64,000 nt of DNA from Armatimonadota bacterium (GTDB lineage Bacteria > Armatimonadota > SYMT01). Each line of letters starts with the position of its first letter. Positions within the stretch are counted from its first letter, which is position 1. Positions 1 to 64,000 of the stretch are shown here, piece after piece. The notes beneath the pieces are model-generated. The model saw only the letters and a list, made by a program, of their open reading frames with translations, was not told where the DNA came from and did not search any database. The stretch is from contig JAWLHY010000003.1 in NCBI GenBank assembly GCA_041690135.1, forward strand, positions 416,001 to 480,000, written 5' to 3'. A program made the translations under genes and the position numbers.

Positions 1-75
1 GGCGGCCCCAGGGGTGACTCCGCCCAGGCCAGCGAGGCCGGCGGCAAGCAGTTGGCGGCGGGAAACAGGGAACAT
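1..75 (-). CDS. 5' end of a gene running off the window edge; Tat-exported protein
   Basis: Reverse strand from ATG at 75 reads MFPVSRRQLLAAGLAGLGGVTPGAA, a twin-arginine SRRxLL motif followed by a hydrophobic stretch; GGAGA Shine-Dalgarno-like sequence upstream. Not in the ORF track. Confidence 0.7.
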   Translation of the reverse strand, partial: MFPVSRRQLLAAGLAGLGGVTPGAA

Positions 76-529
76 GACAGGTCTCCGGACGGGGCGGGGT
101 AGCGATAATTCTGCGCCTTGAGTTGCGGAATTATCGGCCATCCGACTTGCAGAGGTCCACCGGGATCGCCGCGACCCGCCTCCACTTTCTCCGCTCGATC
201 TCCCGACCCCACACCCCCTGTGCGATCACCTTGCGTTGACCGTCGGAGGGAGCGTGGATCGGGGTGCGGCGGGGTCGGCATGCGAACATGCAGTAGGCCG
301 GCTCCGACTCTAATGGTGACTACGGTGTTGCACACACTCATCTCGTTCGTGACAGGGCAACCAGAGCCGATGCCCCTACAGTACGGAATTTCCAAACGGG
401 TGCTGACCGTCGAGTTGACGCCCAAATCCCTACATCCCCACCCTCATGTCACCCTGCCGAGGACCTTCCGTCTCCGCAGGTGAATATGTGCCTGTCCAGC
501 GTTCCAGAGAGTGAAGGAGAGTAGACCAG

Positions 530-1672
530 GTGCTGACCCCTCAAGGTTGCCGGTTACGACAGGAGCGGTTCCTCGCCCGCCTGGAAGAGGCGGAAATCCC
601 GGGGGCGTTAGTCTCCGCCTCTCGCGACATCTACTACTTCACCGGAGTGCTCCCGGAGCGGCCCTTCTCCTTCCCCAATCTCCTGTTCCTGGGGCCGGGA
701 CTGCGCTCGTGGCTGGTGACCGGACTCCCAGAGGGCTCGGCCGCGGAGGCCCCGGTCGACGAGGTGGCCCACTACCCGCTCGACACCCTCTATACGTTGA
801 ACCCGGACCACCACCGGCGCCTGGCGGAGCGGATGCGAGACTTCGCCTCCCGGACACCGGGCCTGGGGCGAGTGGGGTACCAGCGGGAGGCGCTGCCGCA
901 TTCCCTGGCGGTGGCTTTTTCGCAAGCGGCCGATCCCCGCGATTGGACCGAAGTGGACGAGATCCTGCAGGACCTGCAGCTCCGGAAAGACCCGGACGAG
1001 GTCGCTTGCATCCAGCGAGCGGTGAACGCCACCCTCGCCGGATACACCCGCGCCCAGCAGGTCATTCGTCCCGGCATCACCGAGCTGGAGGTGATGACGG
1101 AGTGCCAGGCCGCGGCGCAGCGGTTCAGCGGACAGGTCCACTTCTACAACGGCGACTTCCAGTGCGGCACGTTCGGCGGTTTCGCGCGTCCTCGTGCGAT
1201 CGAGGCCGGCGAGCTATACATCATTGATTCATGGAGCGACGTCGGCGGGTACTGGTCGGACCTGTCGCGGACCTGGGTAGTCGGAGGGAGCCCGACGGAC
1301 CTGCAACTCTCGATCTACGAACACCTGGCCGGGGTGCTGCGCGCCGTGCCGGAGATGGCGCGGGTGGGGCGTTCCACCACCGAGTTCTGGCACGAGCTGG
1401 ACGCCCGGATCCGGGAGCACCCGGCCATGGCGGACCGCGGCCTGATCCACCACGGCGGTCACGGGAACGGGCTGCGGGTCCACGAAGGGCCGGACCTCAA
1501 CCGGGACCGCGGCGGCGTGTTCGAGGTGGGCAACACCTTCACCTGCGAGCCTGGCTTCTACAGCGACGAGCTCCGGCAGGGCATCCGGATCGAGAACGAC
1601 TTCTACTTCTCGCCGGAGGGAGTGGTCAACCTGTCCGATTACCCGCTGTCGATCATCGTGGACCCGGAGTAG
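530..1672 (+). CDS. Xaa-Pro peptidase / M24 family metallopeptidase (creatinase-prolidase fold)
   Basis: LRKDPDEV linker; metal-ligand pattern D..GGYWSDLSRT, HGGHGNG..HE, EPG, GIRIEND; AAGGAG upstream of GTG start. Confidence 0.85.
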   Translation: MLTPQGCRLRQERFLARLEEAEIPGALVSASRDIYYFTGVLPERPFSFPNLLFLGPGLRSWLVTGLPEGSAAEAPVDEVAHYPLDTLYTLNPDHHRRLAERMRDFASRTPGLGRVGYQREALPHSLAVAFSQAADPRDWTEVDEILQDLQLRKDPDEVACIQRAVNATLAGYTRAQQVIRPGITELEVMTECQAAAQRFSGQVHFYNGDFQCGTFGGFARPRAIEAGELYIIDSWSDVGGYWSDLSRTWVVGGSPTDLQLSIYEHLAGVLRAVPEMARVGRSTTEFWHELDARIREHPAMADRGLIHHGGHGNGLRVHEGPDLNRDRGGVFEVGNTFTCEPGFYSDELRQGIRIENDFYFSPEGVVNLSDYPLSIIVDPE

Positions 1673-2039
1673 ACACTTTTTCACCGCCAAGACGCCAAGA
1701 ACGCCAAGAGAAAAGGGGAACGGGCGTACAACCCGGCGAAGTTAGGGCAGTCCCTTCCACAAAGCGTAGTGTCGCACCCGTCGGCTAACCGAGCAGCGCC
1801 ATCGGGAGGCGCGCGGCGACGCAAGGTGCACGGCAGGATAAGGACCAACGCCCCGGATCCACTTGTGGTCCGTGACGATGGCGCTCAGTGCAATCCAGGT
1901 GCGGAGGCAAGGTCCTGGTCGGGGACGGCGACCACGACCCTACCGTATGCAGTGCGAGTACCATGGTGCAGTACGGGTGCGAGGGCAAGGTTGTGGCTAC
2001 CCCCTTTCTTTTCAATCTTTTTCATCTGTGGACTCTCCC

Positions 2040-2906
2040 TTGAACCTCCCTCTGCAACTCGGCACCCCCGGTGAAACACTGCTGGGGGATGGCGGTATCG
2101 GGACGATGCTGCAGGCGGCGGGGCTGGCCCTGGGGGAGGCGCCGGAGCGGTGGAACCTGGAGCGGCCGCGGGCGGTGGCACGGGTCCACGCGGCGTATGC
2201 GGAGGCGGGGGCGGGCTGGAGCACCACCAATGCTTTCGGCGGCAACCGGGTACGGCTCGCCGCGGCGGGGCTGGAGCACCGGGTGGTTGAGGTGAACGCG
2301 GCGGCCGTGACGGCGGCACGCGCGGGCGCTCCGGAGCTTCCGGTACTGGGCAGCGTGGGACCCACCACCGCCACCGCCGTGGACGAGTGGGAGTGGGCGT
2401 ACCGGGAGCAGGCGGAAGCCCTTGCCGAAGCGGAAGTGGATGGTTTTCTGGTGGAAACCATCGTTTGCCTGGGAGAGGGAGTAATCGCGGTCCGTGCCTG
2501 CGTATCTGTAGGAGTGGGCCCGGTGGTGGCCGCGTTCACGCCCGGCGCGGAGGGCAACCTCCTGGACGGAACGAGCGCGGAAGTAGCCGCCGAGGCCTTT
2601 TTCCGTGCGGGAGCGGCGGCGGTTGGCGTAAACTGTGGCGGAGGGCCGCAAGCCCTCCTGGCGCCCGCTCGCCGGCTGGTGGCTGCGGACCTGGGTCCGG
2701 TGCTCGCCGCGCCGAACGCCGGCCTGCCGCGGCTGCATGCAGGCCGGATGAGCTACGACCTCCGGCCGGACGGGTTTGCAAGCGCCGCGATACAGTTTCA
2801 GGAATTGGGGGTCCGTTTGTTCGCCGGCTGCTGCGGCACCACTCCCGACCACATTCGCTCGGCCGCCCGTGCGCTCAAGAAATCCAGCTCTAAGGAGAAC
2901 TCATAG
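2040..2906 (+). CDS. Stand-alone homocysteine S-methyltransferase family protein
   Basis: LLGDGGIGT, TNAFGGN, GVNC, PNAGLP and AGCCGTTPDHI Zn-ligand motifs; start taken at in-frame TTG 2040 (ORF track extends to 1863). Confidence 0.85.
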   Translation: MNLPLQLGTPGETLLGDGGIGTMLQAAGLALGEAPERWNLERPRAVARVHAAYAEAGAGWSTTNAFGGNRVRLAAAGLEHRVVEVNAAAVTAARAGAPELPVLGSVGPTTATAVDEWEWAYREQAEALAEAEVDGFLVETIVCLGEGVIAVRACVSVGVGPVVAAFTPGAEGNLLDGTSAEVAAEAFFRAGAAAVGVNCGGGPQALLAPARRLVAADLGPVLAAPNAGLPRLHAGRMSYDLRPDGFASAAIQFQELGVRLFAGCCGTTPDHIRSAARALKKSSSKENS

Positions 2907-4058
2907 GTGATTCGCAAATTGACGGCAGGTGTTGCGGTGGTGGCCGCGGCCTCGGTGCTGGCCGGGTGTCCGCCCTCGGGCGGTGGAGCTTCCGGCGGAG
3001 GAAGCGGGTCGGGCCCAATCCTCGTCGGTTACTATGGTGACCTGACCGGTCCCACGGCCACCTTCGGCACTTCGACCCGGGAAGGGGTCGACCTCGCCGT
3101 GGAGGAGATCAACCAGGATCCGCCCCTGGGTCGTCCGCTGGAGATCCGCGCGGAAGACGACCAGGGCAAGTCCGAGCAGGCTGTGTCCGTGGTGACCAAG
3201 CTGGTGGACCAGGACCAGGTGGTGGCAGTGCTGGGGGAAGTCGCCAGCTCCAACAGCCTGGCCGCCGCGCCGGTGTGCCAGCGCGCGAACGTGCCGATGA
3301 TCACCCCGGCCTCCACGAACCCGCAGGTCACGCAGGTGGGCGACTACATCTTCCGGATCTGTTTCATCGACCCTTTCCAGGGCAGCGTGATGGCCAAGTT
3401 CGCCGCGAACAGCCTGAATGCCAAGCGGGCCGCGATCCTCTGGGACGCAAAGAGCGACTACAGCAAGGGGCTGAGGGACTTCTTCAAGCAGACGTTCCCC
3501 GGCCAGATCGTGGCGGAACCCTCCTACTCAGCGGGCGACACGGACTTCAACGCCCAGCTCAACGCCATCAAGCAGGCGAACCCCGACGTGATCTTCGTCC
3601 CCGGCTACTACACGGAAGTCGGCACCATCGCCCGCCAGGCCCGCGACCAGGGCATCAAGGCCCCGCTGATCGGCGGCGACGGCTGGGACTCGCCGAAGTT
3701 GTTCGAGAGCGCCGGCAAAGCGCTGGATGGCTCGTATTTCAGCAACCACTACTCGGCGGAGAGCACGGACCCGCGCGTCCAGGACTTCATCTCCGCCTAT
3801 AAGAAGAAGTACAACGGCAAGGTGCCGGACGCGATGGCCGCTCTCGGCTACGACGCCGCCAAGATCCTGGCTGACTCGCTCAAGCGGGCGGGCGCCACCG
3901 ACGGCCCGAAGCTGCGGGATGCCATCGCCCAGACGAAAGACTTCGCGGGTGTGACCGGCAACATCTCCCTGGATGCCGACCGCAACGCGACCAAGCCCGC
4001 GGTGGTGCTCCAGATCAGCGGCGACCGGTTCAAGTACGTCGAAACGGTCGAGCCGTAG
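2907..4058 (+). CDS. livK: Branched-chain amino acid ABC transporter substrate-binding lipoprotein (LivK/LivJ family)
   Basis: Lipobox VLAGC; IFRICFIDPFQG, GGDGWD and LGYDA motifs; followed by livH/livM. Confidence 0.9.
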   Translation: MIRKLTAGVAVVAAASVLAGCPPSGGGASGGGSGSGPILVGYYGDLTGPTATFGTSTREGVDLAVEEINQDPPLGRPLEIRAEDDQGKSEQAVSVVTKLVDQDQVVAVLGEVASSNSLAAAPVCQRANVPMITPASTNPQVTQVGDYIFRICFIDPFQGSVMAKFAANSLNAKRAAILWDAKSDYSKGLRDFFKQTFPGQIVAEPSYSAGDTDFNAQLNAIKQANPDVIFVPGYYTEVGTIARQARDQGIKAPLIGGDGWDSPKLFESAGKALDGSYFSNHYSAESTDPRVQDFISAYKKKYNGKVPDAMAALGYDAAKILADSLKRAGATDGPKLRDAIAQTKDFAGVTGNISLDADRNATKPAVVLQISGDRFKYVETVEP

Positions 4059-4061
4059 TCC

Positions 4062-4979
4062 ATGTGGGCGCTTCTCCAGAACTTCATCATCGGGATCCAG
4101 ACGGGGGCGGTGTACGCGCTGATCGCCGTGGGCTACACCATGGTGTACGGCGTACTCCGCCTCATCAACTTCGCCCATGGTGACGTCTACATGGTGGGCG
4201 CCTTCGTGGGGCTTACCCTGGCCGCGCGGATGGGGTTTGCCACCGCCGCCTCCATACCCGGCTTCACCCTGATCTTCTTTTTCACGCTGGCGATCTGCGC
4301 CGTGCTGGGGGTGGCGATCGAGCGGTTCGCCTACCGACCCCTGCGCCGGGCGCCGCGGATCACGGCCCTCATCACCGCGATCGGCGTCTCCCTGCTGCTG
4401 GAAGCGCTGGCCCAGCTCATCTGGGGCGCGGCGCCACAGTATTTCCCCACGATGGAGCTCTTCCGCCTGCAGCCGGTGCGCATCGGGGCGGTGGAACTGA
4501 ACGCCAAGTACTTCCTCATCCTGTTCCTCTCCCTCTTCCTGATGACCGCGCTCTGGTTCATTGTCACCCGCACCCGGGTCGGCAAGGCCATGCGGGCGGT
4601 GTCGCACGATCATGAGGCCGCAGCGCTGATGGGGATCAACGTCAACCGGATCATCAGCGTCACCTTCGCGCTCGGATCGGCGCTCGCCGCCGCGGCGGGC
4701 CTGCTCGTCTCCGCCGTTACCAATGTGAAGATCGACCCCCTGGTCGGCGTGATGCCGGGACTCAAGGCGTTCGTGGCCGCGGTGCTGGGCGGGATCGGCA
4801 ACATCCCCGGCGCACTGGTGGGTGGGCTGGTAATGGGGGTGGCCGAGGCATTCGTCGCGGGAATGGCGGGCGGGAAGTTCTCCACCTGGCGGGATGCCAT
4901 CGCGTTCATCCTGCTGATCCTGATCCTGATCTTCCGCCCGGCGGGCCTGCTGGGCCGGGCCACGGTGGAGAAGGTCTGA
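4062..4979 (+). CDS. livH: Branched-chain amino acid ABC transporter permease
   Basis: YALIAVGYTMVYGVLRLINFAHG; GKAMRAVS; KAFVAAVLGGIG. Confidence 0.93.
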   Translation: MWALLQNFIIGIQTGAVYALIAVGYTMVYGVLRLINFAHGDVYMVGAFVGLTLAARMGFATAASIPGFTLIFFFTLAICAVLGVAIERFAYRPLRRAPRITALITAIGVSLLLEALAQLIWGAAPQYFPTMELFRLQPVRIGAVELNAKYFLILFLSLFLMTALWFIVTRTRVGKAMRAVSHDHEAAALMGINVNRIISVTFALGSALAAAAGLLVSAVTNVKIDPLVGVMPGLKAFVAAVLGGIGNIPGALVGGLVMGVAEAFVAGMAGGKFSTWRDAIAFILLILILIFRPAGLLGRATVEKV

Positions 4980-4980
4980 G

Positions 4981-6069
4981 ATGGACCCGTTCAAGCTCCT
5001 CCGTTCCTGGCCCGCCCGCATCATCCTCCTGCTGGCCATCGCGGCCGGTCTCTACTTCCTCGGCAACTACCTGGGCAACCGGCAGGCCTTCAACCCCTAC
5101 CACTTCCGAATCGTGATGCTCATCGGCATCGCGATCATCCTGGCCGTCAGCCTGAACCTGGTCAACGGCGTTACCGGGCAGTTCTCCATCGGCCACGCCG
5201 GGTTCATGGCGCTGGGGGCGTACACCGGGGCCGCGCTCACGGTATACGGTCAGTACCGCTTCCTACCCCCTCTCGCCGCGGCCTCGCCGCTGGTGCAGCA
5301 GGGCGCGCTGGTGCTCTCCATGTTGTTGGGTGGGCTGGTGGCCGCGGTGGCGGGATTCGTGGTCGGCCTGCCTTCACTGCGGCTGCGAGGCGATTATCTC
5401 GCCATCGTCACGCTGGGGTTCGGGGAGATCATCCGCGTGTCGATCCTCAACATCGACGCCGTGGGAGGACCCGCGGGTTTCAGCGGCTACAGCAACCCGG
5501 AGCACGGGCGCATCGTGATCCCGCAGTTGACCACCTTCTTCTGGGTCTACCTCACGGTGGTGGCGGTCATCCTCTTCTCGCGCAACCTCTTGCGGAGCAC
5601 GCACGGTCTCACCTTCTTCTCCGTGCGCGAGGATGAGATCGCGGCAGAGGCCATGGGGGTAGGGACCGTCCGGATCAAGGTAACCGCGTTCGTGATGAGC
5701 GCCTTCTTCGCGGGCGTCGCCGGGGCGCTCTACGCGCACTACGACACCTACCTGAAGCCGGACAGCTTCAACTTCCTGCGTTCCATCGAGATCGTCACCA
5801 TGGTGGTGCTCGGCGGCATGGGCAGCATCACCGGGGCCGTGGTCGGGGCGGCCATCCTGGCGGCGGCCCCCGAAGTGCTGCGGGTCTGGCTGGGCGAGTT
5901 GTCGCGGCAGAAGGCGATCCCGTCGCAGCTTTCGCCGGACCTGGTGCGCCAGCTGCTCTATTCGCTGTTGCTGATCGTATTGATGCTGACCCGGCCGCAG
6001 GGGCTGTTCGGGGGACGCGAGGTCTCCCTCAAGGGCCTCTTCCAACGACGCGAACGTATACCCCGGTAG
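4981..6069 (+). CDS. livM: Branched-chain amino acid ABC transporter permease
   Basis: GQFSIGHAGF; LRLRGDYLAIVTLGFGEI; REDEIAAEAMG; VVLGGMGSITG. Confidence 0.93.
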   Translation: MDPFKLLRSWPARIILLLAIAAGLYFLGNYLGNRQAFNPYHFRIVMLIGIAIILAVSLNLVNGVTGQFSIGHAGFMALGAYTGAALTVYGQYRFLPPLAAASPLVQQGALVLSMLLGGLVAAVAGFVVGLPSLRLRGDYLAIVTLGFGEIIRVSILNIDAVGGPAGFSGYSNPEHGRIVIPQLTTFFWVYLTVVAVILFSRNLLRSTHGLTFFSVREDEIAAEAMGVGTVRIKVTAFVMSAFFAGVAGALYAHYDTYLKPDSFNFLRSIEIVTMVVLGGMGSITGAVVGAAILAAAPEVLRVWLGELSRQKAIPSQLSPDLVRQLLYSLLLIVLMLTRPQGLFGGREVSLKGLFQRRERIPR

Positions 6070-6097
6070 GTCGTGGGGCTCATACGGTTTGGCAGCG

Positions 6098-6362
6098 ACG
6101 GGATCTGAGTTGCAAGTTGGCAAGTTGAAGGTTGGGAACTTCTGCTGTCGTCAGCGGGTACGTGTTGGCGAAACGGGATCTGAGTTGCAGCCCCCCTCGG
6201 GGGCTAAAGGTTTAAGGCTCGCTTGGGGGCTAAAGGTTGGAACCCCTGGACGCTGGGGTTGGTACGGTCTGGCGGGAGCGGGATAGAAGATGTCAGGTTG
6301 AAAGTTGCAGGGTGAAGGCTCCCGCTTTCCCTTCCCATCTTCTCAATCTGTGAAATCTGTGG
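6098..6362. repeat. Composite intergenic repeat region
   Basis: 17-bp direct repeat ACGGGATCTGAGTTGCA at 6098-6114 and 6173-6189; GGGGGCTAAAGGTT at 6199-6212 and 6225-6238; AGGTTG/AAGTTG heptamer-like runs near 6108-6135 and 6294-6318; AATCTGTGAAATCTGTGG at 6345-6362. Confidence 0.75.
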
Positions 6363-6417
6363 CTCTACTTCGACTCGCCCTCTGGTGGCGCTGGCTTGGG
6401 AAGCAGGTGGTAAGCTG

Positions 6418-7842
6418 ATGCAAGTGACACGACGGAAGACTTTGCAGTGGAGCGTGCGGGCGGCGGCGCTGGCCGCGGCGGGAGTGGCCGGGGTGGGCCT
6501 GGTGACCGACCGCGCCGACGCGCAGAAGCCGGCGACGGGGCGGCGGGTCGTGATGATCAGCATCGACGGCCTCGCGGCGGTGAACCTGGACGACCCCAAG
6601 GTCCCGCTTCCGAACATCCGCCAGCTCGCGGCAGAAGGCGCCAGCGCGAAGGCGATGACCGTGGTGACCCCCTCCGTCACCTGGCCGAACCACACCACGC
6701 TGGTTACGGGAGTCACTCCCGGAAAGCACGGAGTGCTGGGGAACGGCAAGATCGAGCCGAGTACCGGGGCCACGCCGATGGTCATTAACCCGCGCCGCTC
6801 CAAGGAAGAGCTTTGCCGGGTGCCCACCTTCTACGACCTGGCGCACGCTGCCGGGATGCAGACCGCCGAGATCAACTGGCCGGTGACCCGCGAGGCGCCG
6901 ACCCTGAACTGGACCTTCCCCGACCACCCGGACCCGATCCGCTACACCACGCCCGCGCTGGTCCAGGAACTGCAGGCGCAGAAGATCCTCACCGGCCCGG
7001 AAGATGCCGATTTCCGCGTCCTGGGGCAGGTCACCCGGGACCAGGTCTGGACGCAGGCGGCGGTCCACCTGATCCGGCGCCATCGCCCGCAGGTGCTGCT
7101 GCTTCACCTCCTGAACACGGACGGCACCCAGCACACGCACGGCCCGCAGACTACGGAGGGTTACACGTCCCTGGCCCTGGCCGATAGCCACGTGGGGCAG
7201 GTGCTCCAGGCGCTCAAAGAGACGGGCCAGCGGGAGAGCACTGCCGTCTTCGTGGTGGCCGACCACGGCTTCTGCAAGATCACCCGCCAGATCAAGCCGA
7301 ACGCGCGGCTCCGGGCGAAAGGGCTGATCCGCCCCGCGAGCGGCGGGAATGCGGGCGCGCTGGAGTACGAGGCGCAGTCGATCGCCGAGGGCGGAGTGGC
7401 GCTGGTCTACGTCCCGAAGAAGCTGTTCCATCCCGAATTGCTGGAGAAGACCCGCGCCGCCCTGCAGGGGATGGAAGGGGTCGAGCGGATCTACACGTCG
7501 CAGGAGCTTCCGGAGCTGGGCCTGGGCCTCCACCCTCGGGACGCGCAGATGCCGGACTTCCTTCTGGCGGCGAAAGACGGCTATTCCTTCAGCAACGACA
7601 CCACGGGGGAGGAAGTGGTGGCCCTCGCGCGGCCTAACGGCACGCACGGGTTCGTCCACACCAATCCCAAGATGGATGCCGCTTTCGTGGCCTCCGGTGC
7701 CGGCATCAAGCGCGGCGTGAAGCTGGAGCGGATGCGGAATGTCGACGTGGCGCCCACGGCCGCCCGCCTGCTCGGCCTGACGATGCGCGATGTGGACGGC
7801 AAGGTGTTGGAGGAGATCCTCGATTCTGGAACGGGGAATTAG
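6418..7842 (+). CDS. Tat-exported nucleotide pyrophosphatase/phosphodiesterase (alkaline phosphatase superfamily)
   Basis: TRRKTL Tat signal; ISIDGL, PSVTWPNHTTLVTG (catalytic Thr), D..QH, ADHG and GTHG metal-ligand motifs. Confidence 0.88.
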   Translation: MQVTRRKTLQWSVRAAALAAAGVAGVGLVTDRADAQKPATGRRVVMISIDGLAAVNLDDPKVPLPNIRQLAAEGASAKAMTVVTPSVTWPNHTTLVTGVTPGKHGVLGNGKIEPSTGATPMVINPRRSKEELCRVPTFYDLAHAAGMQTAEINWPVTREAPTLNWTFPDHPDPIRYTTPALVQELQAQKILTGPEDADFRVLGQVTRDQVWTQAAVHLIRRHRPQVLLLHLLNTDGTQHTHGPQTTEGYTSLALADSHVGQVLQALKETGQRESTAVFVVADHGFCKITRQIKPNARLRAKGLIRPASGGNAGALEYEAQSIAEGGVALVYVPKKLFHPELLEKTRAALQGMEGVERIYTSQELPELGLGLHPRDAQMPDFLLAAKDGYSFSNDTTGEEVVALARPNGTHGFVHTNPKMDAAFVASGAGIKRGVKLERMRNVDVAPTAARLLGLTMRDVDGKVLEEILDSGTGN

Positions 7843-7868
7843 AGCCTACAAGGGCATCGTTTCCCACG

Positions 7869-7954
7869 TTTCGGAATGACTGCGGCTTCGCCGCAGTCAT
7901 TCCGAAAGTATAATTTCTTTCTCTTTTCCCGCGAGCTTCGCTCGCGGGAAAAGA
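7869..7954. repeat. Two adjacent perfect hairpins (REP-like)
   Basis: 18-bp stem 7869-7886/7890-7907 and 15-bp stem 7922-7936/7940-7954, both with a TTC loop (GCGAAGC on the minus strand). Confidence 0.9.
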
Positions 7955-8030
7955 TGGTTATCACGGCTCGGGCGGTCTGCGGTGTCCCCACCTGATGGAG
8001 TACCGCGTGCGTGGTGAAGAAAGAGCGGTA

Positions 8031-8807
8031 GTGCCGGTACTGGAGTTACAGAACTGCACCAAGGTCTTCGGAGGGCTGAAGGCGGTCAGCGAGGTCAATT
8101 TGGCACTCGAGCCCCACGCGCTCGTCGGCCTGATCGGCCCAAATGGCGCCGGTAAGACGACGGTCTTCAACCTGATCACCGGCGTCTACGAGCCGACTTC
8201 CGGCGCGATCCGGCTGGAAGGGAAGCCGGTAGGTGGCCGTGCCCCCAGCGAGATCGCGCGGCAGGGGATCGCCCGCACCTTCCAGAACATCCGCCTCTTC
8301 CCCAACCTGTCGGTGTTCGACAACGTCCGCATTGCCTGCCAGCTCCGGGGAGAAGCGAGCCTCTGGGATGCCGTGTGGCGCACCGGCCGCCACTACCGCT
8401 CCGAGGCAGAGATCGAGCGGCGAGCCCATCAACTGCTGGAACTGTTCGGGCTGGAGGAGTTTGCGCGGTGGCAGTCCACCAGCCTCCCCTATGGCGAGCA
8501 GCGGCGCCTGGAGATCGCCCGCGCCCTGGCCACGCATCCGAAGGTCTTGCTCCTCGACGAGCCCGCGGCCGGTATGAACCCGCAGGAGAAAGAGGAGCTG
8601 ATGGGCCTGATCCGCCGGGTGCGCGACGAGTTTGGGGTCACCATCCTGCTCATCGAACACGACATGGCCCTGGTGATGGGAATCTGCGAGAAGATCTACG
8701 TGCTCGACTACGGCGAGATCATCGCCCAGGGCGCCCCGGCCGAGATCCGCCACAACCCCAAGGTCATCGAGGCTTACCTGGGAGAGCCCATGCCTTCGGC
8801 CGATTAG
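8031..8807 (+). CDS. livG: Branched-chain amino acid ABC transporter ATP-binding protein
   Basis: GPNGAGKT Walker A; ARTFQNIRLF; LPYGEQRRLEIARALA; LLLDEPAAG; C-terminal VIEAYLG. Start could also be ATG 7995. Confidence 0.93.
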   Translation: MPVLELQNCTKVFGGLKAVSEVNLALEPHALVGLIGPNGAGKTTVFNLITGVYEPTSGAIRLEGKPVGGRAPSEIARQGIARTFQNIRLFPNLSVFDNVRIACQLRGEASLWDAVWRTGRHYRSEAEIERRAHQLLELFGLEEFARWQSTSLPYGEQRRLEIARALATHPKVLLLDEPAAGMNPQEKEELMGLIRRVRDEFGVTILLIEHDMALVMGICEKIYVLDYGEIIAQGAPAEIRHNPKVIEAYLGEPMPSAD

Positions 8808-8812
8808 GACGC

Positions 8813-9075
8813 GCCTGCGGTGGATTAAGATGAGGATAAAGATAACGGGGCTCATAGCTGGTGCCCTGACCAGAGGGCGAACGGATTAGGACCCGGATAA
8901 GGATAAAGATTACCGGCTCATGACGGGTGCCCTGATCAGGGGGATGGCCACGTCACGGAGTGCAAAGCTGCACTTTCCGAGGCGCCCGCATGGCAGAACG
9001 AGGTGCCAAGGGTGCGGGTCTCTCACGGACAGCCCTGACCAGGGGGCTTGCCGCGTCGCTTACTGGTTCCGGTTC
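8813..9075. repeat. Dispersed repeat family between livG and livF
   Basis: Two imperfect ~60-70-bp tandem units (GATTA.GA...GGATAAAGAT...GGCTCAT...GGTGCCCTGAYCAG) plus CCCTGACCAGGGGGCTTGCCGCGTCG at 9033-9058, which matches 36689-36716 and the reverse complement of 36171-36198. Confidence 0.8.
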
Positions 9076-9192
9076 AAGAAGTTGGCGGCTCCGAGTGAAG
9101 GCTCATCCGATTCGGAGAAGTTGGTGCCGGTCTATCGCTCCTCGTAATGACGATCGTGGGCAATGCCTGAACGTTTACCGCCCGAGGGGTGG

Positions 9193-9256
9193 CCGAACAC
9201 CTGAACACCTGAATACCTGAATGCCCGAACACCTGCATACCTGACCACCTGAAATG
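9193..9256 (+). repeat. 8-bp tandem microrepeat (8 units, consensus CYGAAYAC)
   Basis: ccgaacac ctgaacac ctgaatac ctgaatgc ccgaacac ctgcatac ctgaccac ctgaaATG; the last unit contains the livF start codon. Confidence 0.9.
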
Positions 9257-9964
9257 CCCCTTCTCGAAATCGAAAACCTGCACGTTTATTACGGCGCCAT
9301 CCATGCTCTGAAAGGGGTGAGCCTTTCCGTGGAGGCGGGGGAAGTCGTGACCCTGATCGGCGCTAACGGGGCGGGAAAGAGCACAACCCTCCGCACGATC
9401 TCGGGACTCCTGCGCCCGCGGGAAGGTTCGGTCCGGTTCGAGGGGAAGGAACTCACCCGCCTGGCGCCGGACCAGATCGTCCGGATGGGGATCGCGCACG
9501 TGCCGGAGGGGCGACGGGTCTTCGCCAACCTCACGGTCCGCGAGAACCTGGAAATGGGGGCGTACACTCGCCGCGACCGGGAAGTGGGCAAGGACCTGGA
9601 GCAGGTACTGGAGCGGTTTCCCCGGCTGCGGGAGCGGTTCGGGCAGGCGGCGGGCACCCTTTCCGGTGGAGAACAGCAGATGCTCGCTATCGGCCGCGCC
9701 CTGATGGGCCGCCCCCGGGTGCTCCTGCTCGACGAACCGTCCCTTGGCCTTGCGCCGTTCCTGGTGCAGGAGATCTTCCGCATTATCCGCGATATCAACG
9801 AGCAGGGGACCACCATCCTGCTCGTCGAACAGAATGCGCACATGGCCCTGGCAGCGGCCCGGCGCGGCTACGTGCTCGAGACCGGCGAGGTCGTGCTCTC
9901 CGACACGGGCCAGGCCCTGCTCACCAACGAGGAAGTCCGAAAGGCGTATCTCGGTCAGGACTAG
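9254..9964 (+). CDS. livF: Branched-chain amino acid ABC transporter ATP-binding protein
   Basis: GANGAGKST; VPEGRRVF; LSGGEQQMLAIGRALM; LDEPSLGLAP; LLVEQN. Confidence 0.93.
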   Translation: MPLLEIENLHVYYGAIHALKGVSLSVEAGEVVTLIGANGAGKSTTLRTISGLLRPREGSVRFEGKELTRLAPDQIVRMGIAHVPEGRRVFANLTVRENLEMGAYTRRDREVGKDLEQVLERFPRLRERFGQAAGTLSGGEQQMLAIGRALMGRPRVLLLDEPSLGLAPFLVQEIFRIIRDINEQGTTILLVEQNAHMALAAARRGYVLETGEVVLSDTGQALLTNEEVRKAYLGQD

Positions 9965-10032
9965 CGCTGCCGCAGGGCATTCCACACGGGTAACATGCAC
10001 ATGCACATGGCGAACACCGTATACAACCGAGG

Positions 10033-10752
10033 ATGAGATCCATGGCGAGCGCGTTATTCTGGTCGGTAGACGACCGATCACCGTCCGATCCGCTCCCGCC
10101 CCTTGAGCAGGGGCAGCATCTGGATCGGGAGACCTTCCACGAGCGTTACTGCGCGATGCCTCCCGGCACGCATGCGGAGTTGATCCAGGGAAAGGTTTAT
10201 ATGCCCTCGCCGCTGTATAGCCCTCATTCCCTCTCCGACGGAACGCTCGTCGTGTGGTTGGGCCTGTATGTTGCTGCTACGCCGGGAACGCGCCCCCTGC
10301 CAGGCATCTCTACGTGCCTAGGTGAGGATGGGGAAGTGCAGCCAGATCAAACGTTGGTGATTGAGCCGGCGCGAGGTGGGCAGGTACGCGAGGACGAGCG
10401 GAAGCGTCTGGCCGTGCCGCCGGAACTGGTGGTGGAAGTAGCGTCCAGTTCCGAGTCGTACGACCTGCACGAAAAATACGACATGTACGAGCGGAGCCAA
10501 GTCCGAGAGTACCTTGTTGTGCTGGTTCTGGAGAAAGCCGTGCGCTGGTTTACGCGTACGGAAGCCGGCTTTACCGAATTGCAGCCCGAACCTGACGGGC
10601 TCCTGCGCTCCCGTGTCTTTCCCGGCCTGTGGCTCGATCCGGACGCGCTCATCCGGCACGATATCCAATTGATCAAACTGGCGCTCGACCGCGGATTAGC
10701 CTCGGCCGAGCACGAAGAATTCGTGCAGCGGCTACAAGCGGCCGCTCCCTGA
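10033..10752 (+). CDS. Uma2 family (DUF820) PD-(D/E)XK-like endonuclease
   Basis: AELIQGKVYMPSP; QPD; PELVVEVASSS; K..YE...VREY; SRVFPGLWLD. Confidence 0.85.
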   Translation: MRSMASALFWSVDDRSPSDPLPPLEQGQHLDRETFHERYCAMPPGTHAELIQGKVYMPSPLYSPHSLSDGTLVVWLGLYVAATPGTRPLPGISTCLGEDGEVQPDQTLVIEPARGGQVREDERKRLAVPPELVVEVASSSESYDLHEKYDMYERSQVREYLVVLVLEKAVRWFTRTEAGFTELQPEPDGLLRSRVFPGLWLDPDALIRHDIQLIKLALDRGLASAEHEEFVQRLQAAAP

Positions 10753-10770
10753 CCCCACCCTGGAATCACT

Positions 10771-11154
10771 ATGGCTCATCCCGATAACCTGCGCTACCGC
10801 GAAACGCACGAGTGGGTACGAGTAGACGGCGACCGCGCGACGGTCGGCATTACGGACCACGCCCAGCACGAGTTGGGGGACGTGGTTTACCTGGACCTGC
10901 CGCAGCCCGGCAAGACGTTCAGCCAGGGGGACGTTTTCGGCTCCATCGAGTCGGTCAAGGCCGTCTCCGACCTCTACGCCCCGGTCTCCGGCGAAGTCGT
11001 GGAGGTGAACGACGCCCTGATCTCCGCGCCGGAAGGGGTCAACAGCTCCCCGCACGACGCGGGCTGGATGATCGTACTGCGCCTGAGCAATCCTTCGGAA
11101 GTCGATTCGCTCATGGACGTGCAGGCGTATGAAGCCACTTTCGGCGGCCACTGA
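10771..11154 (+). CDS. gcvH: Glycine cleavage system H protein
   Basis: HEWVR; VGITDHAQHELGDVVY; IESVKAVSDLYAPVSG (lipoyl-Lys); GWM. Confidence 0.95.
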   Translation: MAHPDNLRYRETHEWVRVDGDRATVGITDHAQHELGDVVYLDLPQPGKTFSQGDVFGSIESVKAVSDLYAPVSGEVVEVNDALISAPEGVNSSPHDAGWMIVLRLSNPSEVDSLMDVQAYEATFGGH

Positions 11155-11944
11155 TCCCGCCGTGCAGGCCCTGCAGGGACGGCTGACCGGCCGTCCCTGG
11201 CAGGTGCTGCGAACCGGTCCCGCCGACGGGGCCACCAACATGGCGCGCGACCTCGAGCTGCTCGAAGCGGCAGCGGCGGAGCGCCTCCCACCTACCCTGC
11301 GGTTCTACACCTGGTCGCCGCCCGCGGTCTCGCTGGGGCGGTTCCAGCCGGAAGAGGGGATCGATCGCGACTATCGCGCCGCCCGCGGCTGGGACCTCGT
11401 CCGGCGTCCCACGGGCGGGCGGGCCGTGCTGCACCACCTGGAGCTCACTTACAGCCTTGTCCTACCTCCTTCGCTGGTAGCGGGAGCGGGAGTGCGCACC
11501 AGCTACGCCGTGCTGAGCCGAGGTCTCAACGCTGGTCTCGCCACCCTCCTGGGCCGGATCCCGTGTCCCAACGAGGCCGGCGCCTGCGACGTTCCCGTAA
11601 GTACCCAGAAGATCTCCGGCAGTTGCACTGCCGAAGAAACGTTCGTGCGCAGTTGCACTGCGCCTAAAGGCATTACCAACTGCTTCGCCCTGGCCAGCGA
11701 GTGCGACACCCTCGTCCCCGGCGGAAAGCTGGTGGGCAGCGCGCAGGTCCGCCATCACGGGGCGCTGCTCCAGCACGGTAGCATCCTGCTCGACGCCGAG
11801 CCCGAGGCCTGGACTGCCCTTTTCGGTACCGCCGGCCGCCTCGTCACCCTGCGGGAATTGCTGGGTGCGGTTCCCGCCCAGGAGGTGGTGGAACGGGCTG
11901 TTGTCGCAGGTTTCCGGTCGTTGGGCATTCCCTTGGAAAGCTGA
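11129..11944 (+). CDS. Lipoate-protein ligase / octanoyltransferase (LipM-like, BPL/LPL catalytic domain only)
   Basis: NMARD; LRFYTW; VRRPTGGRAVLH; CF; KLVGSAQ; LQHGSI; overlaps gcvH. Confidence 0.85.
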   Translation: MKPLSAATDPAVQALQGRLTGRPWQVLRTGPADGATNMARDLELLEAAAAERLPPTLRFYTWSPPAVSLGRFQPEEGIDRDYRAARGWDLVRRPTGGRAVLHHLELTYSLVLPPSLVAGAGVRTSYAVLSRGLNAGLATLLGRIPCPNEAGACDVPVSTQKISGSCTAEETFVRSCTAPKGITNCFALASECDTLVPGGKLVGSAQVRHHGALLQHGSILLDAEPEAWTALFGTAGRLVTLRELLGAVPAQEVVERAVVAGFRSLGIPLES

Positions 11945-12263
11945 TTCAGCCGAAACCTGAACCCACAATCTAGAACTGGTTTCTCGGATGGCTGACGGCT
12001 GCGTATCCAGTCTCTGGGGAAGGGAGCAGCGACCATTCCCCTACAGCCGCCTATATCCAAATCTGCGAAACGAACTCCGAGCTCTGTGCTACTCCATGCC
12101 GATCCGTCCCATCCTTGTCATCCGTGTCTGATACCCAGCAGTTGCGGCAAGAGCCCTCGCCAGCGCAAGAACGTCTCAACGCGGGGAAAAGAGGAATCTC
12201 CCCGTTCCCCTGTGGAACCGCATCCCGGCGGATTCTGATTAGAGACAGACTATTCCCTTAACT

Positions 12264-12506
12264 ATGAAGTGGCTTCTCTCCGGCCTGGTGCTCCTCGTCG
12301 CGGTGGTGCATCAGGACACCTGGTTCTGGACCGACAAGACCCTGGTCTTCGGCTTCCTACCGATCGGGCTGGTTTACCATCTCGGCTACTGCCTGCTGGC
12401 GGCGGCCACGATGGCGGTGCTGGTCAAGTGGGCCTGGCCCAGCGAGCTGGAAGCGGTCGAGAGCATGCACGCCGGCGCCGCTGCCGGGGGTGAGAACCGC
12501 TCATGA
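12264..12506 (+). CDS. Small membrane protein accompanying an SSS symporter (DUF3311-like)
   Basis: 80 aa, two TM helices, HQD.WFW...VFGFLP.GL.YH; ATGA overlap with the symporter. Confidence 0.75.
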
Positions 12507-14089
12507 TCCCCGCGCTGATCGTTTTCGGCTACCTTGCGGTCGTCCTCTATATCGGCGTCTTCGCGTTCCGCAAGGGAAAGGAATCCGGCGAGGACTTCTT
12601 CCTCGCCAGCCGCGCGCTGGGTCCGGTGGTGTTCCTGCTCTCCCTGTTCGGCACGAACATGACCGCCTTCGCCATCCTCGGCAGCTCCGGTCTCTCCTAC
12701 CGGATCGGGATCGGCGTGTTCGGGCTGATGGCCTCTTCCTCCGCCCTGGTCATCCCGCTTTGCCTATTCTTCATCGGTACCCGCCTCTGGGGCCTGGGGA
12801 AGCGGTTCGGGCACATGACACAGGTCCAGTTCCTGCGCGACCGCTGGGAGTGCGGCGGCATCGGGACCTATCTCTTCGCCATCACCGCCGCGATGCTGGT
12901 GCCGTACATCATCATCGGCGTGATGGGAGGCGGCCAGACCCTGCAGACGATCAGCGCCTACACGGGTCCGGACGGGCAGGTGCGGCACTGGGTGAGCTAC
13001 GAGGCCGGCGGCGCCGTGGTGGCCCTGGTGGTGATGGGCTACGTCTTCTTCGGTGGGATGCGGGGCACCGCCTGGGTGAACACGTTCCAGACCGCCCTCT
13101 TCCTCTGCTTCGGCACGATCGCCTTCCTCCTGATCGCGAAGAACCTGGGCGGGCTCGACGGGATCATGGAAGGGCTGAAGGCGAACCCGAAATCGGCCAC
13201 GCTCTTGAGCCGCGAGAAGATCCCGCCGCGCGAGTTCTTGAGCTACATGTTCATCCCGCTCTCCTCCATCATGTTTCCGCACGTCGCGATCATGTGCATG
13301 ACGGCCGAGAAGGTGAGCCACTTCAAGAAGACCATCATCTTCTACCCGCTCTGCATCGCCGCCATCTGGCTGCCCTCCGTCTTCCTCGGCGTGGTGGGGG
13401 CCGCGCAGTTTCCCGGTCTTCAACCTGGCCAGACGGACAGCATCATCATCCGGCTGCTCACCCAGAACACCGGGGTATTGATCTCCGGAATCCTGGGTGC
13501 GGGGATCATGGCGTGCGTGATGGCTTCGGACAGCCAGATCCTGGCGCTCTGCACCATGTTCACCGAGGACTGCTTCGCCTATTACGGCGGGAAGGAGCGC
13601 TTCGGGGACAAGGCACAGGTCTGGACCGGGCGCATTTTCATCGTGCTGGTGACGACGCTGGCCTACTTGATCGCGCTCTCCCTGAAGGACAAGGCGGGCA
13701 TCTTCGGGCTGGCTATCCGCTTCGCCTTCTCCGGGTTCGCGGCCCTCGCGCCGATCATGCTGGCGGCGCTCTTCTGGAAGCGGAGCACCAAGTGGGGCGC
13801 GCTGGCGGCGGCCCTATGGGTGACGGCCACGGTACTGGGGAGCTGGTACCTCTACGAGATGTCCGCCGGCATCAAGCCGGCGCCGGGATCGGCCCCGGTC
13901 CAGATCTTCCCCGCGCTCGGCGACCTCTTCCTGCGGACCCCCGCCGACGTTACCGTCTACGGTTACCTGCCGGTGATGCCGATGTGCATCGGCTCGGCCC
14001 TCCTGATGGTTGTGGTCTCCCTGGTTACCCCGCCCCCCAGCCAGAAGACCCTCGACAAGTACTTCCCTCCCAAGTCATCGCTCGCTTGA
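12503..14089 (+). CDS. Sodium:solute symporter (SSS) family protein
   Basis: About 13 TM helices; EDFFLASR; [10 protein letters not shown]; MAS.DSQ Na-site motif. Confidence 0.9.
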
Positions 14090-14108
14090 TGCATTTCGAC
14101 CGGATTCT

Positions 14109-14280
14109 TTTCGACACGGAGGGACACAGATGATACAGAAGAACACAGAAGAAGAGGCAGCCGGATGAGTGGATGCATAGCCGCGGCCCTCGCTGCGGTG
14201 AAGGCGCCGTGATTGCCGGAATGACACCGGCCGATGCCTTCTGTGTCCTTCCGTGATCTCTGTGTCCCTCCGTGTCAAAA
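14109..14280. repeat. 172-bp element with 43-bp imperfect terminal inverted repeats built from ~10-bp subunits
   Basis: Left TTTCGACACGGAGGGACACAGATGATACAGAAGAACACAGAAG (14109-14151); right arm reverse-complemented TTTTGACACGGAGGGACACAGAGATCACGGAAGGACACAGAAG (14238-14280). Confidence 0.88.
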
Positions 14281-14326
14281 GTGGCTCCCATTCGTGTCGA
14301 AGGCGCTACCTGAGTAAGTTAAAGGC

Positions 14327-15409
14327 ATGTCGAACACTGAACTGAACGAGGCCGCGCGAGCCGCGGCGGATAAGCTGGACGCGCACGTGCGCGAGATCGT
14401 GCAGTGGCACTTCTCTCTGGAGACGGGGTGCCCCTTCTGGCTGAACTGGGCGCAGAAGGCGGGGTGGAACCCGGCCGAAGAGGTGAAGGGGGTGGAGGAC
14501 CTGAAGAAGTTCCCCCACTTCCAGGACGAGTGGCTCCGCGACGAGCAGAATGACGTGTGGGTCCCCCAGGCCTACCGGGGTCGCCCGTATTACATCTTCG
14601 AGACCGGCGGCACCACCGGCATGCCCAAGCAGCGGATCGGCTGGGAAGACCACTTCAAGGACTACGAAGAGTTCTCCGAGACGCTCGATGAGAAGTACTT
14701 CCCGAAAGGCGCCAACTGGCTGATGCTCGGCCCCACCGGTCCCCGGCGGCTCCGCCTCTGCATCGAGCACCTGGCCCACGTGCGCGGCGGCAACTGCTAC
14801 CACGTCGACCTCGACCCGCGCTGGGTGAAGCGCCTCATCGCCGACAAGCAGTTCGACCAGGCCAACAAGTACAAGGAGCACGTGGTCGAGCAGGGCGCCA
14901 CGATCCTCAAGAACCGCAACGTCCAGTGCCTCTTCACCACGCCGAAGCTGCTGGAAGCGCTCGACGAGAAGATCAACGTGCCGGACGCGGGTATCAAGGG
15001 CGTCTTCTGCGGCGGCACCCAGATGACCCCGCAGAACGTGCGCTTCCTGGTGGAAGAAGTGCTCGACAACCGCGCCCAGTTCGTGCCCACCTACGGCAAC
15101 ACCCTGATGGGCCTCGCCTGTAGCCGCCCCCTCACCCGCGAGGATAACTGGAGCATCACCTACTTCGCTCCGCAGCCGCGCGCCTACCTCCGCGTCGTGG
15201 ATCCCAACAACACCGACCGGACCGTGGACTACGGTGAATGGGGAAGGGTCGAGCTCTCCACCCTCACCCGCGAGTTCTTCATGCCGCGGTTCCTGGAACG
15301 CGACGAGGCCGTCCGCCGCGAGCCGTGGGCGCGCTTCCCGTGGGACGGCGTCGGTGAAGTCCGCCCGTTCGGTGCCCTGGAGAAGAAGACGATCGAAGGA
15401 GTCTACTAA
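14327..15409 (+). CDS. Truncated ANL-superfamily adenylate-forming protein (EhpF/LuxE-like, N-terminal domain only)
   Basis: P-loop FETGGTTGMPK; GGT; YGNT; GRV; ERDEA; only 360 aa, with no C-terminal ANL domain. Confidence 0.65.
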   Translation: MSNTELNEAARAAADKLDAHVREIVQWHFSLETGCPFWLNWAQKAGWNPAEEVKGVEDLKKFPHFQDEWLRDEQNDVWVPQAYRGRPYYIFETGGTTGMPKQRIGWEDHFKDYEEFSETLDEKYFPKGANWLMLGPTGPRRLRLCIEHLAHVRGGNCYHVDLDPRWVKRLIADKQFDQANKYKEHVVEQGATILKNRNVQCLFTTPKLLEALDEKINVPDAGIKGVFCGGTQMTPQNVRFLVEEVLDNRAQFVPTYGNTLMGLACSRPLTREDNWSITYFAPQPRAYLRVVDPNNTDRTVDYGEWGRVELSTLTREFFMPRFLERDEAVRREPWARFPWDGVGEVRPFGALEKKTIEGVY

Positions 15410-15461
15410 AGGCCTCTGCGAAATATTCGGTGGCGTTGCACTCGGGTAGGGTGAACGGACG

Positions 15462-15577
15462 CTCCCCTCTCTCGCAGATTCGGGAGAGGGATAGGGACTT
15501 GTGGGTTGGCCATAGCGCCTGCGGTGGCCAGTGTGACCTCACCCCCCCCGCCCCCTCTCCGACACAGAGAGGGGGAG
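15462..15577. repeat. REP-like inverted pair of CCCCTCTC...GAGAGGG hairpins
   Basis: CTCCCCTCTCTCG..GGGAGAGGG at 15462-15490 and CCTCACCCCC..CCCCTCTCC..GAGAGGGGGAG at 15537-15577, in inverted arrangement. Confidence 0.7.
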
Positions 15578-15761
15578 TCCGTGCACAAGACGGGGTGCCT
15601 CCTGCGCTTCTGACTACCGCTTTCGAGACTAGGTTGCCGTGAGTTAACACACATGGAGGCAGGGGTGAGCGCAACCGTGTGTGTGGAGTACGGGCTTTCG
15701 GGCAGTGCTGCCTCGTCCAACCGTTCTGGTTCCGCTGTCGGCTTTCACTAAGGATAGGGAG

Positions 15762-16010
15762 ATGGATTTCGATATCCACAGTGCACTGCCGCAATGGAAT
15801 GACTTCGAGGCGGCCGCTCGTGAACATGATGAGGATGCGAGGGCTCTCCTCAACGGCTACATCCGCGAGTGTCTGGAAGCCTGGGCGGAGTTAGACCTAC
15901 ATGCGGAGATCGCTCGTGATGTGCAGGTTACAGGCTATCAAGAGGATGATGCGGTCGAGCTAGTTCGGCGCATCCGAGCGGAGCGGAGGGGCCAAGGTGC
16001 CGTCTCCTGA
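15762..16010 (+). CDS. Small hypothetical protein, possibly an orphan antitoxin
   Basis: 82 aa, acidic and helical, with C-terminal GYQEDDAVELVRRIR; AGG/GGAG upstream; codon usage less GC3-biased than neighbours. Confidence 0.5.
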   Translation: MDFDIHSALPQWNDFEAAAREHDEDARALLNGYIRECLEAWAELDLHAEIARDVQVTGYQEDDAVELVRRIRAERRGQGAVS

Positions 16011-16039
16011 GAATCGGATTTCATACGAGGAGGCCCGTA

Positions 16040-17305
16040 ATGAGATGGATCGCTGTTAGTCTGGTGGCCGGCGGCATCGTGGCCGCCTTGCCGGCCCAGG
16101 CCCAGGAGTGGACCCGGTTCCGCGGCCCGAACGGCACGGGGATCAGCGCGGCCAAGGGCATTCCCGTGCAGTTCACGGAAGCGGACTTCAACTGGAAGGT
16201 CAAGCTCCCCGGCGCCGGGCATTCCTCGCCGGTGATCTGGGGGGACAAGGTCTTCATTACCAGTGCCGAGGAGGACCAGGGGAAGCAGCACCTCCTTTGC
16301 CTCCAAGCGTCGGACGGGAAGCAGCTCTGGTCGGTGACGCGGACCTTCGACAAGTACAACCGGCACAAGTTCAACAGCTACGCCTCGGCTACCGCCGCGG
16401 TGGATAAGGACCTGGTCTACGTCCCCTGGTACACGCCGGCGATGGCCAGCCTCATCGCCTACACCCACGACGGCAAAGAAGTCTGGAAGCGCGACCTGGG
16501 CCAGTGGCACGGACAGCATGGGGGGGCCGCCTCTCCGATCCTGTTCGAGAACCTGGTGATCATCCGCCAGGACTGCGACGACATGGGGCCCGAGTCGTTC
16601 GTTTTGGCCATGGATCGGAAGACGGGGCAAGAGAAGTGGCGCTGCCCACGCATTTCCAAGACGGCCTCCTACTCGACGCCGGTGCTGTTCAAGGGGAAGG
16701 ACGGCGCGTCGCAGCTGGTCTTCAACAGCAACGCGCACGGCTTTACGGGGGTCGATCCGCGGACCGGCAAGGTGCTCTGGGAGGTGCCGAACCTCTTCCA
16801 GCAGCGGTGTGTCAGCACCCCGGCGATTGCCGGTGATGCCGTGATCGGAACCGCCGGCAACGGCGGCGGCGCGCGGCAGGGGGTGGCCGTCCGCCCGGAC
16901 GCCGCGAAGGCCAAAGCGGCAGACGTGGTCGCCTACCAGCTTGACCGGCGCGTGACCCCTTACGTGCCGACCCCGCTGGTCTACGGAGAGCACGTCTTCC
17001 TGTGGGGCGACGGCGGAATCCTGAGCTGCGTGAAGGCGGCGAACGGGGAAACCGTCTGGTCGGAGCGGGTCGGCGGAAACTACTTCAGCTCGCCAGTCTG
17101 CATCGACGGTAAACTGTACGGGGTGAACTCGGCGGGAGAGGTCGTGGTGGTGGAAGCTGGTCCCCAGTTCAAACTGCTCGGCCGCAGCCCGCTCGGCGAT
17201 CCCTGTCACTCCACTCCCGCGGTCTCCGGGGGCGCGCTTTACGTACACACCGAGGGCCACCTCATCTCTATCGGCGGCAAGAAAAAAGTCGCCCAGAACC
17301 CGTAA
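16040..17305 (+). CDS. Exported PQQ-binding-like beta-propeller protein (BamB-like repeats)
   Basis: Signal peptide; W..FRGPNG.G; repeated SSPV..G and G...W blades; GAGGAGG Shine-Dalgarno. Confidence 0.85.
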   Translation: MRWIAVSLVAGGIVAALPAQAQEWTRFRGPNGTGISAAKGIPVQFTEADFNWKVKLPGAGHSSPVIWGDKVFITSAEEDQGKQHLLCLQASDGKQLWSVTRTFDKYNRHKFNSYASATAAVDKDLVYVPWYTPAMASLIAYTHDGKEVWKRDLGQWHGQHGGAASPILFENLVIIRQDCDDMGPESFVLAMDRKTGQEKWRCPRISKTASYSTPVLFKGKDGASQLVFNSNAHGFTGVDPRTGKVLWEVPNLFQQRCVSTPAIAGDAVIGTAGNGGGARQGVAVRPDAAKAKAADVVAYQLDRRVTPYVPTPLVYGEHVFLWGDGGILSCVKAANGETVWSERVGGNYFSSPVCIDGKLYGVNSAGEVVVVEAGPQFKLLGRSPLGDPCHSTPAVSGGALYVHTEGHLISIGGKKKVAQNP

Positions 17306-17319
17306 CAGCAGTACATCAG

Positions 17320-18738
17320 ATGTCGTTGCCTCACATTCCCGTCCTGCGCCGCGGCCAGGTATACGAAAGTCTCGACCAGGTCGAGCTCAAGAGCGTCCGC
17401 ACCGGCGAGCCGGTGGCGAGCGTGGGCCAGGCTAACGCCGGCCTCATCCGTCGTGACCTCCGCCGGCAGTCCCGCGATGCCTACCGGGGCTACTCGGTCA
17501 ACGATCTCCTGGGGATCTGTGATCGTGCCGGCCGCCTTTTCATGGAAGCCGAGCTGCCCCTGGGCAATGGGTCCCAGACCCCGGAGCAGTATATCGAGTC
17601 GCTCTCGGCGACCAGCGGCCTGCCGTATGCCCTTTGCCGCCGCAACATGGGGAAGATCCACCAGGTCTTCACCGAGATGCCGCTGATCCTCAAGGGCCTC
17701 ACCCGCGGCATGGACCCTAGCGTGATCGACCAGGGGACGGGCGAGCAGAACGGCGTACCGGTGAGCTACTACGCCACCACGGAATCGCTGGGGGTGGTCC
17801 TGCCCAGCAACTCTCCGGGCGTGAACTCCCTCTGGATGCCGGCGATCCCGCTCAAGGTGCCGGTGGTGCTGAAGCCGGGCCGCGAAGAGCCCTGGACGCC
17901 GTTCCGGATCATCCAGGCGTTCATCGCCGCGGGTGCTCCCGCCGAAGCCTTCAGCTTCTACGGGACAGACCATGAGGGCAGCGGCGCCGTGATGGACGCC
18001 TGCAAGCGGGCGCTGATCTTCGGCGATGAGAGCACCGTCCAGCGTTACGCGGGCAATCCCGGCGTGTCGGTTCACGGCCCCGGTCGCAGCAAGATCCTGA
18101 TCGGGAACGACGAGATCGAGCGGTGGCCGGAGTATGTCGGCCTGATCGCGGATTCCATCGCCCTCAACGGTGGCCGGAGCTGCGTCAACGCCTCCGCCGT
18201 GGTCGTGCCGAAGTACGCCGACGAGATCGCCGATGCTGTGGCCCGCAAGCTGGCCGAGTTGAAGCCGGTCTCCTACACCGACGAGACGGCGGTCCTCTCC
18301 GGGTTCGCCAACCCGAAGATGGCGGAGTACATCGATGCCGCCATCGAACAGGATCTGGACGGTGCGGAGGAGGTGACGGCGAAGTACCGGTCCGGCTCCC
18401 GCAAGGTGCTGCTGGACGGCTGCACCTACCTGCAGCCGACGCTGGTCCGGTGTCCCTCCTTCGAACACCCGCTTGCGAACAAGGAGTTCCTGTTCCCGTA
18501 CGCGAGCGTAGTGGAGGTGCCCCAGGAGCGGATGCTGGAACTGATCGGTCCGTCGCTGGTCGTCAGCGGGATCACCAGGGATCCGGAGTTCATCGAAGCG
18601 TTGATCGCCTCGCCGCTGATCGACCGGTTGAACCTCGGGCCGGTGCCCACTCCCGCCGTGCAGTGGGACCAGCCGCATGAGGGAAACCTCTTCGAATTCC
18701 TCTACCGCCGCCGCGCCATCCATCGCGCCAACTGGTAG
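17320..18738 (+). CDS. Aldehyde dehydrogenase-fold protein (acylating/reductive EhpG/LuxC-like type)
   Basis: PSNSP; VLKP; HGPGRSK in place of ELGGKS; NGGRSC with catalytic Cys; EFLFP. Confidence 0.8.
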   Translation: MSLPHIPVLRRGQVYESLDQVELKSVRTGEPVASVGQANAGLIRRDLRRQSRDAYRGYSVNDLLGICDRAGRLFMEAELPLGNGSQTPEQYIESLSATSGLPYALCRRNMGKIHQVFTEMPLILKGLTRGMDPSVIDQGTGEQNGVPVSYYATTESLGVVLPSNSPGVNSLWMPAIPLKVPVVLKPGREEPWTPFRIIQAFIAAGAPAEAFSFYGTDHEGSGAVMDACKRALIFGDESTVQRYAGNPGVSVHGPGRSKILIGNDEIERWPEYVGLIADSIALNGGRSCVNASAVVVPKYADEIADAVARKLAELKPVSYTDETAVLSGFANPKMAEYIDAAIEQDLDGAEEVTAKYRSGSRKVLLDGCTYLQPTLVRCPSFEHPLANKEFLFPYASVVEVPQERMLELIGPSLVVSGITRDPEFIEALIASPLIDRLNLGPVPTPAVQWDQPHEGNLFEFLYRRRAIHRANW

Positions 18739-18771
18739 AAGGCAACGGGGCCAGGGGCCTCGCGGATCTCG

Positions 18772-18925
18772 CTTAGTGCCGGGGGCGGCGAACGCCGCTG
18801 CAGTTGGGCGAGTGAACTCGCGGCTACAAACAGCGACTGCCCGGAGGGCGCCCGCCTCCGTCGGCTGGGGACCCTACAGCGGTTATACTTTGACGGCTCC
18901 TTAGTGCCGGGGGCGGCGAAGGCCG
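18772..18925. repeat. 21-bp perfect direct repeats enclosing a REP-like sequence
   Basis: CTTAGTGCCGGGGGCGGCGAA at 18772-18792 and 18900-18920; the interior GGCGAGTGAACTCGCGGCTACAAAC resembles 32278-32302. Confidence 0.8.
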
Positions 18926-18964
18926 TCCCCGTTCTCTGAATACAGTGGTAGCAGCGTTTTGTTG

Positions 18965-20131
18965 ATGATCGGATTCGACTACCAGCCCCGGACCCGACTG
19001 ATCTTCGGCGCCAACTCGGTAGACAGGCTGGGCGAGTTGGCCCGAGAGCTCCCTTCCCGCCGGGTGCTGGTGGTCACCGACCCCGGCATCGCGGCGGCCG
19101 GACATCTCGACCGGGCCCGCCGCGCGCTCGAAGGCGCCGGCCTGGAGGTCGTCGTGTACGACCAGGTGCGGGAGAACCCGACCACCCTGGACGTGGACCG
19201 CTGCCTGGAGGTAGCGCGTGCGGCCGACATCGACGGCATCATCGGCTTCGGGGGCGGCAGCAGCATCGATACCGCCAAGGGCTGTAACTTCCTGCTGACC
19301 AACGGCGGGAGGATGCGGGACTACTGGGGCGTGGGCAAGGCCCCGCACCCCATGCTGCCGCTGATCGCCGTGCCCACCACTTCCGGTACCGGCAGCGAAT
19401 GCCAGTCGTTCGCCCTGATCGCGGACGAGGAGACCCACCAGAAGATGGCCTGCGGCGACCCGAAAGCAGCCGCGCGGGTCGCTCTCCTCGACCCCACCCT
19501 GACGCTTTCCCAGCCGCGCGCCGTAACCGCCTGCACCGGCATCGATGCCATCGCGCACGCGGTCGAGACCGCCGTGACGAAGAAGCGGAATGAACTTTCC
19601 CTGCTCTACTCGCGGGAGGCGTTCCGGCTGACGATCCAAAACTTCACGCGCGTCCTCGAGGCGCCGGACAACCTGGAAGCGCGCTCCGCCATGCTCCTCG
19701 GCGCAGCCTATGCCGGCACCGCCATCGAGAACAGCATGCTGGGCGCGGCCCACTCTGCCGCCAACCCGCTGACCGCCCACTACGGCATCATCCACGGCCA
19801 GGCGGTGGGGATGATGCTCCCGCACGTGGTCCGCTTCAATGCGGCCGAATCGCCCGCCCGCGAGCTGTACCAGGAACTCGCCCTGGCCGCCGGCCTCATA
19901 GCATCGACCGCCCCCCTGGGATCGGGCGCGGAAGCCATCGCGCGGAAACTCGAAGAACTCCTTGCCGCCGCGGGAATGCCCCTCTCGCCCTCCGGTCATG
20001 GCATGACGCCCGCTGCGGTGACGGATCTCGCGCCCGAGGCCGCCGCCCAGTGGACCGCCACCTTCAATCCCCGCCCCATCACCGCGCCCGACTTCGAGCG
20101 CCTCTACGCGTCCGCCCTGGCCGCCGGCTAA
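18965..20131 (+). CDS. Iron-containing alcohol dehydrogenase
   Basis: GGGSSIDTAK; PTTSGTGSE; DAIAHAVE; GAAHS..NP; HG metal ligands. Confidence 0.92.
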   Translation: MIGFDYQPRTRLIFGANSVDRLGELARELPSRRVLVVTDPGIAAAGHLDRARRALEGAGLEVVVYDQVRENPTTLDVDRCLEVARAADIDGIIGFGGGSSIDTAKGCNFLLTNGGRMRDYWGVGKAPHPMLPLIAVPTTSGTGSECQSFALIADEETHQKMACGDPKAAARVALLDPTLTLSQPRAVTACTGIDAIAHAVETAVTKKRNELSLLYSREAFRLTIQNFTRVLEAPDNLEARSAMLLGAAYAGTAIENSMLGAAHSAANPLTAHYGIIHGQAVGMMLPHVVRFNAAESPARELYQELALAAGLIASTAPLGSGAEAIARKLEELLAAAGMPLSPSGHGMTPAAVTDLAPEAAAQWTATFNPRPITAPDFERLYASALAAG

Positions 20132-20426
20132 ACCCCCAATCCCCAACCCCGATCCATCTCCCAACGCAACCACAAAGAACCCTGGCACTTCGTGGGCGTC
20201 ATAAGAAGCGGGCTTTCCTCGCGGGCGACTGCATTTCCGGGTGCCTTCCCGCCTTCGATCTGCGTAGTAGTAAGGGGTGCCGGGTCTGAATTCTCGTTCG
20301 AACGACCTTTTACCCGTAAGAGATATCAGGAAGCAAGTGCGGCACTCGGAGCGGCGCCGAATGGGTAGGGCGGTCGCTCTTACCGCACCCCGCGCATCCC
20401 GTCGCTTCTCTGGCAGGAGATTCGTT

Positions 20427-21560
20427 ATGCCCGCTTACGTGCCACGAGATACCTGGAAGAGGTTCCTTCTCACCGGCCTGGCGCTGACGCTCGGGGCTTC
20501 GGCGGCCAGCGCGTCCTGGCCGACCTTCCGGGGCTCGGCCAAGCAGTTGGGGTTGGCGCCCGGCAAGCTCTCCAGCAGCTTCAAGCTGAACTGGAAGTAC
20601 AAGACGAGCGGCGCGCTGCTCTCCTCGCCGGTGGTTCATCGCAACCGGGCCTATATCGGCGCGGGTGATGGTCACGTCCATGCCGTGGACCTGGCGAACG
20701 GCAAGAGGGTGTGGGCCTACAAGACCGGCGCGGCCATCGAGGCGCCGCCGGCGGTAGTGTCCGGGCTCGTGGTGATCGGCTCGTCGGACGGCATCCTTTA
20801 CGGACTGGACGCTGCCACCGGAAAGCCGCGCTGGAAGTACAAGACGGAAGACAAGATCCTCGGCGCGGCCAATCCCGTCCCGGCGGCGAAGGGGAAGGGC
20901 TGGTGGGTCGTGGTGGGCAGCTACGACAACAAGGTCCACTGCGTCAACGCCGCCACGGGCAAGGCGGTGTGGACCTACACCACGGAGAACTATGTCAACG
21001 GCACCCCCGCCATCGATGCCGGCCGGGTCATCTTCGGCGGCTGCGATGGGATGCTCTACGTTTTGAACCTGGCCGATGGTAAGCTCCTGAAATCGATCGA
21101 GATCCAGGACTACATCGCCGGATCCGCCGCGGTGGACGGAAAGATGGTTTACCTGGGCCACTACGGCAACGAGTTCGTGGCGGCGGACGTGGCGGGCGGC
21201 AAGGTGACCTGGAAGTACCGCGACCGCCAGTTCCCCTACTTCTCTTCCCCCGCGGTGACGGCCGACCGGATCGTGGTCGGCGGCCGGGACAAGCGGGTCC
21301 ACTGCATCGGCCGCGCGGACGGCAAGCCCCTGTGGGACTTCCGCACGCGGGGTAAAGTGGACAGCTCTCCGGTTATCTGTGATGCTAAAGTGGTGGTCGG
21401 CTCGGAAGATGGCCGGCTCTATGTCCTCAACCTGGCCGACGGGAAAGAGATCTGGTCCTACGATCTCGGCGCTCCCGTGATGAGCTCCCCCGCCGTGTCG
21501 GACGGCCGGGTAGTCATCGGCGCGAACGACGGCTACGTCTACGCCTTCACGGCCAAATGA
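20427..21560 (+). CDS. Exported PQQ-binding-like beta-propeller protein (8-bladed, BamB/AfsK-like)
   Basis: Signal peptide; W.TFRG; repeated SSP.V....V.VGS.DG..Y.L....GK..W blades; AGGAGA upstream of ATG 20427. Confidence 0.88.
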   Translation: MPAYVPRDTWKRFLLTGLALTLGASAASASWPTFRGSAKQLGLAPGKLSSSFKLNWKYKTSGALLSSPVVHRNRAYIGAGDGHVHAVDLANGKRVWAYKTGAAIEAPPAVVSGLVVIGSSDGILYGLDAATGKPRWKYKTEDKILGAANPVPAAKGKGWWVVVGSYDNKVHCVNAATGKAVWTYTTENYVNGTPAIDAGRVIFGGCDGMLYVLNLADGKLLKSIEIQDYIAGSAAVDGKMVYLGHYGNEFVAADVAGGKVTWKYRDRQFPYFSSPAVTADRIVVGGRDKRVHCIGRADGKPLWDFRTRGKVDSSPVICDAKVVVGSEDGRLYVLNLADGKEIWSYDLGAPVMSSPAVSDGRVVIGANDGYVYAFTAK

Positions 21561-21579
21561 TCCCCGGGAGTAATGATTG

Positions 21580-22914
21580 ATGGCTGGAACGGTCCAACTG
21601 GTACAGCTCGCGAATGAGAGCGAGACGAGGGCAGGCAACTACTTCGTCTCGAACTATCCCCCCTACTCGTTCTGGTCGCCGGATTACGTGGCCGACGCCG
21701 AAGCGGCCCTCAACCGCCCGCCGGCGCCCGGCACCCAGCTCGGGCTGTACATGCACATCCCGTTCTGCCGCCGCCGCTGCCACTTCTGCTACTTCCGGGT
21801 CTACACGGACAAGAACTCCTCGGAGATCCAGCGCTACCTGGACGCGGCCATCGCGGAGCTGGAGCTGTACGTCCGGAAGCCGTTCCTCGGTGGCCGGAAG
21901 CCCCATTTCATCTATTTCGGCGGGGGCACCCCCTCCTATCTCTCGGTCCGGCAGCTCACCTACCTCACGGACGGCATGAAGCGGCTGCTGCCCTGGGATG
22001 AGGCAGAGGAGATCGCCTTCGAGGCGGAGCCCGGCACCCTCACCGAGCCGAAGATGCGGGAGATCCGGAACCTGGGCATCACCCGTCTCAGCCTCGGGGT
22101 GGAGCACTTCGAGGACCGGATACTGAAGCTGAACGGCCGGGCGCACGATGCATCCGCCATCGACCGGGCCTACGGGTTCGCCCGCTCCATCGATTTCCCG
22201 CAGATCAACATCGACCTCATCGCGGGCATGATGGGCGACACCACCGAGGGGTGGCAGGCCTGCGTGCAGAAGACGATCGAGCTGGCTCCCGACAGCGTGA
22301 CCATCTACCAGATGGAGATCCCGTACAACACCACCATCTACCAGGAGATGAAGGCGCAGGGAGCCGAGATCGCGCCGGTGGCGACGTGGGGCACCAAGCG
22401 GGAGTGGGTGCGCTACGCCTTCGAGCAGCTCGAGAAGGCGGGTTACACCGTCACGAGCGCCTACACCGCCGTCAAGGACCCGGCCAGGACCAAGTTCATC
22501 TACCGCGACCAGCTCTGGACGGGGGCGGACCTCATCGGGTTGGGAGTGGCCTCCTTCTCCCACATCGGCGGCACCCACTACCAGAACCAGCACAACTGGG
22601 ACCCCTACATCGAGCGCTTGAGCGCGGGCCAGCTCCCGATCTACCGGGCGCTCACCCCCACGTCCGAAGAGCGGATGATCCGGGAGTTGCTGCTCCAGTT
22701 CAAGCTGGGTCACGTCAATGCCGGCTACTTCCGCGAGAAGTTCGGCGTGGAGCTCACCGACCGGTTCGTCGAAGCGCTGGGGCGCCTGCAAGAGTGGGGT
22801 TACCTGAGCATCGAGGGTGACGAGCTGCGGTTCAACCGCGACGGCCTGCTGCAAGCCGACCGCCTCATCCACGAATTCTTCCTGCCGCAGCACCGGGATA
22901 AGAGGTATGCCTGA
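21580..22914 (+). CDS. HemN-like (class C) radical SAM enzyme
   Basis: LYMHIPFCRRRCHFC (CxxxCxxC); YFGGGTPS; RLSLGV; NIDLIAG; LIGLGVAS; HemN-type C-terminal domain. Confidence 0.9.
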   Translation: MAGTVQLVQLANESETRAGNYFVSNYPPYSFWSPDYVADAEAALNRPPAPGTQLGLYMHIPFCRRRCHFCYFRVYTDKNSSEIQRYLDAAIAELELYVRKPFLGGRKPHFIYFGGGTPSYLSVRQLTYLTDGMKRLLPWDEAEEIAFEAEPGTLTEPKMREIRNLGITRLSLGVEHFEDRILKLNGRAHDASAIDRAYGFARSIDFPQINIDLIAGMMGDTTEGWQACVQKTIELAPDSVTIYQMEIPYNTTIYQEMKAQGAEIAPVATWGTKREWVRYAFEQLEKAGYTVTSAYTAVKDPARTKFIYRDQLWTGADLIGLGVASFSHIGGTHYQNQHNWDPYIERLSAGQLPIYRALTPTSEERMIRELLLQFKLGHVNAGYFREKFGVELTDRFVEALGRLQEWGYLSIEGDELRFNRDGLLQADRLIHEFFLPQHRDKRYA

Positions 22915-23566
22915 TCCGGGTTTGACCGGGCCACAGGGGCTGGGCGATGCCGTGGCCGGGGCGCGCCAGGCGGTGGAGAGTGGGGTCGTTTCCCGGCCCC
23001 CCTTCGATCCGCGCAGCGTGCCGATGGGGCTGGCCATCAGCGACCTGCTCTATCCGCTCGGCGAGTTCTACGCGGAAGCGGGACGTCCCCTGCCGCCGGT
23101 CGTGCAGGTGCCGGGGGAACAGGTGCCGGAGCCTTATCGCCAGCTCCTGGTGCACGCCAGCGACATGACGCCCACGCTGGAGCGGTTCCACGGCGACACG
23201 ATCCACCTGCGGCCGCTGCAGCGGCGCCTGGTGGACGACACCATGTGCCGGCAGGTAGTGCTGACACTGGATGAAAGCCTCCGGCCCGTGGAGTATGGCG
23301 CCATCGCCATCCACTGCCGGCACTTCCCGGAGGAAGCGCGCCAGTTGATCGTCGAGAGCCGCTGCCCGCTCGGCACAATCCTCAACCGTTACCGGATCCC
23401 GCACTTCAGCCGCCCGCGCGCCTTCTTCCGGGTCACCGCCGACGACTTCATGAACGAGGCGCTCGGCTTGACCGGCCGCCAGGAGCTCTACGGCCGCCGC
23501 AATGTTCTGCTCGCCCCTGGGGATGTTGTACTGGCCGACGTACTCGAAATACTCCCTCCCGGATAA
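22907..23566 (+). CDS. Chorismate pyruvate-lyase / UTRA-fold protein (UbiC/DUF98-like)
   Basis: LL.H..DMT..LE; RQVVL; PLG.IL; YGRR pattern of the chorismate-lyase fold. Start may be ATG 23024. Confidence 0.6.
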   Translation: MPDPGLTGPQGLGDAVAGARQAVESGVVSRPPFDPRSVPMGLAISDLLYPLGEFYAEAGRPLPPVVQVPGEQVPEPYRQLLVHASDMTPTLERFHGDTIHLRPLQRRLVDDTMCRQVVLTLDESLRPVEYGAIAIHCRHFPEEARQLIVESRCPLGTILNRYRIPHFSRPRAFFRVTADDFMNEALGLTGRQELYGRRNVLLAPGDVVLADVLEILPPG

Positions 23567-23667
23567 GCTGTGCGATAAGGTGCGACGGAATTGGCAAGCT
23601 TCACCGTAGGGCATGCAGGGAAACCAGATCTCCCGGTGTCGGTTCGAGAACGCTATGTTTTCTTTCG

Positions 23668-23714
23668 AGTCCGCGCAGGCGGACTTCGGTTAGTTAGCCG
23701 CGGGTTTTAACCCG
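23668..23714. repeat. REP-like palindrome
   Basis: AGTCCGC-GCAG-GCGGACT hairpin followed by TAGCCGCGGGTTTTAACCCG; related in inverse orientation to 32278-32325 and 18807-18866. Confidence 0.7.
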
Positions 23715-23724
23715 AGGACGGCCC

Positions 23725-25053
23725 ATGCGCATCATTCAACTGACTCCCGGCACCGGTAGCTTCTACTGCGGCACCTGCCTGCGCGACAACGCCCTGGTGA
23801 CGGAGCTGCGCCGCCGCGGGCACGATGCGATGATGGTGCCGCTCTACCTGCCGCCCACGCTGGATGAAGCGCCTGCCTCCGCGGAGAGTCCGCTTTTCTA
23901 CGGCGGGATCAACGTCTACCTCCAGCATAAGTCCGGCCTGTTCCGCAAGACGCCGCGGTGGGTGGACCGCCTGCTGGATGCGCCGGGCGTGCTGAAGAAG
24001 GCGGCCGGCCGCGCGGGGATGACGGCCGCGAGCGAGCTTGCCGACCTGACGCTCTCGACACTCCGCGGCGAAGAGGGGAACCAGCTCAAGGAGCTGGACC
24101 GCCTGGCCGAGTGGCTGGCGACAGAGGGCCGGCCGGACGTCGTCTGCCTCTCCAATATCCTCCTGATCGGGCTCGCGCGCCGGATCAAGCAGCTCACCGG
24201 GGCGCGCGTCCTCTGCACGCTCCAGGGCGAGGACTCGTTCATCGACAGCTTTCCGGAGCCGGACCGGCAGGCCTCCTGGGATCTCCTGGCCGAACGCGCG
24301 GCCGACGTCGACCTGTTCGTGGCCGTGAGCCACTACTATGCGGACGTGATGACCCGCCGCGCGCGCCTTCCCGCGGACCGGGTGCACGTGGTGTACAACG
24401 GGATCTCGCTGGACGGCTACAATCCGGCTCCGGCCCCGCCCGACCCGCCGGTGCTGGGCTACCTCTCCCGGATGTTCCACGCGAAGGGTCTGGGCACACT
24501 GGTGGAGGCCTACCTCCTGCTGCGGGCGAGTGGTCGCGTCCCGGGCCTCAAGCTGCGGGTCGCCGGCACGAAGCTTTCCGTGGACGACGCCTACCTCGGA
24601 ATGCTGCGGGCGCGCCTGGCGGAGAAAGGGGCGGAAGGGGACGTGGAGTTCCTGCCCAATATCAGCCGGGAGGAGAAGATCGACTTCCTGCGCGGCCTTT
24701 CCGTCCTCTCCGTGCCGACCACCTACGGCGAGTCGTTCGGCCTTTACCTGGTCGAGGCGTGGGCCGCGGGGGTGCCGGTCGTGCAGCCGCGCCACGCCGC
24801 TTTCCCCGAACTCCTGGAAGCCACCGGTGGGGGATTGCTTTGCGAGCCGGACGACGCGCAGTCGCTGGCGACTTGCCTCGAACAGGTGCTCACCGACCCC
24901 AGGCGGGCACGCGAGATGGGCCTCCGAGCCCGTCGGGTCGTCGAGGAGCGCTTCAGCGTTCAGGCCATGGCCGAGGGCGTGGAACGCGTCCTCACCGGCC
25001 CCCCCTCTGAGGCGCCGCTGTTTGCAGAGCCCGTCACTGCCATGCGAGAATAG
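23725..25053 (+). CDS. Glycosyltransferase family 4 (GT-B) with N-terminal CxxC
   Basis: VVYNG; R....KG; ESFGLYLVEAWAAGVPVV (Ex7E); N-terminal FYCGTCLRDN. Confidence 0.88.
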   Translation: MRIIQLTPGTGSFYCGTCLRDNALVTELRRRGHDAMMVPLYLPPTLDEAPASAESPLFYGGINVYLQHKSGLFRKTPRWVDRLLDAPGVLKKAAGRAGMTAASELADLTLSTLRGEEGNQLKELDRLAEWLATEGRPDVVCLSNILLIGLARRIKQLTGARVLCTLQGEDSFIDSFPEPDRQASWDLLAERAADVDLFVAVSHYYADVMTRRARLPADRVHVVYNGISLDGYNPAPAPPDPPVLGYLSRMFHAKGLGTLVEAYLLLRASGRVPGLKLRVAGTKLSVDDAYLGMLRARLAEKGAEGDVEFLPNISREEKIDFLRGLSVLSVPTTYGESFGLYLVEAWAAGVPVVQPRHAAFPELLEATGGGLLCEPDDAQSLATCLEQVLTDPRRAREMGLRARRVVEERFSVQAMAEGVERVLTGPPSEAPLFAEPVTAMRE

Positions 25054-25070
25054 GCCAAGAGGTCATCAAG

Positions 25071-25319
25071 ATGGAAGTAATCGAGGACTCCAGAGCCCAG
25101 GAAGTCTACGAGCGGCACGTGCGCACGCTCAGCCCCACCGCGCAACTGCGCCTGATGGCTTTAACGGCTCAGGGCCTGGCGGAGAGTGAGGGCGGAGAGG
25201 CACCCCCGCGCCGGAGTATCATGGAGCTTTGCGGTTTAGGATCCGAAATCTGGCGCGGCGTTGATGCTCAACAGTACGTGAACGAGCTTCGAAGCGAGTG
25301 GGACGACCAGCCGCAATGA
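25071..25319 (+). CDS. Putative type II antitoxin
   Basis: RSIMEL.GLG.EIW.GVDAQ.YV..LR.EW tail typical of PIN-associated antitoxins; ATGA overlap with the toxin. Confidence 0.7.
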   Translation: MEVIEDSRAQEVYERHVRTLSPTAQLRLMALTAQGLAESEGGEAPPRRSIMELCGLGSEIWRGVDAQQYVNELRSEWDDQPQ

Positions 25320-25762
25320 AGGTCGATGAGGCGCTTCGCGGCGTGTCGAGAATAGCACTGGACACGGCGCCCGTCATCTACTTCATTGAGAGGCACCCAG
25401 CTTACATTACACGGGTCACCGAGGTGTTTCAAGAGATCGATCGGGGGCACCTGGAAGGGTACACTTCTGCTGTCAGCCTGTGCGAGGTTCTGGTTCACCC
25501 GATCCGGCAGGGCAATAACACCCTGGCCCACACCTACCAGGAATTACTCCTCGGCAGTGCAAATTTCGTAACCGCCCCCATTGACTCCCGGGTCGCCGCC
25601 AAAGGTGCTGAACTGCGGGGGCGTTACAACCTACGCACGCCGGACGCCTTACAGATCGCCGTAGCCCTAGAGTTCGGGTGCCAGGCGTTTCTAACGAATG
25701 ACACCGGTTTCCGCAGGGTGGATGACCTAAGGGTGTTGGTGTTGGATGACTTGCAGGTGTAG
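25316..25762 (+). CDS. vapC: PIN-domain (VapC-like) toxin
   Basis: LDT..VIYF; S...L.E; LRTPDALQIA; FLTND acidic PIN residues. Confidence 0.85.
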   Translation: MKVDEALRGVSRIALDTAPVIYFIERHPAYITRVTEVFQEIDRGHLEGYTSAVSLCEVLVHPIRQGNNTLAHTYQELLLGSANFVTAPIDSRVAAKGAELRGRYNLRTPDALQIAVALEFGCQAFLTNDTGFRRVDDLRVLVLDDLQV

Positions 25763-25807
25763 TGGATAACTACCAGAACAACCCCTTATCGAGCGCCAAC
25801 CATCGAA

Positions 25808-26263
25808 ATGGCATATGAATACAGAGTAACGATTCGCGTTCAGTTCGCCGACACGGACCTCGCGGGGATCGTTCACTTTTCGAATTTCTTCCGCTACATG
25901 GAGACCGCCGAGCACGCCTTCTTCCGCTCGCTCGGCACCTCGATCCACGCAGAGCATGAGGGCCGCACCATCGGCTGGCCGCGGGTGAAGGCGACTTGCG
26001 AGTACCGGGCCCCGCTCAAGTTCGAGGACGAGGTGGAGGTCCATCTCCTCGTGCGGGAGAAGAAATCCAAGTCGTTGACCTACGACTTCATCTTCCGCAA
26101 GGTCAACGGCGATACTCCGGTGGAAGTCGCGCGGGGTTCGGTCACGGCCGTGTGCGTGACGCTGGACGAGCAGACCCGCCGGATGAAGGCAACCGCTATT
26201 CCCGACGCCATCTATAACCAGATCGAAGTGGCGCCGCACGAATTATTAGAAGGAGCAGCTTGA
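25808..26263 (+). CDS. Acyl-CoA thioesterase (4HBT/YbgC hot-dog fold)
   Basis: RVQFADTDLAGIVHFSNFFRYME; C.Y.APL.F.D. Confidence 0.88.
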   Translation: MAYEYRVTIRVQFADTDLAGIVHFSNFFRYMETAEHAFFRSLGTSIHAEHEGRTIGWPRVKATCEYRAPLKFEDEVEVHLLVREKKSKSLTYDFIFRKVNGDTPVEVARGSVTAVCVTLDEQTRRMKATAIPDAIYNQIEVAPHELLEGAA

Positions 26264-26823
26264 TGGGAGGCGCGCAGCAGCAGTCGGGCATGGCCTGGCT
26301 GGCATTCGCCCTGATGACGGTGGCGTCCTGGGGGGTTTACGGGGTCTTCCTGCACACCGGCCAGATGGCCATGCAGGACCCGGTCAATGGCCGGTACAAG
26401 GCGTTCCTCTTCGTGGGGATCGCCTACTTCCTCACGGCCGTGCTCGCTCCCCTGATCCTGCTGATGATGCGGGGGGCTTCGTGGGATATGCCCGCCCGGG
26501 GGATGACCTGGTCCCTGATCGCCGGGATCGTGGGGGCGATCGGCGCGTTCTGCGTGCTGCTCGCCTTCGGCGCGGGCGGGAAGCCGCCGTACGTAATGTC
26601 GATCGTCTTCGCCGGCGCGCCTATCGTCAACGCCGTCGTCTCCCTGGCGATGCACCCGCCGCACGGAGGCTGGTCGACGATCAAGCCGCAGTTCGTGCTC
26701 GGCATGGTGCTGGCCGCCGTCGGCGGTCTGCTGGTCACCCTCTACAAGCCGGCCGATAAGCCCGCGGCCAAGCCGGGAGCGCCGCCGGCCCACGCCGTGG
26801 TTTCGGAAGGGAAATCTGCGTGA
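26260..26823 (+). CDS. Integral membrane protein (EamA/DMT-like half transporter)
   Basis: About 5 TM helices; V.SWG.YG start motif; overlaps both neighbours. Confidence 0.6.
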   Translation: MMGGAQQQSGMAWLAFALMTVASWGVYGVFLHTGQMAMQDPVNGRYKAFLFVGIAYFLTAVLAPLILLMMRGASWDMPARGMTWSLIAGIVGAIGAFCVLLAFGAGGKPPYVMSIVFAGAPIVNAVVSLAMHPPHGGWSTIKPQFVLGMVLAAVGGLLVTLYKPADKPAAKPGAPPAHAVVSEGKSA

Positions 26824-28115
26824 GTGCTGCGGAGTATCCCGACCGCAGCCGCCTGGAAGCCGAACAGCTCCGGCTGCTGCGTGGGATGATCGCGGAGCTG
26901 GTTCCCGCGAACCGCTTCTACAGCCGTAAATGGGAGGAGGCCGGGATCGCCGGCCTCCCCGCCTCCCTGGAGGAGTTCTCGCGCCTCTATCCGCTGACCC
27001 GGAAAGAAGAACTGGTGGAAGACCAGCGCGCGCAGCCTCCCTACGGTACCAATCTCACCTATCCGCTGGAGCGGTACACCCGCTTCCACCAGACCAGCGG
27101 CACCACCGGGCAGCCCCTGCGGTGGCTCGATACCAACGCCACCTGGAGCTGGATGGTCGATAACTGGGTCGAGGTGTTCCGTGCGTCCGGGGTGACCCAT
27201 CACGACCGGATCTTCTTTGCCTTTTCCTTCGGTCCGTTCCTCGGCTTCTGGACCGCTTTCGAAGCAGGGCTCCGCCTGGAAGCACTCTGTCTTCCCGGTG
27301 GTGGCATGAGCACCCAGGCGCGACTCCGGGCGATCCTCGATAACCAGGTCACCGCCCTGTGCTGCACGCCGACCTACGCGATCCGCCTGGGAGAAGAGGC
27401 GGCCGCGGAGGGCGTCGACCTCGGCCGGAGCATGGTGCGTACCATTGTGGTGGCCGGCGAGCCGGGGGCGGGTATTCCCGCCACGCGCGCCCGGATCGAG
27501 CGTCTCTGGCCGGGAGCGCGGCTGTGCGACCACCACGGCATGACGGAAGTCGGCCCGGTGACCTTCGAGTGTCCCGCCCGGCCCGGCGTGCTCCATGTGA
27601 TCGAGCGGAGCTTCATCGCCGAGGTGATCGATCCGGCGACCGGATCTCCCGTCCTTCCCGGAGAGATCGGCGAGCTCGTGCTGACGAACCTGGGGCGGGT
27701 CGGCTCCCCGTTGGTGCGGTACTGCACCGGCGACCAGGTCCGCCGTTCCATCTCCGAGCCGTGCGCCTGCGGACGCAGTGACTTCGCACTCGATGGCGGG
27801 ATCATGGGCCGGACCGACGACATGGTGGTGATCCGGGGCGTGAACGTTTACCCGACGGCGCTGGAGGCCATCGTGCGGAAATTCGAGCGGATCGCGGAGT
27901 ACCGCGCGGAGATCCATAGCGAGGGACCCATGCCGGAACTGCGAGTTCTGCTGGAACCGGTACCCGACTGTGGAGACGTAACCGCATTGGGAGCCGAAGT
28001 CGAGGCCGCCCTCCGCACGGCATTCAACCTCCGCACGCCGGTGTCCGTGGTTAGCCCGGGGTCGCTGCCCCGGTTCGAGCTCAAGGCCAAACGCTGGGTC
28101 CGCGTCGATCGTTGA
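26820..28115 (+). CDS. Phenylacetate-CoA ligase (PaaK-like) family aryl-CoA ligase
   Basis: QTSGTTG; CTPTY; AGEPG; HGMTE; RY.TGD; GRTDDMVVIRGVNVYP; C-terminal KAKR. Confidence 0.9.
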   Translation: MSAAEYPDRSRLEAEQLRLLRGMIAELVPANRFYSRKWEEAGIAGLPASLEEFSRLYPLTRKEELVEDQRAQPPYGTNLTYPLERYTRFHQTSGTTGQPLRWLDTNATWSWMVDNWVEVFRASGVTHHDRIFFAFSFGPFLGFWTAFEAGLRLEALCLPGGGMSTQARLRAILDNQVTALCCTPTYAIRLGEEAAAEGVDLGRSMVRTIVVAGEPGAGIPATRARIERLWPGARLCDHHGMTEVGPVTFECPARPGVLHVIERSFIAEVIDPATGSPVLPGEIGELVLTNLGRVGSPLVRYCTGDQVRRSISEPCACGRSDFALDGGIMGRTDDMVVIRGVNVYPTALEAIVRKFERIAEYRAEIHSEGPMPELRVLLEPVPDCGDVTALGAEVEAALRTAFNLRTPVSVVSPGSLPRFELKAKRWVRVDR

Positions 28116-28154
28116 CGACCGGTGCGAGACCCCGAAGGAAACAGGAAAACGATC

Positions 28155-28871
28155 GTGCCCGAGTCCCTCCACAAACCCCTCCTGCAATTGAGCGGAATCG
28201 GCAAGAGCTACTCCGCCACGGGCGACGCGGCCGAGACGACCGTGCTGCGCGGCCTGGACCTGGAGCTGGCGCCCGGCGAAGCGGTGGTGATCATCGGTCC
28301 TTCCGGCTCCGGTAAGAGCACCCTGCTGAACATCCTGGGCACGCTCGACCGCCCCACCGCGGGGCAGATCCGGCTGGACGGGAAGGACCTCACCGGCCTG
28401 GACGAGAAGGCGCTGGCCGAGCTGCGCAGCCGGGAGATCGGGTTCGTTTTCCAGCTTCACCACCTGCTGCCGCAGTGCACCGTGCTGGAGAATGTGCTGG
28501 TGCCGACCCTCGCCGCCGGCGCGGTCCAGCGGAAGGAAAAGGCGGAAGCGCGGGCGCGACGTCTCCTGGAACGTGTCGGCCTGGGAGAGCGTCTTTCGCA
28601 CCGGCCCGGACAGCTTTCCGGTGGGGAGCGCCAGCGAGTGGCGGTGGTCCGCGCGCTCATCAATGAGCCGAAGCTGGTGCTGGCGGATGAACCCACCGGC
28701 TCTCTCGACCGGGCCTCCGCGGAAGTGCTCGCCGACCTGTTCGTGGCCCTCAACCAGGAGGAGGGGGTCAGCCTGGTGGTGGTGACGCACTCGATGGGCC
28801 TCGCGCGCCGCATGTCCCGCGTGCTCGAACTGCGCGACGGCGCCCTCGTGCCGGCAGAGCTACCGCAATGA
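28155..28871 (+). CDS. ABC transporter ATP-binding protein (LolD/MacB type)
   Basis: GPSGSGKST; IGFVFQ.HHLL; LSGGERQRVA; ADEPTGSLD; VVTH. Start could be 28122. Confidence 0.92.
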   Translation: MPESLHKPLLQLSGIGKSYSATGDAAETTVLRGLDLELAPGEAVVIIGPSGSGKSTLLNILGTLDRPTAGQIRLDGKDLTGLDEKALAELRSREIGFVFQLHHLLPQCTVLENVLVPTLAAGAVQRKEKAEARARRLLERVGLGERLSHRPGQLSGGERQRVAVVRALINEPKLVLADEPTGSLDRASAEVLADLFVALNQEEGVSLVVVTHSMGLARRMSRVLELRDGALVPAELPQ

Positions 28872-31800
28872 CTTTCCGCCAGCTCGTTCTCAGCGGTCTG
28901 CGCTTCCACTGGCGCTCCCACCTCGGGGTGCTGCTGGGCGCCATCCTCAGCACGGCCATCCTGGTCGGCGCGCTGGCGGTGGGGGACTCCGTCCGCTACA
29001 GCCTTCGCCGGATGGCGCTCCTGCGCCTGGGCGATACCCACCTGGCCCTCCACACCCAGGGACGGTTCTTCCGCACGCAACTGGCGGACGAGGTCTCCCA
29101 GGAAGTGGGCGCGCCGGTAGCGCCGCTGCTCATTCTGCGGGGCACGGCTTCCACCAACGGGGGCGAAACCCGGGCGAATCGGGTACAGGTGGTCGGCATC
29201 GACGACCGCTTCTGGAAGCTGGGGGCCACTGCGCCCTTGCTGCCCTCGGAAGGGGAGCCGGGCGTGGTGCTGAACCGGCGCCTCGCCGCGAAGCTGGGTG
29301 TGGAGGTCGGCGGCGAGGTGCTGCTGCGGGTCGACAAGCCGAGCCTGATGTCGCGAGACGCGCCGCTCTCCAGCATCGAGGACGCCACCTTTTCCGTTCA
29401 CCTGCCGGTGGCGGCCATCGCCGGCGACGAGCAGTTCGGGCGCTTCGGCCTGGAAGCGAACCAACTCCCCCCGTTCAACGCCTTCGTGCCCGCAAGTCTC
29501 CTGCAGGAGAACACGGACCTGAAGGGGCGGGTGAATGCGCTACTGGTGGGCCAGGACTCCGCCGGAAAGCTCACGCAGGCGGCGGCGAACGGCGCGCTCG
29601 GGAAGCACTGGAAGCTCGCCGACGCCAGTCTGCAGGTCCGGGAGCTGCCGGGCGCCGTGGAACTCCGGACCGACCGGGTTTTCGTCGACGAGGCGACGTC
29701 CAAGGCGGCTCTCTCGGCTCCCGGGGCGCGGGGCGTGCTCACCTATTTCGTGAACGAGCTGCGGCTGGGGTCGCGCGCGGCTCCGTACTCGATCGTGGCC
29801 GCCATGCAGGGCGGTCCCGTACCGGCCGGCCTTCGGGATAACGAGGTTGTCATCAACGACTGGCTCGCGGAGAACCTCGGGGCGAAGGTGGGGGACGAGC
29901 TCACCGTTACCTACTTCGTGGTCGGCGCGATGCGCCGCCTGGAAGAGCGCAAGACCCCCTTCCGGGTCGCGCGCATCGTCCCGATTGCCGGGGCGGCCGC
30001 GGACCGCGAGTTGATGCCGAACTTCCCTGGGGTGGCCGACAGCGAGAACTGCCGCGACTGGCGGCCCGGCATCCCAATCAACCTCAAGAAGATCCGCGAT
30101 GCGGACGAGACCTACTGGGACGCCCATCGCGGCACGCCCAAGGCGTTCATCACGCTGGCCGCCGGCCAGAAGATGTGGAACAACCGGTTCGGCAATCTCA
30201 CGGCCGTCCGCTACGATCCCCCCGCGCAGTCCCGCGCCTCGGTGGAAACGTCCCTCCGGGAGGCGCTCAATCCCGCCTCCATCGGTCTCTTCTTCCAGCC
30301 GGTCCGCAATCAGGCGCTGCAGGCCAGCTCCCAGGCCCTCGATTTCGGCCAGCTCTTCCTCGGCTTCAGCTTCTTCCTGATCGTGGCCGCCCTGCTGCTC
30401 ACGGCGCTCCTGTTCGCCTTCGGGGTAGAGCAGCGCTCGGAAGAGGTCGGCACCCTCCTCGCCGTGGGCTTCCAGCCGCGCCACGTCCAGCGGATGCTGC
30501 TGCTGGAGGGGGCGTCCCTGGCACTGGTGGCCGGGGGCATCGGCGCGTTCCTGGGAGTCTTCTACACCCAGGCCGTCGTGCAGGGCCTCTCCACCGTCTG
30601 GAGCGATGCGGTCGCCCAGTCCGAGCTCCGCTTCCATGCGGAGCCGCTCACCCTGGCGGGCGGGGCGATCGCCGGGTTCCTCGTGGCGCTCTTCTCCATC
30701 TGGCTGGTGGTCCGCAAGCAGGCCCGGGTCTCCGCGCGCGAACTGCTGGCTGCGGGCGCCGAGTCCGAGGCGCGCCTCTTCGGGGGCGGAGTTCCAACTC
30801 GGAAAGGGCTCCCCGGCGTGAAGACCGCGCTGGTCGGCATCCTCGGAGCGGTCGCCCTGAGTATCGCCGGAATCCTGGGCAGTCACGAGCACGCCGCCGG
30901 AATCTTCTTTGGGGCGGGGGGCCTGCTGCTGATCGGCGGCCTGGGCGCTTGCCGGGCGCTGCTCGCCCGCCTCGAACGGGGCGGACTGCGCGGGCCGCTC
31001 ACCCTCTCCGGGCTGGGCATGCGGAACAGCGTGCGCCGCCGCGGACGCAGCCTGGCCGTCATCAGCCTGCTGGCTTCCGGCAGTTTCCTGGTCGTCTCCA
31101 TCGGCGCCAGCCGCCACGATCCGCACGAGGGGGCGCTCAAGCGCTCTTCCGGGACCGGCGGGTTCGCCCTCTATGCCGAAACCACGCTGCCCGTCCATCA
31201 CGACCTGAACAGCACCGAGGGACAGGACGTGTACGGGCTGGATCCCAAAGAGTTGGGGAACGCGCGCATCCTGCCGCTGCGCCTGCGCGAGGGGGATGAG
31301 GCGAGCTGCCTTAACCTGAACCGCGCCCAGACCCCGCGAGTGCTGGGGGTGCAGCCGGCGGTCTTTGCCCAGGCCCACGCCTTCACCTTCACCAGCCTCA
31401 TCGACAAAGACGCCGCGCGCGATCCGTGGAGCGTGCTCACGCGTCCGGACCCCAGCGGCGCCGTGCCCGCGGTGGGGGACATGAACACCGTCGTCTGGGG
31501 CCTGGGGAAGGGAGTCGGCGCGACGCTCCCGATGACCGATGAAAGCGGCCGCCCCTTCGAGATCCGCATCGTCGGCATCCTGGCGAACTCCGTCCTCCAG
31601 GGGAGCCTGCTGATTGCGGAAGACCGCTTCATCGAGCGGTTCCCTTCCCAGAGCGGCTACCAGGTGTTCCTGATCGATCCGCCCGCCGCCGGCAGCAACG
31701 TGGAAGTGAAGGCCGTGGCGGAAGAGCTCTCTCGCAGCCTGGAAGACGCCGGGATGGACGTCACCCCCACGCCGGAGCGCCTGGCGGCCTTCAACTCCGT

Positions 31801-32188
31801 GGAGAACACCTATCTCTCCATCTTCGCGATCCTGGGCGGCCTGGGGATGATCCTCGGCAGCATCGGCCTTGGCGTGGTGGTCCTCCGCCACGTGCTGGAG
31901 CGCCGCGGCGAGTTGGGCCTTCTCCGGGCCGTAGGGTTCCGGTCGCAGGCTCTCCAGTGGCTCGTCTTCAGCGAGCACTCCCTGCTGCTGGTCCTCGGGT
32001 TGCTGGTGGGCATCGTGGCCGCCGTGGTGGCCGTGCTGCCGTCCCTCCTCTCCCCCGGCGCGGAGGTCCCCTACGCCTCGCTGGCAGTCACCCTCGCCGC
32101 GGTTTTCCTCAGCGGCTTTCTCTGGACCTGGGCCGCGACGGCTCTCGCCCTTCGGAGCCCGGTGATGGCTGCCTTAAGGAACGAATAG
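28868..32188 (+). CDS. Large duplicated FtsX/MacB-type ABC transporter permease
   Basis: 1106 aa with two periplasmic plus TM repeats; EQR..EVGTLLAVGF and ERRGELGLLRAVGF; ends AALRNE. Confidence 0.88.
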   Translation: MTFRQLVLSGLRFHWRSHLGVLLGAILSTAILVGALAVGDSVRYSLRRMALLRLGDTHLALHTQGRFFRTQLADEVSQEVGAPVAPLLILRGTASTNGGETRANRVQVVGIDDRFWKLGATAPLLPSEGEPGVVLNRRLAAKLGVEVGGEVLLRVDKPSLMSRDAPLSSIEDATFSVHLPVAAIAGDEQFGRFGLEANQLPPFNAFVPASLLQENTDLKGRVNALLVGQDSAGKLTQAAANGALGKHWKLADASLQVRELPGAVELRTDRVFVDEATSKAALSAPGARGVLTYFVNELRLGSRAAPYSIVAAMQGGPVPAGLRDNEVVINDWLAENLGAKVGDELTVTYFVVGAMRRLEERKTPFRVARIVPIAGAAADRELMPNFPGVADSENCRDWRPGIPINLKKIRDADETYWDAHRGTPKAFITLAAGQKMWNNRFGNLTAVRYDPPAQSRASVETSLREALNPASIGLFFQPVRNQALQASSQALDFGQLFLGFSFFLIVAALLLTALLFAFGVEQRSEEVGTLLAVGFQPRHVQRMLLLEGASLALVAGGIGAFLGVFYTQAVVQGLSTVWSDAVAQSELRFHAEPLTLAGGAIAGFLVALFSIWLVVRKQARVSARELLAAGAESEARLFGGGVPTRKGLPGVKTALVGILGAVALSIAGILGSHEHAAGIFFGAGGLLLIGGLGACRALLARLERGGLRGPLTLSGLGMRNSVRRRGRSLAVISLLASGSFLVVSIGASRHDPHEGALKRSSGTGGFALYAETTLPVHHDLNSTEGQDVYGLDPKELGNARILPLRLREGDEASCLNLNRAQTPRVLGVQPAVFAQAHAFTFTSLIDKDAARDPWSVLTRPDPSGAVPAVGDMNTVVWGLGKGVGATLPMTDESGRPFEIRIVGILANSVLQGSLLIAEDRFIERFPSQSGYQVFLIDPPAAGSNVEVKAVAEELSRSLEDAGMDVTPTPERLAAFNSVENTYLSIFAILGGLGMILGSIGLGVVVLRHVLERRGELGLLRAVGFRSQALQWLVFSEHSLLLVLGLLVGIVAAVVAVLPSLLSPGAEVPYASLAVTLAAVFLSGFLWTWAATALALRSPVMAALRNE

Positions 32189-32277
32189 TCGCCCCAATGC
32201 GGAGCGCCATCCTCGCAGGAGGATGGCGCTCCTGGGCGATCTGGAATTCGGATTCCGGGCAGGTTCAACTGCGGCTC

Positions 32278-32325
32278 GGCGAGTAAACTCACGCCTACAA
32301 ACTGCGAAGCCTGCCTTCGCAGGCT
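32278..32325. repeat. REP-like palindrome
   Basis: GGCGAGTAAACTCACGCCTACAAAC followed by the AGCCTGC-CTTC-GCAGGCT hairpin. Confidence 0.7.
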
Positions 32326-32464
32326 AGTCGCGGCAGGCGATAATCAGATCTCCCCTTCACGATTTCTTAGAAATCCCCGCGTATTCTATGGACGTGAAGA
32401 CCGGAGCGAGATTTCCCGCCCCGGTCCGGAACCCATCCCAATCACGATCCACAGGAGTTACGAT

Positions 32465-32959
32465 ATGTTGAAGTCCAAGTCCGTCCGCCTGGCCGCAGTG
32501 GCTCTCGGTGCAGCTCTCCTGGCCGCCCCGCACTTCGCGTCGGCCCAGGCTACCGACAAGACGGCCGCCAAGTGCGGAAACTGCGTCGCCGGCAAGAACG
32601 TGGCGCAGGGCGAGCAGGGCGCCCGCGGCAAGATGGGCCGCCGCCACCGTGGCATGAACGCCGAGGCCCGCCTGGACCGGATGGCCAAGTTCCTGAACCT
32701 GACGGACGACCAGAAGGCGAAGCTGAAGCCGATGATGGAGCAGCACGGGCAGGAAGCCCGCGCCATCTTCCAGGACCAGGCGCTGACCCGGGAGCAGAAG
32801 CGCGAAAAGCTCTCCACCCTGCGCAAGGCCCAGCACGAAGCGGTGAGCGCGGTGCTGACCCCCGAGCAGAAGGAAAAGATGGCCGCCGCCCGCGAGCAGA
32901 TGAAGCAGCGGTTCCAGAACCGCCGCCAGGGTGCCGGGACGGCGAAGGACAAAGTCTAA
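32465..32959 (+). CDS. Spy/CpxP-like periplasmic protein (LTXXQ motif)
   Basis: Signal peptide; LNLTDDQK, LTREQK and VLTPEQK motifs; AGGAG Shine-Dalgarno. Confidence 0.8.
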   Translation: MLKSKSVRLAAVALGAALLAAPHFASAQATDKTAAKCGNCVAGKNVAQGEQGARGKMGRRHRGMNAEARLDRMAKFLNLTDDQKAKLKPMMEQHGQEARAIFQDQALTREQKREKLSTLRKAQHEAVSAVLTPEQKEKMAAAREQMKQRFQNRRQGAGTAKDKV

Positions 32960-33032
32960 CCAGCTTTTGGTTGGATAGCGGTGGGGCGAGCGGGTGCGGC
33001 GGCACCCGCTCGCCTTTTCTGGATGAACCCGA

Positions 33033-33812
33033 TCACCCCCTCAAACCGTGCTCGCGCAGAAGCGCATCCGCCCAGGCCGCCTCGGCGGGAGAAAGGCGCG
33101 GTTCGGGGTCCTCGCTGTAATCCACTTTGTAGAGATAGCCGCCGCCTTCGAAGACGCGGTCGAAGACTGCTGCAAGTTGAAGCACCACCTCCGGATCGTC
33201 GCGGCGCAAGGGGACGGGTATGTTGGGTAATGGATCGCGAAGATCAAGGCTGATCAGCCCGAAATCCTGGCTGCCGGCCCGATGGAGTGTGACCCGGTAG
33301 GCGGAAGGCCTGCACCGGTCCGCAGGTACGGCTACCGTGTGCCGCCCGCCGCGCAGGAGGTCGATTTCAATCAGGTTGGTCCGGCTGTGGAGATATTCGC
33401 GCTGCTTCCAGCGGTAGTCTTCGTAGCCGCCGCTCTTGTTCCAGGGACTGAGGATCTCGATCGCGGTCACGATCTCGTGGCTGATAGCATCGCGGATGGT
33501 CACAAACCGCTCCGGCGAACTGAGCTCCGGTATCGAGATGATTTCGGGAGGTGTGACCTGCTCTGTCGAGGGACGAACCGCTACGGCCGTGTTTCCAGCA
33601 GGTTGCCGAGAGGGATCCCGGACGCCCACATCCGGCTCCACTCCACCTTCGTGGAATCCGAGGAGAACTCGTTCTTCAGAACTCGCTACATACCGCGGCA
33701 CAATCTGAGGCTGGAGATCCTTGCAGATTTCGACCACCAGGTGGGTGTGGACCGTGTGCCAGAGATGACCGGCTTCAAGATAGGGGTCCATGCCGGGGAA
33801 GGGGCTGCGCAT
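33033..33812 (-). CDS. DUF4058 family protein (PD-(D/E)XK-like)
   Basis: MRSPFPGMDPYLE; PDV; IEILSP.NK; EIDLLRGG; LRDPLP.IPVPL. Confidence 0.88.
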   Translation of the reverse strand: MRSPFPGMDPYLEAGHLWHTVHTHLVVEICKDLQPQIVPRYVASSEERVLLGFHEGGVEPDVGVRDPSRQPAGNTAVAVRPSTEQVTPPEIISIPELSSPERFVTIRDAISHEIVTAIEILSPWNKSGGYEDYRWKQREYLHSRTNLIEIDLLRGGRHTVAVPADRCRPSAYRVTLHRAGSQDFGLISLDLRDPLPNIPVPLRRDDPEVVLQLAAVFDRVFEGGGYLYKVDYSEDPEPRLSPAEAAWADALLREHGLRG

Positions 33813-33908
33813 CGAGGGTTCTCCGGGTACTGCGGCGGCTCACAATGATCGTACCGCACCCGCTAGAGCTGGTCAACGCTCCCGTTCCGGTCTGGGTAGG
33901 ATGAGAGC

Positions 33909-34595
33909 ATGAAGATTCTACTAATCGAGGACGATGAGGTGATCTCGGAGTTGCTCCGCGAGGGACTGGAAGGGGCGCACTACGCGGTGGACGTGGCCAT
34001 GGACGGCTCCACCGGCCTGGACCTGGCCCTCCGGAACGATTACTCCCTCGTCATCCTCGACCTGATGCTGCCGGGCCGCGATGGCTGGAGCGTGTGCGAG
34101 ACCCTGCGACGACGCCGCAGCACCGTGCCCATCCTCATGCTCACCGCCCGCGACGCGCTGGACGACCGGGTCCGTGGCCTGGAGTTGGGGGCGGACGATT
34201 ACCTTACGAAACCCTTCGAATTCCGGGAGCTACTGGCCCGGGTGCGCGCCCACCTCCGGCGGGAACGGGTGCACCGGACCCGCGTGATCCGCATCGAGGA
34301 TCTGGAGATCGACACCGGCGCCCGTGCCGTGAGCCGCGCGGGGAAGGAGATCCATCTCACCCCGCGCGAATACGCCCTGCTGGAGGCGCTGGCCGCGAAC
34401 GAGGGCCGCACCCTCACCCGCGAGGAGATCCAGGAGCGGGTGTGGCACGACGAGGACAGCTACTCCAACACCGTCAGCGTCCATATCACCTCGCTGCGGA
34501 AGAAGATCGACTCCGGTTTTCCGGTCCGCCTGATCCACACCATTCACGGGGTCGGCTACACCCTGCGCGCTCGCGTGGAGGGAGAAGCGCCATGA
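33909..34595 (+). CDS. OmpR-family response regulator
   Basis: IEDD; LDLMLPG.DG; LTAR; GADDYLTKPF; winged-helix C-terminus LIHT..GVGY. Confidence 0.95.
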   Translation: MKILLIEDDEVISELLREGLEGAHYAVDVAMDGSTGLDLALRNDYSLVILDLMLPGRDGWSVCETLRRRRSTVPILMLTARDALDDRVRGLELGADDYLTKPFEFRELLARVRAHLRRERVHRTRVIRIEDLEIDTGARAVSRAGKEIHLTPREYALLEALAANEGRTLTREEIQERVWHDEDSYSNTVSVHITSLRKKIDSGFPVRLIHTIHGVGYTLRARVEGEAP

Positions 34596-36046
34596 GGTGG
34601 CGGTCGTTCCGCGTGCGACTCACCCTCTGGAATGCCGGGGTCCTGGCGCTGGCGTTGACCCTCTTCGGCATGGTGCTGGTCTACAGCATGCAGGTCAGCA
34701 TGCTCCAGGTGATCGACACGGAACTCGCCGACCGCGCCGCGCGCTACGCCTCCGGGCGGCCGTTCCGGTTCCGCGGCTTCGCGGATGGGCCTCGTCGCGG
34801 GTTCCGCGGTGACTCTCCCCGTGCCGAGGCTAATGAAGAATCCGAACCCGACCTCGAACGCCTGATGGCGCTCCGCCGCCCTCGTTTTGTCGGCCCCGCG
34901 GGGCAGAGCCTCCGAACCGGGGGTGAGGACGCCTGGGACCCGGCCGCCGCCCGGGCCGCCTATGCGGGCGAGCGTCGCTACTCCATTGTCCGGTGGGAAG
35001 GGGAGCGGCTGCGCGTGCTGTCCGTCCCGCTCCGCCGCGGGAACGAGACCGTCGGAGTGGTCCAGGTCGCCCGCAGTCTTCAGGAGTTCGACGGCCAGCG
35101 CCGGCGGCAGCTCGCGCTGCTCCTGCTGCTGCTGCCGGTCGCGCTGTCCGTCGCCGTGCTGGGCGGTTGGCACCAGGCGAACCGCGCACTGCACCCCGTC
35201 CGCCGGGTCACGCAGGCGGCGGAGCAGATCAGCGCCGAGGACCTCTCCCAGCGCCTGGAGGTTTCCGGCGACGATGAGCTGGCGCGGCTGGCGCGGACCT
35301 TCAACGGCATGATCGCGCGTCTCGATGCCGCCTTCCGGGGCCGGGAAGAAGCGTACCGCCGGCTGGAGGCGGCTTACGAACAGCAGCGCCGCTTTACCTC
35401 CGATGCCTCGCACGAGTTGCGGACCCCGCTCACCCGCATCAAGACCAGCACCAGCATGGCTCTCAGCGAGGAGCGGTCCGCCCCCGAGTACCGCAAGGCC
35501 CTGGTGATTGCCGACCGCGCCGCCAACGGGATGCAGCGGATCATCGAGGATCTGCTGCTGCTCGCCCGCTCCGACGCGGGCCGCCTCGCTCTCCGGCTGG
35601 AAACGCGCGACATGGCCGAGGTGGTCCGGTATGCCCTGGCCCAACTCCCGGAAGACGCCGCCGGGCGGATCACTCTCGACCTGCCGGAGGAGCCACTCCC
35701 CGTGCGCGCCGATGTGCCGCACCTCGCGCGCGTTTTCGTCAACCTGCTGGAGAACGCCCTCCACTATACCCCTGCGGAAGGCGAGATCCGTCTTACCGCC
35801 CACCGCCGCGACGGCCTGGTGCGGGTCACCGTCTCCGACACCGGCTGCGGCATCGCGCCGGAGCACCTCCCGCACCTCTTCGAGCGCTTCTACCGCGTGG
35901 ACGCCGCCCGCAACCGCCGCGAAGGGGGTACCGGCCTTGGTCTCGCCATCAGCAAGAGCCTGGTGGAGGCCCATGGCGGCATCCTCACGGCCGACAGCGA
36001 GCCCGGCCGCGGCGCCACCTTCACCGTCTCCCTGCCTCTGGTGTAG
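34592..36046 (+). CDS. HAMP-domain sensor histidine kinase
   Basis: Two TM helices, [15 protein letters not shown]-box, NLLENA, DTGCGI, GTGLGL; ATGA overlap with the regulator. Confidence 0.93.
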   Translation: MRWRSFRVRLTLWNAGVLALALTLFGMVLVYSMQVSMLQVIDTELADRAARYASGRPFRFRGFADGPRRGFRGDSPRAEANEESEPDLERLMALRRPRFVGPAGQSLRTGGEDAWDPAAARAAYAGERRYSIVRWEGERLRVLSVPLRRGNETVGVVQVARSLQEFDGQRRRQLALLLLLLPVALSVAVLGGWHQANRALHPVRRVTQAAEQISAEDLSQRLEVSGDDELARLARTFNGMIARLDAAFRGREEAYRRLEAAYEQQRRFTSDASHELRTPLTRIKTSTSMALSEERSAPEYRKALVIADRAANGMQRIIEDLLLLARSDAGRLALRLETRDMAEVVRYALAQLPEDAAGRITLDLPEEPLPVRADVPHLARVFVNLLENALHYTPAEGEIRLTAHRRDGLVRVTVSDTGCGIAPEHLPHLFERFYRVDAARNRREGGTGLGLAISKSLVEAHGGILTADSEPGRGATFTVSLPLV

Positions 36047-36078
36047 CAGAGATGGTCGAATAACAGGCAATTACAATC

Positions 36079-36809
36079 GTCTCTGCGAGGAGGGGTAAAA
36101 CCCAGCCGACTTCACAGACCCTATGCTGCCACATTGCCGAAGCGCAGCGAGCCTGAACCTGCACCCGGCACCCGACGTGGCAGGCCCCCTGGTCAGGGCA
36201 GTCGTCGTTACACAGCAGTGGTAACCTCCTGCCAAACCGTGGCAACGTTCGGGACCAGAGCGTTGCCGGTTGGAGACAGCAGCCTGTTGGTGCGGGATCC
36301 AGGCCTCGCATCCACATACCAGGGGGATTGCCCTAGCTTCGCCGGCTAAACTGACGACCGACGATGCGGCGGACCACGGGCGGGTATTACCGTTCGGCAC
36401 GCTTGCAGCATCGCTCAGTGGCCGGCGTGGTCGGTCTCGCTATCACAGGAAAGCCTTTAAGGGGTCAGTGCAAGCAACTGAGCAGGTACGGTTTCCCAGA
36501 GGGAGGCCGCGCAAGCGCCGTCACTCCCGGCAAGCCTCGCAGAGCCGTGTGGAAAAACAGTTTCGTGGCGAGTGGCCAGCAACTGCTCAGTTCCTTCCCG
36601 CAACCCTGAGTCCCGAACGCTGCCAGGGTTTGGCAGCAGGCTACCCTATGCTACGCCGGGCAAACTCGCTTCCGTGTAAGGACAACTCCCCTGACCAGGG
36701 GGCCTGCCGCGTCGGGTATAGAGGTGTGACTTCAGAGCGGCTGTGCTTCGGCAGTGCGGCGGAGGGGTGTCGGGGAAGACGGTTGGCTCCTACCCCTCCT
36801 CGCAGAGAC
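36079..36809. mobile_element. 731-bp non-coding element with ~200-bp imperfect inverted arms (MITE/REPIN-like)
   Basis: Perfect 19-bp termini GTCTCTGCGAGGAGGGGTA (36079-36097) and TACCCCTCCTCGCAGAGAC (36791-36809); arm homology continues inward (TGCCGAAGC.CAG; CCCGACG.GGCAGGCCCCCTGGTCAGGG; CTGCCAAACC.TGGCA.CGTTCGGGA). Mobility is inferred, not shown. Confidence 0.65.
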
Positions 36810-36887
36810 AGCTAAAAACATCACAGTTAGAGTAGGTCGGGCCTCCTGACCAACACACGGTCCGTACCGGCGCAGAGACGCTCATGT

Positions 36888-38348
36888 TCAACAAGATCGT
36901 CCCTGCTTGGGCAACTCCGCGCCGTAGAGGCAAAGCTTCTCCACCTCCCCGTCCGCGTTCAGGCCGAAGGTGACCTGCGTTTCCACACCCGCATTCCGGT
37001 TGTGGGCGGAGAAGGTGTCGTAGTGCCAGTGGGCGAGGAGGAAGCGGAAGCTGCTCCACCGCAGCACCAGCTCTTCGCCTTCCAGCGCCACTTCCGCTGT
37101 GCCGTAGGCGTCGTCGCGGTAGATGCCCGTGTAGGCGGCAAGTTCCCGTGACGGGCGCGTATCCCGGTGGCGCTTCGCTTCGCTTTCCGCTTTCCGCTCT
37201 CGCTCCTCGGCCTCGGCGCGGTCCTGGAGATCCTTGAGCAGGCCGTTCCAGTCCTTCGGCGGCAGCCCCAGGAGGAGGTCGAGCAGGGTATTGCGCAGGG
37301 CCTCGTGCATCCGCGTGGGGCCCGCGTTGACCAGCACTGCGATACCCAGGTTAAGCGAGGGCACCAGGCAGACGGTCGACCGGAACCCGTCGATGGCGCC
37401 GCCGTGGGAGAGCATCTTCCGGCCCCGGTAATCCCACACCATCCAGCCCATGGCGTAGCTTTGCTGGGTGGTTTCGGTCAACTCGAAGGTGAGCTCGTCC
37501 AGATCCCCTTCGACCCGGATAACGATCTGGGGGGTGTGGGTCTCCTTCAGGGACTCAGGAGAGACCAGCCGCTTTCCCTGGAAGCAGCCACCCTGAAGCT
37601 GCATCCGCATCCAGCGGCCGAGATCCGCTACCCCCGAATTGATCGATCCGCCCGGGCCTTCCGCATCCAGCTCCAACCAGGGGATCGGCGCCAGCACACC
37701 CGCCTCGTTCTTGCGGTGGGGGCTGGCGTGGTCCGGAGCGCGCTCAGCGTCCTCGGAGCGGAAGTTGGCCCCCGTCATCCCCAGGGGATCGAAGATGCGC
37801 GCCTGGACGAACTCCTCCCAGGTCCCGCCGGTGAGGGCGCCCACCACCAGTCCGGCGGCCATGAACATGATGTTATTGTATTGATACTTCGCGCGGAGTT
37901 GGACGGTGGGCTGAACATAGCCGATGCGTCGAACGATCTCCTCCCGGCTCCAGGCGGACTGGTACCAGAGCATGTCGTTGCGGGCCATGCCGGTGCGGTG
38001 GGTTACCAGGTCGCGGACCGTTACCTGGGCGTCGGCCAGCGGGTCGGCCAGCCGGAACCAGGGGAGGTGCTTCCGAACGGGGTCGTCCCAGGCCAGCTTC
38101 CCTTCGTCCACCAGCATGGCCAGCGCTGCCGTCGTGAACGCCTTGGTCGTGGAGGCGATCCCGAACAGGGTCTCCGGCGTTACGGGCTCTCCGGTGCGGA
38201 GATCTCGTACCCCGTGTCCCTGTACGTAGAACTCCTCGTCGCCGTGGACCACCGCCACCCCGGCGCCCGGAACTCCCCAGAACTCCAGTCCGGCCCGTAC
38301 TGCCGCCTCCAGCGCCGCCGCGTTGGGAGACTCGTTTCGCTCCTGCAT
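36888..38348 (-). CDS. Serine hydrolase, beta-lactamase family, with C-terminal DUF3471-like domain
   Basis: ASTTK (SxxK), YQYNN (YxN), HGG; Y.G.Y...YG C-terminal domain; no signal peptide. Confidence 0.88.
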   Translation of the reverse strand: MQERNESPNAAALEAAVRAGLEFWGVPGAGVAVVHGDEEFYVQGHGVRDLRTGEPVTPETLFGIASTTKAFTTAALAMLVDEGKLAWDDPVRKHLPWFRLADPLADAQVTVRDLVTHRTGMARNDMLWYQSAWSREEIVRRIGYVQPTVQLRAKYQYNNIMFMAAGLVVGALTGGTWEEFVQARIFDPLGMTGANFRSEDAERAPDHASPHRKNEAGVLAPIPWLELDAEGPGGSINSGVADLGRWMRMQLQGGCFQGKRLVSPESLKETHTPQIVIRVEGDLDELTFELTETTQQSYAMGWMVWDYRGRKMLSHGGAIDGFRSTVCLVPSLNLGIAVLVNAGPTRMHEALRNTLLDLLLGLPPKDWNGLLKDLQDRAEAEERERKAESEAKRHRDTRPSRELAAYTGIYRDDAYGTAEVALEGEELVLRWSSFRFLLAHWHYDTFSAHNRNAGVETQVTFGLNADGEVEKLCLYGAELPKQGRSC

Positions 38349-38855
38349 GGTATTTGCTCCTCCGCTAACCCTATAAGACCCGTTCACGCTAACGGCTCTC
38401 CGCTCCTACTCGCCCTGGGATGCCGGAGGTGGGGCATCGTGTTCGCGAGTTCCACAGTCGTTGCGGGTGCGGTACCGGGTGCATGGCGGTGTTTGGTCAC
38501 CGTGATTGCGAGCGCCATGTCCGGTACGGGCGCGAACCGTCACCAGGGGCGTACACGGGTTGCACCCGATGCGCGTACCGTGACCGACGGGCATCGCCCA
38601 CACCCAGGGGGAACCCGGCACCCGCCCTCTGCTACCCTCCGCCTCCCACTTCTTTCCTGGCACTCTCTGTGCTCTCCGTGAGCTCTGGGGTGAGATCGGT
38701 TCGGCTGGGGTTATGCCGCGCAAATTTGACTGTGGCTCCAGCTCTCAACCGCTTTGCGGCCGAGCGTGGGATCATCCTCTGGGTCCAGAGTGAAACCTAA
38801 TCACCTCTCCGGTGTCCCAACTCCACAGTTATTGGGCATGAGCAGGGGAGTGGCC

Positions 38856-41393
38856 GTGCGGCACGCGATCGTTCTGGCAGCATTCGTAACCATCCTGGGA
38901 GCGGCTCCGGCCGGGGCGAGCCTGCAGGTTAGCCCGCGTACCCTGGTTCTCGAGCGCCCGGAGGCCACGGAGCAGCTCCAGGTCCTCGCCCCCAAAGGGC
39001 CGGACCGCAGCCTCGACCTCACCCGCACCGTCCGCTACACCTCCAGCAACCCCCGTGTGGCGACGGTTTCCACCGCGGGCCGGGTGGAGCCGCGGGGAGA
39101 GGGACGGGCGGAGATCCGCATCAGCCACGGTAAGTTCCTCTTGAAGGTGCCGGTGGAGGTCAAGAGCCTCCAGCAGCCGGCGCCAATCTCCTTCGAGCGG
39201 GACGTGATCCCAATTCTGACCAAGGCGGGCTGCAACGGCGGAAGCTGCCACGGCAAGGCCGAGGGGAAGAACGGCTTCAAGCTCAGCGTCTTCGGTTTCG
39301 ATCCGGAAGCGGACTACGGGGACATCACGCGCCGCCCACCGGGGCGCCGGATCAACCCCGTACGCCCGGGCGCCAGCCTGCTCTTGCAGAAAGCGGTGGC
39401 CCAGGTGCCCCACGCGGGCGGCAAGCGATTCGATGAAAAGAGCTCCTCGTATCGCCTTCTCGCCCGGTGGATTGCGGAAGGAGCCCGCCTGACCGAGGCC
39501 GCTCCGCTGACCCGGATCGAGATCTCGCCGCGGCGCCAGACGCTCGGACCGAAGGGCGTGCAGCAGATCCGCGTGATCGCGGTCGATGCCGACGGCCGGA
39601 AACGGTGCGTCACCGCGGAGGCGGAGTACGAATCGAACGCGGGTGTCATCGCCGAGGTGGACCGCGAGGGCTGGGTGCAGGCCTCGGGCATCCCCGGCGA
39701 GGCGGCGGTGCTGGTCCGCTATCAGGGGCAGGTCGCAGTCTGCCGGATCACCGTCCCCCAGCCTGGGGTCGCGTTCCGCCGTCCCGCCGAGACCAACTTC
39801 ATCGATACGCTGGTCTGGAACAAGCTCCAGCACCTCGGCATCCCGCCCAGCGAGCCGGCTAGCGATGCCGAGTTCCTCCGCCGCGCCTACCTGGACACCA
39901 TTGGGACACTGCCTACCGCAGCCGAGACGCGTGCCTTTCTACAAGAGTGCGACGCGGAGCGCCAGGCGGGTGCCGCGAACAACGCGCAGGGGGGCGAGGG
40001 CACCGGGAGCAAGGGAAAGAGCAACAACGCACAGCCCCTTCCTACTCCTACTCCTAATGGCTCTACGGCGCCCATTCAACCCGCGCCCGCTCTGAAAACC
40101 CGCGCTCGCCTGATCGACCAACTCCTGAACCGTCCCGAATACGCCGATTACTGGGCGATGCGCTGGGCCGACCTGCTGCGGGTCGATAAGGAAGTGGTGG
40201 GGCACCAGGCCACGGTGGCGTTCACGCGGTGGCTGCGGCGGCAATTCGCGGAGAATCGTCCCTACGACCAGTTTGCCCGGGAGATCCTCACGGCCCGCGG
40301 GGAATTGACGACGGAAGGCCCGGCGGCACTCTACCGGGTGCTGGAGAAGCCGGAAGAGGCGAGCCGCTCCCTCAGTCAGCTCTTTCTCGGTGTGCGGATC
40401 GAGTGCGCGCAGTGCCACCACCACCCTTCCGAACGGTGGGGGCAGGACGACTACTTCGCCTTCGCGGGGTTTTTCACTGGGATCGCCCGCAAGAAGGTGC
40501 CGGGTGGAGGAGAGGCGATTGTCGTCAAGAACGGGACCAACCTGAAGCACCCCCGTTCGGGCGAGGAAGTGCCGGTGCGGGCGCTCGGCGCCCCGGCGGC
40601 GGAGGTGGCGGCGGGCGCCGATCGCCGTGTCGCCCTGGCGGATTGGCTGCTCTCACCAGAGAACCCCTACTTCGCGCGGGTGATCGCCAACCGGCTCTGG
40701 GCGCACTACTTTGGCCGGGGGCTGGTGGAGCCGATCGATGACTTCCGCGCCACCAACCCGGCCGTGAACGAGCCCTTGCTCGACGCCCTGGCGAAACACC
40801 TGCGGGAGCTAAACTACGACCTCAAGGCGTTCACACGCACGCTGCTCACTTCGCAGGTCTACGCCCTCAGCACGCGGACGCATCCCCAGAACGCCAACGA
40901 CGCGCAGAACTTCTCCCATGCTTCCTACCGCGCGCTGCCCGCGGAGGTGCTGCTGGACGCCATCTGCCAGGCGACCGGCATCCCGGAGCAGTTCTCGGGC
41001 TGGCCCACGGGTTACCGGGCGATCCAGGTGTGGGACAACCGCATCCCCTCCTACTTCTTCCGGATCTTCGGGAAGCCGGTCCGCGCCAGCGTGTGCGAGT
41101 GCGAGCGGAGCAGCGAGCCGAGCATCGCCCAGGCGCTGCACCTGATGAACTCCCCGGAGATCGACGCGAAGATCCGGGCGCGCGAGGGCACGGCCCGCCG
41201 GCTTGCGGAGAGCGATCTATCGCCGGACCGCATCATTGAGGAACTGTTTCTGGGGACCCTCTCCCGCTTCCCCACGCTCAAGGAACGGGAGGCGATGACC
41301 ACCATTTTCCAGGAAGCGGGCAACCGCCGCGCGGGCACGGAAGACGTGCTCTGGGCGCTGCTTAATTCCCGCGAGTTTGTCTTCAACCACTGA
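38856..41393 (+). CDS. DUF1549/DUF1553 (PSD1) protein with Ig-like domains and heme-c-type motifs
   Basis: Signal peptide; GCNGGSCHG; FLRRAYLDTIG.LPT; CAQCHHHP; NRLWAHYFGRGLVEP.DD; CECER; ends EFVFNH. Start may be ATG 38838. Confidence 0.9.
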   Translation: MRHAIVLAAFVTILGAAPAGASLQVSPRTLVLERPEATEQLQVLAPKGPDRSLDLTRTVRYTSSNPRVATVSTAGRVEPRGEGRAEIRISHGKFLLKVPVEVKSLQQPAPISFERDVIPILTKAGCNGGSCHGKAEGKNGFKLSVFGFDPEADYGDITRRPPGRRINPVRPGASLLLQKAVAQVPHAGGKRFDEKSSSYRLLARWIAEGARLTEAAPLTRIEISPRRQTLGPKGVQQIRVIAVDADGRKRCVTAEAEYESNAGVIAEVDREGWVQASGIPGEAAVLVRYQGQVAVCRITVPQPGVAFRRPAETNFIDTLVWNKLQHLGIPPSEPASDAEFLRRAYLDTIGTLPTAAETRAFLQECDAERQAGAANNAQGGEGTGSKGKSNNAQPLPTPTPNGSTAPIQPAPALKTRARLIDQLLNRPEYADYWAMRWADLLRVDKEVVGHQATVAFTRWLRRQFAENRPYDQFAREILTARGELTTEGPAALYRVLEKPEEASRSLSQLFLGVRIECAQCHHHPSERWGQDDYFAFAGFFTGIARKKVPGGGEAIVVKNGTNLKHPRSGEEVPVRALGAPAAEVAAGADRRVALADWLLSPENPYFARVIANRLWAHYFGRGLVEPIDDFRATNPAVNEPLLDALAKHLRELNYDLKAFTRTLLTSQVYALSTRTHPQNANDAQNFSHASYRALPAEVLLDAICQATGIPEQFSGWPTGYRAIQVWDNRIPSYFFRIFGKPVRASVCECERSSEPSIAQALHLMNSPEIDAKIRAREGTARRLAESDLSPDRIIEELFLGTLSRFPTLKEREAMTTIFQEAGNRRAGTEDVLWALLNSREFVFNH

Positions 41394-41406
41394 AGCGAGG
41401 GACGCC

Positions 41407-42765
41407 ATGTCGAGAGTTGGCCGGGGAATCTATCGCAACTGCAACGGCGTAACGCGGCGGGAGGCGCTGCGGATCGGCGCTTCCGGAATGCTCGGGGGGC
41501 TCAGCCTGCCGCTGCTGCTGCAGTTGCAGGCGGAAGCCGCGGCGCCGTCGGCGATCAAGAGCGCGGGCAAGGCGAAGGCGTGCATCTTCCTCTTCCTGGA
41601 GGGCGGTCCGAGCACCATCGACATGTGGGACATGAAGCCGGACGCTCCCGAGGAGATCCGCGGGCCGTGGAAGCCGATGAAAACCAACGTCCCCGGCATC
41701 GAGATCGGCGAACTGCTCCCGCACTGCGCGAAGGTGGCGGACAAGTACGCCATCCTGCGGAGCCACAGCCATAACGACAACGGCCACAGCACGGGCTATC
41801 ACTACGTCGTTACGGGCTGGAAGGCGGCCTTCGCCGACGGGGCCAGCCAGCAGGTGCCGAACAATACCCTCTATCCCTCCATCGGCTCCGTCGTCGCCCG
41901 GGAGTTGGGGCCGCGCAGCCCAGTGCCGGTCTACGTAAACATGCCGAACCCGATGCAGGCGGGCGGGCCGGGGTTTCTTGGGGCGGAATACGCGCCGTTC
42001 GTGCTGGAGACCGATCCGGTGCAGCCGGATTTCGAGGTGAAGGATCTCCGTCTGGCGGACAGCGTCGACCGCGCGCGGTTCGAGCGCCGACGTCGTGCCC
42101 TCGGCCAGATCGGGCCGCAGGGCAAAGCGGGCGGCGCCGCGGCGGAGCGGGCCGGAGCCCTTTCCAAGTACTACGAGCGCGCCTACGACCTGATCACGGC
42201 GCCGGAAGCCCGGAAGGCGTTCGACATCCAGTCCGAGCCGGCGAAGCTGCGCGAGGCCTACGGCTACACCTCGCTCGGCCAGTGCGCCCTCCTGGCGCGC
42301 CGGTTGGTGGAGTCCGGCTGCCGGTTCATCGGTATCGACCACGGAAGCTGGGACACCCACTTCAGCCAGTTCCCCAGCCTGGAGCACGACCTCATCCCCC
42401 ACGCCGATCGCGCTTTCAGCGCCCTGGTGACGGACCTCGACCAGCGTGGCCTGCTGGATGAGACGCTGGTGGTGATGATGGGCGAGATGGGCCGCACCCC
42501 CAAGATCAACCCACAGGGTGGCCGCGACCACTGGTCGATGGCCCAGAGCGTCCTGTTCGCGGGCGGCGGAGTGAAGGGCGGACAGGTGGTCGGCGCCACC
42601 GACAAGACGGCCTCCGAGCCGGTGACCGAGCCGTACGGCGTGGAAGATATCCTGCACACGATGTTCCACCAGATGGGGATCGACAGCACGAAGAATTATC
42701 TCACCCCCCTCGGCCGCCCGGTCCCGATCGTCAACGGTGGGAAGTTAGTCAAGGGGTTGGTTTAG
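41407..42765 (+). CDS. DUF1501 domain protein
   Basis: TRREALRIG; FLEGGPS.ID.WD.KP; LLARRLVESG; WDTH; GE.GRTP..N..GGRDHW. Confidence 0.92.
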   Translation: MSRVGRGIYRNCNGVTRREALRIGASGMLGGLSLPLLLQLQAEAAAPSAIKSAGKAKACIFLFLEGGPSTIDMWDMKPDAPEEIRGPWKPMKTNVPGIEIGELLPHCAKVADKYAILRSHSHNDNGHSTGYHYVVTGWKAAFADGASQQVPNNTLYPSIGSVVARELGPRSPVPVYVNMPNPMQAGGPGFLGAEYAPFVLETDPVQPDFEVKDLRLADSVDRARFERRRRALGQIGPQGKAGGAAAERAGALSKYYERAYDLITAPEARKAFDIQSEPAKLREAYGYTSLGQCALLARRLVESGCRFIGIDHGSWDTHFSQFPSLEHDLIPHADRAFSALVTDLDQRGLLDETLVVMMGEMGRTPKINPQGGRDHWSMAQSVLFAGGGVKGGQVVGATDKTASEPVTEPYGVEDILHTMFHQMGIDSTKNYLTPLGRPVPIVNGGKLVKGLV

Positions 42766-42834
42766 GTCGGAGTATTGACATCTTTCCAATCTGTGTCATC
42801 TGTGGACTCCTCTTCCCCGTGCGGAGCGTTATCC

Positions 42835-45204
42835 ATGGCCCGAGTAACCTCAACCATCCTCCTCGCACTGGTCGTCGGCTCCCCGGCCGCGGCGCAGAAG
42901 GCCCCCGAGGTCGGCTACGTGTACCCTCCGGGCGGGCGCGCGGGGACGACAGTGGAGGTCCACCTGGGCGGTTATGACTGGACCCCCGACCTGCAGTACT
43001 TCGTGCATCACCCGGGCGTCAAACTGGAGATTGCCGGGCCGCTCACCCCGATCTTCCTCACGCCGCCGCCGTACTGGTCCGGCCCCAAGGTCTATGCCAA
43101 CGCCCTCCCGATCCCGCGGGAGCGGCCCGCCCGCCTCACCCTGCCCGCCGATTTACCTCCCGGTCCGATCCGCTGGCAGGTGGCCAACGCCAACGGCGGC
43201 AGCAGCGCCGGCGTGTTCTGGGTGGGGAACGGCACGGAAGTTCTGGAAGAGCCGCACCGCCGCGAGCCCCAGGCGCTTCCCGCCCTTCCACTCACGGTGA
43301 ACGGGCGGGTCAGCCGGATCTCCGAGGTGGACCGCTACCGGTTCTCCGTGCCGAAGTCGGGACCGGTCACCTGCGCGCTCTTCGCCCGCCGCCTCGGCTC
43401 GGACTTCAATGGGGTCCTGGAAGTGCGAGACTCTCGTGGCCGCGTCGTCGCCGACGCGGCCGATACGGAAGGCCGGGATGAGAGCCTCACCTTCGCGGCG
43501 CAGGCGGGAGAGGAATACGTGGTCGGCGTTCACGATCTCGATTTCAACGGCGACCGCGCCTTCGTCTACCGCCTGGAATTGAGCCCCGGCCCGCGGGTGG
43601 TAGCCGCCTTCCCGGCGGCCGGCCGGCGCGGCGAGACCCGCGAGGTGGAGTTCCTGGGCATCGGCGTGGCGACAGGCGCTCCGAAGCTGGAAAGCGTGAA
43701 GCGGTCCGTGTCCTTCCCGCGCGAAGGGGAGACCTTCTCCTACCGGCTGGAGACGCCGCACGGTAGCGCCCCGGCGTTCCCCCTGGAACTCGGCGACCTT
43801 CCGGAGACAGTGGAAGGGGAGAAAGGACCCGCGCAGCCGCTGTCGCTTCCCACGGCGGTGACCGGGTCTCTCGAGCAAGCGGGCGAGACGGACCGCTACT
43901 CCTGCGAGTTGAAGAAGGGGGAGCGGATCTCCCTCGCTCTCCAGGCGCGCCGGATCGGTTCGCCGCTCGACGTGGGCCTGGCGGTGCTGGCTCCGGACGG
44001 CAAGGAACTGGCACGGGGCGACGACCTGCCGGATACCACGGACACCGCCCTGGAGTTCGTGGCCCCCGCCGACGGCACGTACACCCTGGCGGTCTCGGAG
44101 ATGGGGGCGAGAAGCGGCTCCCGCACCGCGAGCTATCGCCTTGTCGCGGAACGGGCGACCCCGGGTTTTCACCTGGAAGTGACGCAGCGCCTCAACGTTC
44201 TCCTGGGCGCCAAGGCGGAGCTGGTGGTGAAGGCGAAGCGGCTCGGCGGCTTCGACGCTCCCATCCCCCTCCGGATCGCCGGTCTCCCAGAAGGCATCTC
44301 CGTGACCGGGGAGCCGGTGATCCCGCAGGGCAAGACCGAGGTCAAGATCTCCCTGCAGGCCGCCGCCGATGCCGCGGCCCTGGCCTCACTGGTCACGGTC
44401 ACCGGCGCGGCCACCCTCGACGGTCGGACCCTGACCGTCACCGCGACCGCACCTGCTGGAGGCAGCCTGGCCGCCCGTGCCCCGGAAGAGAATGCCCTAC
44501 CTTCGGTGCTGGTCTCCAGCATCATGAAGCCGCGCTGGAAGGTCTCCCCCGTGGACAAAGACGGCGGCCGGACCGTCCACCGCGGCACTACCTACCCGGC
44601 TGAGGTGATCATCGAGCGGACCGACGGCTTCACGGGTCCGCTGGAATTGCAGATGGCGGCGCAGCAGGCCCGCCACCGCATGGGCATCTGGGGTCCGGAT
44701 CTCCCCGTGGCCGCCGGCGTGACGCGGACCCACTATCCCTGCTTCATGCCGGAGTGGCTGGACACGACCCGCACCTCGCGCATGATCCTTATCGCGGTGG
44801 GCAAAGTGGCGGATCCGAAGGGTAACGTGCGGTACCTGGTCGCGCCGGGAGATGGCCGCATCACCATGTCCATGGAAGGGGCGCTTCTCAAGGTCAGCCA
44901 CGAGGCCGGCGAGATGAGCGTGCGGCCCGGCGACTCCATTGAGGTTCCGGTCAAGATCGCGCGGTCCGCCAAGCTGCCGGAAGCGGTGCGCCTGGAGCTG
45001 CGCCTCCCCGAAGGCATGGACGGGATGCTCAGCGCGGAGCCGCTGGTCCTCCCGCCCGACCGCGATGCCGCAAAGGTGAAGATCGCCGTCGGTAAGAACC
45101 TCAACCTCAAAGGCGCCGTCCCGTTGACGATCCGCGCCACCGCCATGCAGAACGGCAAGCTCCCCGTCATCTCCGAAACCACCGTCGAGGTATACTTCCC
45201 GTAA
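42835..45204 (+). CDS. PPC-domain-containing exported protein (partner of DUF1501/DUF1549)
   Basis: Signal peptide; YVYP.GG.AGTTVEV; repeated D.Y.F....G....ARRLGS..D domains. Confidence 0.75.
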   Translation: MARVTSTILLALVVGSPAAAQKAPEVGYVYPPGGRAGTTVEVHLGGYDWTPDLQYFVHHPGVKLEIAGPLTPIFLTPPPYWSGPKVYANALPIPRERPARLTLPADLPPGPIRWQVANANGGSSAGVFWVGNGTEVLEEPHRREPQALPALPLTVNGRVSRISEVDRYRFSVPKSGPVTCALFARRLGSDFNGVLEVRDSRGRVVADAADTEGRDESLTFAAQAGEEYVVGVHDLDFNGDRAFVYRLELSPGPRVVAAFPAAGRRGETREVEFLGIGVATGAPKLESVKRSVSFPREGETFSYRLETPHGSAPAFPLELGDLPETVEGEKGPAQPLSLPTAVTGSLEQAGETDRYSCELKKGERISLALQARRIGSPLDVGLAVLAPDGKELARGDDLPDTTDTALEFVAPADGTYTLAVSEMGARSGSRTASYRLVAERATPGFHLEVTQRLNVLLGAKAELVVKAKRLGGFDAPIPLRIAGLPEGISVTGEPVIPQGKTEVKISLQAAADAAALASLVTVTGAATLDGRTLTVTATAPAGGSLAARAPEENALPSVLVSSIMKPRWKVSPVDKDGGRTVHRGTTYPAEVIIERTDGFTGPLELQMAAQQARHRMGIWGPDLPVAAGVTRTHYPCFMPEWLDTTRTSRMILIAVGKVADPKGNVRYLVAPGDGRITMSMEGALLKVSHEAGEMSVRPGDSIEVPVKIARSAKLPEAVRLELRLPEGMDGMLSAEPLVLPPDRDAAKVKIAVGKNLNLKGAVPLTIRATAMQNGKLPVISETTVEVYFP

Positions 45205-45292
45205 TCCCCAGGATTGCGGCCTGGCGATAAAGGCGCGGAAGTTCGCACCCTATCTCGGTGAGCAGAACCAGTTGCTGGTGCGGACCCTCCCT

Positions 45293-45346
45293 ATCCTGAT
45301 CCTCATCTTCATTCTGATCTTTATCGTTCTCTTTTTCCTTATCTTC
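45293..45346 (+). repeat. Degenerate hexamer tandem repeat (9 units, consensus ATCYTY)
   Basis: atcctg atcctc atcttc attctg atcttt atcgtt ctcttt ttcctt atcttc, directly before ATG 45348. Confidence 0.75.
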
Positions 45347-45347
45347 C

Positions 45348-45926
45348 ATGCGCTCCCTTGTCATCTCCAGCAGCCTGGATGCGTCGAGCCGCAGCGAATA
45401 TCTGGCGCGGGAGTATGCCTCCGCATTGACCGACCGGGGCGTGGACGTACAGTTCCTCTCCCTGAAGGATCATTCGCTCCCGCGCTTCGACAACAGCGAC
45501 GACATCCTGTCTGATCCCACTTATCGCGTGCTCCACGAGGCAGCAACCTGGGCCGATGGTCTGGTGCTCGCGAGCCCGGTCTACAACTGGGACTGCTGCG
45601 CGGAGCTCAAGCGCTTTGTGGAGGTGGTTGGGACGACGCCGCCGGACGGCTCGGCCCGGAGCCCCTTCTTCGACAAGATCGTCACCTTCGTGAATGCCGC
45701 GGGGTTACCTCACAGCTACATGGCGTTCGCTCCCCTGGCCATCTCGATGCTGCTCGACTTCAAGTGCATCCTCAACCCCTATCACATCTACGTTCACAAT
45801 CGCCACTGGTCCGGCGACACCCTCGGCAGCGAGGCCCTGGCTCGCATCGGCAAGTCCGCGGGCGTGAAAGTCGAGCTCCTGCGCTGCCTGGCGGAGCGCA
45901 GCTACCGCTCCGAGTGGGAAGTCTGA
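45348..45926 (+). CDS. NADPH-dependent FMN reductase (flavodoxin-like, SsuE family)
   Basis: ISSSL...SRS; ADGLVLASPVYN; LK.F. Confidence 0.8.
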   Translation: MRSLVISSSLDASSRSEYLAREYASALTDRGVDVQFLSLKDHSLPRFDNSDDILSDPTYRVLHEAATWADGLVLASPVYNWDCCAELKRFVEVVGTTPPDGSARSPFFDKIVTFVNAAGLPHSYMAFAPLAISMLLDFKCILNPYHIYVHNRHWSGDTLGSEALARIGKSAGVKVELLRCLAERSYRSEWEV

Positions 45927-45971
45927 AGGGGATGCCCAACAGGTAGGGACGGGACACCCGCAGGTGGGTTC

Positions 45972-47600
45972 TCAGCGAGGCTCGTGAATCGTTTCACCGG
46001 CGGCGATGCTCATCAGGACCTCCGGGTCCACCGGTTTGGGAAGGTAGGCATCGAAGCCCGCCGCTCGACCTCGCTCCACGTCTTCCGGCTGCGAATAGCC
46101 GGAGATCGCGACCAGGCGCGTGCCCTGTGTTCGGCGATCACGCCGGAGCGCTTCCGCAACCCCGTAGCCGTTCATTCCCGGTAGTCCAATATCGCACAGG
46201 ATCAGGTGTGGGCTCCAGGCGCGTGCGGCCTCCACGCCTTCCTGGCCGCTAAAGGCGAGGCGAACCTCGTAACCTTCGATCCCCAGGAGTTCCTGGAGAG
46301 TTTCGGCGGCATCCCGATTATCCTCAATGATGAGCACCCGTCGACCCTCGCCGCGGCGCCCCGGCGCCTCCCGAGCGGCCGGTGGCCGGGAAGAGGCGGG
46401 GGTCGGCGGCGGAGTGGGGAGTAGTGGGAGAGAAATGGTGAACTCCGCTCCCTGGCCGGGCCCGGCGCTGGACGCTGCGATGGCGCCGCCGTGCATCTCC
46501 ACGATCCCTTTGACGAGAGCCAGACCCAGTCCGAGCCCGCCGGTGGTGCGGGCCAGGTCCTGGCGGCCCTGGACGAAACTCTCCCAGATCGTGGGCAGCA
46601 GCTCGGCGGGGATGCCCGCTCCGGTGTCCCGGACCGACACCACCGCCTGTTCCAGGTCGCCCTTGACTTCTTTGCGTACTCCCACGCAGATCCGATCTCC
46701 GGACGTGGTGAATTTCCCTGCGTTGTTCAAGAGGTTGCCCACCGCCTGGCAAAGTCGTACGCGGTCTCCCTGGACGATCAACGGTTCCTGCGGAAGGTCC
46801 GCGTCGACGCGCACTCCAGAGTTCTCCAATCCCAGGCGGTAGTCGTCGACGCAACTGCGGACGGTCTCCACCAGATTCAGGGTCTCGCTCTGAAGCGTGA
46901 GGTTCCCTCGCGAGATGCGAGAGACTTCGAGAAGGTCGGCGACGATCCTGGCCATGTGCTCCGCCTGACGCTTGATGATCTCTCGCTGACGCTGGAGCTG
47001 GGGGTCGGCTGGGCCACGCGCGCGCAGCACCGCAACCGCCGTGAGGATGGGTGCCAGCGGATTGCGCAGTTCATGCGCGAGCATGGCGAGGAACTCGTCT
47101 TTGCGGCGATCCGCTTCCTGGAGCTCGCGAGTAGTTCGGCGGCTTTCTTCCAGCAGACGCGCGTTCTCCTCCGCCCTGGCCCGGAGTTCCTCACGCTGGC
47201 GGGCCACCTCTTGCCGCTGCCGGTAGAGTTCAAAGAACACTTCCGCCTTGCTCCGGAGGATGTGCGGATTGACCGGCTTGAAGAGAAAATCCACCGCGCC
47301 GGCGTCATAGCCCCGGAAGCGGCGTTGTTCGTCGATGGCGCCGGCCGTGAGGAAGATGATCGGCACCCGCCGGGTCCGCTCGGTACCGCGCATCAGCTCC
47401 GCCAGCTCAAACCCGTCCATTCCCGGCATCTGCACGTCCACGATGGCGAGCGCCACGTCATGCACCAGCAGCAGTTCCAGGGCCTCCGTGCCGGAGCAGG
47501 CCTTGAGGATCTCCAGCCCTTCTTGTTGCAGCAGGGCCTCGAGCGCGAGGAGATTGCCCTCAAGATCGTCTACCAGCAGGAATTTGACCGGTGCATGCAT
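45972..47600 (-). CDS. Hybrid histidine kinase (REC-HisKA-HATPase-REC)
   Basis: LVDD/DVQMP.MDG N-terminal REC; LAHELRNPL; NLLNNA.KF; GGLGLGL; C-terminal REC DIGLP. Confidence 0.92.
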
Positions 47601-47608
47601 ATTCCCTA

Positions 47609-48241
47609 TTACCCAACCCCCCCGATACCCTGGAGAAAGCCCAGGATCTGTGCAAGACTCATGGCGCGAGCTTTAGGGCAAGCCGCAAGGGCGGCCTGCG
47701 GCATCGCCGGGACCAGCGCCGATTCGGGGCTTTGAACCAGGGCCTGCCCCCCTGCCTCGCAGATCTTCCGAAGTCCTCGCGCCCCGTCCGAGTTGGCTCC
47801 GGTGAGAATGATCCCGAGCAGGTTTTCACCGTATGCGTCGGCCGCCGTCTCGAAGAGCACATCGATCGACGGTCGAGAATAGAGGACCGGTTCATCGCTG
47901 GAGAGTGAAAGACGCCGGTCCGGTTCTATCAGCAGGTGATAATCCGGTGGGGCAAAGTACGCGGTACCGGGCTGTATCGCCTCCTTGTCCTCGGCTTCCT
48001 TGACCTCGATCCGGCATCTGCCCTGGAACAAATCGGCCAGGGCGCTGCGCCTGTCGCGAGGTAAGTGGACCACCACCATCAGCGGAAGTGCGAACTCCGA
48101 CGGAAGCTCGGGAAGAATGAGGGACAGCGCTTCGATGGCGCCGGCCGACGCCCCCACCACGACCGCGTCAATCCGGGCTACCGGGGTGGGCCGGGCTTCC
48201 GGGGTGGGAGTTTGTGCCTGCGGTTGGTCAGGTCCGGTCAC
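47609..48241 (-). CDS. cheB: CheB methylesterase, catalytic domain only
   Basis: GASAG; VVH; APPDYHL; RPSIDVLF; LTGANSDG; GTG start at 48241 overlaps the cheR stop. Confidence 0.88.
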   Translation of the reverse strand: MTGPDQPQAQTPTPEARPTPVARIDAVVVGASAGAIEALSLILPELPSEFALPLMVVVHLPRDRRSALADLFQGRCRIEVKEAEDKEAIQPGTAYFAPPDYHLLIEPDRRLSLSSDEPVLYSRPSIDVLFETAADAYGENLLGIILTGANSDGARGLRKICEAGGQALVQSPESALVPAMPQAALAACPKARAMSLAQILGFLQGIGGVG

Positions 48242-49065
48242 GCTATCTCTCGCTTCTGATAGATTCGCTCCTCCCGGACAAAATCGACGAAAGCGTCCGC
48301 ATGCGCGGAGAACCGCAGGTTTTCCTTGGCGCCCAAACCCAGGAATCCTTTCCGCACCAGAGAGTCTTTGAACAGCCCGATGGCGCGGTCCTGCAACTCC
48401 CGATCGAAGTAGATGAGCACATTGCGGCAGGAGATGAGGTGCATCTCCGCGAAGACCGCGTCCGAAACGAGGCTGTGATCCGAGAAAACGGCACGGGCGC
48501 GGAGACTCTTGTCGAAAACGGCCCCCCCGTAGGCGGCCGTGTAGTAATCGGACAGGGAGGATTTGCCGCCCGAGCGGCGGTGGTTTTCGGTGAAGAGGGG
48601 GACACGGTCCAACTCGTACACCCCGGCCTCGGCCTTCCGCAGGGCGTCCGGGTTGATGTCGGTCCCGTAGAACATCGTCCGGCTCTCCAGTCCTTCTTCG
48701 CGGAAGAGGATGGCCAGGGAGTAGAGCTCCTCTCCCGTGCTGCAGCCGGCTACCCAGACCTTCAGTGACGGGTACGTCTTCAGATGCGGCACCACCCGCT
48801 CCCGCAGCGCCCGGAAGTAGGATGGATCGCGGAACATCTCGCTCACCTGCACGGTGAGATAGCCCAGGAGTTCCGACAGCACAGCCGGCTCGTGCAGCAG
48901 CCGGTCCTGAAGAAGCGAAAAGCTCCGGCACCCGAAGTGTTCGCGCGCCTGCAGCAGACGGCGCTTGAGAGAGGCGGTGGAGTAGCCCCGGAAGTCGTAA
49001 TGGTACTTCAGGTGAATCGCTTCGAGCAGCAGCCGGATCTCGATGTCCTCGGTTTTCTTCGGCAC
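48238..49065 (-). CDS. cheR: CheR-type protein-glutamate methyltransferase
   Basis: YDFR.Y; SEMFRDP; WVAGCSTGEE.YS; GTDIN; ISCRNVLIYF. Confidence 0.93.
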   Translation of the reverse strand: MPKKTEDIEIRLLLEAIHLKYHYDFRGYSTASLKRRLLQAREHFGCRSFSLLQDRLLHEPAVLSELLGYLTVQVSEMFRDPSYFRALRERVVPHLKTYPSLKVWVAGCSTGEELYSLAILFREEGLESRTMFYGTDINPDALRKAEAGVYELDRVPLFTENHRRSGGKSSLSDYYTAAYGGAVFDKSLRARAVFSDHSLVSDAVFAEMHLISCRNVLIYFDRELQDRAIGLFKDSLVRKGFLGLGAKENLRFSAHADAFVDFVREERIYQKREIA

Positions 49066-49079
49066 GGCTCAGGTCCTCC

Positions 49080-52247
<3,168 letters not shown>

Positions 52248-52571
52248 GCTGGGCGAATTCCTGCGAAGATCGGCGAGGGTCCAGGCGTGCGATCACGATC
52301 GCCACGAGACGCTGCAAGCCATGTCCGGCGGCGTACCGCCCCATCGCATGCGGGACCATGTCCTTCCGGACGGAAGGTGGGACGCCAGCTAACTGGCCTG
52401 ACGAGAGGCCACCGTTGAGGTTGGCCAACTACTAACCGTACGGCCGCCATATTGGCCATCTGTACAGTTTTGAATATATTATAGCGCTAATGCTTGCGGG
52501 TTAGGGAAATACGATCCGGGAAGGCAGTCGCTCCTCTCTGCCGATGATCCCGCTACCTAAAGACCGCAGTA

Positions 52572-55025
52572 CTAGGCTGCGTTAACCTGGAGAACCAGGA
52601 TGGCAATGTCGTCCCGGAGGTTACCCTCCTGGAAATCCATCACCGCCCGATCGAGCCGTTTGGCGATGGCGGAGGCGTCCATTCCGGCGCAAGTGCCGAG
52701 CAACGCCGCCAGTCGCTCCTCGCCAAAGAGCTCGTGATCCGTGCGGGCCTCCGTAACTCCATCCGTATAGAGGACGACGGCATCACCGGGTCCCAACTCC
52801 AGGATCTCCTCCGTCGCTTCCAGATCGGGAAGAACGCCCAGGAGCATTCCGGTGGTGGCGAGCATCTCGACGTGGCCGTTGCGGCGCATCACCAGTGGGG
52901 GGAGATGCCCGCCGGAAGCCAGCGTGAGCCGGGCTCCGTGGGGAATCAACTCCAGTCGCAGGTAGGCGACGGTGATAAAGCGTTCGCCGGTGCATTGCCG
53001 CAAGAGCGCCTCGTTCAGGGCGGCCAGGATTTCCCCGGGGCTAGAGATATGCAGTGTTACTGCCTGTATCGTGTGCCGGGCCAGGGCCGTCACCGCCGCG
53101 GCCTTCGGCCCCTTGCCGTTCACATCTCCGATAACAACGGCCCAGGTGTGATCACTGGTTTCGAACAGATCGTAGAAGTCGCCTCCCACCTCAATGCCTT
53201 CCCCCGCCGCCCGGAAGCAGGCAGCCAGGGTCATTCCGGGGATGCGCGGGAGCTCCGGTGGCAGCAGGCTCTGTTGCAGGGTGTGAGCGATCTCCCGCTG
53301 GTGGCGGTAAAGCCGGGCATTGTCGATGGCCAGGGCTGCCCGGCCGGCGATCTCCTCCGCCAGGAGGAGATCGGCCGGAACGTAACGGCGCCCGGACTCG
53401 GCATAGAGGAAGCTCAACGCGCCGAGGATGCGGCCGCGTGCCAGGAGTGGAATGATCATTGCGGATTGCGGTCGCAGTTCCTGGAGGAGGCGAAGATGCT
53501 CGTCACCCTGAGCGGCCTCGGCGAAGATGACGTCACGGAGTTCCGGCGCATACACCGGCTTCCCTGTGCGTAATACCTCGGTGACTCCCGTCGCCTGACC
53601 CCGGTCCGGTGGAAAGCGGCGCAGTTCGCGGGCCAGCAAGGCTTTCCCGGGGTCCGCGTGCGCAACCGCCAGCCGCCGCAGCGATCCATCCTCTTCCACC
53701 AGATCTACGGTGCAGTAATCCGCCAGGAGCGGGACGGCAAGGCGTGCGACCCGCTCCAGCGTTACCTCGTATTCCAGGGTAGAGGCAAGTTCCTTGCTTG
53801 CTTCCGCCAGGAACGTTAAAGCCGCTTCCGCGCGTTTGCGCACGGTAATATCCCGCACCACGCAGATCAGCCCGCCTGCTGCGAAGGCGGTGAGAGAGAC
53901 CTCCTGGGGGAAATGGCTGCCGTCGCGGCGTTGTCCCGTCGCCTCGCCGCGCCAGCGCCCCTCTCGCTGGACGATCGGCGTGATCTCTCGCTCGAAGCGG
54001 AGCCTTTCCTCTTCCTGGTAGAGCTCCCTCCAGGATCGGCCGAGCAGCGCTTCCGGGCTTTCATACCCGTATAACGCGGCATGGGCGTGGTTTACGTAGA
54101 CATACCGTTCGTCCACATCCAGGATGGCCACCCCGTCCATCGAGGCTTCCACGGCCGCGCGGAGAACATCCAGGGCTTCCTGGGTCCGCTTTTGCTCGGT
54201 GATATCCAGGAGTACCCCTCGAAGCTGGATGGCTTTTCCGTCTTCACTCCGCGCCACCCTCACGAGATGCCGGAGCCAGAGCACCCGGCCGTTGGAGGCA
54301 AGGGTCCGGTATTCGAGTTGATGATCCCGCCCCGCCTGTGTGGCCTCCCGGCAGTAAGTGACCACCCACTCCCGGTCCTCGGGATGCAGCACCCGTTTCC
54401 AGAAGTCGGGCCGGGTAAGCCATTCCTGGACTGGATAGCCGAGGATCCTTTCCGCGGGCTGGTTTACGAACGTGAACCGGAAGGGCGAAGTGTCCGCTTC
54501 CCAAACGATCGCTTCCAAACCCTGTACGAGGTCGTGAAACCGCTTCTCGGCCGCCTCGGCAAGCCTGCGTGCCGCCTGTTCGCTCGTGAGGGCCTCCTCT
54601 CGAATTCGGGCTGTTTCGACTGCGTGGAGAGCGACCCGGCGCTGGGCATGCACGCCCCAGTTGATCAGAGCCGCCGCGATGACAAACTGCACGATCCGCA
54701 GATAGGTGGAGAGCTGTTGAACCGCGGGGGATGCGTCGGACTGAAGGAGAAAGTAACTGCCGGCGAGGGCTCCCAGGCCGGTAGCCAGGAGCCCGGGCCC
54801 CAGGCCGCCATAGAGACCGCTGATGACCACGGCAACCAGGAAGACAAAGAAGGGGCTCTCCCGGAGCAACGGCTCCAGGAGCAACATCAGGCATAATGCA
54901 ACGCCGGCAGCAATCAGGGCCACGCCATAGCGAACGGCAGAATCGCCCCATGCTGCACGTTCATGACGCGCGGGTTGAGGTCGCGGATGGACAGGGACCC
55001 GATTGGGACGCAGGCTGATGCTCAC
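52572..55025 (-). CDS. SpoIIE/RsbU-type PP2C phosphatase with TM, two PAS and GAF domains
   Basis: LQQSLLP; VGGDFYD; IGDVNGKG; YTDGVTEAR; DDIA. Confidence 0.9.
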   Translation of the reverse strand: MSISLRPNRVPVHPRPQPARHERAAWGDSAVRYGVALIAAGVALCLMLLLEPLLRESPFFVFLVAVVISGLYGGLGPGLLATGLGALAGSYFLLQSDASPAVQQLSTYLRIVQFVIAAALINWGVHAQRRVALHAVETARIREEALTSEQAARRLAEAAEKRFHDLVQGLEAIVWEADTSPFRFTFVNQPAERILGYPVQEWLTRPDFWKRVLHPEDREWVVTYCREATQAGRDHQLEYRTLASNGRVLWLRHLVRVARSEDGKAIQLRGVLLDITEQKRTQEALDVLRAAVEASMDGVAILDVDERYVYVNHAHAALYGYESPEALLGRSWRELYQEEERLRFEREITPIVQREGRWRGEATGQRRDGSHFPQEVSLTAFAAGGLICVVRDITVRKRAEAALTFLAEASKELASTLEYEVTLERVARLAVPLLADYCTVDLVEEDGSLRRLAVAHADPGKALLARELRRFPPDRGQATGVTEVLRTGKPVYAPELRDVIFAEAAQGDEHLRLLQELRPQSAMIIPLLARGRILGALSFLYAESGRRYVPADLLLAEEIAGRAALAIDNARLYRHQREIAHTLQQSLLPPELPRIPGMTLAACFRAAGEGIEVGGDFYDLFETSDHTWAVVIGDVNGKGPKAAAVTALARHTIQAVTLHISSPGEILAALNEALLRQCTGERFITVAYLRLELIPHGARLTLASGGHLPPLVMRRNGHVEMLATTGMLLGVLPDLEATEEILELGPGDAVVLYTDGVTEARTDHELFGEERLAALLGTCAGMDASAIAKRLDRAVMDFQEGNLRDDIAILVLQVNAA

Positions 55026-55394
55026 GCGAAGCCTCCCGGAAAAGAGTGGTAGTCGCGACCCCCGTTGCCAGTTTTCCTGCCGCTTGCAGCCCTTGCATCT
55101 CCATTATGGACGATCCCTCGCCAACTGCCATTTACTCTTCAGATTTTGTATATGTGTGCAAAAAGGTTATGGATTGGACACTAGTATACCCAGGCAGTAT
55201 TGAGATCACTGCGTGGAACGGGAGGGATTCGCAGCGGCCCTGACTCCGCGGTTGTTCTTCAATAGGGGTCTCATTCCGGTGGTCCTGGGACGCCCACGGG
55301 AAGCGGTTTGCGCCCGCGGCGAAAGTAACCGGGCTGACCTGCCGTTCCGGCAGCCCCCAGAACCCCGCCCGATTGCAGAGCACCTCCCCTGGGT

Positions 55395-55721
55395 ATGAGG
55401 GGGAAGGCGGGAATGGGGGAGGGTGACTTGCTGCGCCGGAGCATTGGGCGGATCTGGATGGCACTCATGCTTGCGCTGCCAGCGTTGCCTGGCAACGCCT
55501 GCCCCATTTGTGAGACCGACACGGGGCAACAGGTGCGGCAGGGGATCTTTGACGGTAGCTTCGGCTGGAACGTGTTCGTCACGCTCCTCCCCTTTCCGAT
55601 TCTTCTGGGTGTCGTGCTGGCCATCTACTTCGGTATTCCCCGCCCTGTGAGGCTCATGGGCCGGCGATCGGACGCACGAATTACGGCGGGGCCGGAGGAA
55701 GCCCGGCGACCGCGGCTGTGA
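55395..55721 (+). CDS. Small exported/membrane hypothetical protein with CxxC
   Basis: Signal-like segment, then ACPICET.TG.QVR.GIF and one TM helix; immediately upstream of the DUF2243 gene. Start uncertain. Confidence 0.55.
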   Translation: MRGKAGMGEGDLLRRSIGRIWMALMLALPALPGNACPICETDTGQQVRQGIFDGSFGWNVFVTLLPFPILLGVVLAIYFGIPRPVRLMGRRSDARITAGPEEARRPRL

Positions 55722-55729
55722 GTTGACCT

Positions 55730-56248
55730 ATGCAGAACGTTCCGAACTACCGCCCGCTGATTGCGGCGGGGACGGCACTGGGGATCGGCCTGGGAGGCTT
55801 CGTGGACGGCATTCTCCTGCACCAGATCCTCCAGGTCCACAACATGCTGTCCGCGGTGCGACCGAAGACCACGCTCGTGAACATGGAGATCAACATGTTC
55901 TGGGATGGGCTCTTCCACGCCTTTACCTGGATCATGACCGCCATCGGCCTGGCCATGCTCTGGGGGGCCGTTCGGCGTCCCGACGTGCCGCTCTCTAACC
56001 GGTGCTTCGCCGGCTCCCTGATTATGGGCTGGGGGATCTTCAACGTGGTGGAAGGCACCCTCGACCATCACGTTCTCCATCTCCACCACGTGGTGGAGCG
56101 GCTCGGCGTCTCCGTTTTCGACTATGCCTTCCTGGGCGCGAGCGTGCTGTTGATCCTCGGAGGCTGGAGCCTGATCCGCGCGGGGATGGCGGAGGGGGAG
56201 GTCGGCGCCGCTTCTCATCGATCCCAGGGCCGGGGCCTGGTCGGATAA
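55730..56248 (+). CDS. DUF2243 membrane protein
   Basis: GFVDGILLHQILQ.H; DGLFH; FN.VEG..DHH.L.LHHV His-rich motifs. Confidence 0.85.
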   Translation: MQNVPNYRPLIAAGTALGIGLGGFVDGILLHQILQVHNMLSAVRPKTTLVNMEINMFWDGLFHAFTWIMTAIGLAMLWGAVRRPDVPLSNRCFAGSLIMGWGIFNVVEGTLDHHVLHLHHVVERLGVSVFDYAFLGASVLLILGGWSLIRAGMAEGEVGAASHRSQGRGLVG

Positions 56249-56254
56249 CCGGTG

Positions 56255-57586
56255 TCAAGTCGCTCGTCCGCGCTGCCTCGGCTGCGCCTGTCTTCTCCGC
56301 GCGCCATAGAAATGCATCAACGGCGTCACCGAAGTTCCGTGGAGCACGACCGAAACCGCGATCGAGATCAGGGTCAGAGCCGTGAGGGGGTGCGCCAGGT
56401 CGGGCGGCAGGCCATGTTGGAGCGCATAGGCGAGGTAATAGAGTGAGCCGACCCCGCGGATGCCGAACCAGGCCATGAGCCGGCGCTGCAGGGGCATCGC
56501 TTCCGAGCCCAGCAGCCCGATCTCCACCGACAGAGGCCGGATAAGGAGAAAGAAGAGCGGCACAAACCAGAGTGTCTCCGCAAGAAAGTAGTGCCGGGAG
56601 AGCATGGTGCCCACCAGCACCACCACCCCTACCGTGATGATCCGCTCGAGCTGTTCGTTGAAGCTCAAGAGCGCATGGGCCATGTAAGCCGGGGCATGCT
56701 CCGCGTGGGTAGCCAGCCCGGCGCCAGCCTCACCACCACCCACTGCCGCCACGTCGGGCGGGGGAGCAGCACCGCTGGATTGGCTCTCGATGCGCCGCAG
56801 CGCCAGGCCCGCCGCAAAGACGGAGAGAAACCCGTAGGTGTGCACCAGGAGCGCCACTCCGTAGGATAAGCCGATCAGGCCGACCGCCAGGAAATCATCC
56901 AGGCCCACGGCCTCGCGATACTCGCGGCGGAGGTAGAGCACCAGACGTCCGATCAGGGTTCCCAGAACCGCGCCGACTGCCAGCCCTCCCCCCACGGCCC
57001 AGAGCAGGTCTACCGCGAACCAGCGCCAGCCCCCTTCCCCCAGTTCGTGCAGCCCGAGCAGACCCAGCCCCAGCATCACGAAAGGAAACGCGGTACCGTC
57101 GTTGAGACCCGCTTCGCCGGTCAGGCCAAACCGCAGCCGGTCCCGATCGGTCGCACTCTCGACCTGCACATCGGAGGCGAGTACGGGATCGGTGGGGGCG
57201 AGCACCGCGCCGAGGAGGACGGCCGCGCCGAGTGGGAGCCCCAGGCCCAGTACGCCTACCAGCGTGATCAGCGCGACGGTGATGCCCATCGAGAGGAACG
57301 CGAGCCGCACGGGCGTTTGCCAGTTCCCATTAGCGAGCGGGGTACGCAGCTTGAGGCCCGCGGAGAAGAGTGAGATGATGACCGCTACTTCCGTGAGCCG
57401 TTCCAACAGGGCGGAATCCCGGAGCGGGTCGAGCCGAATCCACCCGTATCCCAGTGCGCCGAGGACTGCGCCCAGGACGAGGTAGAGGAGCGCGGCCGTC
57501 AGCGGCAGTCGCCTCAGCACCGTAGGGGTGAGAGCCAGGGTTATGAAGAGCAACCCGAGAATGATGTACGCCGCGGTAGCCGTCAT
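56255..57586 (-). CDS. Cation:proton antiporter (NhaP/CPA1 family)
   Basis: LAPTDPVLA; EAGLNDG.AFPF; WFGIRG.GS; about 12 TM helices. Confidence 0.9.
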   Translation of the reverse strand: MTATAAYIILGLLFITLALTPTVLRRLPLTAALLYLVLGAVLGALGYGWIRLDPLRDSALLERLTEVAVIISLFSAGLKLRTPLANGNWQTPVRLAFLSMGITVALITLVGVLGLGLPLGAAVLLGAVLAPTDPVLASDVQVESATDRDRLRFGLTGEAGLNDGTAFPFVMLGLGLLGLHELGEGGWRWFAVDLLWAVGGGLAVGAVLGTLIGRLVLYLRREYREAVGLDDFLAVGLIGLSYGVALLVHTYGFLSVFAAGLALRRIESQSSGAAPPPDVAAVGGGEAGAGLATHAEHAPAYMAHALLSFNEQLERIITVGVVVLVGTMLSRHYFLAETLWFVPLFFLLIRPLSVEIGLLGSEAMPLQRRLMAWFGIRGVGSLYYLAYALQHGLPPDLAHPLTALTLISIAVSVVLHGTSVTPLMHFYGARRRQAQPRQRGRAT

Positions 57587-57936
57587 CGAACCTGCGCCTC
57601 AACTCGCATCGCCGCTGGCACCTCAAGACCAGCTGTCGAGTACCAGCCATGACAGATACCCAGCTGAACCCTGGTACAAGCAGGGGGCCCCGGTGCACTG
57701 GTGAGGCGCAACCTCCACCAAGCCTGCTGGAGCGCTCGGAGGCACAGGCCTGACGGCCGCCGCGCAAGAGCGCCGCGCCGATCCAACGCCGCATCCGATG
57801 GGTAATCCGCACTGACTCCTATTTAACCGTTGCCAGCGACGGTTTCCCTTCGGCACGCCCGGAACTGGGTAGAACGCTCGGGAGAACGACGCGCTGCCGG
57901 TAGACGAGCGGATGACGAACGCCGCGGAGGGAGAGC

Positions 57937-59304
57937 ATGAAAGCCCGCCTGGGGAAGGTGATGAATGCGCTGGGGGCCAGCCTGTGGTTCCTGCCCTCGC
58001 TGCTGGCCCTGCTCGGCATCGTTGCGGCCTTCGGGCTGATCGAGCTGGACCGACGCTTGGAGCCGGCAAGCTCCGGGGTGGCCGCGCTCCTGTTTCAGGG
58101 CGGGCCGGAGGGGGCGCGAGCCGTGCTCTCGGCCATCGCTTCCTCCATGATGACGGTGACCGGTGTTACCTTCTCGATCACCGTCGTTTCCCTGACGTTG
58201 GCCGCCCAGCAGTACACCCCGCGGGTGCTGCGGCAATTCGCGGCGGATCGGGGCAACCAGGTGGTGCTGGGCACCTTCATCGCCACCTTCATCTACTCGC
58301 TGCTGGTGCTGCGGGTAGTCCGCGCCGACGACGCGGGGCGGTTCGTCCCGCACCTCGCGGTGACGGGAGGTGTGCTCCTCGCCGTCGCCTCCCTGGCGCT
58401 GCTGATCTACTTCATCCATCACGTGGCGGCGATGATCCAGCCTTCCAACATCATCCGGCGCATCGCCCAAACCACCCTCGAATTGATCGATAACCTGTTT
58501 CCGGAGCCCCTCGGCGAGGGCGCACCGCTCGAGGAAGTGCCGGATGAGAAGATTCCGGATGGCTTGGGACGGGGTGTACCCATTCCCATGGGCCAGACCG
58601 GTTATCTCCAGGCGGTGGATGAGGACGCGTTGATGAAGTTGGCGCGGGAGGAAGATCTCCTGATCCGCCTGGAGCGCAGGGTTGGGGATTACGTGATCCG
58701 GGGAATGCTTCTGGCGACGGTATGGCCCCACCAGCAGGCCCGACCGGATCTGGTCGACTGTGTGAACGGCTGTTTCGCGTTCGGGCGCGACCGGACGATG
58801 CAGCAGGATCCCGAGTACGGCGTGCTCCAGCTCTCCGATATCGGGGTGAAAGCGCTCTCTCCCGGCATCAACGACCCGACGACCGCGATGACCAGCCTGG
58901 ATTTCCTGGGCGCCCTGTTGCACCAGTTCGGAGGGCGCCGGATTCCCTCTCCCTATCGAAAAGACGAGGACGGAACGCTCCGGGTGATAGCGCGCGGGAC
59001 CGACTTCGAGCGGATGGCGGACCTCGCCTTCAGTCAGATCCGCCATTACGGGGAGCAGGACGCGGAAGTGACCCTTCAACTCCTGCGGACCTTATGCGCG
59101 ATCGCGCCCGCCGTGCGGTACCATCCAGATCGGCGGGAGGTGCTTCGGCGTCACCTGGAGGAGGTTCGCGCCGGAATGGAGCGCTCTATCCAGTCGCCCG
59201 CGAAACGGCGGCAGGTGGAACAGCAGTTGGGGGTAACCGAGGAAGCGCTGAGCCGCAGCGCGTCAATCTCCTCCGAGCCCTGCCGGGCGCAGTGGGCTGC
59301 GTAG
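57937..59304 (+). CDS. DUF2254 membrane protein
   Basis: SLWF.P; FSIT...L.LA..QYTPR; QD..YG..QL.DI..KALSPGINDPTTA. Confidence 0.88.
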   Translation: MKARLGKVMNALGASLWFLPSLLALLGIVAAFGLIELDRRLEPASSGVAALLFQGGPEGARAVLSAIASSMMTVTGVTFSITVVSLTLAAQQYTPRVLRQFAADRGNQVVLGTFIATFIYSLLVLRVVRADDAGRFVPHLAVTGGVLLAVASLALLIYFIHHVAAMIQPSNIIRRIAQTTLELIDNLFPEPLGEGAPLEEVPDEKIPDGLGRGVPIPMGQTGYLQAVDEDALMKLAREEDLLIRLERRVGDYVIRGMLLATVWPHQQARPDLVDCVNGCFAFGRDRTMQQDPEYGVLQLSDIGVKALSPGINDPTTAMTSLDFLGALLHQFGGRRIPSPYRKDEDGTLRVIARGTDFERMADLAFSQIRHYGEQDAEVTLQLLRTLCAIAPAVRYHPDRREVLRRHLEEVRAGMERSIQSPAKRRQVEQQLGVTEEALSRSASISSEPCRAQWAA

Positions 59305-59366
59305 CCCGCCGGGTGTGGACGGTGCTTTTGCCCATCACGCCCGGCGGGCCCACCTCGCGGGAGACA

Positions 59367-59729
59367 TCAGGCCGCCATCGCGGTGGTGCGTCCCCCGACC
59401 ATGCGGCGGCAGGATTCGGCGCAGCGGCGGCAGGATTCCGCGCACCGGCGCATCATGTCGTCGTCCGCCATGCGCTCGCAATCCTCGGCGCACCGCTCGC
59501 ACACCTCCGCACACGCCGCGCACGTGTGCACGTGCAGGTCGGAGCCGCGCAGCATGAAGTCGGCGCTGGTCTGGCAGATCTCGACGCAGTCCAGCAGCAG
59601 ACGGATATGCTCCGCCTCGGAATGCCTTCCCCCCTTCTGGAGACAATGGGTGACCGTCTCGACGCAGATGGCGTGGCAACTCTGGCATTCATCGATGCAG
59701 TTTCGCATCTCGGGTGTGATGTTGGGCAT
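59367..59729 (-). CDS. Four-helix-bundle Cys-rich copper storage protein (Csp3/DUF326-like)
   Basis: 120 aa with 16 Cys in CxxxC/CxxC helical spacing; no signal peptide; GAGGAG Shine-Dalgarno before ATG 59729. Confidence 0.88.
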   Translation of the reverse strand: MPNITPEMRNCIDECQSCHAICVETVTHCLQKGGRHSEAEHIRLLLDCVEICQTSADFMLRGSDLHVHTCAACAEVCERCAEDCERMADDDMMRRCAESCRRCAESCRRMVGGRTTAMAA

Positions 59730-60030
59730 GGAACGCTCCTCGTCTGTTCCGGACACAAGTGAAAGGCCGGGTCTCGCCGGGCAGTGCCGGTCGCAGTTAC
59801 CCTCTCCGGTCCAGCCCGAAACACCCACCCAGCTGACCGCGCGCGACCCTGCGTTTGCGCAAAGAAGGAGACGGGCACTGTAGAAGGTCGGCGGGCGCGC
59901 GTGCCTTCCATTCGCCGTCACGCATCCGCAGCCTTCTTACCGCCACCGCACTACGAGCCTGACCCGTGAAAATACGCGACCAAGCCATGGGCGCTGGATC
60001 GGGTGAGCCCGCTTGAGGAGGGACCTGAAA

Positions 60031-61491
60031 ATGACCATCACCGAGATCGATTCCGCCCCCGCAATGCGGACAACGGTGGAGGGGCTGCGCCATCTGCCGA
60101 CGACGGCCCGGCCCTGCGTGGATGCTCGCGACGTCGTGGCGCCGCCGGGCTACACGGTAGAGGCCCTGATCGTGGGGCTTTCCCTGCCGACCAAACTCGA
60201 GTTCTCGCCCGACGGCCTCCTCTTCATCGGTGAGGGCGGCAGCACCTGGCCAACCCGCCCCGCCATGCCGCCGCGCATCCTCACCTACGATCCGGTCTCG
60301 GGCGAGCTGGAGGTCTTCGCGACGGAGGAGTTCGCCGGCCCGCGCGGGTTCGCCTTTCTGGATAACTCCGTCTACGTCAGCTCCAAGGGAGGCTACCGGG
60401 GCCGCATCGATGTCTACGACCGGACCACCCGCGAGCGCCGCACGCTCATCGAGGAGATCCCCAGCGGCGGTTGGCACGAGCCGGGCGGGCCGATCATTGG
60501 GCCGCATGATGGTCTCCTCTATTTTGGCCACGGCAGCGTCAGCCTGAACGGGATCGTCGGCCCGGCCGGGTTCACGGTGGACATCGCCAAGCACCCCCTG
60601 GCGCACGACGTCCCCGGCGCCGACGTGACGCTGACCGGAGACAACGACTGGAGCCGGAACCCGGCCGCGGTCTACCCGTTCATCACCGAGACCGGGGCCT
60701 ACAAGCCCTACGGCGTGCCGTCGCAGCAGGGGGAGAAAATCCAGGGCCAGTTGTGGTGCAGCACCGGTATCTGGCGCTGCAAGCCGGACGGGACCGACGT
60801 GGAGTTGATCGCCTGGGGGGTCCGCAATCCCTGGGGCATGACCTTCAGCCCGGATGGCGACCTCTACGTCGCCGACCTCTGCATGGAGGAAAAGGACCCG
60901 CGCCCCGTCGGCCAGGACCCGGGCCGGGTGTGGCACATCAAGAATGCCCGCACCCCGCATGGATCCGTCACCACGCCGGACTGGTACGGCTTCCCCGACA
61001 TCTGTGGTGACGGTCTGCCTGTCGATGCACCCGAGCATCGGCCCTTGCGCGGCCCGGCTCCCACCCGTCTGCTTGCGGACCCGCCCCCGTGGGCCGGGCC
61101 CGCCGTGTACCTGAATGAGCCGCATACCGGCAACGGCAGCCTTGCCTACTGCCCGTACGAGGCCTTCGGGCACCCGGGCAAGCTGTTCCTCTGCCAGTTC
61201 GGCACCTACTGGCCGCTCAACTCGATGCGCCCGGAGCATGAGCACAACGGATTTAACGTGGTCGCTATCGACCCGGCCACCGGCCAGTCCGAGGTCTTCC
61301 TGCGCAACCAGGTCGCCGGCCCCGCGTCCGCCCATCCCGGCGCGGGCGGGTTGGAACGACCCGTGGACTGTGCCTTCAGCCCGGATGGGCGCAGCCTCTA
61401 CGTGCTCGATTTCGGCCTGAACACCGCCACGAAGAATCTCGTTGTCGCCTACGCTCACACCGGCGTGCTCTGGCGCGTCACCCGCCAGTAG
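60031..61491 (+). CDS. Glucose/sorbosone dehydrogenase-like beta-propeller protein, apparently cytoplasmic
   Basis: V..PPGY.VE; AWG.RNPWG..F.PDG; WYG.PD; GGLERPVD..F.PDG..LYVLDFG; TG.LWRV. Confidence 0.75.
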   Translation: MTITEIDSAPAMRTTVEGLRHLPTTARPCVDARDVVAPPGYTVEALIVGLSLPTKLEFSPDGLLFIGEGGSTWPTRPAMPPRILTYDPVSGELEVFATEEFAGPRGFAFLDNSVYVSSKGGYRGRIDVYDRTTRERRTLIEEIPSGGWHEPGGPIIGPHDGLLYFGHGSVSLNGIVGPAGFTVDIAKHPLAHDVPGADVTLTGDNDWSRNPAAVYPFITETGAYKPYGVPSQQGEKIQGQLWCSTGIWRCKPDGTDVELIAWGVRNPWGMTFSPDGDLYVADLCMEEKDPRPVGQDPGRVWHIKNARTPHGSVTTPDWYGFPDICGDGLPVDAPEHRPLRGPAPTRLLADPPPWAGPAVYLNEPHTGNGSLAYCPYEAFGHPGKLFLCQFGTYWPLNSMRPEHEHNGFNVVAIDPATGQSEVFLRNQVAGPASAHPGAGGLERPVDCAFSPDGRSLYVLDFGLNTATKNLVVAYAHTGVLWRVTRQ

Positions 61492-61516
61492 CTTCGGTCC
61501 GGAAGGAGATCCACCG

Positions 61517-62170
61517 ATGAATCCAGCCACCCTCCCGCCCCTGCAAACACCCGTTCCGCCGCCGCACGTTCCGGAAAACCAGGTCCGGCAGCCACTCCCC
61601 ACCGGCCCGGACGGCCAGGCGCCCGCCACTGCCCCGATCGCGATCGAGCTGGATGCGGAGACCTGGAAGGAGTACCTGGACCGCACAGCTCACTGGTTTG
61701 GTAACGTCCAGATGATCCAGACGGCGCACCGGGAGCTGGCGGAAGACACCCTCGGCAAGATCCACGAGACTCACCTGCGGCGCCTCCTGGAAGGAGTCGT
61801 CGAGCGGGCAAAGGTGCACGAACAGGAGGTGGAAAAGCTCTACCGGATCATCGGCCGGAAACCCTCCGGCACCCGCGCGGCGGGAGGGGTCGTCTGGGCC
61901 AAGTTCCGCGAGGCGACCGCGGACCTGATGTCCGGCCTGGGCGGAGGCGCGGCGGGTGGCTGGAAGGACATGCATCAGCTCTTCATCTCCAGCCTCAACA
62001 GCATCAGCGCGTGGGGTGCGGCCCAGGAGTTGGCGTTCGCCCTCGGTAACCGGGAGATCGTGGAAGTCACCTTCCCCGTCATCAACGAGAAGTTCGCCCA
62101 ACACCGGATGCTGCAGGAGCTCCTGATGGAAACAGCTACCCTCGCCATCCTCTACCGGGTCGATGTGTAA
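61517..62170 (+). CDS. Hypothetical helical protein, possibly ferritin-like
   Basis: Pro-rich N-terminus, then long amphipathic helices with E....H pairs (ERAKVHE, EKFAQH); AAGGAG Shine-Dalgarno. Confidence 0.5.
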   Translation: MNPATLPPLQTPVPPPHVPENQVRQPLPTGPDGQAPATAPIAIELDAETWKEYLDRTAHWFGNVQMIQTAHRELAEDTLGKIHETHLRRLLEGVVERAKVHEQEVEKLYRIIGRKPSGTRAAGGVVWAKFREATADLMSGLGGGAAGGWKDMHQLFISSLNSISAWGAAQELAFALGNREIVEVTFPVINEKFAQHRMLQELLMETATLAILYRVDV

Positions 62171-62176
62171 AATGAT

Positions 62177-62914
62177 TCACCGATTGTTCGTGTGAGCCGC
62201 GCCGTTGCGCCCGACGGGATGTCGCTTCCAGAGCCGCATGGTGCGGAGTTCACCGCGCCCCACGAGAAGACACGCCGCGGCCGTAACCAGGTAGAGGCCC
62301 AGGAGCAAGACCCACGGTCGCCCTTCCACCGCCGAGGCGCCGATACCGGCATACACCCCGGCGACCGGCACGGACCCGAGCAAGCTGCCGAGGGCGAACC
62401 GCGCGCCATCGAAGTGCGACGCCCCGGCGACGATCGCAACCGTCTCCGCCAGGAGGGGTAGCGGCCGTGAGAGGATGACGGCCGCTGTTCCCCACCGGGC
62501 CAACAGCGTGCGAGAACGGGACGCTTCCGGCGGGGTGATCCGCTGGAGGGGACCGCGCAGTCCACGTCCCAGCGAGAACGCCAGCATGGAGGCGGCGAAG
62601 CTTCCCAGCACGGAGAGTGCCGCGCCCGACCAGGGGCCGAACAGCGCCCCATTGGCCACCATTACCAGGCTGGACGGCACGGGCAGAACCACGTCCAGGG
62701 CAAGCAATAGAAGACTGGTCGTCGCGGTCGCGGGCCCGGCCTGTTTCGCCCAGGTCGTGGGGGCGAGGGCGGCTCCCACCCCGGCCGCTTCCAGTCCCAG
62801 GAAGAGCGCCAGCAGCACCACGGCTACTGAAGAAAAGAGGAGGGCCAGCCCTCCGGGTCGGAGAGCTGGCCGCATTCCATGATCGTGTATGGAAGTGCCG
62901 GGCCGCCGGGGCAT
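62177..62914 (-). CDS. DedA/VTT (SNARE-associated) membrane protein
   Basis: DVVLPVPSS.V...NG.LFG; ILSRPLP.LAE. Confidence 0.8.
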   Translation of the reverse strand: MPRRPGTSIHDHGMRPALRPGGLALLFSSVAVVLLALFLGLEAAGVGAALAPTTWAKQAGPATATTSLLLLALDVVLPVPSSLVMVANGALFGPWSGAALSVLGSFAASMLAFSLGRGLRGPLQRITPPEASRSRTLLARWGTAAVILSRPLPLLAETVAIVAGASHFDGARFALGSLLGSVPVAGVYAGIGASAVEGRPWVLLLGLYLVTAAACLLVGRGELRTMRLWKRHPVGRNGAAHTNNR

Positions 62915-63012
62915 GGCGAAAGTCCCTGTCTATGCGTGGAGTTGCCATGCCTTTGCCCGGCTTACGCCGTCATGAAACTCCGCGACGGGCTGGCGCCCAC
63001 CCTTCCGGGTAC

Positions 63013-63711
63013 TTACTTCGCTTCCGCGCTCTTCGCCGGCACGGCCTCCAGGCTGATCGCCACGTTCACGTCGTTGGCGAGCGCCAGGACGCCGTTATCC
63101 AGGACCTGGTGGTACTTCAACCCGTAGTCCTGCCGGTTCAGTCGCACCCGGGTCTCCACGCCCAGCCGGGATCCGGCGCGAGGATCCTTCACCGGGCCAC
63201 CCAGGCGGAACGGCAGCGAGACTTCCCGGGAAACGCCGTGCATCACCAGCGTGCCGTGGGCGACGAAACCGTTCTGCGTCTTTTCCACGCGGCTGCTCCG
63301 GAAGGTGATCTCCGGGTACTTGGCCGCATCGAAGAAGTCCGGGTTGCGTAGGTGCTCGTCACGCGCCGGGATGTCGGTGTCGATGCTGGCCGTCTTGATC
63401 GTCACCTGAACCGAAGCCTTCTCCGGGTGATCGCTGTCGGCGACGATCGTGCCGGCGAATTCATCGAACCGCCCGCGGATGGTCGCGAGCCCCATGTGCT
63501 TGATCGCGAAGCTGACGTTGCTGTGGAAGGGGTCGATGGTCCAGGTGCCCTTTAAGGGCATCGTCGCCGGAGCGGTTCGGGGGGCGGGCGCCTGCGCGCG
63601 CATTTCGGAGGCGCTCCAGCCGCCCCAGAGGAGGATTCCGGCCGTCAATGCGGCGGTGGTCAGTGTGCGGGTTGTGCGCTGCACCGGGTGGGTTCCTTTC
63701 AGCGGGTCCAT
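63013..63711 (-). CDS. YceI-family exported lipid/polyisoprenoid-binding protein
   Basis: W.ID..HS.V.F..KH.G; SIDT....RD.HL...DFFD..KYP.I.F; LNR.DYG. Confidence 0.9.
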   Translation of the reverse strand: MDPLKGTHPVQRTTRTLTTAALTAGILLWGGWSASEMRAQAPAPRTAPATMPLKGTWTIDPFHSNVSFAIKHMGLATIRGRFDEFAGTIVADSDHPEKASVQVTIKTASIDTDIPARDEHLRNPDFFDAAKYPEITFRSSRVEKTQNGFVAHGTLVMHGVSREVSLPFRLGGPVKDPRAGSRLGVETRVRLNRQDYGLKYHQVLDNGVLALANDVNVAISLEAVPAKSAEAK

Positions 63712-64000
63712 CAGGGATTCCTAAAAGGTGGGGGTGGGTGGCTGTCCTGCTTGCCATGCGTCCACCGCCTACACCACCTTATCCACCGGCGCCTGCCGCA
63801 GACAATCGGTTAGTCCAGTTCCCGCGCCCGTCACAATCGCTGCCGGGAAGGGGATCGGGATCCGCTTCCCTCGATTCGTTACGCACTCTCATTCCGGTTC
63901 CCCCTGCGCTTCCTACTCCCACTCGTACCTTTCCGAAGTCTACAACCGTGGGGGCCTTTATCCTTATCTCCCGGTCCTCATCGGCCGCAGGCTTGCATCC

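Follow-up and report, generated by a model that had tools for sequence, protein, structure and literature searches.

What do three neighboring genes at positions 14327 to 20131 make, and on what substrate would their products act? An earlier note had proposed that they encode a split carboxylic acid reductase of the EhpF/EhpG type and an iron alcohol dehydrogenase (Fe-ADH). The window, meaning the whole stretch of 64,000 nucleotides that was analyzed, contains the three open reading frames as described, all on the forward strand. However, the interval is not the unit: the actual conserved unit is far larger, about 15 genes, and the window reads through this region as follows.

12264–12506, + strand: small DUF3311 membrane protein that accompanies the symporter (Pfam DUF3311, E 1.1e-6; its 29 bits fall slightly short of the 30-bit cut-off)
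12503–14089, + strand: sodium:solute symporter of the SSF family (Pfam SSF, 133 bits)
14327–15409, + strand: P0001, 360 aa, predicted truncated ANL adenylating enzyme of the EhpF/GriC type, the putative acid-activating half
16040–17305, + strand: PQQ1, secreted beta-propeller of the PQQ_2 type, a variable member (Pfam PQQ_2, 86.9 bits)
17320–18738, + strand: P0002, 472 aa, predicted ALDH-fold reductase of the EhpG/GriD type, the putative reducing half
18959–20131, + strand: P0003, group III iron alcohol dehydrogenase (Fe-ADH and ADH_Fe_C exceed their Pfam cut-offs, at 176.6 and 112.7 bits)
20427–21560, + strand: PQQ2, secreted beta-propeller, the conserved propeller (Pfam Beta-prop_ACSF4, 307 bits against a cut-off of 133, and PQQ_2, 201 bits)
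21577–22914, + strand: HemN-like radical SAM enzyme (Pfam Radical_SAM and HemN_C)
23024–23566, + strand: chorismate-lyase-fold protein, UbiC/Rv2949c-like (structure model, Foldseek, motif alignment)
23725–25053, + strand: GT4 glycosyltransferase (Pfam Glycos_transf_1, 90 bits, and Glyco_transf_4)
25071–25762, + strand: small ORF and PIN-domain protein, VapBC-like (PIN, 62.5 bits)
25808–26263, + strand: thioesterase of the 4HBT fold, YbgC-like (Pfam 4HBT_2 and 4HBT)
26290–26823, + strand: half-size DMT/EamA-like membrane permease (Atlas neighbors)
26820–28115, + strand: PaaK-like aryl/acyl adenylate-forming ligase that has a C-terminal domain of its own (Pfam AMP-binding and AMP-binding_C_2)
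28122–28871, + strand: LolD/MacB-type ABC ATPase (ABC_tran; LolD, 268 bits, under the 308-bit cut-off)
28868–32188, + strand: duplicated FtsX/MacB-type permease, 1106 aa, presumed exporter (FtsX twice, MacB_PCD)

P0001 carries the P-loop ETGGTTGMPK at residues 92–101 (window 14600–14629). In Pfam profile searches, only the last part of AMP-binding was matched, and the AMP-binding_C domain was absent. Residues 15–360 align end to end with residues 18–366 of the 366-residue crystallized EhpF chain (PDB 3l2k/3hgu, E 1.6e-47), and identity to Pantoea EhpF is 31%. Orthologues in two phyla are 64–84% identical, and Streptomyces homologues, which RefSeq names "arylcarboxylate reductase", align over their full length at 33–35%. 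Judged by its sequence, P0001 is a full-length EhpF homologue and a truncated ANL adenylating enzyme; the EhpF match and the missing AMP-binding_C bear out the description of this protein as an adenylation domain without the C-terminal ANL domain. Some EhpF-family domains elsewhere are fused to Zn-ADH or to an aminotransferase, which fits an aldehyde product that undergoes further processing.

P0002 matches Pfam Aldedh (47 bits, cut-off 23) and, over residues 47–465, Pantoea EhpG (27% identity, E 2e-35), with which it shares GPGRSK, the Cys, and a C-terminal PH(E/D)G motif. A moderate monomer model (pLDDT 67.7) finds the ALDH fold in Foldseek at E about 1e-13. When P0002 is aligned with the solved ALDH KauB, HGPGRSK (residues 252–258, window 18073–18093) falls on E-A-G-G-K-S and NGGRSC (residues 283–288, window 18166–18183) falls on the catalytic-Cys motif. 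This alignment and 19 orthologues confirm that the protein keeps its Cys and has HGPGRSK in place of ELGGKS; EhpG itself reads VQGPGRSK, so the GPGRSK-for-ELGGKS feature is also EhpG's. Asn164, K185-P-G-R-E (185–189), His252, and Cys288 are invariant in the 19 orthologues. Asn164 is the oxyanion Asn, and His252 stands where hydrolytic ALDHs carry Glu. This general-base Glu is present in none of the 19 orthologues, nor in EhpG, nor in a haloarchaeal homologue. A 2025 ALDH review describes ALDHs that have lost this Glu as protecting the thioester from hydrolysis, and gamma-glutamyl-phosphate reductases as having His in its place (PMC12041015). P0002 is classed as a predicted EhpG-type ALDH-fold protein.

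P0003, with GGGSSID at residues 98–104, is a normal iron ADH by its sequence; its best NCBIfam match is ErcA, at 280 bits and under the 550-bit cut-off. GC3 is high in all three ORFs (0.88–0.91). The genes are also linked in other genomes. In 20 of the 23 loci with room, an EhpG-like gene is found no more than 3 kb downstream of its EhpF-like partner, and in the nonadjacent or contig-end cases the partner is found elsewhere in the genome (5/5). PQQ1, whose N-terminus looks signal-peptide-like when the translation is judged by eye, sits between both reductase genes in 6 of 27 loci. The Fe-ADH gene comes after the ALDH-like gene in 16 of 17 loci with room, in support of its proposed association with the pair; locus L025 is without it.

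The earlier note had also suggested modeling the pair as a complex. The P0001–P0002 model reached an ipSAE of 0.70, against 0.00 for the best of three controls. Of 157 solved complexes, 116 attain this mark, as do 2 of 215 mismatched pairs, rates that are only approximate for P0001–P0002 because alignments of our own making were used. The runs had at least 72% of contacts in common and a partner pLDDT of at least 86, and the modeled interface places residues 210–245 and 274–275 of P0001 against the N-terminal arm of P0002 (residues 17–48). Because a LuxC–LuxE complex structure has been solved (7XC6; PMC12041015), this result may partly reflect likeness to that structure. Homology, gene linkage, and the controlled complex model support the proposal that the pair would work reductively, and P0001 and P0002 probably constitute a two-component reductase requiring ATP and NAD(P)H.

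The acid had been proposed to be something other than a phenazine. In the host genome (9.1 Mb, 97% complete), the PhzA/B family gave no match, although the control genomes gave none either. Searches by tblastn with Pantoea PhzA/B, D, E, F, and G found no PhzA/B and no PhzG, a fragment of only 68 residues for PhzD, and generic PhzE-like (anthranilate-synthase family) and PhzF-family matches on other contigs. By the profile search and tblastn, the genome holds no phz operon. A split reductase acting on a non-phenazine acid is supported here, but it is not novel, GriC/GriD being the precedent (PMC10179220). The two-component aryl-carboxylate reductase is a known, little-studied type; the novelty is its genomic setting.

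The conserved setting, about 15 genes, recurs in Armatimonadota and Opitutales, a few poorly studied bacterial groups. It is uninterrupted in the window and in Opitutaceae, split after the GT4 gene in one Armatimonadota genome, and split after PQQ2 in two others. Of 27 related loci, 16 have a DUF3311 homologue ahead of the symporter gene and 15 have a PQQ2 orthologue. The start of PQQ2 was set at the Met preceding its signal-like N-terminus, which comes after ORF residue 51. The radical SAM translation contains CxxxCxxC and GGGTP, with orthologues at 54–78% identity; the NCBIfam models hemN, HutW, STM4012, and HemW all score 169–180 bits, below their cut-offs. The GT4 gene, for which an NCBIfam search returned no model at cut-off, is conserved behind the lyase-like gene. 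In other loci, the thioesterase gene follows the GT4 gene directly with no PIN segment between them; the VapBC-like segment is an insertion private to this genome and lies outside the system. The thioesterase scores 61.9 bits with the YbgC/FadM subfamily of NCBIfam (cut-off 68.7), and the PaaK-like ligase scores 200, 125, and 99.5 bits with PaaK, FlxY, and BagE/FevW, all under cut-off. The DMT-like permease, 60–64% identical across phyla, has no Pfam match; its closest Atlas clusters bear the name DMT permease, and 22–27% of remoter clusters carry EamA. The large permease shows a weak ADOP-family match, and in both Opitutaceae and Armatimonadota its orthologues come after the genes for the ligase and the ATPase.

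The lyase-like protein offers a clue to the substrate. It matched no Pfam, NCBIfam, or PDB sequence profile. Its AF2 model (pLDDT 93.9) retrieved the DUF98 structure 2nwi (E 2e-7, TM 0.74–0.78) and E. coli chorismate lyase (1jd3/1g1b/1fw9, E 2–4e-4) in Foldseek. In a MAFFT alignment with E. coli UbiC, the motifs align, including Arg and Glu; hhalign of the same two proteins is weak (E 0.0017, probability 15%). Among Atlas neighbors, 11–19% of members carry PF01947 or PF04345. The fold also serves as the ligand-binding domain of GntR/HutC regulators. Of 11 EhpF-positive relatives, 9 carry the gene; of 50 EhpF-negative ones, none does. The two positives in which it was not found are 98–99% complete; it was likewise not found in three of five further genomes searched, and locus L017, complete in other respects, lacks it. 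Elsewhere, EhpF relatives adjoin genes for chorismate-derived aryl acids (phz; DAHP synthase with PabB; PhzD/E-like; mqn). The lyase-like protein, as modeled, is a candidate source of 4-hydroxybenzoate, and by analogy a substrate of the 4-hydroxybenzoate type is put forward tentatively.

Homology, active-site pattern, synteny, co-occurrence, and the controlled complex model lead us to favor, with a probability of roughly 60%, a trio core operating within a 4-hydroxybenzoate-type pathway. Its reaction direction, substrate, order of later steps, and product we infer as follows. The likeliest acid is 4-hydroxybenzoate or a derivative modified on the ring; the lyase-like protein would form it from chorismate, or the DUF3311/SSF symporter would bring it in. 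P0001 would convert it to the aryl-acyl adenylate, and the acyl group would pass to Cys288 of P0002 as a thioester, which would escape hydrolysis because His252 replaces Glu. Hydride from NAD(P)H would then reduce the thioester and release the aldehyde, from which the Fe-ADH would form the benzylic alcohol. The alcohol would probably be glycosylated by GT4 or esterified by the PaaK-like ligase, with the thioesterase as proofreader, and would exit through the DMT permease or the ABC/FtsX exporter into the compartment of the co-clustered secreted beta-propellers. This scheme leaves the roles of the radical SAM enzyme, ligase, thioesterase, GT4, and propellers unexplained.

The closest-linked neighbor of the adenylating gene is the SSF gene and not the lyase-like gene. 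In each of the 25 related loci with upstream sequence, the symporter gene immediately precedes the EhpF-like gene, the tightest of all links. The symporter is the probable importer of the carboxylate substrate; its best NCBIfam matches (PutP, PanF, MctP) are all far under cut-off. With the importer as tightest neighbor, the reductase may in fact act on some other kind of acid, acquired from outside. The system could then serve scavenging: an imported aromatic or aliphatic acid would be trapped by the adenylating enzyme, as happens in acs-yjcH-actP acetate uptake, and reduced to the alcohol for assimilation or detoxification, with the lyase-like, radical SAM, GT4, and ligase genes forming a separate neighboring pathway. 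A haloarchaeal plasmid holds just such a bare triad, in which an SSF symporter (29% identity, E 2e-44) directly precedes EhpF-like and ALDH-like genes next to an IclR regulator and the other genes are absent. The two EhpF-positive relatives without the lyase-like gene point the same way. However, every genome that carries the lyase-like gene is EhpF-positive (9/9, against 0 of 50 negatives). The radical SAM, lyase-like, and GT4 genes accompany either half of the system in different genomes, as expected of one system rather than two, and an acid reduction that costs ATP and two reductants is unusual in catabolism. We consider scavenging unlikely.

Secreted PQQ-type propellers border the system in all arrangements observed, which raises the idea that an exported small aromatic molecule acts as a cofactor or metal carrier for these periplasmic proteins. 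One Opitutaceae genome has, next to the system, a TonB receptor and a true PQQ alcohol dehydrogenase that includes a cytochrome c domain. The window's own genome has at least five full-length PQQ dehydrogenase genes but lacks PqqC and has no PqqE over cut-off, and PqqC was over cut-off in none of five other carrier genomes, although the PqqC searches had no positive control. A lanthanide carrier that contains a 4-hydroxybenzoate moiety is described in PMC11317620. However, these phyla abound in PQQ_2 propellers, which are often nonenzymatic, many bacteria have PQQ enzymes without pqq genes, and no cluster gene resembles known cofactor or metallophore synthetases. We consider this role improbable. 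Least credible is a nonreductive pair, in which P0002 oxidizes an aldehyde and transfers the acyl group, or P0001 acts by itself as an ester or amide ligase beside an ordinary dehydrogenase. In its favor, the ALDH fold is reversible in principle, P0002 retains Cys and Asn, and no ALDH gene lies within 6 kb of one homologue that RefSeq calls "arylcarboxylate reductase". Against it, the Glu is missing from the 19 orthologues, EhpG, and the haloarchaeal homologue, all genomes checked have both genes, the complex model does better than its controls, and the characterized relative GriC/GriD is cited as a reductase (PMC10179220).

The proposed reductive aryl-acid pathway can be placed among known systems. 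GriC/GriD of Streptomyces griseus (grixazone) likewise joins an AMP-binding and an ALDH-like protein on a non-phenazine aryl acid, adenylating and then reducing 3-amino-4-hydroxybenzoate (3,4-AHBA) to the aldehyde (PMC10179220, citing Suzuki 2007); this likeness is by description and through the RefSeq-named Streptomyces homologues. The locus here has no griH/griI-type aryl-acid synthase and differs in genomic context and taxa. EhpF/EhpG, from the D-alanylgriseoluteic acid phenazine cluster of Pantoea agglomerans, is homologous over the full length of both proteins, with adjacent genes in equal order, an adenylating enzyme that ends at the same point without the ANL C-terminal domain, and GPGRSK and Cys in the partner. 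In both clusters, a later enzyme could carry the aldehyde forward to an alcohol, a pathway logic reportedly described by Bera et al. in 2010. The differences are that identity is just 27–31%, this genome lacks phz genes, the lost Glu is His in P0002 but Gln in EhpG, and the pair here is joined to a symporter, lyase-like gene, radical SAM gene, GT4, and ABC/FtsX exporter on a chromosome of Armatimonadota or Opitutales rather than on an enterobacterial plasmid.

LuxE/LuxC of luminous bacteria shares the chemistry, both superfamilies, a reductase that keeps only Cys, and a tight complex, but LuxE relays the acyl group via a Cys close to its C-terminus (PMC12041015), whereas P0001 has no Cys beyond residue 265 of its 360. 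Neither Pfam LuxE nor LuxC matched at E <= 0.001, and Lux substrates are fatty acids, unlike the aryl acid proposed here. Single-chain A-T-R carboxylic acid reductases also convert acid, ATP, and NADPH to aldehyde (PMC12041015) but use carrier and SDR-type reductase domains, in contrast to the separate, carrier-free, ALDH-fold arrangement here. Gamma-glutamyl-phosphate reductase (ProA, ALDH18) has the ALDH fold, a Cys thioester, a mixed anhydride, and His for the triad Glu (PMC12041015); it has no specific sequence relation to P0002, and its activated group is a kinase-made acyl phosphate rather than the partner-made acyl adenylate predicted here. The lyase-like protein resembles E. coli UbiC and Rv2949c/DUF98 in fold, motif pattern, and stand-alone size of about 180 aa, but it lies beneath detection by both Pfam models, and its activity is predicted. 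The carrier organisms are not known to make ubiquinone. Rv2949c provides p-hydroxybenzoate for glycosylated phenolics, and its pathway also comprises a lyase, an adenylating enzyme, and glycosyltransferases.

The pair of enzymes discussed here is encoded in a stretch of the window, 12264-32188, in which all convincing genes lie on the forward strand; the G+C content of the window is 65%. The genes and their products are as follows.

12264-12506, +, DUF3311 protein
12503-14089, +, SSF symporter
14327-15409, +, P0001, a real EhpF-like ORF of 360 aa (adenylating half)
16040-17305, +, PQQ1, propeller
17320-18738, +, P0002, a real, divergent ALDH-superfamily ORF of 472 aa (ALDH-fold half)
18959-20131, +, P0003, standard group III iron alcohol dehydrogenase (Fe-ADH)
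20427-21560, +, PQQ2, propeller
21577-22914, +, radical SAM enzyme
23024-23566, +, lyase-like protein (listed as 22817-23566; start at Met70 taken from the orthologue alignment)
23725-25053, +, GT4
25808-26263, +, thioesterase
26290-26823, +, DMT permease
26820-28115, +, PaaK-like ligase
28122-28871, +, ABC ATPase
28868-32188, +, FtsX permease

A phmmer comparison aligns residues 15-360 of P0001 with residues 18-366 of the crystallised Pantoea EhpF chain (PDB 3l2k/3hgu) at E = 1.6e-47. The two proteins are 31% identical (E = 3e-52) and have IEGVY as a common C-terminal end. The phosphate loop of P0001, ETGGTTGMPK, lies at residues 92-101. Pfam recognizes only the distal part of AMP-binding in this protein and finds no AMP-binding_C, the C-terminal A8-A10 ANL domain. 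The earlier note had described P0001 as an ANL N-domain that lacks its C-terminal domain, which both Pfam and the full-length EhpF alignment bear out. These comparisons place P0001 among the truncated ANL adenylating enzymes of the EhpF/GriC type, and its predicted activity is the ATP-dependent adenylation of an aryl carboxylate. Among 1.84 billion cluster representatives, the EhpF family is small: it has 1441 members at E <= 0.001, a number that falls to 901 at E <= 1e-10 and to 238 at E <= 1e-30. Several Streptomyces homologues bear the RefSeq name "arylcarboxylate reductase," a term that our literature search found in no paper; the search for EhpF/EhpG returned only genome-annotation mentions and one structural paper on EhpR.

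Pfam Aldedh matches P0002 at 47 bits (cut-off 23), and the best solved relative is KauB (E = 6.5e-9). In the KauB alignment, HGPGRSK falls on E-A-G-G-K-S, with His252 aligned to the Glu, while NGGRSC falls on the catalytic-Cys motif and SNSPG on PWNFP. Pantoea EhpG, annotated as an ALDH-family protein, is 27% identical to P0002 over residues 47-465 (E = 2e-35). It has VQGPGRSKVVIG at the position of VHGPGRSKILIG in P0002, and both proteins contain the Cys and a C-terminal PH(D/E)G..EFL motif. The "Glu-less" signature is thus a trait of the EhpG family. The residue at the position of the lost Glu is Gln in EhpG, Tyr in a haloarchaeal homologue, and His in the P0002 clade, and Asn164, K185-P-G-R-E, His252, and Cys288 are invariant across 19 P0002 orthologues. 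By ALDH numbering only, the Arg of K-P-G-R (185-188) may hint at NADPH use. A Foldseek search with the P0002 model (pLDDT 67.7) returns ALDH matches at E about 1e-13. That P0002 is an ALDH fold with its Cys kept and its Glu lost, as first proposed, therefore stands: Cys288 and the oxyanion Asn164 are retained and the Glu is replaced, in the KauB alignment and in the 19 orthologues. Homology, fold, the retained Cys and Asn, and the lost general-base Glu argue that P0002 belongs to the EhpG/GriD-type ALDH-fold reductases. By analogy, its predicted role is the NAD(P)H-dependent reduction of an activated acid to an aldehyde. Passages of a 2025 ALDH review state that losing the catalytic Glu stops thioester hydrolysis and that, in gamma-glutamyl-phosphate reductases, which also reduce a mixed anhydride, His replaces that Glu (PMC12041015). 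A term search of the review's text did not find the names GriD and EhpG.

The genes for the two halves are closely linked. An EhpG-like gene lies at most 3 kb downstream of the EhpF-like gene in 20 of the 23 related loci with room for it, and the two adjoin in the window across PQQ1. In all five genomes in which the gene is non-adjacent or the contig ends, an EhpG-like gene with 64-72% identity is found elsewhere. The P0001-P0002 complex was modeled with each protein supplied as a 19-row alignment. This model, a check that the earlier note had called for, passes its controls, with an ipSAE of 0.70 versus 0.00 for the best of three controls, and supports binding of the two proteins to each other. 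Of 157 solved complexes, 116 attain this mark, as do 2 of 215 mismatched pairs; the counts hold only roughly here because our own alignments served as input. Model runs have at least 72% of contacts in common, with a partner pLDDT of at least 86. The modeled interface joins P0001 residues 210-245 and 274-275 to the N-terminal arm of P0002 (residues 17-48), an arm that the monomer model shows as disordered (pLDDT about 25). A LuxC-LuxE complex has been solved as 7XC6, according to a section of the same review (PMC12041015), so likeness to it could contribute to this result.

On the Pantoea ehp plasmid, phzA/B-D-E-F-G are followed by the gene for an AMP-binding protein and then by one for an aldehyde dehydrogenase family protein. 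EhpF/EhpG were reportedly proposed by Bera et al. in 2010 to reduce phenazine-1,6-dicarboxylate through an adenylate. The absence of phz genes first noted in the window extends to the genome, by both profile and tblastn. The PhzA/B profile (PF03284) is unmatched in the 9.1-Mb genome (97% complete), in a search in which the control genomes were silent too. When the Pantoea phz core proteins were searched against this genome by tblastn, PhzA/B, PhzG, and a real PhzD were not found. The other matches are a 68-residue PhzD fragment, two members of the anthranilate-synthase family, and one of the PhzF family, none near the window. By gene content, the locus would not be a phenazine modification cluster. 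The original reading, an EhpF/EhpG-like reductase acting on a non-phenazine substrate, is supported by homology, linkage, and the complex model. GriC/GriD catalyze adenylation and then reduction of 3-amino-4-hydroxybenzoate to the aldehyde, according to a passage of PMC10179220 that cites Suzuki 2007. Membership in the LuxE/LuxC fatty acid reductases is not supported: at E <= 0.001, neither Pfam LuxE nor Pfam LuxC is listed for P0001 or P0002, and P0001 has no Cys after residue 265, whereas LuxE passes the acyl group on via a C-terminal Cys (PMC12041015, a passage of the review).

P0003 matches Fe-ADH at 176.6 bits and ADH_Fe_C at 112.7 bits, both over the cut-off, and has a GGGSSID nucleotide motif at residues 98-104. 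No NCBIfam equivalog that would assign a substrate to it reaches its cut-off. An Fe-ADH gene follows the EhpG-like gene in 16 of 17 loci with room, the exception being locus L025. The EhpF family also includes a fusion to a Zn-ADH and a fusion to a class-III aminotransferase, which fit an aldehyde product that is passed to the next enzyme. These fusions lend support to the role first proposed for the Fe-ADH downstream of the pair. P0053, an 824-aa fused protein, was suspected to be an ALDH-EhpF fusion and was rejected, its N-terminal part being a class-III aminotransferase.

A scan of 185,579 species genomes for P0001 relatives found 27 loci. By record title, those in Armatimonadota have 77-84% identity and those in Opitutaceae, Opitutales, and Verrucomicrobiota 64-67%; the remaining records are one titled Actinomycetes and two without a phylum. 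The window's own genome is of the "same family" as one Armatimonadota MAG of the scan. All window proteins were compared with the 27 loci, giving the links below.

Table. Genes linked to the EhpF-like gene in the related loci.
SSF symporter directly upstream: 25 of the 25 loci whose sequence extends upstream
PQQ2 propeller: 15 loci
Radical SAM and GT4 genes: 9 loci
Lyase-like gene between radical SAM and GT4: 7 loci in full, 1 partial, none in locus L017
Thioesterase and DMT genes: 8 loci

Further downstream, the order thioesterase - DMT permease - PaaK-like ligase - ABC ATPase - duplicated FtsX permease is kept. In the window and in two Opitutaceae genomes these genes continue the cluster without a break, and one Armatimonadota genome has them at a locus of their own. 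Two other Armatimonadota genomes instead have a second locus that opens with radical SAM - lyase-like - GT4. Because this set of roughly 13 conserved genes is cut at different points in different genomes, it is read as one functional system. Its distribution is patchy: among 61 relatives, counting the window's own genome, 11 have the EhpF-like gene, and in the phylum to which the Opitutaceae genome belongs it is found in 3 of 151 genomes sampled. The radical SAM enzyme is HemN-like, with CxxxCxxC and GGGTP motifs and all NCBIfam equivalogs under the cut-off. For the PaaK-like ligase, all NCBIfam matches are likewise under the cut-off, and the weak ones include the ester-forming BagE/FevW.

Several features lie within or beside this run of genes. 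Between the EhpF-like gene and PQQ1, a spacer of 630 bp (15410-16039) contains a GC-rich palindromic element of about 60-75 nt (core about 15510-15600), with at least 13 further copies across the genome. A soil-metagenome contig that is about 91% alike has 767 other letters in place of the spacer, and the related loci show no conserved coding or DNA match to this spacer. The element is probably REP/MITE-like. In this genome alone, a small ORF and a PIN-domain gene (25071-25762), a VapBC-like toxin-antitoxin pair, separate GT4 from the thioesterase; the two flanking genes are adjacent in related loci. Genes for a glycine-cleavage H protein and a lipoate-protein ligase (10771-11944) sit just upstream and are not conserved beside the cluster in related loci. 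At 38754-42765 are PSCyt2/PSD1 (DUF1549/DUF1553) and DUF1501 genes, which are usually taken as planctomycete signatures and occur here in a genome whose relatives are labelled Armatimonadota.

An Rfam scan of 11000-33000 at E <= 1 returned two weak CRISPR-DR28-like hairpins only and no riboswitch naming a ligand. The GC-rich hairpins (23667-23690 and 32303-32326; 25.7 and 29.6 bits, under the 35-bit gathering score) sit just 3' of the lyase-like gene and the FtsX permease gene, and similar ones occur at five other places in the genome. A promoter and terminator scan of 12400-32390 gave one promoter-like site (1.7 expected) and nine terminator-like sites (10.2 expected), which carries no information. 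Only a small part of the stretch (0.05-0.06 of the sampled words) is represented in four sequencing runs. Two RNA libraries yield short contigs, about 96-99% alike, that fall on the EhpF-like, PQQ1, EhpG-like, PQQ2, and radical SAM genes; the PQQ1/EhpG-like junction is bridged by two of these contigs. A contig across two genes does not show a single transcript, and DNA is possible in such libraries; the contigs are therefore counted as at most a hint of expression in a close relative, and regions that lack coverage carry no meaning.

Three members of the lyase-like family match no Pfam family at E <= 0.1, and NCBIfam has no match. A model built from eight sequences has a pLDDT of 93.9, and its best Foldseek match is the DUF98 protein AF1396 (2nwi; E = 2e-7, TM 0.74-0.78). 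GntR/HutC effector domains, which have the same fold, come next, followed by E. coli chorismate lyase (1jd3/1g1b/1fw9) at E = 2-4e-4. The modeled protein thus has the chorismate-lyase fold. A MAFFT alignment with E. coli UbiC places LLVHxxDMTxTLE opposite LLLEDSMTKRFEQ and aligns R(Q/E)VVL with REILL, PLGxIL with PLGRYL, LYGRRN with LWGRRS, and EILPP with ELFLP. In this alignment of distant sequences, two invariant residues of the lyase-like family, the Arg in R(Q/E)VVL and the Glu in EILPP, come to lie opposite the Arg in REILL and the Glu in TELFLP, the product-binding and catalytic residues of UbiC. The hhalign comparison with UbiC is weak (E = 0.0017, probability 15%), and the profile finds nothing meaningful among PDB sequences, the best matches being flagellin (E = 0.77) and another protein (E = 2.9). 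PF01947 or PF04345 occurs on 11-19% of the members of its Atlas neighbors. The gene is present in 9 of 11 EhpF-positive and 0 of 50 EhpF-negative relatives, drawn from three families whose members are kin and not independent, and in two of five further carrier genomes.

The bare triad SSF - EhpF-like - ALDH-like also occurs on a haloarchaeal plasmid, with 29%, 34%, and 27% identity, respectively, to the window proteins. Because all three members are homologous, acid uptake is probably an old part of the function of this symporter-linked EhpF clade. This triad (Halalkalicoccus jeotgali plasmid NC_014299.1, locus L064, 5508-9566) adjoins an IclR regulator and an SDR gene, and its EhpF-like gene is annotated as hypothetical. 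In acs-yjcH-actP of E. coli, an ANL enzyme traps an acid imported by an SSF permease, and the order DUF3311 - SSF - adenylating enzyme in the window recalls that arrangement. The two EhpF-positive relatives that lack the lyase-like gene may depend on uptake.

Wherever examined, aromatic-acid genes adjoin relatives of the pair: phz genes in Pantoea, DAHP synthase and PabB in Streptomyces goshikiensis, and PhzD/PhzE-like genes in Burkholderia ubonensis. On a Streptomyces angustmyceticus plasmid (locus L030, 4823-11044), an EhpF-like "arylcarboxylate reductase" lies among genes like those of the futalosine pathway (MqnD-, MqnE-, MqnC-, and MqnA-like), the mqn genes including 1,4-dihydroxy-6-naphthoate synthase. 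No ALDH-like gene was found within 6 kb of this EhpF-like gene, and the locus may be a naphthoate-derived natural-product cluster. Here, the equivalent of these aromatic-acid genes would be the lyase-like gene, which points to 4-hydroxybenzoate. A substrate of the 4-hydroxybenzoate type is a reasoned guess, to which we give somewhat less than even odds. In Opitutaceae, a flavin halogenase-like gene with a WFWNIP motif (198 bits to CmlS, below the cut-off) directly follows the lyase-like gene and precedes GT4, which suggests ring-modified variants of the substrate. This gene lies at 16995-18266 of locus L028, and the window's own genome has homologues on contigs C13 (17329-18540) and C3 (308917-310110) that are 42-44% identical.

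A more speculative reading concerns the propellers. The roughly 15-gene system might make an exported, 4-hydroxybenzoate-derived molecule that serves periplasmic PQQ-family propellers as a substitute redox cofactor or a metal (e.g., lanthanide) carrier. Import by the symporter would then serve for salvage, and delivery would fall to the ABC/FtsX pump together with the small DMT permease. This reading is based on the propellers, on PQQ dehydrogenases in a genome without PqqC, and on a known lanthanide carrier. In every arrangement, the system is flanked by secreted propellers of the PQQ type. In one Opitutaceae genome, a TonB receptor and a true PQQ alcohol dehydrogenase that has a cytochrome c domain (634 bits) lie beside it as well. 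Full-length genes for PQQ-dependent dehydrogenases, with 375-660 bits to PF01011, number at least five in the window's own genome. Three examples are:

C10:90899-92617
C2:994324-996081
C11:115801-117474

That genome has no PqqC and no PqqE over the cut-off, and none of five other carrier genomes has PqqC over the cut-off in a search without a positive control. The organism may obtain PQQ from outside or use something else instead. Methylotrophs have a lanthanide carrier that contains a 4-hydroxybenzoate moiety (PMC11317620). We regard the cofactor or carrier proposal as improbable.

The first observation is confirmed, and its interpretation as a split reductase for a non-phenazine acid is supported; the enzyme pair is a new member of a known, small family. 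Two-component aryl-carboxylate reductases of the EhpF/EhpG and GriC/GriD types are known from few antibiotic pathways only; here, such a pair forms the core of a system of about 15 genes that is conserved in Armatimonadota and Opitutales and contains a chorismate-lyase-like enzyme hidden from family models. Besides this gene context, it is new that the symporter link is obligate, that the system includes the hidden lyase-like gene, and that the His is invariant. One clade of the EhpF family is firmly tied to a Na+/solute symporter dedicated to it, both in bacteria and in a haloarchaeon. For an orphan pathway in phyla from which hardly any specialized metabolism is known, 4-hydroxybenzoate is a concrete, testable guess at the substrate. 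Acid reductases that work without a carrier are also of practical interest as small biocatalysts for aldehydes and alcohols. Heterocyst glycolipid formation and export follow a logic of acid, alcohol, glycoside, and ABC export, and the net logic proposed for the present system would resemble it, by analogy only.
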